33,688 bases of DNA, taken from a virus. Taxonomy: Duplodnaviria; Heunggongvirae; Uroviricota; Caudoviricetes. Shown one piece after another: positions 1 through 33,688 of this stretch. Below the pieces are notes generated by a model that did no database searches, had not been told where the DNA came from, and was given only the letters and a program-made list of their open reading frames with translations. The stretch is from the IMG/VR virus record IMGVR_UViG_3300012909_000001, positions 1-33,688 of that record; one strand, written 5' to 3'. Position numbers and translations under genes: made by a program. Positions within the stretch are counted from its first letter, which is position 1. Every line of letters begins with the position of its first letter.

Positions 1-360
1 AATACCCCACAGGAATTAAGAGATATTGAGACTTTAACTAAATTAGGTCTTGAAGTAATTAATCCTAATATACCTGAAGTACAGGCTGAAGTTGAGAAGT
101 TCAAAGTAACTTTTGGACCAACTTATAATCAGAACTACATGGTAATGTTTGAAGAAGTATTCTTTAAAAGAATAAGAGATTGTGAAGTCTTTGCTTTTAG
201 AGGATTACCTGATGGCAGAATACCTGGAGGAGTAGCTATGGAATTAAAAGTAGCACAAGATGAAGATAAGATAATCATTGAACTTCCTTGTGGTACTCAT
301 TCCAGGAAAATGGATGCAGACTCAACAAAAGAATACTTAAGAGATATAGGTGAAAGATAA
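1..360 (+). CDS. 5'-truncated protein, possibly nucleoside 2-deoxyribosyltransferase-like (NDT/DUF4406-type) fold
   Basis: Frame 1 is open from base 1 (NTPQELRDIETLTKLGLEVINPN...) to TAA at 358-360, so the tracked start at 139 is probably internal. 'LGLEVINP' and 'CEVFAF...PGGVAMELKVAQDEDKIII' resemble the G.eV.nP and G...E...A....K.v patterns of NDT-like proteins. Confidence 0.5.
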   Translation, partial: NTPQELRDIETLTKLGLEVINPNIPEVQAEVEKFKVTFGPTYNQNYMVMFEEVFFKRIRDCEVFAFRGLPDGRIPGGVAMELKVAQDEDKIIIELPCGTHSRKMDADSTKEYLRDIGER

Positions 361-376
361 TTCAAAATAATTTATT

Positions 377-466
377 ATGAAAAGAAAAGACCAAGATGAT
401 AAACCTTGTCCTAAATGTGGACATGAACCTGGATGGCAATGCTCAGGAGGTTGTGTAGGTAGATAA
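377..466 (+). CDS. 29-aa Cys-rich micro-protein (MKRKDQDDKPCPKCGHEPGWQCSGGCVGR)
   Basis: Not in the ORF track. ATG at 377 after an AT-rich leader, TAA at 464-466 directly before the terminator, with a CxxC-x7-CxxxC pattern. Confidence 0.5.
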   Translation: MKRKDQDDKPCPKCGHEPGWQCSGGCVGR

Positions 467-467
467 T

Positions 468-507
468 AAAAAAGGAAGCACTTAATTGGGCTTCCTTTTT
501 TCTTTTT
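468..507. terminator. Bidirectional intrinsic terminator between convergent modules
   Basis: AAAAAAGGAAGC (468-479) and GCTTCCTTTTTT (490-501) form an inverted repeat with a T tract on each strand. It lies between stops at 466 (+) and 509 (-). Confidence 0.85.
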
Positions 508-508
508 A

Positions 509-3500
509 TTACCTTGAAGAGAACTCATCTTTCATTATCTCGTAGATTTCATCATCTTCATATCCTTCATTCTTTAACTCCTCTTTTCTGTCATCTCTTT
601 CTTCTTTAGTGACTTTTCTCTTTCTTCTTACAGATTTACCATCTTCTCCTTCTTTAATAAGTTCCATTACTTCTTTGTAAGTCATATCTTTAGATTTAGT
701 TGGAACCTCATCTCTCATTCTTTTTCTAAGCTCTTTTTCATACTTAGCAGGAGTTAAATCTTTTTCATCAAGTTCAGCTTTAATTTCCTTTTCTTTATCT
801 TCTCTGAATTTCTTAAGAGCTGCTTTAGGTCCACCACCTTTAATATACTTATCAATCCATGATGTAGTTTCGAATTCTTTCTTATCATACCAAGGCATTT
901 CATCTCTGTTAAGTATTCTTGGAAGAGGAGATACTTTAAATACATTCTCTTTGAAATCTTTCTTAGCATCTGCTGTAGCTATAGTATTCATAAGTTTACC
1001 TGCATCCCAAAGATACTTAAGGAAAGCAAGTCTTTGTACATCAGAACTTAAAGCTTGAGGATTAGTCCAGTTAGATATAGAACCAATCATTCTTGTCAAT
1101 TGATTATCTGCAAAATTATGAAATTCTCTTCTTTTAGATTTTTTATCATCATCATCATCCCATGTTAATTTCTTAATAAGTAGAAGCATTGCCATAAATG
1201 TAAGTTTGATTCCGAGTTCTTTAGCAATAGCTTGTAAATTACCTACTTCTTCAGAAGACATGTTACTATTTTTATAAGCTGTATTCTTTATTTTCAATTT
1301 AGAGTTAACAGCTTCAAGTGGATAGTTAAGAGTTTCTACTACTATAGACTGAGCAAAATCAATGAATTCTTTTGTATTATTAGCTTCTCTTTGTATTCCT
1401 TTTTCTCCACTATATAAGTCATAAAAATATTTGGCAGCAACAAATCCTGTAAGTCCTAATCCAGCTATTGCTGATAGAGGAGTAAGTCCAAATCCAGTAA
1501 ATAAAGTTAAAGCACCACCTGTGATTAAAGCAGGGTTATTCATTGCTAATGTTCTGTATCTACCAGTTTGTTTCTTCTTACCATCATTAATGATATCAAT
1601 ACCTTCTCCTTTAGAGAATCTTTGCATAGCATGTTCTGGCATCCATTTCATGAATAAAGTCATGGCTCTACCCCATATATTCTTAGTAGCATCAATAACA
1701 TCTAAATTATCATAGTTACCCTGAGACCTTGATATAGCATGTTTAATCTTATTCTTAGTCAGAAGATATTGATTATTAGTTAAATCTACTTCATCAATAT
1801 CAAAGTTCTCCCAGTTAGAAATATTTTCTACTGTCCTGAACTCTGGTTTAAGTACAAGCTTTCCATTTATATTATCATAAGCAGGAAACTGTTTACCATC
1901 AAATATAGGTCTCTCATTTCCTCCTATATCTTTTATCTTAGTATCCATAAGTACTGATAAAAGAATAGCACCCTGATTCTTGAACTCAGGATTCTCTACA
2001 GCAAATTGATAGATATTAGTTAATTTCTCATAATCAAACTGAGACTTATCTGCATGTCTTTCAAGCTCATTCTTTCTGTCCTGAATAAGATTCATATTAT
2101 GAACCAGTACTTGTAGCTTCTGAAGCTCTTGTACTTTTTTAGATTGCTCAGGAGTAAATCTTTCAGGTAAGAATTTAATGAAATTAGCAAATGCCATGAA
2201 ATTATTAGCTTCTGCTATATTACCTGACTTCCAGTACTTACCTGTCTTATCCATAACAAGACCTGAATTTTTACCTTCAATCCTGTTAAAGATACCTGAT
2301 ATAGGATTAAGACCAAGACCTTTTACAATAATTACTTTAAGTATACCTTGTATAATACCTGCTGTATTTAAATCAAGACCAAGCTCTTCAATCTTATTCT
2401 CAATATGTTTTTGGAACACAGCTTCGAATTGTTCTTCAGTTAGTTCTTTAATATCTTTCTCAGTTACTACTTCATAGTATTGAGGTCCATCTTCAGTTTG
2501 TTTTTGTACATATCTTACACCATCTACTTTAAAACTTGTATTTATACCTTTGTTATGTCCTATTTCTTTAAGACTTGTAAGATGTTTAAGAAGTTCTTTC
2601 TCATTATCTGTAAGTAAGTGCCCTTTCTTGTTATCTACATATTTCTTGATAAAAGGTATGGTAGACATTTTATTTATCATAGCAGCAAACCATGTTCCCT
2701 TACTCAGATTATCACCTAAGAAAGAAGCAGAGCCTCTGTATTTTTCATTCTCTCCTTTAATTACTCTGGCTACCCAATTCTCAAGCCTCTCAATACTTCT
2801 CTTTCTTTCCTCACCTTTCTCACTTTTTATAAGTTTATGTGAATCCACAATAAGATTAGCAATAGGCATTGTATCTTGTTTAGCTTTTTGCAATGCTGAC
2901 ATTTCAAGTAAAGCTGATGTTACTTTATTTATATCTGTAGAATAACTTTTAAGCACACTGGCTGTAGCTTCTTCTCTTGCCTGAGTATAAGTTCTTCCTT
3001 TTTGTACAAGAGCTTGTGTAAGCTCTGAAATCTCTCTTTTACTTCTGTCAGAATAGTTTTTAGATATACCATCTTTAGTGAAATCTCTACCTCTTTCATA
3101 GAACATTTCTTTAAATGCATGTAAAGACTTAGTAAATAACTTACTTCCTTTCTGTAATTTCTTAGCCTGAGCTATAGTCTCAAGAAACTCATTCTCAAAT
3201 TTAGCATAAGACATATCAGATATATCAGATTCATTATATAATGGATTGATATAATCTGAATAGATTTCTTTCATAAGTTGCCAGTACTCTAATTTATCAG
3301 GGTCCTGAAGTACTTCATTGAAATCTTTGTTATAGTATCCTGAGTCTGCATATATTTCATCACCTGTTGTTGAATCAAATGTTACATATATATCTTTAAT
3401 AGGAGCAAATCTTATATTCTGAACATCAGAATATACTGATTCTGTATTAATACCACCAGCTCTAAAGTTTACTTTCTCTGCTGAGTTAGGTGAGTTATAA

Positions 3501-6500
3501 TTAGATATGAAAGCCCAAGGGTCTACCTTAGCTACATCTCTGTGTCTGAATCTATTGTTTGTATCAGATAGTAATGATTCTTTCTGTATTTGTAAATTCT
3601 CAAGACTATTAAGTACTTTACTTATTTCTTCTTCATATAATGGACCAAGCATATCTCCAAGATAGTTCTCATATCTTAGCATTTCTGCTTCTGAAAACTT
3701 AAAGTGTTCTCCATACATATCTTCATACAAATCTTTTACAGATTTTATCTTTCTGAAATCAATAACTTCAGTATTTTTTTTAAGCCATTCTACTTTATCT
3801 TTGTATTTCTGTTCATCAGTTAAATCAGAATTAGAATTGATTTTTTTATATTCATAAAGTTTTTTGTTGAAAGCAGGAGAGATAACATTTATAATATTAC
3901 CTGTCTTATTTCCAGCTTCTGATTTTTCAAATATAAAGTCAAATCCTTTCTTATCCAGCTTTCTTATAGATAAAGCAAGTTTATCCTGGAATGTTTTAAC
4001 CTCAGCTTCTCTTAAAGCTACTTTAGTTTCCAGTGTAGATTTAAGTACTTGTGTAAACACACCATCATCTGTTGATGATGAAGTAATACCAAGAAAGGTT
4101 TTCTCAAGCCAGTTAATATCTTTTTTGTTTTCAAACATAGATGCTATATCTTCTGTTGTGAGAGCTTTGTTATTAATTACATTATTAACATAACTAATAT
4201 CAGATTCAAGTATTACATCTCTTAACTGATTAAGCTTATCTTTGTATTTCAGATTCAATTCATCTACTGCTAAAGATACTTTAGCAAAATCAGGATGATT
4301 ATAAGAAGCCAGAGTCTCTCTGTTAGGTTGTACTTTATTATCAAGAGATACTCCCTTTACAAGCTGATACAGAAATTCAAGTCTGTCTTTTATTTCATCC
4401 ATATCAAACTTATTATCTTTATATGAAGCATTATCAAGTACTTTGTTTAAATCTGTGATATCAGAATCAATAGCATGAAACATAAGATTAATATCATTCT
4501 TATTTAAAGAATCAATATCATTTTTGATTTTAGCTTCTATATTAGTAAGTCTGTCAATCTGAATAGCAATAGTTGATATATTTTTCTTTGGATTTCTTCT
4601 ATCTTTATATAAAGTCTTAAGAGCCTGTTTTACTTTAGTAAGTTGAGATTCTTTATAATTTTTATATTCAATGAAATTATCTGTAACAGGTTTAGTTACT
4701 TCTCTTTGTTCAAATCTTGAAAAAGAAAATTCATTAGAATCTTGTATGGCTTTTTGATTATCTAATTTTACTTCAAACCAACCATTACCATATTCATCAG
4801 TAGTTCTAATAGGATTATAACCTTGCTTCTTTAATATATTCTGAACTTGATTTTCATAAAAATTATATATAGGTTTTAATGCACCAAATCCTTGAGGGCC
4901 TTCTACATTTTCAAGTTCTTGTTTAAGTTGATTAATTTCATTTTGTTGAGAATCAGATAATTCAAGAGCATTATCAAATTTATTAGCTTTTAATATTTTA
5001 ATAGTATCATGCTTTCCTAGTGATTGACCATGTTTCCAATTATCATTATAGTCAGATTCACTCACAAGATTAAAACTTTTATCAGTTACTACTAAATATG
5101 CATCACCTATATCTGTACCAGGAATAAAATATTCACCATTTTTAACAACTTCTGGATATTGTTTTATTTGTTTTATTCTATCTTCTTTTTGTCTTTTAAA
5201 TTCTTCTAAAGTAGTATGACCTTCAACTTTACTAGCAGTATCTCCAGATGGAAATAAAACTTTTTCATATCCTTTTTTGGCAGAATCTTGAATAATAGAT
5301 TTAACAAAAAATGTTACCCAGTTATTATCTTTGTTTAAAAGTTGTAGAAATTTATTAGAAGTAGTATCAGGTAAAATATTACCACTATCTGCTGGTGGCA
5401 TTAAAGGATTAGGTTGAATTCTTTCAATTCTATTTTTATCTAAATTATCTTTATCTCTACCTTTCTGAAATAAATCAGATTGTAGTTCAAGTATTCTTCT
5501 TGTTTTTAATTCATCAGCACTTTTAGCTAATTCATCAAAAACATTCATAGGTTCACCTCTTTCTATTCTATTATTTACATCAGCAGAAGTTAATTCATCA
5601 CTTCTAAACCATCCAATACCATTATCAGTACTAAATTGAGCATGGCCTTTAATAGATGGAATAATTAGTGGAGTAGATATTTCTTGTTCTGTATAGTTAG
5701 CACCACCTGGAACTGTTAAGTTTGAATAATAACTGCTATTTTTTGAGTTATCTAAAAGTTTTCTGGTATTATCAAATTCTTCTTGTGTAATGTAAATATA
5801 ATCTTCTCTGTCATAAGAGTCATTTTCTGGGTCTGTTCCTTTAACTTTATAATATCTAAGTTCTTCAGATACTGGATTTTGAAGATTTTCATATGTATAA
5901 CCATCATGTACAAAATATGCACCTTCTTGATAATCTATATATTTTTTATCTTTAGTAATATCAACTTTAATGGTATAACTATAATTAGAAGCTAAATCTA
6001 AAAGAATATCTTCTCTGTTAGTTTTACCTGAATCAAATATTAATTGCTTTTGTTCTTTAGGAATACTAAGCTCTGTTAGTATTTTATCTAATGACCAGTT
6101 ATTTCTCTCTCCTTTATTAAATATTTCTACAGCTCTGTTAGAAGAAAGTATCTCTACAGCTTTTAATTTATAAGCTACTCCTTCATATTTAGAGAATGAT
6201 TCATCAGATTGATTCTGTAAACTCATAGCAGAAGCAAGCTTTCTTGATGGATGTATATTTAATTCAACACCATCTTTCATTTGGTTTAATGAAACTACAG
6301 TACCATACTGAGTAGCATGATACTGTGAGTTATATTGGCTTTCTATTTTTTTAACTTTACCATATAGAGAAGACTTAGATGGATTATTGGCATCATATGG
6401 AATGAAGCCAGCCAATCTGTCTGAGTACTTTGTAAACTTGATGTTATCAAATTTATCTAATAGTTCATTTTTTATTCTGTTCTGAATATCTTTTTCTGTA

Positions 6501-6514
6501 ACCTCACACGCCAT
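509..6514 (-). CDS. 2001-aa putative virion ejection/cargo protein with an N-terminal enzyme-like (E-x-QSD) domain and C-terminal hydrophobic segments
   Basis: Long ORF adjacent to the vRNAP, largely helical and charged. TM-like stretches near the C-terminus (LITGGALTLFTGFGLTPLSAIAGLGLTGFVAAKYF; IKLTFMAMLLLIKKL). The position matches the large co-ejected proteins that flank crAss-like vRNAP genes. Confidence 0.75.
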   Translation of the reverse strand: MACEVTEKDIQNRIKNELLDKFDNIKFTKYSDRLAGFIPYDANNPSKSSLYGKVKKIESQYNSQYHATQYGTVVSLNQMKDGVELNIHPSRKLASAMSLQNQSDESFSKYEGVAYKLKAVEILSSNRAVEIFNKGERNNWSLDKILTELSIPKEQKQLIFDSGKTNREDILLDLASNYSYTIKVDITKDKKYIDYQEGAYFVHDGYTYENLQNPVSEELRYYKVKGTDPENDSYDREDYIYITQEEFDNTRKLLDNSKNSSYYSNLTVPGGANYTEQEISTPLIIPSIKGHAQFSTDNGIGWFRSDELTSADVNNRIERGEPMNVFDELAKSADELKTRRILELQSDLFQKGRDKDNLDKNRIERIQPNPLMPPADSGNILPDTTSNKFLQLLNKDNNWVTFFVKSIIQDSAKKGYEKVLFPSGDTASKVEGHTTLEEFKRQKEDRIKQIKQYPEVVKNGEYFIPGTDIGDAYLVVTDKSFNLVSESDYNDNWKHGQSLGKHDTIKILKANKFDNALELSDSQQNEINQLKQELENVEGPQGFGALKPIYNFYENQVQNILKKQGYNPIRTTDEYGNGWFEVKLDNQKAIQDSNEFSFSRFEQREVTKPVTDNFIEYKNYKESQLTKVKQALKTLYKDRRNPKKNISTIAIQIDRLTNIEAKIKNDIDSLNKNDINLMFHAIDSDITDLNKVLDNASYKDNKFDMDEIKDRLEFLYQLVKGVSLDNKVQPNRETLASYNHPDFAKVSLAVDELNLKYKDKLNQLRDVILESDISYVNNVINNKALTTEDIASMFENKKDINWLEKTFLGITSSSTDDGVFTQVLKSTLETKVALREAEVKTFQDKLALSIRKLDKKGFDFIFEKSEAGNKTGNIINVISPAFNKKLYEYKKINSNSDLTDEQKYKDKVEWLKKNTEVIDFRKIKSVKDLYEDMYGEHFKFSEAEMLRYENYLGDMLGPLYEEEISKVLNSLENLQIQKESLLSDTNNRFRHRDVAKVDPWAFISNYNSPNSAEKVNFRAGGINTESVYSDVQNIRFAPIKDIYVTFDSTTGDEIYADSGYYNKDFNEVLQDPDKLEYWQLMKEIYSDYINPLYNESDISDMSYAKFENEFLETIAQAKKLQKGSKLFTKSLHAFKEMFYERGRDFTKDGISKNYSDRSKREISELTQALVQKGRTYTQAREEATASVLKSYSTDINKVTSALLEMSALQKAKQDTMPIANLIVDSHKLIKSEKGEERKRSIERLENWVARVIKGENEKYRGSASFLGDNLSKGTWFAAMINKMSTIPFIKKYVDNKKGHLLTDNEKELLKHLTSLKEIGHNKGINTSFKVDGVRYVQKQTEDGPQYYEVVTEKDIKELTEEQFEAVFQKHIENKIEELGLDLNTAGIIQGILKVIIVKGLGLNPISGIFNRIEGKNSGLVMDKTGKYWKSGNIAEANNFMAFANFIKFLPERFTPEQSKKVQELQKLQVLVHNMNLIQDRKNELERHADKSQFDYEKLTNIYQFAVENPEFKNQGAILLSVLMDTKIKDIGGNERPIFDGKQFPAYDNINGKLVLKPEFRTVENISNWENFDIDEVDLTNNQYLLTKNKIKHAISRSQGNYDNLDVIDATKNIWGRAMTLFMKWMPEHAMQRFSKGEGIDIINDGKKKQTGRYRTLAMNNPALITGGALTLFTGFGLTPLSAIAGLGLTGFVAAKYFYDLYSGEKGIQREANNTKEFIDFAQSIVVETLNYPLEAVNSKLKIKNTAYKNSNMSSEEVGNLQAIAKELGIKLTFMAMLLLIKKLTWDDDDDKKSKRREFHNFADNQLTRMIGSISNWTNPQALSSDVQRLAFLKYLWDAGKLMNTIATADAKKDFKENVFKVSPLPRILNRDEMPWYDKKEFETTSWIDKYIKGGGPKAALKKFREDKEKEIKAELDEKDLTPAKYEKELRKRMRDEVPTKSKDMTYKEVMELIKEGEDGKSVRRKRKVTKEERDDRKEELKNEGYEDDEIYEIMKDEFSSR
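4760..5730 (-). other. Discrete domain in the 2001-aa protein (GGANY...GWFRSD...LELQSDLFQ...W..FVK..I..SAKKGYEKV.FP...FYE), possibly a divergent GNAT fold
   Basis: The motif string is visible in the translation and resembles a recurrent domain of large phage virion proteins. The strand/helix order fits GNAT motifs A and B, with an ~110-aa insert. The fold call is inference. Confidence 0.4.
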
Positions 6515-6534
6515 AACTTATTTTTTTGAATGTA

Positions 6535-6542
6535 CAAAGATA
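6535..6542 (-). promoter_or_regulatory. Bacteroidota sigma70 -7 element (TATCTTTG) upstream of the 2001-aa gene
   Basis: Minus-strand TATCTTTG matches TAnnTTTG in the 38-bp intergenic gap, 20 nt before the ATG. No TTG -33 element at 19-nt spacing. Confidence 0.5.
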
Positions 6543-6552
6543 CATATTTTTA

Positions 6553-9500
6553 TTAACATTTCTTAATCTCTGGTAATCTTGATTGAGAGAATTTTTCTCC
6601 CATCTCTGTTTGTATTTTGGAGGGTTTAATTTCTAATCCTATTTCCTGAGCATATTTATATAAAGCTGAAGCAATACCTTTTCTTCTAAAGTTTTGGTTT
6701 ATAAATATATTATTAGAATAATATTTACCATCTGTATCTTTCCAAAAACTTACAGTGCCTACTGTTTGGCCTTCTCTTTTTACTGATAGAGATAACTTAT
6801 CTTTATTACTTCTTTGTTCAGGGTTATCTATTTTTCCATTTATACCATCATATATCTCAAAATCAAATTTATCCCCATCTTTACTATAAAATTCTCTACC
6901 TGAAAACTCTTCTTGTGGACCACCTGTTTCAAATGTTCCACTATTGAATTTATTAAGGAAATTATCTATTGAGAAGTCTTCCTGTTTCATTTCTTGTATC
7001 TCATTAACCTCTATAGTTTGTACATTTATATTTGTATTACTTAAAAGTTCAAATACTGTATTTCTTGTAGCATCTGAATATGTACTTCCTGTTATAAATC
7101 TAATCATGGAAGCAATAGCATCTTTAAAGTGGTCTAGTAAAGTCTTACCATTATGCATTATATTATCAAGTGTGTTGGTAAAATCTTCTGATACAAATAC
7201 TCCTGCTGTAAACTCATATAAGTTCTTAGTATAGTATTCATTTGGTAACTTCTGCTTAGCTATATTATGAAGAGCTACAAGCTTATCTATAAACACAGGA
7301 GTATTTTCTCCAGGAGTATAAACATCATCTGTCATAGTACCATATTTGTCTAATTGACTTATTGTTATACTATGTATAATCTCTTCAAGAAGAATTTCTT
7401 CAACCACACTATTCAGATTATCTGCATTGATACCTTTCTTCATCATAAGCTCTGATATAAGATTAGGATTCAGATAGATTGTATTATCAGTCTTTCTGTA
7501 AACTCCTGTACTTAAATCTCCTTTAGATGTCATTACAGCTTCAATCTTAACTTTAGTTGTATTGTCTATATAAGGAGTAAGTTGTTCTGCAAACTCTCTG
7601 TATTTACTATTAGGAGAATTATATAATTGCTCCATCAGAGAAGTAATACCTTTAGACAAATCAAGAACCTGGTCCAGAACTAAAGCAGGTGTTGCCTGTA
7701 TAGCTCCTGAATTATTCACAACTGTAGTATCTTTACCAACTTCAGGATATATAATAGATTTCTGATTTGAGTTATTTGGATTGTATTCATTAAATCCAAA
7801 TGTACCAAGTACAGGAATTTGTACATATTTATCTCCATCCCATTGGAATAGTTTGTATTGATTATCTGAAAGCTTAATACTTGTATCTCTCATAGCAATG
7901 AACTGATAAGCATTATCTCTTAGTGAGAATTCAGTAAGCTCATTGAAGAATCTTATTTTGTTTATCTCTTCTTTACTTGCATTGTATCTGTTTCTTTCTT
8001 TATTAGCTTCAAGATTAACCATAGCAAACTCTTCTATGTTTGTATTCACAGGAGAGAAGATTCTGGCTTCCTCAGGATTATGCTGATAGAACTGTTTAAT
8101 GAAGTTCTCCATCAAATTAGATATATTCCAACCTGCTCTGCTTCTGTTTATATTTCTGATATTCTCAGATACTCCTGCTGCTGTTAAATATTTAACATTA
8201 ACAAAGTCTCTGAATCCAATAGCTCCATTTTCATTATTAGCAAGATAAGCATATGATGCTAAGTCTTGAGCTAACTTTCTTGGAGTCATTGGCTCACCAT
8301 TAAATGTACCTAAATCAGTTTTATCATCCTGGATTAATTCCATAAATGAATTATACTTATCTGTTTTATCAAAATTAGTATTGAAATCAGTTTGATGCTT
8401 AATAATAGATGGTGCTCCTGTTGTCTGGATTCCATCAAATTGTAAAGCTTTCAAAAGCTCATTAGTATACATAAGAGGATATCTCTTAGATACTTTGAGA
8501 TTATTCATATAACTTGCAAGAGATTCATTATCATCTCTGTCAAAGAATAGTCTTTCTCTCTCTGCTGATACATCTCCCTGGAATAATCCTATGTTATTAG
8601 TAGAGTATAAATAATCTTTCATAGATGAAACTACTCTGTATTGCAGGTCCATCTTTTGTTTCTTACCTAAGTCTTTACCTTTGTTCTCAATAATACTATC
8701 TATATAATCAGTAATAAATTGCTGTTTATATGGGAAGTTAATATCCATTATATCCTCTGCTGAAGATACTGATTGTATAAGTACAGTACCTTCAGTTGTA
8801 GTAGGTTTGATATAGAAATCTCCAACTAATGTATAATCATTCTTATCCACAGGAGGATTTTCCTGAAAGTCATCTTTATGAATGAATTTACCAACAAGGT
8901 CTTTCACATTACTGATTTCTTCTTCATATCCCATATCATTAATACCTTGTATTCTTTCAAGTACATTGAAATAAGATATACCTAACCCTGATGTAGAAAG
9001 ATTAATAAGAGATTGGTATTTACCAAGATGCTTAGCTTCTTCTTCTAATCTGAAGAATTTCTGAAGTGTAGCAAGTTGTATACCACCATCCCATGTTTTT
9101 AAATCTTCCTGGTTGATAAGATTATCATACAGAGCATCACCTGTCATTCTTGCAGAAGCTAACTGGTAATCTACTTCATTCATAAACTCAGTTCTGTTGA
9201 AGTTACCTTGCTCATCTCTTGATACTTTAATACCTTGACCAAATTCCTGTATAAGTTTACCTATAATAGTTTGTTCTGCATTAGAGTCAAACTCTGATGT
9301 AATAGATTTATTTTGTTCTTTAAGTTCTACATATCTTCTTAAAATAGGTTGAGAGATGAATAGAGATGGTAACTGTACACTTGATGGATTATTAGTATCC
9401 CTCTTAGTAAAGTTAGCCATATCAAATCCTCTGAATGTTAATTGTATTAATACATTCATTGTATAAGGATTTTCATTCCTTTTACCCATAATCTGAGCTT

Positions 9501-12500
9501 TGATATTATCTGTAGAGGAGTTCTGATTCTCTGTGTGGACATCTCCAATGTTTCTCTCTCCATCAAGTGTACCAATCTCTCCTAATGTACCATCTGATAC
9601 ATACGGACCTATCACTACTACTCTTGGAGCATAACCTGATATCTCTCCATCAACTGTTATTGTATCTTGTATTTTTAATTTATTTTCTAATCTTTCCATT
9701 TGAGCCTGGAATGTTACAGCATTAGAGTGTCCTCCAATACCAGTCTTTCCATCAGCTCCTAACTTCATCTGGTCTCTCTGATAATCATCAGAATAAGGTG
9801 TAAAGTAAGTATTATCTACAGAAGAGTTTAATCTGTCATTAATCAGGTTAGCTGTCTGTGTTGCATTATCAAATGAAAGAATCTTATTAATTTTCTTTTG
9901 TATATTTATATCTGGTGATGAGTATACTGATTTGTATATATCAACCATAGCATTCTCAAGCATCTTAGTTCTTCCTTTAAGAGAAGCAAACTTAGATTTA
10001 CCTTCTTCAGAAGTTAAGTGTGGAAGATATTCATCTTCAAACATTGATGCCATAAGCCTGTCTAAAGAACTGTTATTCTCAGAGTACTGTAACTTAGATA
10101 TCTTACCATTATCTTGTACTTCATAGTTAGATTTATATACTGTTCTTTTATCAATATCAAAATCCTCTCCTAACTGCTGTGTATGTTCTTTAGGAACTAC
10201 TAACATATCTCCTGAGGCTTCTGGTAAGAAGCCAACTACTCTTAAAATAGCACCTGACTGGTGAGAAGATGTAGGAATCCTGAATGAGAAGTTAGATAGA
10301 AGCTCATCATCAATCATATCCTGATTAAGTACAAGTATTCCATTCTGCATAGTTGAGTATGGCTCTTTAGTCAAATCTATAAGCTCTGTCTTTTTCTTAC
10401 CATCAGTTCCTATAGTAGTCTTTCTGAATTTAGATTGAAGCAGAACTTCAGACTCTTTCAGAGTTCCATCAACTACAGTAGCTTTAAGCTCTCCTGTATG
10501 ATTAGGGTCTAACCATACTACCTGAGATTTAACTTTAGAATCTAAATCAGCATCAGCAGTTACTTTCTCAAATCCTTCTGATGAAGATGAGATATGTTGA
10601 TTACCAGGAAGATTAATCTGAATTAATCTGTTGGTAATAATAGCCTGCATTAAAGATTCGAACTTATTAGAACCATTAGATAACCAGATAGGTAACATGA
10701 ATTCAAGTTCTCCCTGAGTATAAGTAAGTTCAAGATTATCAATAATCCCTTCAGGATATTGTCTTGTTGTTGTCTCTCTGTCAAGTAAAGCATGAAGAAG
10801 TTTAATAGTTTCATTAGTATCTACTGGTCTTCTTGTATCTCTGTTAAGTCCTAATTCATCATATAGAAGTTCTTTCTGTATATCAAAATACATAGACTCT
10901 GCATGAAACTTAATCTTATCTAAGTCTCTACCAGATACCATTCCATCTGTTGAAACAATCTTATCTTCATCTGCAAGTCTGTTATTTATAGTCTGAAGAA
11001 GTCCTTCTCCAAATACATTAGGAAATATTTTATTCTCTATTTTATTAATACCATTACCTAAGATAATTTTCCACATCTGTGAACCCATAGTAGTCATATC
11101 ATCCTGGTTCTTTTTAATGAACTTGGCTGTCTTGTATGGAGTATCCTGTTGAATCTTAAAGTTGTTTCTATCAAGAACAAGTGAAGATTCAGTTAATTTA
11201 TTACTATTGTATAACTCATCAAATGGAATGTTATACAAATCATTTACAGTTAATTTAGTATTGACAGCACCTACTTTATTAGCAGTCTGGAATGAAAGTC
11301 TTACATTCTTACCAGTCTTTTCTTCAAGTGATTCCATTTGTCTTCTCACAGCATCAAGTTTGAAATCCTTAGTCATCTGTGGAAGAAGTGGAAAAGAAGA
11401 AGATTTAATATACATAGTTCTGTTTACATTAGGTTTCCCTTCTGCATCATTGAATATGACATTACCAGAGTAAACTGGTTTAAGTGGATTCATTACTACA
11501 GCTAATTCTTTCTTATCAAGTTCTTCACCTGCAAGAAGTTTATTATAAGCTGATTGTACAGTAGTTCTTTCCTCAGTAGTTAATCTACCTTGTCTAAATA
11601 GAACATCAATATGCTCTTTCCATGTAGTATATTCCTGAGCATCAGTTCCTTCTATTTGGAAGTAACCTGATATCTCAGAGTTAGTATCTGCAAGTGTACT
11701 GAGAATTTTACTTCTTGTACTGTCAAGTGCATCTAATTGGTCTTCAAAATCCTCATTTGTATTTCTTGTTTCATATAAAGCTTGTATAGAATTCTCTGTC
11801 TCATTTAACTTAGTTAATAATACTTCATTGTTTTCAGATACAGAACCATAGTATTGTGTAATGAACTCCCTTGCTGTTGAAGTCATCTTAACAGGGTCAT
11901 TAACAAATATTTGTACATACTTATCTTCTTTAGAGTTAGCAAGTTTATTACCAGGGGCAATAAGCATAGCCATTCTCTTAGATATAGATTCTCCAATAGC
12001 TTTAGAGAAACCTACATTATCAATCTCTCCTGTTTCTTTATTTGTGAATTTTTTAACAGATGGAGCATACAAAGCCATATCACCTGCTATAAGCTGGTAA
12101 GTATTGTTTTGATTCAGATACTGGTTTACAACAAAATCATAAGCAGCAATCTGTGCTGTCTTATCTGTAGACAGAGTTGTATTAGCTCCTTTCTTAGATT
12201 TAAGGTATTTACTGTCAAAGAAGTTTATACTTAATTCTTTTGTTTCTTCTCTTTTAACAAAACCAGCATCATACCATGAACCTTTATTAGTTGTTGTATT
12301 TACTTTAGAAAGTACATCTGTGTGTATTACAGCAGCTATAATATCCTTAGCCTGGTCTCTGAACTTATCTCTGATAGCAGCCATTGTATCTAAGTCTTTA
12401 CTACCTTTAGATATAATATCATGTATAGTAGCACCATTCTCTGCTCTCATATTATTAAGTTCAGGAATAGATAAAAATCTCTTAGCAGCACCATCATAGT

Positions 12501-15500
12501 TTTTAATATTAGTTGGAGTGTTATAAGTACTGACAATCCTGTCAAACTCAGCAGCATATATCTGGTCAGTAACAAAGTTCAGAACTTCATCTGAAAGTAC
12601 TACATTATTATCTATCTCATTAAAGTCTTTGTAATCCAAATCTAATAAGGCAGTAGAGTATAGTACCATCTGTTCTTTATCAGATAGTGCAGGATTAAAC
12701 ATATGTCCCATTCTGAATTTCAAATCAGAACCAGGAATTACTTCTCCAAGCTTTCTCAATGTATTTTGGAAGAAAGCATATTGTGTAAGCATGTTATCTG
12801 TTGTAGCAAGCTTGTTTATCTTTCTGTCATCATATACTTTTTGTTTTACTTGTTTAATAGCTTCAAGAGATACGAAACTTACATCATAATAAGTTCTAAA
12901 CTTATCATTTGTTTTCAAAAGTTCAAGTATGTAGTTTCTTTTAGATAATGGTATCTGAGATAAAGCTAAATGATAAGGAGAATTAACATCCTTAAGTTGT
13001 TCTTTAATATCATAAACCATCATCTTCTGAATAGCTCCCTGAATAGATTTAGAACCTACCCTGAAAGACTTAGCTACTCTTGTACCATTAAGTTCTATTT
13101 CTAAATCAATTAAGCTCTCTACAACTCCTTTAGCATTTTCATAAGGATTATTTTCAGATTTCTCTAAAGTAATATTCTCTGTGTTTCTGTTATCAGGAGA
13201 ATTCATAATATCTCTTAAAGTAGATTTGAATACTCCAAGAATACCTGAGCTTGTAGTTATATTAAAACCTTCTTTCTCAATAAGAGCTGTTACTGTATTA
13301 GCATTTACATCAATACCAAGTTCAGATAATATCTCAGATACATCAGGTTGTGTCATAGTATCTGCCCTTAAAGCTTCAATTCTCTCTATAAGAGATTGTA
13401 CTGTTTGTTTGTTATAAACTCTTTCTTCATTTATGGTTTTGAACAAGTCAGAATTTCTGAAATTAGTCTGCCATTGTTGTTGCAATTTAATATCAGATGA
13501 AGATGAGTTTGGATTAATAATTCTAAGTGAATATGTATTTGTATCTCTGTTATAAGCATAGAGAACCATTTGCATATCTAATTTAGATTGAATCATTTTA
13601 TATAATATCTCATTTTGAATTTCTTCAGATGAGTTGTTTATCTTATTTAATATCTGGTTATACACAGGTACATCTTTCTTAGTCTCAAGTATAGAGATTA
13701 AATCCTCTACAGAAGATGGAAGACCTACCATAACTTCCACAAGAGATTGTATAACATCATCTACATCAATGTAATCATTAAGGTAAGCAAAATTAGTAAT
13801 ATTCTCCCTTGTTCTTGGTTTCTGTCTGTTAATACCTGCAAAGAATATTTTCAGATTATTAGAGAATGTAAGCTTAACATCTTTTTCAAGTGCTGACATA
13901 TTGAAACTATATTCAACTTCTCCATTATCATCAGCTATAACATCTTCTGAACCTGTTAACTCTTCTGCCAGGAACCTTTCGAACTTTTTATATAAGTCTC
14001 CTTTAGGAGTTGTACCTAAACCATTAGATATGATTTTATTTTTTTCTTTTACAACAGTTTCTAATTGTTCTATCTTCTCATTGAATCTGTCAATAAGAGG
14101 TAACATATCAGTATTATTAAGTGCTGTAAGGTTAGCTACTGTATCTTTGATTTTATCAATCTCTGGTTGCAGATATGAATCTACAGAAGAGTCTATCTTA
14201 GCTACTATATCAGCAAGATTAACTGTACCACCCTTAGTACTTATATCTGAAAGAACCAGATTAAATAAAGAGTTAGTTAAGACTTTCTGTTGTATAGGAC
14301 TAAGTGAACTTATCTGATTACTTTGAATCTTATCAAGCTCAGCTATTTGTTCTGGTGTAAATTCAAATCTTGAATAAAAATTAACATCATCGTCATTTAT
14401 CTCCATACCTTTAAGTATCCTCATAGCTTCTTCTTTAAGAGCATCAGGTATAGCTGTTATAGCTTTCTGTAATGTAGGATTATCTTGTTCATTTAACTCC
14501 TGAGCTGTCTCCATAGCAGCTTCCTGGATTTGCTCCTGCATTGTAAGAGTAGGAGCAACCTGAGATGCCTGAGCAGTTCTGAAATAAATCATAGGTTGTA
14601 CATCAGTAATCCATTTAGACTTACCATCTTTACCTTGTATTTCAAAAGATTTAATATTAGTCTTAACAGAATCTTTTATATATCCTTCATAAGTATTCTC
14701 TCCATGTTTATTTTCATATGGAACAATAGAACCTGTTTCAGATATCTGTACAAAAGGTCTGTTTTTATTTAATTGAGATTTAGATATGTCAAAGTGAGTC
14801 TTTCTAAACAGACCATCATTACCTTTGAAGTTTTTCTCAAGTATCTGAAGTACATAAGGTATAGACCTTTCAGTTATATTACCGAGGTTAATACCTGGTA
14901 AACTATCATATCCTTTTTCATTTCTGGCAACAGGATTTCCATCCTTATTAACAATCTTAATTACATTCTTATCAACAGATATATAATTAGTATTAATAGG
15001 AAACTTAGTTCTTCCTGTAGCAGAGTTTACACTATTGTTCTCAAGCTTATCTACCATTCTTGAATTCATACTGTCAACAGTGACAAACATATTCATGTAT
15101 TCACCTATCTCAAATTGAATATCAAGTCTTGTAGTAGCTCTGATTTGTTTTTGTATTTCTTTAGCTTTAGATAATGTCATTCCATATTGAGATTCTAATT
15201 CAGAATTCAATATAGGATTATTACCACCATTCAAAAGAACAGAGGCAATAATAGAATGTTTTATATTGTTATAAGCTACATCATTAATATCTTCTTGTTT
15301 ATGAGCATCATTAGTTATTACAGGAAGTGCAATTTGTTCTCCTGTATTAACTGTTCTGATTTCATATATTTGTCCTACCTGGAATTTATTAGCATCAAGA
15401 TTATTTACAAGCTTTGCATTTACAACTCCTGTAGAATCTTGTAGTTCATCAAATTTACTGGCTACAACTATCTTAGTATCTCCTGTAGCTTCAGTAAGAC

Positions 15501-18500
15501 TTATAGGTTTATTATCTGATTCTAATTTATTAAGTTTGAATAGACTACCAAATTTTCTCTCAGAGATAACTATCTTATTATTACCTGCAAGTATATTTTG
15601 TCTTAGTTCCTGATTTTCAAGTTTACCTTTCTTAATAATTTCTCTCTGTGTTTCAACAGGAGCAATATTAGAAGTATTATACCAATCAGTATCATGTACA
15701 TAGAATACAGCTTGTCCATCCAGTTGAGCAACCATAGGAAGCTTATTGTTATATTGGACAGAACCTGGTTCTACATTATATTTCTTAATCCAATTACCAA
15801 ATGTAATTTCTGATTTAACCCATGTATTATCTTTGAATTCCCAATCTGCTACTTTAAATGAATTTACATTATCAGGTACAACAACTTCAAGTGCTGTTCC
15901 TTCTTTAACAGCATCATAATCAAGTACGAAATGATTATCCATTTGTTCTGATTCATTAAGCTGAGCAAGTACAGGTAACTTAGATAATGTACCATCTGAA
16001 TTAGGTACATCTTTATATTGCACACCAAGGTATGCAGCTTTACTCTGTGGAGTAGCTGTTTGAAATTTCTCAGAGTAATTACCATCTTTCTCTACAGGTC
16101 TGTTATCTTTATCATAAGATACAGTCTTAGAATTATCTACAATAGCAGATGTAACAGCAAGATTAGTCTGAGTGATTACATCATCAGGAGCTAAGAAACC
16201 AGAAAGCATAGTTTCAGATAAAGTATCTAAGTTATAAATGTTATCATATATTTCTCCTGCATTGGAAGTATCTCTTCCAATAGCATTCCATGCATACTCA
16301 TATGCTTTAAACATAGTATCTACATTATCATAAGAAGTCTTGGCTATCCTGTCATTGATAAAATCTTCGAATTGAGCTTCCTTATCTAATTCCTTATCAA
16401 GCTTATCTGCTATTCTTGTATGTAAATCCACTAATGCTTTCTGTTGCTGTGGAGTTACTTTCTGAGCCTGGAACTCTCTTGGAGAGAACTCTTCAGGTCC
16501 ACCTGAATTAAGTAAACCTGATGAAAGCATTTTAGATAGTAAGTCATCACCAGCTTTATCATCTTCATCCTGCTCTTTAGTTCCCTCAGGAGTTCTTTCA
16601 ATTTCAGGTTCTACTACCGGAGCAGGTTCCTGGAAATTAGGATTAACTTCTGTGATTACTTCTGTAGCAGCTATTTGTGATTTCTTATTTTCTGCTGTAG
16701 CTACTAATCCTTCTGTAGCTATATTTGTTTTTACTGCATCTTCAACTACTGCATCAACCTGGTCTGCTGTTTGTGCATTCTTAATAGTTTGTACAGCTAC
16801 TTTTTCTTTTTTCTTATTAGCTTCTTCCTGGAAATATTCCTGGTTATAAGGATTAGTCTGTCTTGATAATTCAATTGTATTTTGGAAATCAACCTCATCA
16901 AATTTCTTTTTGAAATCTCTTAATTGTAAGTACTCATTGATATTACCTATATTATCCTTAACCAGATTATTTATATGTCTTACATAATTGTTATTTTGTT
17001 CAATATCTAATAAACCACCCTCTACAGAATCAATTAGTGAATCTACAGATTGATAGTCTTCAAGTCCTCTTGCTTTGTTATAAGCTTCAAACTCTTCTTT
17101 ACCCTCAAACTTAATAGCATTAAGTCTTTCCTGTAACTGAGTACTTGTTTGTTTGTTCAGAACTTTTTGTGCAGCAAGTTGAGCTATAGTCTCATAGTTA
17201 GGCTTATCTCCATGTTTTTCCTGTACATGAGATAGTTCTTTTACTACAGCTAAAGCTGCTGGTATATTATTTCTTGTTTGTTCTGATAAGTCCTGATTGG
17301 TTTTAATTCTCTCAAGACTTCTTTCAAAAGTATCAAGTGTACCTGTCTGCATTGCTTTAACAGCAAGATTAGAGAAACTCTTTTTCTCTAATTTGTCAGC
17401 TTCTTCATTCTTACCATCAGTTCTTAACTTAGCTATCTTAGCCTGGTAATCATCTACTTCAAATAAAGTATTACCAGTATTCATAACTATATGCTGAGCC
17501 AGTTGTTCATCTGTCACAGCTTTATCTATATTTTTATATAGTTGTTTAATTTCTTTTTTAGACTCTTTATTTTCTTTATACTGTTTCCTGTATTCAGGAC
17601 TTGTAGTATAGTCTAATGCATGTTTACCTGTACCTAATGCAGTAAATCCTCCACCCATTAAAAGAGTTTGTGCTACAACATCCATATAGAATGATGGATT
17701 AGCAAGCTCTTGTAATTGTTTTTGATAATCTTCTGTATAAGTAGGAGTAAGCTGTGTAGATATCTCTTCAAGAACCTCACCTGGAAGCCCATGAAAAATC
17801 TTAGCAGCACCTGTATGTCCTGCTACATTTGAACCAATCTTGCCAATAGCAGTATCATTAATTAATTCTGCTCCTCTTCCATAAGCTTTTGAAAGCTGTT
17901 TAAGTCCAGGAGTTTTTTCTGCTAATCTTGTAAGAGGTTTAAACATTTTATCCCCTATTTCTCCTACATACTTCTCAGAACCAAGTTCTTTCAGAGACTC
18001 AGTGTATCCATATATTAAAGCATCATCAGCACTTATATCTTTTTGTATATCTCCTGTATTAGGGTCATATATTTGATTAAGGTCAGACTTAACTTTATCA
18101 ATTTGATTTCTTATATCAAATAATCTAGCATTATCTTCAGCAGACTTATTTACTTTATTATCTAATTCTTTTTCTTTTTGTTGAAGTATAACAATAGTAT
18201 TTGCAGCCTCTTTCTCAAATGCTACTCTTGCAGATTTGGAAACAAGTATTTTTTCATTACCTTCAGAGTCTGTAACTAATTGAGTTTGCCCAATATATTT
18301 ATTAGCAGTATTTTGGTATGTCATAGGAGTAGCAGTAGCTTGAGCTAAAAGCTCACCTGTACCAATAAGTCCTTTCTCTACATATTTAATAGCAGCAAGT
18401 TTAGCTAACTGTGTTTTAGTTAGCTGAGTTCCCATATCTCCTAATAGAATTTTAAGACCTATTCTCTCAGCAAGTGGAGTTACTACAGCTTTAGTTGCAG

Positions 18501-19530
18501 CACCACCAAGAGCTTCTACAGGACCTGTTGCTATCATCTGTTCAGCAAATACAACACTCTGTCCTGTACCCTGTCCTGTTCTATATAAGAATCTGTTTTT
18601 AGATAAATCAAGACTCTCAACTTGTTGTTGAGTATTATAAGCTTTAAGCAAATCATTCTCAGTATCAGACAAAGGTTTTTCAGCTCTTACTTTTTTTACT
18701 GTGGCTGAAACATTGAAACTATTAATAAGAGAATTCAAACCAAGTGTAGGATATTCTTTTGACATAGTTCCTAAACCACTTAATACTCCATCTTCATTAT
18801 TGATATATTTTTCTAGTATTTCTTTTTGTTGCTCAAGCATATCAGCAGTAGCAGCACCAGAGAAATCATCAGGGTCAACAGAAGTTAACCACCCACCCAT
18901 TTTAGCTATTTCTATAGATTTAGCTTTATTTTCAGGAGTGCTTCTTGCAGCAGCTTTCTGCTTATATACTTCAAGTTGTGCATTAACCTCTTTAAGTTTC
19001 TCTATAGCAATAGGAGTCTCAATCTTTCTTCTTTCTTTAATAAGGTCTTTATACTTCTGCTTATCTTTACCCATACCGGCAGTATCAGGTGTAAGAGCAT
19101 CTGCTAACCAGTAAAAAGGTTTCATAAAATTAAGACCTGTTGATAAAGGAGTTAATCCTGTATTACCAGAAAAAGATGAATTCTTATCAGCTTGCTTAAC
19201 AACATTAAGAGATTCAAGTTTACTCATCTCTTCTTTAATTCCTTTCAGAGTTTTAAGATTAGGAGTATCACCTTTATCAAACAAGACTTGCTCAACACCA
19301 TCTTTTGGTTCGAGCTTCTTTTGTTCTTCTTGTTGTTGTACTTGAGCTTCATAATCACCTACTTGCTTCTCAATTTCTTTTTGCTGCGCAACTTCAGCAT
19401 CAATCTCATTAAGTTGTTCATCAGTAAGTTTAGGCATCTCTGGCATTTTTGCCAGTACACTCTCATTACCATATATACTACTTAAAGGATTCTCTACCTG
19501 TCCTTGTATGTATGCTCTCTTCTTTCCCAT
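6553..19530 (-). CDS. 4325-aa virion-packaged two-barrel RNA polymerase polyprotein (crAss-like vRNAP) with N-terminal ejection-protein-like region, zincin-like domain and C-terminal GNAT
   Basis: GEDFDIDK catalytic motif (DFDID, the crAss-like vRNAP form of DxDxD as in phi14:2 gp66), preceded by FRIPTSSHQS (R-x-P of the beta'-like barrel). EGTDAQ and YIKSS resemble beta-like barrel motifs. LEEIIH...YEF and FRRKGIA motifs lie near the C-terminus. Confidence 0.92.
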   Translation of the reverse strand: MGKKRAYIQGQVENPLSSIYGNESVLAKMPEMPKLTDEQLNEIDAEVAQQKEIEKQVGDYEAQVQQQEEQKKLEPKDGVEQVLFDKGDTPNLKTLKGIKEEMSKLESLNVVKQADKNSSFSGNTGLTPLSTGLNFMKPFYWLADALTPDTAGMGKDKQKYKDLIKERRKIETPIAIEKLKEVNAQLEVYKQKAAARSTPENKAKSIEIAKMGGWLTSVDPDDFSGAATADMLEQQKEILEKYINNEDGVLSGLGTMSKEYPTLGLNSLINSFNVSATVKKVRAEKPLSDTENDLLKAYNTQQQVESLDLSKNRFLYRTGQGTGQSVVFAEQMIATGPVEALGGAATKAVVTPLAERIGLKILLGDMGTQLTKTQLAKLAAIKYVEKGLIGTGELLAQATATPMTYQNTANKYIGQTQLVTDSEGNEKILVSKSARVAFEKEAANTIVILQQKEKELDNKVNKSAEDNARLFDIRNQIDKVKSDLNQIYDPNTGDIQKDISADDALIYGYTESLKELGSEKYVGEIGDKMFKPLTRLAEKTPGLKQLSKAYGRGAELINDTAIGKIGSNVAGHTGAAKIFHGLPGEVLEEISTQLTPTYTEDYQKQLQELANPSFYMDVVAQTLLMGGGFTALGTGKHALDYTTSPEYRKQYKENKESKKEIKQLYKNIDKAVTDEQLAQHIVMNTGNTLFEVDDYQAKIAKLRTDGKNEEADKLEKKSFSNLAVKAMQTGTLDTFERSLERIKTNQDLSEQTRNNIPAALAVVKELSHVQEKHGDKPNYETIAQLAAQKVLNKQTSTQLQERLNAIKFEGKEEFEAYNKARGLEDYQSVDSLIDSVEGGLLDIEQNNNYVRHINNLVKDNIGNINEYLQLRDFKKKFDEVDFQNTIELSRQTNPYNQEYFQEEANKKKEKVAVQTIKNAQTADQVDAVVEDAVKTNIATEGLVATAENKKSQIAATEVITEVNPNFQEPAPVVEPEIERTPEGTKEQDEDDKAGDDLLSKMLSSGLLNSGGPEEFSPREFQAQKVTPQQQKALVDLHTRIADKLDKELDKEAQFEDFINDRIAKTSYDNVDTMFKAYEYAWNAIGRDTSNAGEIYDNIYNLDTLSETMLSGFLAPDDVITQTNLAVTSAIVDNSKTVSYDKDNRPVEKDGNYSEKFQTATPQSKAAYLGVQYKDVPNSDGTLSKLPVLAQLNESEQMDNHFVLDYDAVKEGTALEVVVPDNVNSFKVADWEFKDNTWVKSEITFGNWIKKYNVEPGSVQYNNKLPMVAQLDGQAVFYVHDTDWYNTSNIAPVETQREIIKKGKLENQELRQNILAGNNKIVISERKFGSLFKLNKLESDNKPISLTEATGDTKIVVASKFDELQDSTGVVNAKLVNNLDANKFQVGQIYEIRTVNTGEQIALPVITNDAHKQEDINDVAYNNIKHSIIASVLLNGGNNPILNSELESQYGMTLSKAKEIQKQIRATTRLDIQFEIGEYMNMFVTVDSMNSRMVDKLENNSVNSATGRTKFPINTNYISVDKNVIKIVNKDGNPVARNEKGYDSLPGINLGNITERSIPYVLQILEKNFKGNDGLFRKTHFDISKSQLNKNRPFVQISETGSIVPYENKHGENTYEGYIKDSVKTNIKSFEIQGKDGKSKWITDVQPMIYFRTAQASQVAPTLTMQEQIQEAAMETAQELNEQDNPTLQKAITAIPDALKEEAMRILKGMEINDDDVNFYSRFEFTPEQIAELDKIQSNQISSLSPIQQKVLTNSLFNLVLSDISTKGGTVNLADIVAKIDSSVDSYLQPEIDKIKDTVANLTALNNTDMLPLIDRFNEKIEQLETVVKEKNKIISNGLGTTPKGDLYKKFERFLAEELTGSEDVIADDNGEVEYSFNMSALEKDVKLTFSNNLKIFFAGINRQKPRTRENITNFAYLNDYIDVDDVIQSLVEVMVGLPSSVEDLISILETKKDVPVYNQILNKINNSSEEIQNEILYKMIQSKLDMQMVLYAYNRDTNTYSLRIINPNSSSSDIKLQQQWQTNFRNSDLFKTINEERVYNKQTVQSLIERIEALRADTMTQPDVSEILSELGIDVNANTVTALIEKEGFNITTSSGILGVFKSTLRDIMNSPDNRNTENITLEKSENNPYENAKGVVESLIDLEIELNGTRVAKSFRVGSKSIQGAIQKMMVYDIKEQLKDVNSPYHLALSQIPLSKRNYILELLKTNDKFRTYYDVSFVSLEAIKQVKQKVYDDRKINKLATTDNMLTQYAFFQNTLRKLGEVIPGSDLKFRMGHMFNPALSDKEQMVLYSTALLDLDYKDFNEIDNNVVLSDEVLNFVTDQIYAAEFDRIVSTYNTPTNIKNYDGAAKRFLSIPELNNMRAENGATIHDIISKGSKDLDTMAAIRDKFRDQAKDIIAAVIHTDVLSKVNTTTNKGSWYDAGFVKREETKELSINFFDSKYLKSKKGANTTLSTDKTAQIAAYDFVVNQYLNQNNTYQLIAGDMALYAPSVKKFTNKETGEIDNVGFSKAIGESISKRMAMLIAPGNKLANSKEDKYVQIFVNDPVKMTSTAREFITQYYGSVSENNEVLLTKLNETENSIQALYETRNTNEDFEDQLDALDSTRSKILSTLADTNSEISGYFQIEGTDAQEYTTWKEHIDVLFRQGRLTTEERTTVQSAYNKLLAGEELDKKELAVVMNPLKPVYSGNVIFNDAEGKPNVNRTMYIKSSSFPLLPQMTKDFKLDAVRRQMESLEEKTGKNVRLSFQTANKVGAVNTKLTVNDLYNIPFDELYNSNKLTESSLVLDRNNFKIQQDTPYKTAKFIKKNQDDMTTMGSQMWKIILGNGINKIENKIFPNVFGEGLLQTINNRLADEDKIVSTDGMVSGRDLDKIKFHAESMYFDIQKELLYDELGLNRDTRRPVDTNETIKLLHALLDRETTTRQYPEGIIDNLELTYTQGELEFMLPIWLSNGSNKFESLMQAIITNRLIQINLPGNQHISSSSEGFEKVTADADLDSKVKSQVVWLDPNHTGELKATVVDGTLKESEVLLQSKFRKTTIGTDGKKKTELIDLTKEPYSTMQNGILVLNQDMIDDELLSNFSFRIPTSSHQSGAILRVVGFLPEASGDMLVVPKEHTQQLGEDFDIDKRTVYKSNYEVQDNGKISKLQYSENNSSLDRLMASMFEDEYLPHLTSEEGKSKFASLKGRTKMLENAMVDIYKSVYSSPDINIQKKINKILSFDNATQTANLINDRLNSSVDNTYFTPYSDDYQRDQMKLGADGKTGIGGHSNAVTFQAQMERLENKLKIQDTITVDGEISGYAPRVVVIGPYVSDGTLGEIGTLDGERNIGDVHTENQNSSTDNIKAQIMGKRNENPYTMNVLIQLTFRGFDMANFTKRDTNNPSSVQLPSLFISQPILRRYVELKEQNKSITSEFDSNAEQTIIGKLIQEFGQGIKVSRDEQGNFNRTEFMNEVDYQLASARMTGDALYDNLINQEDLKTWDGGIQLATLQKFFRLEEEAKHLGKYQSLINLSTSGLGISYFNVLERIQGINDMGYEEEISNVKDLVGKFIHKDDFQENPPVDKNDYTLVGDFYIKPTTTEGTVLIQSVSSAEDIMDINFPYKQQFITDYIDSIIENKGKDLGKKQKMDLQYRVVSSMKDYLYSTNNIGLFQGDVSAERERLFFDRDDNESLASYMNNLKVSKRYPLMYTNELLKALQFDGIQTTGAPSIIKHQTDFNTNFDKTDKYNSFMELIQDDKTDLGTFNGEPMTPRKLAQDLASYAYLANNENGAIGFRDFVNVKYLTAAGVSENIRNINRSRAGWNISNLMENFIKQFYQHNPEEARIFSPVNTNIEEFAMVNLEANKERNRYNASKEEINKIRFFNELTEFSLRDNAYQFIAMRDTSIKLSDNQYKLFQWDGDKYVQIPVLGTFGFNEYNPNNSNQKSIIYPEVGKDTTVVNNSGAIQATPALVLDQVLDLSKGITSLMEQLYNSPNSKYREFAEQLTPYIDNTTKVKIEAVMTSKGDLSTGVYRKTDNTIYLNPNLISELMMKKGINADNLNSVVEEILLEEIIHSITISQLDKYGTMTDDVYTPGENTPVFIDKLVALHNIAKQKLPNEYYTKNLYEFTAGVFVSEDFTNTLDNIMHNGKTLLDHFKDAIASMIRFITGSTYSDATRNTVFELLSNTNINVQTIEVNEIQEMKQEDFSIDNFLNKFNSGTFETGGPQEEFSGREFYSKDGDKFDFEIYDGINGKIDNPEQRSNKDKLSLSVKREGQTVGTVSFWKDTDGKYYSNNIFINQNFRRKGIASALYKYAQEIGLEIKPSKIQTEMGEKFSQSRLPEIKKC
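6556..6888 (-). other. C-terminal GNAT acetyltransferase domain of the vRNAP polyprotein
   Basis: 'QTVGTVSF...YSNNIFINQNFRRKGIASALYKYA' matches GNAT beta3 and motif A (acetyl-CoA binding R/Q-x-x-G-x-A). It ends '...PSKIQTEMGEKF'. Confidence 0.8.
7100..7520 (-). other. Zincin-like metallopeptidase domain (EEIIH at 7372-7386; distal E in NLYEFTAG)
   Basis: 'GVYRKTDNTIYLNP...ILLEEIIHSIT...KNLYEFTAGVF' follows the zincin layout, with HExxH replaced by EExxH. Zincin-like domains are known in crAss-like vRNAP-region proteins. Confidence 0.7.
10150..10164 (-). other. RNAP catalytic DFDID motif
   Basis: GAT TTT GAT ATT GAT on the minus strand, in frame with 6553..19530. Confidence 0.92.
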
Positions 19531-19539
19531 AATTTGTTT

Positions 19540-21102
19540 TTAAAAACCTATATTAAGTGGGTCTCCACTTATATAATACTCAGCATAGAATGGTTCTCCT
19601 TTGCTTGGTGTAATTAATATTGTTGTAGCAACTCCTGATTTACCATCTGATTCTGTAGCTGGCATAAAGCTTGGAGTTCCTTTTACTATTTCAATACTCT
19701 CAATCTTAGCTCCTGTATATCCTGGCATATCTATTGTCTTACCAATCATTTTTCTAAGATTTATCTTCTCTCCTTTAGCAGTACCTTTACTCATATAAGG
19801 TTTACCATTTATAGTACCAAAATCTACATAACCATCTTTACTTGCCAGTGTAGTCTCAATTCCTTTCTGTTGGAATTTCTTATCAACAATATCAATCTGG
19901 TCCTGATTGAAACCTAAGTTTCTGAAGTAATCAGTTCCACTTCTCTGATTTATGTTTAATGAGTTATCCAGTGTAGTTAAATATTTAAATTGTTGTGGAT
20001 ACTTAGCTGGATTATTTCTGATTACATTAATATACTTATCATAATCTTTAGGGTCTTTAGCTCCAATAGTTTGTGCCAGCTTACCTACTTCCATATTATA
20101 AGTCTTCATTACTTCTTTACCTTCTTTAGTATAGTTGTAATAGAATGAAGCATCTTTAGTAAAACTTACAGGAGTAGCCCCTGCTTTACCAAGACTTGCA
20201 GAATAAGCTGCTGCCTCAAGTTTGTATTTTTGTTGGAGTTCTTCAAGACCATAAGCATCTACTTTCTTATCAGCTTCAGCTTTACCTTGTGTATATTCAA
20301 ATTGTTTTACATATTCAATCTGTTTAGCAACACTACTGTTAGGGTCTGTAAATTTAAGTCTGTTTCCATCCTCATCATAATAAGTTCCAAATCCTAATTT
20401 CTGTTCTTGTTTGAAATAAGGGTCATATCCCTTAGCATCAATGAAAGCTGTATAAGCATCATCCAATTGGTTTAATACTTCCCTGGAAGTAGTTTTAGTA
20501 TCTATATACTTACCATTAGTAGTTGCTGTAGCTTTAGCCCATATATCTGGTTTAGAATTTTTAAGTTCAGATATAAACTCTCCTGTTGGGTCCTGCTTAT
20601 CAAATATATCTTCATATTCAAAAGTCTTGTCCATACTCCTGTTAGGACTTGATTTCCACTGGTCAAGATAATACTTCTTAGCAGCTTCTCTTCTTGCAGG
20701 GTCTTTAATAGTTTTTAATTGCTCATTCATCTTGCCATACATATCTGCTGACTTCTGAATCTTATATATGTCTCCTGTTTTATAATCTGCTTCAAGCTCT
20801 CTTGTAAGTTTTCTTATTTCAGGAAGATTTTTTCTCCATTCATTTGTATCTCCACTTTGTAACTTAGTTGCAATCTCTTCAGATTTCTGATTATAGTAAC
20901 TTTGTTTATCAATAACTTTTTGTCTTTCTACAGGGTCATCTATATAATTAACATCCACATTATTAAATAAGTCAGTCTTAGCAAGAGCAATATCATAGTC
21001 CTGTTGTTGCGTAGTTAAGGCTTCCTTAATTAAATCCCAGGGTGGCTGGTATATCATGTCCTCAATAAATTGAGGCTTGGCTGTTTTATAAAATCTTCCC
21101 AT
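19540..21102 (-). CDS. 520-aa putative cargo/ejection protein
   Basis: Lies between the 562-aa cargo gene and the vRNAP gene and is coupled to the upstream gene by a TAATG overlap. Helical, cysteine-free. Function inferred from synteny only. Confidence 0.55.
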   Translation of the reverse strand: MGRFYKTAKPQFIEDMIYQPPWDLIKEALTTQQQDYDIALAKTDLFNNVDVNYIDDPVERQKVIDKQSYYNQKSEEIATKLQSGDTNEWRKNLPEIRKLTRELEADYKTGDIYKIQKSADMYGKMNEQLKTIKDPARREAAKKYYLDQWKSSPNRSMDKTFEYEDIFDKQDPTGEFISELKNSKPDIWAKATATTNGKYIDTKTTSREVLNQLDDAYTAFIDAKGYDPYFKQEQKLGFGTYYDEDGNRLKFTDPNSSVAKQIEYVKQFEYTQGKAEADKKVDAYGLEELQQKYKLEAAAYSASLGKAGATPVSFTKDASFYYNYTKEGKEVMKTYNMEVGKLAQTIGAKDPKDYDKYINVIRNNPAKYPQQFKYLTTLDNSLNINQRSGTDYFRNLGFNQDQIDIVDKKFQQKGIETTLASKDGYVDFGTINGKPYMSKGTAKGEKINLRKMIGKTIDMPGYTGAKIESIEIVKGTPSFMPATESDGKSGVATTILITPSKGEPFYAEYYISGDPLNIGF

Positions 21103-22790
21103 TAGCTTGTCTTCATTACATTTATTTCTTTACCTGTAGTAGCATCATAAACTTTATTACCTTTTCTAATCCATATACCATTACTTACATTATCAAGAGT
21201 TTGTCTTCTTAAATTAACATCTGGTATAGATTTGTAAAACTCAACTCCTGATGAAGCTTCATTAGTAATAACCTTTTTCATTTCTCCTGTGTATGCATTT
21301 ATATTGAAGTCAGGGAATAAACTATCCATTACTTTAGATGTAGTTTCTCTTGTCTTCATAGTATTCATATCTTTACCAATTTTCTGGATACCAGTTCCTT
21401 GTGTAGATATATCTTCAGCCATTTGAGAGAAATAATTATCTCTGTCTTGTCTGTCAGCAAGGTCTCTGTTTTGTTCTCCTTGCATAACAACCTGGTCTCT
21501 CTGATTTTCAAATCCTGCTTGTTGTCCTAATATAGATTGCATCATCTGAGCAAATTGATTATAGATTTGAGACTTAGAATTATTAACTCCCTGGTCTGTG
21601 GCTAAATCTAAAGCTCTCATTGTATTAACACTTCTTGCAGAGTTTCTTCCTCTTCTTATAGCAGAGTTTCTTGCAAGCTCTAAATCTTCAAGATTATTAT
21701 CTCTTTGTCCTGCTACGTATTGTTTACTCTCATCAATTGTTTTTAATGCATCTGCACCAAAATCTTTAAAAGCATTTATGTTAGGAGTATCTCCTGCCCT
21801 GTTAGCCTGAGTATTCATCATAGGTCCAAATGTAGAGATAAGATTACCTGCCATACCTGTAATGTCTCCTGCTGTCATTCCACCTGCTGTACCATTCTGA
21901 GAATTAGCACCAAATAATTTATTAAAGAAATCTCCAAATCCACCACCTGTTGCTTTAGATGCTGTAGGTGTTGTTGTATTTCCATTGATAGGACTTTCGT
22001 ATCTTGACAAATCCATAGCATCAATATTTGATGATGTTAATGGCTGTTCACCAAATATAGAAGGGTCTAATGTTTTCAGGAAATAAGCAAAAGGATTTTT
22101 CTCAGGGTCAATATCAGCAGTACCACCTAAGGCAAACTTCTGAGTCTCCTGAATCATTCTTGCCATTTCCATATGAGCCATATCTTGTTTCTCTTCTCTT
22201 TCATTACCAAGAGCTACTCTTTCTCTTGCTTTTCTCAAAGCTTTATCTGAAGGACTTTCCTCAAGTAATTTATCAATCTTTCCTATATTCTTTTCTCTTA
22301 GTTTCTTTCTGTCTGCCATAGTCTTACCATCAGGTCCTTTTAATCTTTGTGAGAATATCTCTGTACCATTAGGTACATCTAAATCTATTCCTCCATTAGC
22401 ATGTGACGGACCTTTTAGTTCAGCTACTTTACCACCTGGAGTTTGTATAATTTCTTTACCTTCTGCATTAATAGGAACACCATAAGCCATACCACCTAAT
22501 GCCATTGTAGCTAAATCATCCGTACCAGCACTTTTATCACCAAGGCCCATTGCTTTATCAGCTGGACCACCTCCACCCATTGCTCCTCCAATAGAGGAGC
22601 TATACTGTTGTAGCATAGCTCCCACTGTGTTCAAACCAATTACCCAAGGGTTTTGTTCTGCTTCAGACTTTGCCTGAGCTGTATTGATTTGGTCTTCTTG
22701 TAGTTCTACATAAGGATTCTCTATATAGCTGGTCACTTTACTACCTGTAAGGTATTTAGGTCTGGCAACCTTCTTTCTATTGTTCTTCAT
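21102..22790 (-). CDS. 562-aa cargo/ejection protein with the crAss-like AEG.E...GPSH..GG domain
   Basis: 'PINAEGKEIIQTP...LKGPSHANGGI...GTEIFS.RL...G.T.A' is typical of crAss-like cargo proteins. Gly/Ala/Met-rich low-complexity segments, a Q/N/R-rich coiled coil, no cysteine. Confidence 0.65.
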   Translation of the reverse strand: MKNNRKKVARPKYLTGSKVTSYIENPYVELQEDQINTAQAKSEAEQNPWVIGLNTVGAMLQQYSSSIGGAMGGGGPADKAMGLGDKSAGTDDLATMALGGMAYGVPINAEGKEIIQTPGGKVAELKGPSHANGGIDLDVPNGTEIFSQRLKGPDGKTMADRKKLREKNIGKIDKLLEESPSDKALRKARERVALGNEREEKQDMAHMEMARMIQETQKFALGGTADIDPEKNPFAYFLKTLDPSIFGEQPLTSSNIDAMDLSRYESPINGNTTTPTASKATGGGFGDFFNKLFGANSQNGTAGGMTAGDITGMAGNLISTFGPMMNTQANRAGDTPNINAFKDFGADALKTIDESKQYVAGQRDNNLEDLELARNSAIRRGRNSARSVNTMRALDLATDQGVNNSKSQIYNQFAQMMQSILGQQAGFENQRDQVVMQGEQNRDLADRQDRDNYFSQMAEDISTQGTGIQKIGKDMNTMKTRETTSKVMDSLFPDFNINAYTGEMKKVITNEASSGVEFYKSIPDVNLRRQTLDNVSNGIWIRKGNKVYDATTGKEINVMKTS

Positions 22791-22819
22791 ATTAATATTA
22801 GTTATTTTAAATTATAATC

Positions 22820-25800
22820 TTAATTAAAAGATTGTTGTTCATTTTCAACTGAATAATTTGTAATTAACTTAACATCTGCAAAATTATCAAATATTAATCT
22901 AATTACCAAATATTTATCCCTAAAACTTTCAAGCTGTGTCCAATCTTTCTGTACATTTAAACTTGCAGTATTTAATATCTTATCTTTGAAGTATCCAGGT
23001 TGTAATGAATTTATATTAGAATCCCATATAGGAGTATTATAATTTATTCTGATATCTCTTAAATCATTTATAAACCAATCTCTTTCTGTTCTGTCTATTA
23101 TGATAGAATTATTATTAGTATTTATAATCTGTTGAGACATATAATCCTGAGAGTCCTGAATATCTTTAACTAAAAGTTCAAGTTCTCCTGAACATTGTCT
23201 GCTGTTATACACTACAAGTTTATTAAATGTAATAAATCTTTCATCATAATATTGATTGAGTGTAGCATTAAATTTTTTAGCTTCTGTAATAAGTTTAATA
23301 TGATTCCATATTCTTGTTACTAAAGGAGTAGATAATGATGTGTACTCAATTATATGAGGACAGAACTGACCATAGAATGTCTGGTAACTTTCTTTAACTC
23401 CATGCTTCCATATAAAATCTCCACCATATTTCCATGAATAGAATTTCTCTGGTACATTCATATAAAAATTAGGTAAGTAAGAGTGCCACGAAGTCCATGA
23501 ATCCTGCTTCATAGAATAACTTAAAGTCCATGAAGTATTATTATCTATTGGGTCCACTGCTACACTTCCATCTATATATTTATATTCAGTAGTATATTGG
23601 TCAACTTCTACTTCAATAGTTTCAGTTGTAGCAAATCCTTCAAGATATTCATCCATATCAATCTGAAATTGTTCTGGTGTTAATACATCTGTTGAACCAT
23701 CCCATCCTCTATTAGTAATACAAGACCAACCATAATTCTCAAGTCCATAGTTTGGATAAGGGTTACTACTCTTAAGGGCATTCTTCATCTTATTCCAATC
23801 AGGACAATATGGATTAGGTTGTAATATATTAGCTTCAGCTGTTGTATATGAAACTCCTTTAAGTGCAGCTAATGTATGTTTCAGGAATTCATTAGTTGAA
23901 CCAGGGTCTGCTTGTGATACAATAGGATAAGCTAACCCATTAAATGAAGCACAATTATTATAATTCACTATAAACTCTGTAGCATGTGCAAGATATAGTG
24001 CAGTAGGATTATCAATATCAAGTCCAAAACTACTACTATGATAACCAACACCAAATCCATTTGTACATTCATTTACAAATGTAATAGCAAGTATCTTTCT
24101 TCCTGTTAAACTTCCACCATATATATCTGTTCTTGCATATTGAAGAACTCTAATCCAATATTCACTATCTTGTGGTTCTTCATCTACATAGTATAAGGAA
24201 CCAGTCCAATCAGGATTAGAAGCAGAGAAGTTAACTCTCCAATCATCAATAGCATCTTTGATTTGATTTCTGGCATCTTCATCAAATGAACCTGAGTAAT
24301 CAAGTTGAACTACAATGTCAATATCATTAGGAAAATTAGTTTTAACTACTCTCTCCTCTGTAGTAGTTTCTACAGTAGTTCTTTCAAATTTAAGTCTGCA
24401 ATCTTCTATTCCTACATATCTCCATCCATCAGCTTCTTCATCTTGTATTATTTGATTAAAATCTTCAAATAAAATTATATGTCCATCTTTAATACACATA
24501 TTAAAATCAGGAGTATTAATAACTTCATCAGAGAAAGTAAAATCTTTCTTAGTTACTATAACTCTTTCTTTCTTAGTATCATATGTTGTAATAAATCCAA
24601 CTCCAAAAGGATTGGATGGATTATCATCATAAGGATATTTCTTACCTGTAGTATCCAGGTATTGTTTAGTAAGCTTTAAGTTTAGATTTTCTTTGAACCA
24701 ATTTGACATACCTGTATTACTGATAGCTTTCATTTCTCTACCATCAAATATATATATCTTTCTTTGGTTCTCAGATACAAATACAATTCCATACGGAGTC
24801 TTTATACTGCTCCATTTATGTTGTAATCCTGCTGAGCTTCCTGTATCATCATCTATAATCTTCTGAGGAGGAATCTCAAAGAATGAACCTGTACCTATGA
24901 AAGATACAATCTGGTCTGTAACTCTTTCCTGATAGTTTCTTGGAAGATTATATAATGCTTCTTTAGTATGAATGAATAAATCATTCCTTAATTTAAATAT
25001 ATTAGTTATAGGTCCACTTTCTCCTTCTATATCTCTATAGTTGTTAGGTAAAAATGTTCTGTAATTATCTGTTAGTTCTTCTTGGAAAGATTGTTCTGAA
25101 TAGTGTACTCTATGTGGAAATGACTCAGTACAGTCAGAACAGCAATCATACTCCACACCTAAGTGATAGAATATTTTTTGTTTATTTCTTCTTCTGTAAT
25201 CTTCATTGATTTCATATAGTTCAGCATTAGCAAAACCTTTATATAATCTTCCATCATCTGCATCTGTATCAAGTACAGTAAGCTTTTCAAGTATATAACT
25301 GTTAAGTCTTTCTCCCTCAACACTTGCTGGTGCATTAAGGAAATCAGTCATACCAATTGTGCTACCTTTTCTCCAGTTAGCATTAGCTGTAGATTCAAAC
25401 CATACATCAGATAGTGTATCACTAAACCATTCAATTTCATCATCAGGAGGATTAGGAGAAAATATAGTATTAGCTGTATCATCATCAACACAATCTTTAA
25501 GACCTGCATCATATAATTCTGAATATACTTTAGCTATCTGGTCTTTTTTGACACCTGCTGCAATCTGTGTTGCTGCAAATCCAATAAGCATAACTCCAAG
25601 TACAGCACCATATCCTGTGATAATAAGAATAGCTCCAACAATAGCTAGAATAACTCCAACAATAGTATTGATAATTCCTTTCTTACTAAATCTCTTTCTT
25701 AGTCTGATATCATAAAATACAGTATTAGTGTATTTCATAGAAGAGATATAAACATCTCCATTGAATATATCACATTGCTGTGTAAGTATATTATTGGTAA

Positions 25801-28360
25801 GAGTATGATAATTCTTAGACTCCTTATAATAAGGAAGTACTCTGAATGTAGAGTAAGGGTCATCAAGTTCTCTTTTCATAACTACATAAGGAATCTTTTC
25901 AAAAAGCTCCTCTCTGTCAATAGGACTATTAAGCTTAACAATACCTACCTTATTATCAAAAGCTACATTAAATACTTCTACTGTTTCATTTGCTAAATCT
26001 TGTACAGATTTATTAAATAAAGCAGCAAGATAGAATGTCTCATCTATATCTCCTTCATCAGCAAATATACCAAATGCTTTCTTATAAGTAAGCTGGTTAT
26101 TTCTTGAGAAGGTGTGTAATGAGAATCCATCTGTATCTCTTTCTCTTTTTTTATCTCTTGAACTATCATAAGATGTACCGGGTTGTACGTCATCTAATAA
26201 CTGTGTATATATAGTTCTCTTAGCTAATTGAAATTCTCCTTCTTTAATGAGCTGTGTAGCTGTCTTATGTTCAGTTCCAAAGAACTTGAACTCAGGATTA
26301 ATCAGTGCTACAATATCATCTTTAACTCTACTTTGGTCTGCAAGCTCTGGCATAAGGTGTGCTGAACCAGCAAATCTTTCAGGTTCTCTGATTAGAGGAG
26401 TTATAATAGCTGAGTCAAGTATTGTTTTGTCATTATTAGTTCTTTCATTTCTTACGATATAGTAACCAATGATTTTATTTCCATTAGTATCTGCCTCTGT
26501 TGGTAAGTTAATACCTGAGAATCTGATACCAAATATATTAGAAATGTATAATTTTTTCTCTATAGTTACTTCAGTTTCTTCTAAAGGAAGGTCTGTATAA
26601 GTAAGTCCTGATAAAACAGTAGCATCTTCTCCATTCTCTTTAACTTCTGTAGTTGATACATAAGCTAAATCTACTGCTGTAGATGTTACTACAAATAAGT
26701 CAAGTCCTTCTACAGGATTATAAGTAGCTACATTTATAGCAGTCTCCCTGATATTATTTACTCCATTTGCAAGATATGTTATATGTAAATAGATTGTATC
26801 TCCTGTAAATGCAGGGTCTATACTTCCACTAACGTGTATTTTTAATGTTCTGTTTACTGTACTTATACTTTCTGAACTATTCTCTGTAACCAAAGCTTCT
26901 CCAACAGCACTCCTTAGTGGGAATCTGTGATGTCTGATTGGTTTGTTGATAAGAGGTACTCCTTCAGAATCAAGTCCCCAGTAATCTGTATTACTACAAT
27001 TACCTGAGGCATCTGTGTAGAAACTGTTCTTACATTCGTTATCACCTGCCATAGGTTTAATATTAGTACCTGCTGTAAAAGCTACATTAGATGGTATATC
27101 AGGATTTCTTCCTGGTATGTGATACACAGGAGACAGATAACCATCTTCAAATATATATACAATACCAAATGAATAAAGCTCTCCTGGCATATATCCTACT
27201 TTCTGTGTATGTACTAATCCATTTTTAGGATTATTATCTATGACAGCATTAAGTATTATTTCTTCAAGTACTACATCAGATTTAATCTTTGATGCATATT
27301 TCTGCAAAGCACAGAAATCTATATTCTTACCTTTAGTATTACCAAGTATAAGTCTGTTCTCTATTTGTTCAATAGAGCCTGCTGTTTCAAGTACTGAGTT
27401 AGATAGTTGTATTTCTTCTTCAGTTCCTTCAGAGAAAGCTTCTCCTGTAAAGTTATATACAGGGACTTCAGTAGAAATCTCCTGAGACAGGAGTACTTTA
27501 CTTACCTGCCCTGAGCCATTATCAGCTTTTATTACTCCTATTCTATAGAAAGCAAAATTCTTATCTAATGATGCAGGATTAAAAGTAAACTTAATAGACT
27601 TATTAGTAGCTCCAAAATCCTGATAATCATTTATAGCATTAGTAGAACCTCTTATTTCAGAGTATGGTTTATCCAGACCATCATTATATATCATGATAGT
27701 ATCTGTAGTTGTAATCCATTCTGTAGGGTTAAAATCCTCATCAAGATATTGTATAGCAGCATTATAAGAACCTGCTGTAAGTGTTCCTCCTTCAAGTATT
27801 TCTATATCATCAAAGATAGGAATCTTAGTGTAAGTCTTAAATAATTCGAATTTTTTAGCTACCCATTTACAGTTGTCTCCATTGATATCACAATCTTTGA
27901 AGTCTTCTGGTTTATCAAAGTTAAAATATCTTGGCTTGTTATAATTATCTGTAAAATATACAGTTCTCTCACAACCTCTTCTTAATCTATAAATAGCTTG
28001 TATTTGATTCTCTACTCTAAAGTTTAACTTATCTTCCTCTTCTGAATATTCATCATTAACATGTACTACATAATTACATGTATCATCAAGTATACCTATT
28101 TCTGATATTGTTTCATCTTGTGATACTGAGAAAATGGCTAACTGGTTATCCCCTATATATACCTTTCCTAATGGAATAAATCCATAACTTAAATTATCAC
28201 ACAAAGCATTAGATTCCTCATTACTCAGAAATGCAAAATCTCCTAACTCAGTTTCATTAACTGCGTTAAGAGCATATCTGTATGTTTCTTTAGGAGAATC
28301 TATAAAAGAGTTATCTGTATGTAAGCCTTTGTAAGGTCTTGTTGTATTATCTTTATCCAT
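22820..28360 (-). CDS. 1846-aa tail stabilisation / muzzle protein (P22 gp10-like, crAss-like) with inserted domains
   Basis: N-terminal 'KGLHTD.S..D.P..TYRYALNAVNE' and 'GYMPGELYSFGIVY', 'FPHRVHYSEQS', 'WTSWHSYLP' are characteristic of crAss-like stabilisation proteins. Located directly downstream of the ring genes. Confidence 0.8.
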   Translation of the reverse strand: MDKDNTTRPYKGLHTDNSFIDSPKETYRYALNAVNETELGDFAFLSNEESNALCDNLSYGFIPLGKVYIGDNQLAIFSVSQDETISEIGILDDTCNYVVHVNDEYSEEEDKLNFRVENQIQAIYRLRRGCERTVYFTDNYNKPRYFNFDKPEDFKDCDINGDNCKWVAKKFELFKTYTKIPIFDDIEILEGGTLTAGSYNAAIQYLDEDFNPTEWITTTDTIMIYNDGLDKPYSEIRGSTNAINDYQDFGATNKSIKFTFNPASLDKNFAFYRIGVIKADNGSGQVSKVLLSQEISTEVPVYNFTGEAFSEGTEEEIQLSNSVLETAGSIEQIENRLILGNTKGKNIDFCALQKYASKIKSDVVLEEIILNAVIDNNPKNGLVHTQKVGYMPGELYSFGIVYIFEDGYLSPVYHIPGRNPDIPSNVAFTAGTNIKPMAGDNECKNSFYTDASGNCSNTDYWGLDSEGVPLINKPIRHHRFPLRSAVGEALVTENSSESISTVNRTLKIHVSGSIDPAFTGDTIYLHITYLANGVNNIRETAINVATYNPVEGLDLFVVTSTAVDLAYVSTTEVKENGEDATVLSGLTYTDLPLEETEVTIEKKLYISNIFGIRFSGINLPTEADTNGNKIIGYYIVRNERTNNDKTILDSAIITPLIREPERFAGSAHLMPELADQSRVKDDIVALINPEFKFFGTEHKTATQLIKEGEFQLAKRTIYTQLLDDVQPGTSYDSSRDKKRERDTDGFSLHTFSRNNQLTYKKAFGIFADEGDIDETFYLAALFNKSVQDLANETVEVFNVAFDNKVGIVKLNSPIDREELFEKIPYVVMKRELDDPYSTFRVLPYYKESKNYHTLTNNILTQQCDIFNGDVYISSMKYTNTVFYDIRLRKRFSKKGIINTIVGVILAIVGAILIITGYGAVLGVMLIGFAATQIAAGVKKDQIAKVYSELYDAGLKDCVDDDTANTIFSPNPPDDEIEWFSDTLSDVWFESTANANWRKGSTIGMTDFLNAPASVEGERLNSYILEKLTVLDTDADDGRLYKGFANAELYEINEDYRRRNKQKIFYHLGVEYDCCSDCTESFPHRVHYSEQSFQEELTDNYRTFLPNNYRDIEGESGPITNIFKLRNDLFIHTKEALYNLPRNYQERVTDQIVSFIGTGSFFEIPPQKIIDDDTGSSAGLQHKWSSIKTPYGIVFVSENQRKIYIFDGREMKAISNTGMSNWFKENLNLKLTKQYLDTTGKKYPYDDNPSNPFGVGFITTYDTKKERVIVTKKDFTFSDEVINTPDFNMCIKDGHIILFEDFNQIIQDEEADGWRYVGIEDCRLKFERTTVETTTEERVVKTNFPNDIDIVVQLDYSGSFDEDARNQIKDAIDDWRVNFSASNPDWTGSLYYVDEEPQDSEYWIRVLQYARTDIYGGSLTGRKILAITFVNECTNGFGVGYHSSSFGLDIDNPTALYLAHATEFIVNYNNCASFNGLAYPIVSQADPGSTNEFLKHTLAALKGVSYTTAEANILQPNPYCPDWNKMKNALKSSNPYPNYGLENYGWSCITNRGWDGSTDVLTPEQFQIDMDEYLEGFATTETIEVEVDQYTTEYKYIDGSVAVDPIDNNTSWTLSYSMKQDSWTSWHSYLPNFYMNVPEKFYSWKYGGDFIWKHGVKESYQTFYGQFCPHIIEYTSLSTPLVTRIWNHIKLITEAKKFNATLNQYYDERFITFNKLVVYNSRQCSGELELLVKDIQDSQDYMSQQIINTNNNSIIIDRTERDWFINDLRDIRINYNTPIWDSNINSLQPGYFKDKILNTASLNVQKDWTQLESFRDKYLVIRLIFDNFADVKLITNYSVENEQQSFN

Positions 28361-29333
28361 TGTGTATTCCTCTTAATGTAAAGTTATTTGTAATCCCTGC
28401 TGTTTTCCAGGCATTGCTTTCAGGTACTCCAAGTCTTCCAAAATATCCATAATACTTTCTTGAATTAGGTATCATTTGTTTACTTGCATCAAGTTGTCTT
28501 TGGAACTCATCATCACCATATGTAATCATCATATTGTTTCCAGCTTGTTTACAGTACCAATGCCAATCCTGTTCTGCTTTTTGATACTTATCTCCATATC
28601 CTTCTCTTCCCATGTACCATAGTCTTGCCATGTATTTCATTGTGATATACATAGTAATAGCTGTGATAACACTATAATCATCTGGTATCATTGGATAACC
28701 TGTCTCAGGGTCTAATACTTGTCTGTGATATGCAATAGCTATAGAGCCTTCTTTAAATGAGAATCTCAATTTGTCTGCTACTATTGTATATTCATCCTGG
28801 ACACCTGTATATAATCTATTATCCTCTTTACATACAAGCGAATTAAAGAAAGTATGATTAGATAATCTTACAGGAGTATATTGTTGTATGTAAGTTCTTG
28901 AACCCATCCATCCTGAGTATTCATATTGCAGGTCAAAGTAAGGTCTGTATACAGCAATCTCTTCCTGAGGAATTGGATTACCATAACAATCTAAAGATAC
29001 ACATCCACATACTGGTTCTGTTTCTTCACATATTTCTTCTACAGGAGCATCACATATAATCTCAGCAGGACATAAAGTTTCATTCTTTTTGGACCAGAAG
29101 TTATTTCTTGCTATCTGTATGATATCATGTAACCCACAAGGAATGTCTGCATGATGGTCTTTAACTTCAGCAAAAGCAAGTGCTTCTTCATATAGAGTTA
29201 TAGCACCAATTCCTTCCAGGGCTTCACCTATTTGTTCTATAATATCTGTCTCACTCATTTCCTCTATACCGAGGTCCCTATATAATTTAGATATAATTCT
29301 ATCTACTGAAACATATTTAATCTTTTTTCCCAT
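28353..29333 (-). CDS. 326-aa ring / tail tubular (head-tail connector) protein
   Basis: N-terminal 'YVSVDRIISKLYRDLG...DIIEQIGEAL..IG' and the '...Y...G.P.IPD...V..AI..YI' C-terminal pattern of crAss-like ring proteins, plus a Cys/Glu-rich insert. Confidence 0.7.
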   Translation of the reverse strand: MGKKIKYVSVDRIISKLYRDLGIEEMSETDIIEQIGEALEGIGAITLYEEALAFAEVKDHHADIPCGLHDIIQIARNNFWSKKNETLCPAEIICDAPVEEICEETEPVCGCVSLDCYGNPIPQEEIAVYRPYFDLQYEYSGWMGSRTYIQQYTPVRLSNHTFFNSLVCKEDNRLYTGVQDEYTIVADKLRFSFKEGSIAIAYHRQVLDPETGYPMIPDDYSVITAITMYITMKYMARLWYMGREGYGDKYQKAEQDWHWYCKQAGNNMMITYGDDEFQRQLDASKQMIPNSRKYYGYFGRLGVPESNAWKTAGITNNFTLRGIHNG

Positions 29334-29334
29334 G

Positions 29335-29814
29335 TTATAAATATTTTTTTGAAACTATTAAATATTCTTTTCCTTTCTTTACTAACTGAGATAAAAATCT
29401 CTTATTAGTTCTTGTCATCTTTAATCCATAAAGAGTTTTATTTGGTATCAGATACCTTGTAGTACTCCATCTGAATTTATATCTTATTCCATTAGTATCC
29501 TCATTAAAGTGATATACTAATTTCTTATTTTCTTTTGCTATAGCATCTTCTTCCCATAGTTGCTTTGTCTTTACCCAATCAGGAGCTAAGCCTTTTATCT
29601 CTCCATCTTCTATTCTTACATTAACTTTCTTTCCCTGGATTAATACATTACCAAGTTTCTGTGGTAACATAAGTTCTCCTCTTTCAAAAAGCTTCCTTGT
29701 GAGAAACTTCATATACCCATTTAAAACAGATACAAAGATTTTAATATCAACTGGATTCTCAACCTGGGTCTTATAAGGTCTATAACTATCTCTTAAACTA
29801 TAATAAGGTTTCAT
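29335..29814 (-). CDS. 159-aa IHF/HU-like DNA-binding protein
   Basis: Helical N-terminus followed by 'GELMLPQKLGNVLIQGKK', resembling the HU/IHF arm. It sits between ring genes, as the IHF-like gene does in crAss-like phages. Confidence 0.7.
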   Translation of the reverse strand: MKPYYSLRDSYRPYKTQVENPVDIKIFVSVLNGYMKFLTRKLFERGELMLPQKLGNVLIQGKKVNVRIEDGEIKGLAPDWVKTKQLWEEDAIAKENKKLVYHFNEDTNGIRYKFRWSTTRYLIPNKTLYGLKMTRTNKRFLSQLVKKGKEYLIVSKKYL

Positions 29815-30512
29815 TATTTACTTTGTTCTTTTAGATTATCTCTTGAGTTATTAGTTAAATCTTCAATATTCTGACTGAACATTACTACAAGTTCCTGTAA
29901 TGATAGTTCAATTACTGCATCTGCAAGATAATTATCTATAGGAAAGTCTTCTTCCAGGTAATCTACACATTCAATACATCCTTCACAACCACAATAAGAT
30001 GGAAATTTAGATGCTTCTATAGGGTCTTCAAAGAGTCCTATAACAGATACTACTTTTAACTTACTTGGTGTAGAGATATATAAATATCCATCTTGTATAA
30101 AATAATTGATTTTCTTAGAAGTGAACTTATTACCTTTCTGTGAACCCAATGCATTAATACTAATTTCATCAATTTTTAAATCTCTGTCAATTGAACTTAC
30201 ACTCTTAATGAGGTCATTAGAAAGTCCTGATAAAGGTTTGGGTAATTCATATCTGCTTCTGAGAATGTCACATCCTCTTGGTGGGATACAAGGACAATCA
30301 TGAGTAGGAACCTGTATCAATTCTACACAAGGCAGAGTCTGATAGTTCCATGCTGATATTCTTAATTTCTTTTTAGCTTCCTGTGATATAAGTCTTGACC
30401 TTACAGTGAGTAACTTATTATAGATATGTCTGTTAGACAATCTACTATCATCACTGTTTACCCCTTTAGAGTATAAGGATTGTACCCTCTGTATAAATTC
30501 ACTTACTTTCAT
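29814..30512 (-). CDS. 232-aa ring / tail tubular protein
   Basis: 'I.RV....SKG..SDDSRLSNRHIY..L...RS.LI.Q', Cys-rich 'CVEL...C.C' and 'YFI.DGYLY...V...GLFEDP' resemble crAss-like ring proteins. Confidence 0.7.
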   Translation of the reverse strand: MKVSEFIQRVQSLYSKGVNSDDSRLSNRHIYNKLLTVRSRLISQEAKKKLRISAWNYQTLPCVELIQVPTHDCPCIPPRGCDILRSRYELPKPLSGLSNDLIKSVSSIDRDLKIDEISINALGSQKGNKFTSKKINYFIQDGYLYISTPSKLKVVSVIGLFEDPIEASKFPSYCGCEGCIECVDYLEEDFPIDNYLADAVIELSLQELVVMFSQNIEDLTNNSRDNLKEQSK

Positions 30513-30518
30513 AATCTA

Positions 30519-31199
30519 TTATAATATTGCTGTCCATCTAAATATAACTGAACCTGTTAAAGGTTCAAGAGTATTTATTGTAAATCCATCTTCAGTATAA
30601 GTATCTATAAAATAACCTACAGCTGAATTTTCATTTTCTGGAGTTATAATTACAGTATATTCATCACTATCCATAGTTGCATCTAATGTAACTATAAATG
30701 CAGATTGAGTAGTAGCAGTTGTAGTATAAATACCTTGTTGTATATCTTCTCTTAAAGCTAATGTACCACCTTTAGGAATAGTGAGAGTAGAATCTTCTAA
30801 TAATGTAGATATATTTACATTTAAGAAAATTCCATTAAAATCAAAACCTCCACCATTAGTTAGGTTAATCCTGATTGGTACTGTACCAGCTCCACCTATT
30901 GAAAGAAATACATTACCTTCTCCATCATCATATATAGACATATTAGCATAGTTACCTTCTCCATCACTTGCAGTAAATCCTGGTACTGATATAAGTCCTG
31001 CAAGACTATCAAAAGATAGGTTATTACTTCCTTCAAATCCACCTGTACCATTATTTAATTGTATATTACCTATTCCACCACCAGAGGTAACTGGTGTTTG
31101 CGTATTTATGTCTAATTGTAATCTTGCTACTTGTAAAAGTAGTTTTTTTAATACTCCATAAACTTCATTTATATTCCTAACTTTATTATCTAAATTCAT
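30519..31199 (-). CDS. 226-aa putative structural protein (short fibre/decoration-like)
   Basis: N-terminal coiled coil, Gly-rich beta segments (GGGIGNIQLNNGTGGFEGS), and a C-terminal beta domain ending 'FRWTAIL', as in fibre tip domains. Confidence 0.4.
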   Translation of the reverse strand: MNLDNKVRNINEVYGVLKKLLLQVARLQLDINTQTPVTSGGGIGNIQLNNGTGGFEGSNNLSFDSLAGLISVPGFTASDGEGNYANMSIYDDGEGNVFLSIGGAGTVPIRINLTNGGGFDFNGIFLNVNISTLLEDSTLTIPKGGTLALREDIQQGIYTTTATTQSAFIVTLDATMDSDEYTVIITPENENSAVGYFIDTYTEDGFTINTLEPLTGSVIFRWTAIL

Positions 31200-31217
31200 A
31201 AATATATTTTTTAATTG

Positions 31218-31931
31218 TTATAATCTGCTTTTTAATTCTTTTTTAACTCTTGATACAAGATTCTTAGTCTTATACATTTCGAAAGAACCATCTGGTTTAA
31301 GCCATACAATTCTTCTTGATTCTACTTTAAATCCACATTGCTCAAAAAGCAATTGGTATAAAGATAACTGTATTTGATATTTATTATAAGGACTATCAAT
31401 AAGGTCTTTAAATGGTTCAAGCATTTTCTTACCTTTATAGTTCTTAAACAAATCTTCATTTGTCTTATAGTCTACTATAATAAACTTACCTGTTTTAGTA
31501 TTATACAAAAGTATATCACAGGTACCAGCTATTCCAAATAGCTCAGAGAACATTTTAAGCTCAAACAGAAAAGGAATTACATGGTCCGGAATACTATCCC
31601 AGAAATTTATAATAGCCTGTTCAAATCCATTTGTAGCAGTATCACCTTTAGAGTATGTTTCTCCAAATGAGTGTGCCTGGTTTCCTCTGTTACATGCATT
31701 GTTTTTCTTATCTTCCCATTCCTGTAATACCTCTTCTTTAGAAATACCTCTTTTCCTTGCAACAAAGAAAGCTATCTTATCTGCATCAAAAGGTTCTGAG
31801 AATTTCTTTATAATAGAAGAGACAGAACTCAAGGTCCTGTCTCTATAGTTATAAGAATGTTGTTCTGAATTAAAATCCAGATTAGCAAAGAAATCTGTTA
31901 CATGTTTCTTTTTACTATTTATATCTTTCAT
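31218..31931 (-). CDS. PD-(D/E)XK (RecB/Cas4-like) nuclease
   Basis: 'RGNQAH...ELKM...IAGTCDIL...IVDYKT...KYQIQLSLY' contains motif I (H), E, G..D, D-Y-K and Q-x-x-x-Y. Confidence 0.85.
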   Translation of the reverse strand: MKDINSKKKHVTDFFANLDFNSEQHSYNYRDRTLSSVSSIIKKFSEPFDADKIAFFVARKRGISKEEVLQEWEDKKNNACNRGNQAHSFGETYSKGDTATNGFEQAIINFWDSIPDHVIPFLFELKMFSELFGIAGTCDILLYNTKTGKFIIVDYKTNEDLFKNYKGKKMLEPFKDLIDSPYNKYQIQLSLYQLLFEQCGFKVESRRIVWLKPDGSFEMYKTKNLVSRVKKELKSRL

Positions 31932-31933
31932 TC

Positions 31934-33193
31934 TTATTTTATGTTAAATTTCATTCTGCTTACTTCTCCTTCAATTTCATCAAAGATTTGAAGATAAGCT
32001 GTTTTTGCAATACCTACGAATCCAAAGTCTTCATGCCATGAATCTGTAGTTCCTACACTTCTTAAATACTCTACTTCTACACCTGGCATATCTTTAGCTT
32101 TCAAGAATTGATATTCAAAGCCATGATGTAAATCTCCTAAATACATCTTTCTGTGTGTAGTAGTTCCCCAAATCTCTTTGGCTTCCTGAGCCATGATAAG
32201 AGGTAACTGTGCAATCTTAGATTTCTCTTTATCTCCGTGAGCAAATCCAATTAAATTTTCACCAAACTTGATGTACTTTCTTTGTCTTCTTAAAAAATCA
32301 ACTGTTACATTACTTCCTCTGAAAGCTCTTTCAAGCCAGTATCCTAATGCAGCAATCTTATCTTCATCATGGTTACCTTTAACCATTATTACATGTACAT
32401 TAGGAGCAACTGTTGCCAGTTTAACTATAGTTTCTGTAATTACATCACAGATTGCATAGTAAGCATCTTCAGGAGAACCATAGTATTCCAGTGGTGTACC
32501 CTTCTTGGTAGTAGAATTCATTCCATTAGTATGGAATAAATCATTACCTACAGGAAATACAATTGTATCTACATTCTGAGAACTTAACTCTTTAATGATT
32601 TTATTAATAGTTCTTGAAAAAGTTCCTATATTTTCTTCTAATGTAGATTCAACTCCGCAAGAAGATTTAACAGGAAGTTTATCAAGGTGAGCATCATAAA
32701 GATTTACTACTCCAAGTTTCTTGCTGAAACTGAATTCTCCTAAATCAATATCTTCTCCTAAAGAGAAATCATCATACTTTTCGAAAAGTCTGTCAATTGC
32801 AGAAACAATAGTTTCTTCTTTTTCTTTTTCCTGTAAAACAGATTTATATTTTATCCATTCTCCTCCATTTGGATTAGTAGTCACAGAAGCTATTTTAAGC
32901 CCTTCTAAGGAATAATCTTTAGATTCTGGTAATACCTTTCTGGTTTCGAATAAAACCTGTCCTGTACCATTTAAAGTTTGTTTTACAGTAACCAAATCTA
33001 ATTGGTGTCTTGTAGTTGTTTTTAAGAATCTTCTCCAAATATCATTTGCAGCAGTTCTTCTTTGTTTTGCAGAACCTTCAGGTCTGATTGAATGTCTTTC
33101 TGCTAAGTCAGACCATTTTCTAACTTTCCCTTGTTCCAGAACTTCTGAGATTAGTTCCCACTCATTTTGTTTAAATTGATTTTTCAAATCCAT
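31934..33193 (-). CDS. Calcineurin-like metallophosphoesterase with an N-terminal extension
   Basis: The five metal-binding motifs occur in order: DAH, GND(LFH), GNHD, HGD, GDLHH. Confidence 0.85.
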   Translation of the reverse strand: MDLKNQFKQNEWELISEVLEQGKVRKWSDLAERHSIRPEGSAKQRRTAANDIWRRFLKTTTRHQLDLVTVKQTLNGTGQVLFETRKVLPESKDYSLEGLKIASVTTNPNGGEWIKYKSVLQEKEKEETIVSAIDRLFEKYDDFSLGEDIDLGEFSFSKKLGVVNLYDAHLDKLPVKSSCGVESTLEENIGTFSRTINKIIKELSSQNVDTIVFPVGNDLFHTNGMNSTTKKGTPLEYYGSPEDAYYAICDVITETIVKLATVAPNVHVIMVKGNHDEDKIAALGYWLERAFRGSNVTVDFLRRQRKYIKFGENLIGFAHGDKEKSKIAQLPLIMAQEAKEIWGTTTHRKMYLGDLHHGFEYQFLKAKDMPGVEVEYLRSVGTTDSWHEDFGFVGIAKTAYLQIFDEIEGEVSRMKFNIK

Positions 33194-33204
33194 TTTTATA
33201 TAAT

Positions 33205-33234
33205 TTAATTTTAACTATGCAAAGTTAAAATTAA
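33205..33234. repeat. 30-bp inverted repeat (12-bp perfect arms, 6-nt centre), with a third AATTTTAACT copy at 33264-33273
   Basis: TTAATTTTAACT-ATGCAA-AGTTAAAATTAA read directly from the sequence. Confidence 0.7.
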
Positions 33235-33249
33235 TATTTGAATTAACAA
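33220..33249 (-). promoter_or_regulatory. Bacteroidota/Flavobacterium-type sigma70 promoter TTG-N19-TAACTTTG
   Basis: Minus strand: TTG (33247-33249), 19-nt spacer (33228-33246), TAACTTTG (33220-33227), 26 nt upstream of the phosphoesterase ATG. Confidence 0.75.
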
Positions 33250-33275
33250 TCAAATTATAGCTAAATTTTAACTTT

Positions 33276-33617
33276 TTATTCTTCAAAATTAGCTTCTTTG
33301 TTAACACCTAATTTAGCTTTTACTATATCAGAAAGGTTTCCTATGAGTTCTTGTAGCTCATCTAAAATTGCCTTACTGAATGTACCAGATACACCGCATG
33401 CTACAAATATAATTGTATCTTCTTTAATTCCGAAATAATCTTTACATAAAATCCCTACGCAGAATGCAACAAACATTGATATTACAACTGAACCAAGGAA
33501 ATCTTTAAAAGACATGTTTGTTCTGAGTCTATGTATTATAGACCCAATAGCTCCCCCTATTATGTAGGGGGAGAATTTTCTTAGATTCTCAACTAAGAAT
33601 GCTAATGTTTGGTCCAT
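33276..33617 (-). CDS. 113-aa holin-like membrane protein
   Basis: Two to three hydrophobic segments (YIIGGAIGSII; FLGSVVISMFVAFCVGIL; IIFVACGVSG) and a charged C-terminus. Confidence 0.65.
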   Translation of the reverse strand: MDQTLAFLVENLRKFSPYIIGGAIGSIIHRLRTNMSFKDFLGSVVISMFVAFCVGILCKDYFGIKEDTIIFVACGVSGTFSKAILDELQELIGNLSDIVKAKLGVNKEANFEE

Positions 33618-33630
33618 ATAAATTTATTTA

Positions 33631-33687
33631 TTATGTAGCTATATCTGTAACTATTCCATTTACATATGTCAATACTATTTGATTACT
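33631..33687 (-). CDS. C-terminal end of an upstream gene (..SNQIVLTYVNGIVTDIAT*), truncated by the window edge
   Basis: Open frame from the window edge to TAA at 33631-33633, 13 nt before the holin ATG. Confidence 0.45.
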   Translation of the reverse strand, partial: SNQIVLTYVNGIVTDIAT

Positions 33688-33688
33688 T

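Follow-up and report, generated by a model that had tools for sequence, protein, structure and literature searches.

On comparison of sequences, the module junctions of both giant proteins in the window (the whole 33,688-nucleotide stretch of viral DNA analysed here) are marked by a short conserved peptide, hydrophobic-S-x-R-(E/D/N)-hydrophobic, which is repeated between modules at aa 1015, 1718 and 4209 of P0001 and at aa 596-602 of its partner, P0002. All copies in both giants are probably read by one shared, fast-evolving factor. The peptide was tentatively interpreted as a site at which a phage protease processes the giants, a reading to which we assign a probability of roughly 0.45. Coordinates are given in Table 1.

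Table 1. Coordinates of the giant proteins, their modules and the junction peptides within the window
Feature	Position	Strand	Remarks
P0001, 4325-aa giant virion protein	6553..19530	-	ORF; N-terminal region, RNAP core, zincin-like domain, GNAT, Cys tail
P0002, 2001-aa partner	509..6514	-	ORF; N-terminal MAC domain, inserted module of ~490 aa, junction, conserved core with hydrophobic segments
Half-motif A of site 1, LLSKMLSSGLLNSGG, P0001 aa 997-1011	16498..16542	-	conserved in close relatives
Site 1, FSPREF, P0001 aa 1015-1020	16471..16488	-	retained by the majority of 33 aligned relatives; GGP extends to 16503
Site 3, FYSRFEF, P0001 aa 1718-1724	14359..14379	-	NDDDVN immediately upstream
Zincin-like domain, P0001 aa ~3949-4149	7084..7686	-	EEIIH at 7372-7386; E4106 at 7213-7215
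Site 2, ancestral C-terminal A-B copy, NSGTFETGGPQEEFSGREF, P0001 aa 4196-4214	6889..6945	-	matches family C-terminus
GNAT module of P0001	6601..6888	-	Pfam PF00583, E 1.2e-6; between C-terminal junction motif and conserved tail
Conserved C-terminal tail of P0001, RLPEIKKC	6556..6579	-	in 24 family members irrespective of preceding sequence
Degenerate left-hand copy ESFSKYE, P0002 aa 105-111	6182..6202	-	precedes inserted module
P0002 junction motif, EFSFSRFE, aa 595-602	4709..4732	-	conserved in most of 35 orthologues

The source phage is crAss-like, and both giants are probably packed into the particle and injected. P0001 is, by homology, a counterpart of the two-barrel RNAP core of phi14:2 gp66 and belongs with the virion RNAP polyproteins of crAss-like phages: aa 2620-3147 matched gp66 by BLASTP (E = 4e-27), hhalign returned a probability of 97.9, and the DFDID motif was found in the sequence. 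There were 67 long homologues of P0001, and 35 orthologues of P0002 sharing a core that begins KRP-x-TDNF. As is characteristic of polyvalent proteins, unrelated effector domains are combined in one virion protein, the GNAT being the example here; orthologues carry Kinase-PolyVal, AAA_33/zeta-toxin-like, ART-PolyVal and helicase modules. The cysteine of the RLPEIKKC tail was invariant (alignment A3).

All peptides quoted in a sequence-only reading of this DNA were recovered on the minus strand at their positions, including GGPQEEFSGREF of site 2 at 6889-6924. That reading had listed six copies of a single motif, made its interpretation depend on their being commoner than chance and conserved in orthologues, and placed the internal copies at module junctions following acidic or low-complexity linkers. 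Four of the six proved to be conserved sites, and for these the remaining expectations were borne out. The strict pattern EFS.R matched four times in ~30,900 ORF residues of the phage, always within the two giants. Across 27 relatives in the clade, a strict regular expression was matched 61 times against 6.4 expected from shuffled sequences, with 42 of the 61 falling at the three homologous junctions. An HMM built solely from the C-terminal copies of the family detected site 1 in eight relatives, scoring as high as 19.6 where shuffled sequences reached 3.6 at best.

All four junction positions are kept in dozens of relatives. The consensus at site 1 is x-F-[ST]-P-R-[ED]-[FI], and at site 3 it is F-S-[RQ]-R-E-[LF] following an acidic run; the P0001 family ends ...SGG-x-[YF]-S-x-R-E-F-RLPEIKKC, the motif copy standing directly before the tail. 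Most of the 35 P0002 orthologues have [FYL]-S-[PA]-R-[EDN] 5-12 aa ahead of the core, after an N-terminal part that varies between 95 and 1490 aa. Linkers upstream of the motif were acidic and rich in indels, that ahead of site 1 requiring 8.1 alignment columns per residue. Among close relatives half-motif A has the form L-L-x-x-M-L-x-SG-x-L-x-S-(G)G, and it recurs ahead of the family C-terminus. Its ending, L-x-S-G-G, bears a resemblance, and only that, to Gly-Gly processing of the Ubl/JAB type, where the cut follows a GG closing a beta-grasp domain; the Ubl candidate of the phage ends LAAGG plus 12 aa.

Some peptides were rejected as copies. EKFSQSR, at the C-terminus of P0001, is made up mostly of the last residues of the GNAT module, joined to the R of RLPEIKKC. 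DEFSSR at the C-terminus of P0002 (512..529, minus strand) is one variant of a C-terminal ending, EF-x-x-R, typical of the family; orthologues end EEFRNR, QEFKGR, EEFRGR or differently. EFSLR (aa 3867-3871; 7918..7932, minus strand) was not counted, as it lacks an acidic linker ahead and the aligned positions in relatives read EF[TSA]L[KRDE]; it is not clearly a junction motif.

The copies within a protein were more alike than copies from other proteins, both for curated 6-mers (permutation p <= 1e-4) and in an uncurated test of 36 non-redundant giants (17.8 versus 14.2, sd 0.6), neither value being corrected for phylogeny. Independent lineages have switched flavour jointly at all sites. In a gut clade, three homologous joints carried F-x-A-P..Q (DDFMAPKQI and DEFFAPAQF, with DDDVFYAPPVQ in the partner), while the 4419-aa giant of the cultured Flavobacterium phage FPSV-S29 contained NDMI exactly three times, at its three homologous joints (none of 2000 shuffles reached three), and its 1596-aa partner carried DDFEYM. 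One subclade had Asn after the Arg at every site, partners included. Synonymous codons differed among copies, which indicates selection on the peptide and no recent conversion of the DNA; nor does domain duplication explain the repeat, since the domains following the joints were mutually unrelated (hhalign probability 2-12%). Change of the copies together across lineages points to one common reader. Such a reader is required by any cleavage or sorting code, as proposed in the sequence-only reading, which was upheld in this respect. The capsid protein was 58% identical to that of the FPSV phages, between which same lineages the motif differs completely; this makes a socket in capsid or portal unlikely, so that the reader would be expected in the fast-evolving giants.

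Exchangeable modules lie at the motif or adjoin it, namely GNAT, Kinase-PolyVal, a zeta-toxin-like kinase, helicase and an HExxH module. In the window, motif copies bracket the GNAT module and the 490-aa insert of P0002, where ESFSKYE aligns with FFSQHE, the single junction copy of the closest orthologue that has no insert. The same pattern of two copies was seen in P0072 and P0075, where they bracket Kinase-PolyVal, and in P0089 and P0092, where an ESPRNT...ESARNT pair flanks the module. Structure comparison returned GNAT folds for the GNAT module; modules 42-44% identical to it occur without the motif in phi14:2 g067 and phi13:2 gp127. Units fused here are separate genes in phi14:2 (gp67/66/65), the N-terminus of gp66 mapping within ~60 aa of site 3, and in the L014 lineage the gene is split at site 3. 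Terminal cysteines occurred on both chain ends at every split junction, a hint that the chains stay together rather than separate.

The zincin-like domain of P0001, which the sequence-only reading had suggested as a processing enzyme in cis, was borne out as a conserved domain. It aligned with aa 199-362 of phi14:2 gp65 by hhalign (probability 90-96), HEIMH matching EEIIH, and E4049, E4050, H4053 and E4106 were invariant in 30 sequences. Comparison by VIA gave Z = 8.7 with the PhiM1 ejectosome protein (8vb2_A) and Z = 7.0 with anthrax lethal factor (1yqy_A; rmsd 4.1, 152 aligned residues); a Foldseek search of the PDB with the domain gave no zincin match. Rather than HExxH with a downstream Glu, the clade has EExxH, Glu having taken the place of the first His, with the downstream Glu still invariant. 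Canonical HExxH is seen in the corresponding domains of phi14:2 gp65 and FPSV-S29. There was no Pfam match to MPTase-PolyVal in P0001 at E <= 0.1. Annotation with PHROGs of the head-gene block, which includes several families lacking known function, revealed no prohead protease, and no protease of HK97 or assemblin type was recognised near the head genes. The zincin-like domain of the giant itself is the most economical candidate protease, a choice weakened by Glu as first zinc ligand.

Processing is favoured by the four conserved positions, the concerted flavour switches, the bracketed modules, the genes split elsewhere and the zincin-like domain. A single phage-encoded factor would read the lineage-specific signal at every joint of both cargo giants, with cuts close to aa 1015, 1718 and 4209 in the longer chain and close to aa 105 and 596 in the shorter. 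This would free the N-terminal region, a segment from the middle, the body comprising RNAP and zincin-like domain, the GNAT, and the partner's accessory module as individual proteins, either within the head or once ejected. We infer the involvement of a protease as reader, as well as its identity and the position of the scissile bond. Fused crAss RNAP polyproteins have been proposed as 'likely cleaved', possibly with a role for the zincin-like protease of gp65 orthologues, and no cleavage motif was named (Drobysheva et al., 10.1101/2020.03.07.982082). Peptidase domains have likewise been hypothesised to process polyvalent proteins (Iyer et al. 2017, PMC5512222), among which P1 DarA and DdrB are processed, while N4 vRNAP is packaged uncut despite its peptidase domain (PMC5512222). 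In the literature found, cleavage products were reported for no crassvirus and the junction peptide was not described; virion mass spectrometry of crAss001 lists gp47, gp49 and gp50, with processing unmentioned (PMC10172136).

Against a simple cleavage role stand the structural model of site 1 and the stand-alone homologues. Sites 1 and 2 were modelled with AlphaFold. The helix preceding site 1 (aa 989-1006) was predicted at pLDDT of about 88-90, and the site itself (about 65) occupied a structured loop of moderate confidence between this confident helix and the next domain, outside the disordered linker; site 2 had pLDDT of 30-45. The domain that follows site 1 also has stand-alone homologues, and these open with the motif (MKEYVFSPRQF, MEKDFLFTPREF, MPREF); they adjoin HTH and RadC genes in bacterial mobile-element contexts, in one case on a bacterial chromosome of 3.17 Mb, where a polyprotein substrate is absent. 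The proposed cleavage or sorting code was supported in part, the two observations counting against a pure cleavage site.

These same observations lend themselves to an uncut docking or coupling tag, the main rival and a possible though doubtful explanation. Here the junction peptide, together with the preceding helix at site 1 and the C-terminus, would act as a short linear motif recognised by a single socket, situated in the giants themselves or in a partner such as portal, capsid or cargo. It would serve to load the modules, set their order or string them together, both in the head and during ejection, with the chain remaining intact. Concerted evolution demands a common partner, not necessarily a protease, and retention of the motif at the N-terminus of stand-alone homologues suits such a tag. 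So does the confidently predicted helix before site 1, to the end of which the motif is bridged; the best fold-search alignments, which are weak (Z about 5 or less), cover this helix plus the next domain. One copy stands where an anchor would naturally be placed, at 8 aa from the conserved Cys tail, the paired cysteines at split junctions suggest that modules stay connected, and the C-terminal region of the uncut N4 vRNAP is required for encapsidation (PMC5512222). Against this, no socket was found, and the well-conserved capsid is an unlikely site for one; the copies flanking each inserted enzyme module resemble release sites more than anchors, and smaller cargo proteins lack the motif. An unlikely elaboration is a universal coupler, in which the same plug at each module boundary would fit one socket in the cargo proteins with no cutting; the socket would string the modules of both giants in fixed order for passage through the tail, and lineages with split genes would link their chains through paired terminal cysteines (...KKC and stop, then M-A/S-C...).

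Alpha-helix starts are signalled by a hydrophobic staple, an S/T-x-x-E capping box and Pro at N1, and F-S-P-R-E-F could be such a local element after a floppy linker, having no shared reader. This is quite improbable. Hydrophobic-[ST]-x-x-[EDNQ]-hydrophobic does fit every close-clade copy, the modules after the motif are predicted to be helical, and stand-alone homologues keep the motif as their first residues. However, in the model of site 1, the one site modelled in this respect and at moderate confidence, the motif was extended and the next helix began 8 residues later (T1026-P1027, helix from aa 1027), rather than at an N-cap within the motif. A local cap explains neither the conserved Arg nor the joint switches to F-x-A-P or NDMI and the covariation within genomes, and only 8 residues follow the C-terminal copy. 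That the motif is a mere crossover linker for swapping module cassettes among phages, with no role in the protein, is very improbable, for although variable modules are inserted at it and bracketed by it, and one GNAT module recurs in unrelated giants of other phages, just 5-6 codons are common with differing synonymous sites, sites 1 and 3 are conserved without module exchange, and foreign cassettes would bring foreign flavours, yet copies in a genome share the flavour of their lineage.

Known maturation proteases recognise L/I-x-E (T4 gp21), S/A/G-x-E (phiKZ gp175) and the R and M sites (herpesvirus assemblin). Like the junction peptide, these are short consensus sequences repeated in several head-internal proteins, and the herpes M site offers a further likeness in that one junction copy stands near a C-terminal anchoring tail; unlike them, the junction flavour turns over completely between related lineages. 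The VENN motif of CdiA and PxxxxDPxGL of Rhs similarly are conserved short peptides that delimit exchangeable modules, but they mark a single C-terminal tip, whereas the junction peptide is present in multiple copies in each giant and these co-vary between the two. A further close comparison is with the phi14:2 block g067-g066-g065, which has the same gene block and RNAP core, the zincin-like domain corresponding to that of gp65; there, however, the units are separate genes rather than fused, the F-S-x-R-E peptide is lacking and the zincin is HExxH rather than EExxH. Polyvalent proteins too are giant, with swappable enzyme modules, a zincin-type domain and hypothesised processing, but that work names no recognition motif, and its best-studied case is the uncut N4 vRNAP (PMC5512222).

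Should the coupler prove true, crassvirus cargo would leave the head as one linked train with co-evolving couplings. If, instead, the peptide is a protease site, the long-standing idea that crAss polyproteins are cut would become testable.

The window represents the first 33.7 kb of a phage genome of 100,434 bp. Its gene order was crAss-like, with portal, capsid and terminase just outside the window, muzzle-type and cargo genes, and then ORFs of 4325 aa (P0001) and 2001 aa (P0002, its 'partner') on the minus strand. By capsid protein, the nearest cultured relatives were phages of Flavobacterium psychrophilum belonging to the FpV4/FPSV type, at 58% identity. P0001 contained the two-barrel RNA polymerase core known from gp66 of Cellulophaga phage phi14:2 (BLASTP E = 4e-27; hhalign probability 97.9), and had a C-terminal GNAT module preceded by a domain with homology to the zincin-like one in phi14:2 gp65. 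At every gene-to-gene junction of the cargo block, one protein had a C-terminal Cys and its successor a Cys near residue 3, as in the window (see table), in phi14:2 (...SNTIC*/MACK and ...KQECK*/MSCK), and at loci L014 (...LLIKEC*/MDC) and L009 (...NKIC*/MSDC...SIEC*/MAGC); the loci compared with the window were L001, L009, L013 and L014. Between the tail/cargo genes and the remaining structural block sat a holin-like gene and two genes of exonuclease families, PHROG 298 and PHROG 704 (a DNA-repair exonuclease); no prohead protease was recognised by PHROGs within the structural block.

A sequence-only reading had proposed that a short motif recurs at domain boundaries of both giants, and the peptides it quoted were all found where it placed them. 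When P0001 was aligned with its 67 long homologues, and P0002 with its 35 orthologues, four junction positions proved conserved; distant P0002-like proteins (P0105-P0190), being without the junction region, were left out of this comparison. Site 1 was preceded by a half-motif (A), L-L-x-x-M-L-x-SG-x-L-x-S-G-G, and by an acidic stretch that varied; at site 2 the GNAT insertion separated the motif from the conserved tail of P0001. The spacing between motif and core in the P0002 family held for N-terminal parts of 95 or 1490 residues. Two other peptides previously taken for copies proved otherwise: EKFSQSR consisted largely of the GNAT module's end, with the tail supplying its R, and DEFSSR* was a variant of a C-terminal ending. 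EFSLR at aa 3867 of P0001 had no linker upstream and was not clearly a motif copy, and the smaller cargo proteins upstream contained no conserved copy.

Positions of the junction motif and associated features
Feature	Record	Position	Sequence or remark
Site 1	P0001	aa 1015	FSPREF; x-F-[ST]-P-R-[ED]-[FI] in most relatives
Site 3	P0001	aa 1718	FYSRFEF; consensus F-S-[RQ]-R-E-[LF], acidic run precedes
Site 2	P0001	aa 4209	FSGREF; ancestral C-terminal element of family, ...LLSSGLLTSGG-D-x-YS-x-REF-RLPEIKKC(K)
P0002-family junction			[FYL]-S-[PA]-R-[EDN], 5-12 residues upstream of conserved core (KRP-x-TDNF...)
Domain after site 1	window	16171-16485	P0001 aa 1016-1120
Stand-alone homologues	L005; L006; L007	6001-6360; 3289-3921; 561-1079	
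Zincin-like domain, E-E-x-x-H	window	7372-7386	EEIIH
Zincin-like domain, downstream Glu	window	7213-7215	E4106
GNAT module	window; L001; L002; L003	6601-6888; 12001-12306; 6001-6324; 3001-3303	
Cys pair	window	6556-6579; 6506-6514	...RLPEIKKC*; MAC
FPSV-S29 giant	L013 (MK764449.1)	3769-17028	4419 aa, ending FRLPEIKNCN
FPSV-S29 partner	L013 (MK764449.1)	17058-21848	starts MACTVE
FPSV-S29 NDMI-type joints	giant	aa 1207, 1865, 4403	
Exonuclease-family genes	window	31218-33193	
Holin-like gene	window	33276-33617	
Ubiquitin-like candidate	genome, outside window	82583-83023	

The motif was commoner than in shuffled controls: among 27 giants of the clade, a strict regular expression produced 61 matches where 6.4 were expected, 42 of them at the three junctions. 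An HMM built from the C-terminal copies only identified site 1 in eight relatives, the highest score being 19.6, compared with 3.6 for the best shuffled sequence. On these figures, a chance origin of the junction repeat is ruled out. Within P0001, the top ungapped 12-mer pair was site 1/site 2, with a score (37) inside the shuffled range; a long alignment from gapped Smith-Waterman self-comparison was spurious, and the site 1 region had no match by tblastn against cultured phages or by an IMG/VR scan. Homology among the post-joint domains was rejected (hhalign probability only 2-12%), while DNA-level function and recent gene conversion were ruled out by synonymous codon differences between copies. 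Since the downstream domains are unrelated and synonymous codon positions differ, the repeat represents a selected peptide, rather than a duplicated domain or a recent DNA conversion.

Copies within the same protein were more alike than copies across proteins (p ≤ 1e-4, for curated 6-mers permuted without phylogenetic correction). Uncurated windows around sites 1 and 3 behaved similarly (17.8 vs 14.2, sd 0.6, for 36 non-redundant giants, again uncorrected for phylogeny). Moreover, entire lineages had changed version at every site together. In a gut clade (P0031-P0063), site 1 read DDFMAPKQI and site 3 DEFFAPAQF; the corresponding version in the partner was predicted beforehand and then found, as DDDVFYAPPVQ directly ahead of RPITDNF. 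The 4419-residue giant of the cultured phage FPSV-S29 had exactly three copies of the tetrapeptide NDMI, at the equivalents of sites 1 and 3 and 13 residues upstream of its C-terminal ...FRLPEIKNCN, a number that 0 of 2000 shuffles reached; its partner junction was DDFEYM. There were also subclades that shared Asn or Asp as the residue after the motif Arg at every site, partners included. Judged by these comparisons, concerted evolution of the junction copies is the key new result. The peptides change together at four joints that are unrelated to one another and spread over two proteins, and therefore a single factor recognising all copies, or 'reader', is called for; it should reside in the fast-evolving giants themselves, because motif turnover is much faster than that of the capsid protein.

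Motif copies bracketed modules in several homologues. A Kinase-PolyVal module lay between two copies in P0072 and P0075, P0089 and P0092 had the arrangement ESPRNT/ESPRNA ... ESARNT, and the ~490-aa insert of P0002 was flanked by ESFSKYE and EFSFSRFE; in P0001 EEFSGREF was followed by the GNAT. In P0021, a ~300-aa module bearing HExxH was inserted at site 1, where it separated half-motif A from the motif; there was one motif copy, not two. The units fused here are separate genes in phi14:2 (gp67/66/65), where the gp66 N-terminus maps ~60 residues or less from site 3, and in metagenomic lineage L014 the gene is divided exactly ahead of the post-site-3 domain. The most likely reading, with a probability of about 0.45, is that the junction peptide is a putative processing site for a phage protease, the zincin-like domain of P0001 being the candidate enzyme; this reading accounts for the bracketed modules and the split-gene relatives, and agrees with published hypotheses.

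Cellulophaga phages phi14:2, phi13:2 and phi46:3, and an IMG/VR contig, carried the same GNAT module (42-53% identity) inside giant virion proteins that were otherwise unrelated; the GNAT is a mobile cargo module.

In fold comparisons the zincin-like domain resembled anthrax lethal factor (Z = 7.0) and, more closely, an ejectosome protein of PhiM1 (Z = 8.7). A Foldseek search of the C-terminal model against PDB returned GNAT matches only. The invariant residues of the zincin-like domain were E-E-x-x-H and a downstream Glu. Both this clade and the gut clade invariably had EExxH, while canonical HExxH was kept in FPSV-S29 (HEVIH) and phi14:2 gp65 (HEIMH); the EExxH form may have another metal site, or may be inactive. 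Complex prediction for the domain with the site 3 segment scored 0.01, which weighs neither for nor against.

A serious rival, possible rather than probable, is that the peptide is an uncut docking or coupling tag. It draws on the terminal cysteines paired at split junctions, on the structured context of site 1 predicted by AlphaFold, and on stand-alone homologues that carry the motif. The latter are small proteins corresponding to the ~100-aa domain after site 1 and begin with the motif (MKEYVFSPRQF, MEKDFLFTPREF, MPREF), so that at most a few residues could be cut off there. In bacterial DNA, their genes are neighbours of RadC and an HTH_3 regulator, in one case on a 3.17-Mb chromosome (GCA_042683965.1), and two of three proteins inspected (P0266, P0267) had an apparently membrane-spanning hydrophobic C-terminal stretch; the setting resembles an early or anti-defence region of a mobile element.

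In the site 1 model, a disordered acidic linker was followed by a helix (aa 989-1006, pLDDT ~88-90) and the loop SGGPEEFSP (pLDDT ~65); the E-F of the motif formed a bridge with L-N where the preceding helix ends, and a helical bundle began at aa 1027. There was no informative fold match for this model (Z ≤ 5.1). Site 2 fell in a low-confidence linker joining the zincin-like domain and GNAT. That the motif is a helix-start signal only is unlikely and explains less than processing or docking; a recombination scar, which also explains less, is very improbable.

The half-motif A helix resembles C-terminal tails found in distant clades (LLSLLEEKGLLNKIC), but their equivalence was rejected, as an HMM of A scored those tails not above controls. 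Half-motif A ends in L-x-S-G-G, as a ubiquitin-like candidate of the phage has LAAGG; the latter would need trimming after GG, because 12 residues follow. A link between the half-motif and a JAB peptidase of the phage is conceivable.

Crassviruses inject megadalton amounts of protein, and we know of no account of the packing, tail passage and activation of 4000-residue chains. They are the most abundant human gut phages (PMC10172136). Cutting of fused RNAP polyproteins (10.1101/2020.03.07.982082) and of polyvalent proteins (PMC5512222) has been proposed, sites not being given, and a search of crassvirus and polyvalent-protein literature, full text included, found no description of such a junction motif. 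The present analysis supplies exact residues for testing the cutting hypothesis, also in FPSV-S29, whose P0001/P0002-like architecture, with its own NDMI version at three joints, makes it a ready experimental system; as reader and sites co-evolve, the search can be confined to the giants. Should the peptide be a protease site, phages would have their own counterpart to the polyprotein processing of eukaryotic viruses, and the motif would offer a practical rule for delimiting effector modules across thousands of metagenomic giants; as a docking tag, it would define a cargo-sorting code.

What the first reader, a model, noticed from the sequence alone, without database searches (positions are those of the whole stretch)
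6506..6560. Only two cysteines in 7408 aa of putative ejected proteins, at the C-terminus of the vRNAP and the N-terminus of the next protein
Reading the supplied translations, the 4325-aa protein has a single Cys, its last residue (...RLPEIKKC*). The 2001-aa protein has a single Cys at position 3 (MAC...). The 520- and 562-aa cargo proteins have none, whereas the muzzle and ring proteins are Cys-rich. Cys avoidance fits proteins that unfold and cross an oxidising periplasm. Keeping exactly these two terminal Cys suggests function (inference): a tail-to-head disulfide chaining the two proteins in ejection order, a shared metal site, or a relic of fission of an even larger polyprotein.
Basis: partly seen in the sequence, partly recalled or inferred. 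Interest (0 to 1): 0.72.

Follow-up and report, generated by a model that had tools for sequence, protein, structure and literature searches.

The report
Terminal cysteines link injected phage proteins
Two giant proteins that this crAss-like phage packs and injects, one of them its RNA polymerase, have no cysteine except one at each of the two ends that face each other; relatives keep this rule at every gene break and drop it where the genes are fused, so the proteins are probably tied end to end by a disulfide.

Summary
The 4325-aa virion RNA polymerase protein (6553-19530, minus strand) has one Cys, its last residue. The next protein (2001 aa, 509-6514) has one Cys, at position 3. The 520- and 562-aa cargo proteins have none.

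The pair is conserved. All 8 database homologues of the downstream protein have a single Cys at position 3. Four full-length polymerase homologues, three IMG/VR loci and Flavobacterium phage FpV4 end in RLPEI(K/H)(K/N)C.

The rule holds across crAss-like phages. In phi14:2, crAss001-like, p-crAssphage-like and nine other annotated genomes, every junction of the polymerase block has a C-terminal Cys facing a Cys at position 3-5. Of 117 junctions in 80 IMG/VR loci, 69 have both Cys, 47 have neither and 1 is borderline. Fully fused proteins of about 5000 aa have no Cys at all.

There is a solved precedent. In cyanopodophage A4 a disulfide joins gp27 Cys1715 to gp26 Cys5, and those two proteins show the same sequence signature.

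Best reading (0.7): a head-to-tail disulfide chains the polymerase to the next ejected protein. No bond has been shown chemically in any crAss-like phage. I found no paper describing this rule. This scan had already noted it on at least 13 other genomes.

The parts
6553..19530 (-). 4325-aa virion RNA polymerase protein. It carries a DFDID catalytic motif at aa 3123 and a GNAT-like domain at aa 4240-4299. Its sole Cys is the last residue.
   Evidence: PHROG 16227 virion structural protein, E 5e-268. blastp to phi14:2 gp66, E 1e-26. DFDID. GNAT.
6556..6579 (-). C-terminal tail motif R-L-P-E-I-K-K-C. The Cys4325 codon TGT is at 6556-6558. This is the only conserved stretch in the last 126 residues.
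   Evidence: Alignment A2: invariant R, P, E, I and C, while the preceding region is unalignable. Same ending in P0010-13, L002-4 and FpV4.
6515..6552 (-). 38-nt spacer between the two genes. It holds a second in-frame TAA and a TAnnTTTG-like element (TATCTTTG, 6535-6542 read on the minus strand).
   Evidence: A similar element is in L002, L003, L004 and FpV4. Its promoter role is inferred from my knowledge of Bacteroidota -7 boxes and was not tested.
509..6514 (-). 2001-aa ejected protein. Its sole Cys is at position 3 (codon 6506-6508). Hydrophobic segments lie at aa 1384-1402 and 1762-1780.
   Evidence: PHROG 14721 matches only aa 1-105. No Pfam family. No PDB sequence match.
6200..6514 (-). 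Conserved N-terminal domain (aa 1-105) of the 2001-aa protein. Cys3 sits on a short tail before helix 1. This is the candidate docking module for the polymerase tail.
   Evidence: Alignments A1 and A3: 72% and 58% mean column identity, C3 invariant. AlphaFold2 pLDDT is above 90 for about aa 10-100. It is the only part of the junction region that finds FpV4 by blastn.
19540..21102 (-). 520-aa Cys-free cargo-like protein.
   Evidence: Position as in phi14:2 g068-g070 and crAss001 gp45/gp46. Equivalents in relatives have 0 Cys.
21102..22790 (-). 562-aa Cys-free cargo-like protein.
   Evidence: PHROG 15413.
22820..28360 (-). 1846-aa Cys-rich (21 Cys) muzzle-like tail protein, used here as the contrast to the Cys-free cargo.
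   Evidence: PHROG 15100 virion structural protein. Weak blastp hit to phi14:2 g071. Called 'muzzle' by synteny only.

Best explanation
The C-terminal Cys of the virion RNA polymerase protein and Cys3 of the next protein form an inter-chain disulfide in the virion. The conserved tail (R-L-P-E-I-K-K-C) probably docks on the conserved 105-aa N-terminal domain of the partner first.

Because the bond joins a C-terminus to an N-terminus, the two Cys-free giants become one nearly linear thread of about 6300 residues with a single polarity. Such a thread can pass the tail channel unfolded and in a fixed order, without forming wrong disulfides in the periplasm.

In the reducing cytoplasm the bond would be cut and the polymerase released.

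Shown: the Cys pattern, its conservation and its co-variation with gene fission and fusion. Inferred: the bond itself, the docking, the ordered ejection and the reductive release.
For: 1. Window: 2 Cys in 7408 aa, at the facing termini.
2. Close clade: 8 of 8 homologues of the downstream protein have exactly one Cys, at position 3. P0010-13, L002-4 and FpV4 end in RLPEI..C with 0-1 residues after the Cys.
3. phi14:2: g067 has its sole Cys as the last residue. g066, the polymerase, has Cys only at positions 3 and 2179 of 2180. g065 has its sole Cys at position 3.
4. crAss001-like phages (PhiCrAssBcn2, cr128_1, DAC15) keep gp47 C-terminal Cys, gp50 N- and C-terminal Cys and gp49 N-terminal Cys, although the gp47 gene lies on the opposite strand. 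This rules out a DNA or translational-coupling signal.
5. The rule also holds in Intestiviridae and Suoliviridae, including recoded genomes.
6. In 80 IMG/VR loci, 117 junctions flank the polymerase ORF. 69 have both Cys, 47 have neither, 0 have only the C-terminal Cys and 1 has only the N-terminal Cys; in that one the upstream Cys lies 14 residues from the end. Fisher p is 4e-32, not corrected for phylogeny.
7. Phylogenetically independent contrasts on a FastTree tree of the catalytic region: 9 of 9 and about 7 of 7 go the same way (p 0.004 and 0.016).
8. Fully fused proteins of about 5000 aa have 0 Cys (L039, L040, L046, L079, L083).
9. The first protein of a chain never has an N-terminal Cys. 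The last one has no C-terminal Cys, with one exception (L070).
10. Precedent: in A4 cryo-EM the C-terminal helix of gp27 docks in gp26 and Cys1715 bonds Cys5 (PMC12002296). A-4L gp27 (1717 aa) and gp26 (1114 aa) each have only that one Cys and are adjacent genes.
11. Inter-subunit disulfides do exist in crAss001 virions (PMC10172136).
12. Lys flanks the C-terminal Cys in about 35-40% of cases at each of positions -2, -1 and +1. This would favour a reactive thiolate (inference).
Against: No chemical or structural observation of this bond exists for any crAss-like phage; the cargo was not resolved in crAss001.

Assembly takes place in a reducing cytoplasm, and gut phages live without oxygen, so when and whether the bond forms is open.

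Sequence alone cannot exclude C-C and N-N homodimers. For middle proteins it cannot exclude an intramolecular N-to-C bond.

One locus (L070) has a C-terminal Cys with no adjacent partner gene.

Intestiviridae cargo proteins (LMMB 861 aa, crAss002 gp30) carry a C-terminal Cys with no N-terminal partner in view.

The proteins are not homologous to A4 gp26/gp27 by BLASTP, so the precedent is an analogy.
Confidence: 0.7

Rival explanations
1. The two termini do meet, but the Cys pair holds a metal ion or takes part in other thiol chemistry rather than a disulfide.
For: Co-variation of the two Cys fits any direct contact. A metal bridge could form in the reducing cytoplasm.
Against: Two thiols alone do not make a usual Zn site. 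No conserved His, Asp or further Cys lies next to either Cys. The only solved case with this signature is a disulfide.
Confidence: 0.08
2. Each terminal Cys bonds something else: a second copy of the same protein (C-C or N-N homodimers) or a Cys-rich portal, ring or muzzle protein. This would anchor the cargo in the capsid rather than chain it.
For: crAss001 tail proteins are disulfide-rich. Intestiviridae cargo proteins have an unpaired C-terminal Cys. L070 has a C-terminal Cys without a neighbouring partner.
Against: The numbers of C-terminal and N-terminal Cys match in every genome's polymerase block. Both are gained or lost together in independent contrasts. Chain-end proteins lack the outward-facing Cys. 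In A4 the bond is heterotypic, C-terminus to N-terminus.
Confidence: 0.12
3. The pattern is a neutral leftover of gene fission, or chance in very Cys-poor proteins.
For: The presence of the pair tracks gene breaks.
Against: The pair is conserved at 23-45% identity of the most conserved polymerase region. 76 of 149 Cys in 327,416 aa of polymerase ORFs are terminal. State changes are repeated and concordant. Fused forms carry no Cys at the old junction.
Confidence: 0.03
4. The TGT codons belong to a nucleotide signal at the gene junction, such as a promoter, a re-initiation site or a packaging signal.
For: The junction is the only part of 5500-7600 that finds FpV4 by blastn. A TAnnTTTG-like box lies in the spacer.
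Against: Spacers range from an 8-nt overlap to 354 nt. Both TGT and TGC are used. In crAss001-like phages the partner genes are on opposite strands. The position of the Cys varies: 3-7 from the start and 0-14 residues from the end.
Confidence: 0.01

Closest known systems
Cyanopodophage A4 (A-4L) pre-ejectosome: gp27 Cys1715 to gp26 Cys5 disulfide (cryo-EM, PNAS 2025, PMC12002296)
   Same: Adjacent genes on the same strand. The upstream ejection protein has its sole Cys 2 residues from the C-terminus, and the downstream one has its sole Cys at position 5. The C-terminal segment docks on the partner and is locked by the disulfide.
   Different: There is no detectable sequence similarity. A4 has no virion RNA polymerase. 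It has a single pair rather than chains of 2-4 proteins. The paper treats the bond as a structural detail, not as a rule.
Crassvirales polymerase cargo block: phi14:2 gp67-gp66-gp65 and crAss001 gp47-gp50-gp49 (bioRxiv 10.1101/2020.03.07.982082; PMC10172136)
   Same: A homologous two-barrel polymerase with DFDxD. The same place after the muzzle and cargo genes. The same terminal Cys rule.
   Different: Here the polymerase sits in one 4325-aa protein, so there is one junction instead of two. A GNAT domain sits at the C-terminus. The partner shares only its N-terminal domain with the close clade and has no HExxH motif. Neither paper mentions cysteines in these proteins.
Cys-free ejection proteins of Schitoviridae (N4 gp50-52, DEV gp71-73; PMC11445570)
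   Same: A giant virion polymerase and its co-ejected proteins are almost free of Cys, explained there by passage through the periplasm.
   Different: N4-like proteins have no terminal Cys at all, and the polymerase is one chain of a different fold family. Here the depletion is combined with retained, paired terminal Cys.
Flavobacterium phage FpV4 group (Fipvunavirus), gp32 and gp33
   Same: The closest cultured relatives. The 4287-aa protein ends RLPEIKNCN and the next protein starts MAC.
   Different: About 27% identity over the polymerase protein. The partner is 1596 aa and has one extra Cys, at position 1461.

Membership tests
crAss-like virion RNA polymerase cargo block | Giant virion protein with a two-barrel polymerase catalytic motif DFDxD, homologous to phi14:2 gp66 | tested here: met
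   DFDID at aa 3123. blastp to gp66 aa 952-1385, E 1e-26. PHROG 16227.
crAss-like virion RNA polymerase cargo block | Gene order: muzzle-like protein, Cys-free cargo proteins, polymerase block, on one strand of a podophage genome of about 100 kb | tested here: met
   The record is 100,434 bp, complete, with direct terminal repeats.
crAss-like virion RNA polymerase cargo block | Proteins physically present in virions and ejected | not testable with these tools
   Shown by mass spectrometry only for phi14:2 and crAss001.
Order Crassvirales (formal taxon) | Placement within the order by taxonomy | tested here: inconclusive
   The nearest named relatives (Fipvunavirus) are listed under Caudoviricetes without an order. 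The polymerase region is 23-28% identical to Crassvirales members.
Disulfide-linked ejection protein pair (A4 gp27-gp26 type) | Sole Cys at the extreme C-terminus of the upstream protein and a sole Cys within the first 5 residues of the next one | tested here: met
Disulfide-linked ejection protein pair (A4 gp27-gp26 type) | An S-S bond observed in the virion | not testable with these tools
   Needs non-reducing gels, mass spectrometry or cryo-EM.
Disulfide-linked ejection protein pair (A4 gp27-gp26 type) | Sequence homology to gp27 or gp26 | tested here: not met
   BLASTP gives no hit below E 0.2. The likeness is functional, not by descent, as far as BLASTP shows.
Schitoviridae-type Cys-free ejection operon | Suppression of Cys in the virion polymerase and co-ejected proteins | tested here: met
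   2 Cys in 7408 aa against 1.29% in neighbouring proteins.
Schitoviridae-type Cys-free ejection operon | Homologue of the N4 gp50 polymerase | not tested
   The match here is to the phi14:2 gp66 family. The literature calls that family structurally distinct from the N4 enzyme.

The most novel reading that the evidence does not exclude
In all crAss-like phages whose virion polymerase block is split into separate genes, the pieces are re-joined after translation by terminal disulfides into one thread of more than 6000 residues. This thread behaves like the single fused protein of other lineages. It is ejected in a fixed order and is cut apart by the reducing host cytoplasm. In effect it is a redox-gated 'split polyprotein' that also tells which end of each protein faces which partner.
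Probability: 0.5. Interest if true: 0.85.

Novelty: new variant of a known kind. Interest (0 to 1): 0.7.

Why it matters
How crassviruses store and order their cargo, the three polymerase-associated giants among it, is an open question. The crAss001 atlas could not resolve that cargo and says the order of extrusion must depend on packing and mutual interactions. [quoted passage not shown]

The terminal Cys rule gives a concrete, cheap hypothesis to test: which protein follows which, in which polarity, and how they separate in the host.

It is also a practical annotation aid. It corrects start codons (crAss002 gp33) and shows which giant ORFs belong to one chain even when they lie on opposite strands.

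Tried and rejected
- Complex prediction of the last 126 aa of the polymerase protein with the first 150 aa of the partner gave no verdict, because a control scored higher. It is not evidence either way.
- The fold of the N-terminal domain was searched against the PDB with Foldseek. No match reached E 0.001. Weak rows such as type III secretion chaperones are not significant.
- A PDB sequence search with the 2001-aa protein found nothing.
- Pfam found nothing for the 2001-, 520- and 562-aa proteins.
- BLASTP against A4 gp26-29 found nothing.
- A nucleotide-level signal was rejected.
- Intein, N-terminal-nucleophile or ligation-type chemistry was rejected. The N-terminal Cys is never the first residue after the Met (positions 3-7, including MQC and MFC), and there is no other Cys or intein block.
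- A lipoprotein-type Cys was rejected because there is no signal peptide before Cys3 (sequence; my knowledge of lipoboxes).
- The IMG/VR scan with the N-terminal domain gave only 3 loci, so the wide survey used the polymerase catalytic region instead.
- The published version of the phi14:2 paper is not held. Only the preprint was checked.
Full report
**What is in the window**

All large genes lie on the minus strand. In order of transcription they are:
- small tail and ring-like proteins;
- an 1846-aa muzzle-like protein (22820-28360);
- two cargo-like proteins of 562 and 520 aa;
- a 4325-aa protein (6553-19530);
- after a 38-nt spacer, a 2001-aa protein (509-6514).

The 4325-aa protein carries the two-barrel polymerase motif DFDID at aa 3123 and matches phi14:2 gp66 (E 1e-26). 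It also matches PHROG 16227, a virion structural protein family. A GNAT-like domain lies at aa 4240-4299. The record is a complete 100,434-bp virus genome with terminal repeats. Its closest cultured relatives are the Flavobacterium psychrophilum FpV4-group phages.

**The observation**

- one Cys in the 4325-aa protein, its last residue (...RLPEIKKC, then TAA TAA);
- one Cys in the 2001-aa protein, at position 3 (MACEV...);
- none in the 520- and 562-aa proteins.

The other eight ORFs of the window have 46 Cys in 3558 aa (1.29%). At that rate 96 Cys would be expected in these 7408 residues, and the probability of 2 or fewer is about 1e-38.

**Conservation in the close clade**

All eight database homologues of the downstream protein (55-69% identical in the N-terminal domain) have exactly one Cys, at position 3.

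Four full-length polymerase homologues end in RLPEI(K/H)(K/N)C with at most one residue after the Cys. In three of the four this is their only Cys.

Three IMG/VR loci and FpV4 show the same pair.

In the last 126 residues of the polymerase protein only the final ten or so residues are conserved (A2). By contrast, the first 105 residues of the partner are its most conserved part (A1 and A3; PHROG 14721 matches only aa 1-105). This looks like a short tail motif and a receiving domain. AlphaFold2 folds that domain with confidence and leaves Cys3 on a short tail before helix 1.

**The rule is general**

- **phi14:2.** g067 has its sole Cys as the last residue. g066, the polymerase, has Cys only at positions 3 and 2179 of 2180. 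g065 has its sole Cys at position 3.
- **crAss001-like phages.** gp47 has a C-terminal Cys, gp50 has both an N-terminal and a C-terminal Cys, and gp49 has an N-terminal Cys. This holds although the gp47 gene is on the other strand.
- **Other families.** p-crAssphage-like, crAss002, cr271_1, cr1_1, cr50_1, cr60_1 and cr7_1 show the same pairs, the last two with recoded stop codons. In crAss002 the rule points to a start codon 32 codons downstream of the annotated one.
- **IMG/VR survey.** I took 80 loci found with the polymerase catalytic region (23-45% identity) and examined the 117 junctions flanking the polymerase ORF. 69 have both Cys and 47 have neither. None has only the C-terminal Cys. 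One has only the N-terminal Cys under my 10-residue cut-off, but its upstream Cys lies 14 residues from the end. Fisher p is 4e-32, not corrected for phylogeny.
- **Cys content.** Polymerase ORFs hold 149 Cys in 327,416 aa (0.046%), and 76 of these are terminal. Non-block ORFs in the same loci hold 1.13%.
- **Fused forms.** Five complete single-protein forms of about 5000 aa have no Cys at all.
- **Independent contrasts.** On a FastTree tree of the catalytic region the terminal states change at least 13 and 10 times. In phylogenetically independent contrasts the partner's Cys always changes the same way: 9 of 9 (p 0.004) and about 7 of 7 (p 0.016).
- **Position of the Cys.** The C-terminal Cys has 0-2 residues after it in 63 of 72 distinct pairs. 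The N-terminal Cys is at position 3-5 in 68 of 72.
- **No DNA-level signal.** Spacers range from an 8-nt overlap to 354 nt, and both Cys codons are used. The signal is therefore in the protein, not the DNA.

**What it most likely is**

A bond from a C-terminus to an N-terminus keeps the polarity of the chain and leaves only stubs of a few residues. The product is therefore close to a linear polypeptide. That is what one would want for proteins that must pass a narrow tail channel partly unfolded.

The strongest outside support is a solved structure. In cyanopodophage A4 the C-terminal helix of gp27 sits in a cleft of gp26 and is fixed by a disulfide between Cys1715 and Cys5. I checked the A-4L genome. 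gp27 (1717 aa) and gp26 (1114 aa) are adjacent genes, and each has only that one Cys. This is the same signature as here, with no sequence similarity between the two systems.

Disulfides between subunits also exist in crAss001 virions. Cys depletion of ejected proteins is published for N4-like phages.

I therefore read the pair as a head-to-tail disulfide that chains the polymerase to the next ejected protein. That next protein carries hydrophobic segments in its C-terminal third. Ordered ejection and release by reduction in the cytoplasm are inferences.

**Limits**

- No bond has been seen in any crAss-like phage.
- The time and place of oxidation are unknown.
- Homodimers, or bonds to Cys-rich tail proteins, cannot be excluded from sequence alone.
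- L070 has a C-terminal Cys without an adjacent partner.
- Intestiviridae cargo proteins have an unpaired C-terminal Cys.

**Prior knowledge**

In the searchable literature I found no description of terminal Cys pairs in crAss-like phages.

This scan's own notes report the same rule on at least 13 other genomes. One note gave me the A4 lead, which I then verified in the paper and in the genome. My survey had been started before I read those notes and agrees with them.

Noticed in passing
window 6535-6542 (minus strand), within the 38-nt spacer 6515-6552: TATCTTTG fits the Bacteroidota -7 promoter box TAnnTTTG (from my own knowledge), 20 nt before the ATG of the 2001-aa gene. Similar boxes sit in the same spacer of L002, L003, L004 and FpV4 (TATCTTTG or TACATTTG). 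The downstream gene may have its own promoter.
   Followed up: partly
window 6634-6813 (aa 4240-4299 of the 4325-aa protein): A GNAT acetyltransferase-like domain lies just before the C-terminal tail. The same ~100-aa module occurs near the end of phi14:2 g067. It also occurs in Cellulophaga phage phi13:2 gp127, a Cys-free 1990-aa virion protein, and in a Tunturiibacter jumbo-phage protein annotated as an ADP-ribosyltransferase toxin. It is absent from the closest homologues.
   Followed up: partly
L014:13151-13249 (Bacteroides phage crAss002 gp33): The annotated start is probably 32 codons too far upstream. An internal M-S-C start at about L014:13247 matches the N-termini of the p-crAssphage-like and cr271_1 orthologues. 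L092 and L096 show the same.
   Followed up: partly
L008:539-3124 (CrAssphage LMMB, 861 aa) and L014:2456-4129 (crAss002 gp30, 557 aa): These Intestiviridae cargo-like proteins have a single Cys near the C-terminus (860 of 861; 550 of 557), with no N-terminal Cys partner in the next protein. The partner is unknown.
   Followed up: no
L039, L040, L046, L079, L083 (IMG/VR): Single polymerase proteins of 4799-5331 aa with no Cys at all and no downstream partner ORF. These are the fully fused, unchained form.
   Followed up: partly
window 1175-1231 and 2309-2365 (aa 1762-1780 and 1384-1402 of the 2001-aa protein): Two hydrophobic stretches in the C-terminal third suggest that this protein inserts in a membrane after ejection. 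Homologues have similar stretches. No HExxH zincin motif was found, unlike the description of phi14:2 gp65.
   Followed up: no
L011:9094-9339 (cr128_1): This crAss-like genome encodes a small protein annotated as thiol-disulfide isomerase/thioredoxin. It could bear on how virion disulfides are made or avoided.
   Followed up: no
L018-L097, N-termini of downstream partners: Many partners outside the window's clade start M-x(1-4)-C-P-N (for example MAKCPNKN, MATCPNRK). Many upstream tails end K-K-C-[KN]. These are clade-specific tail and head motifs that may co-evolve.
   Followed up: partly
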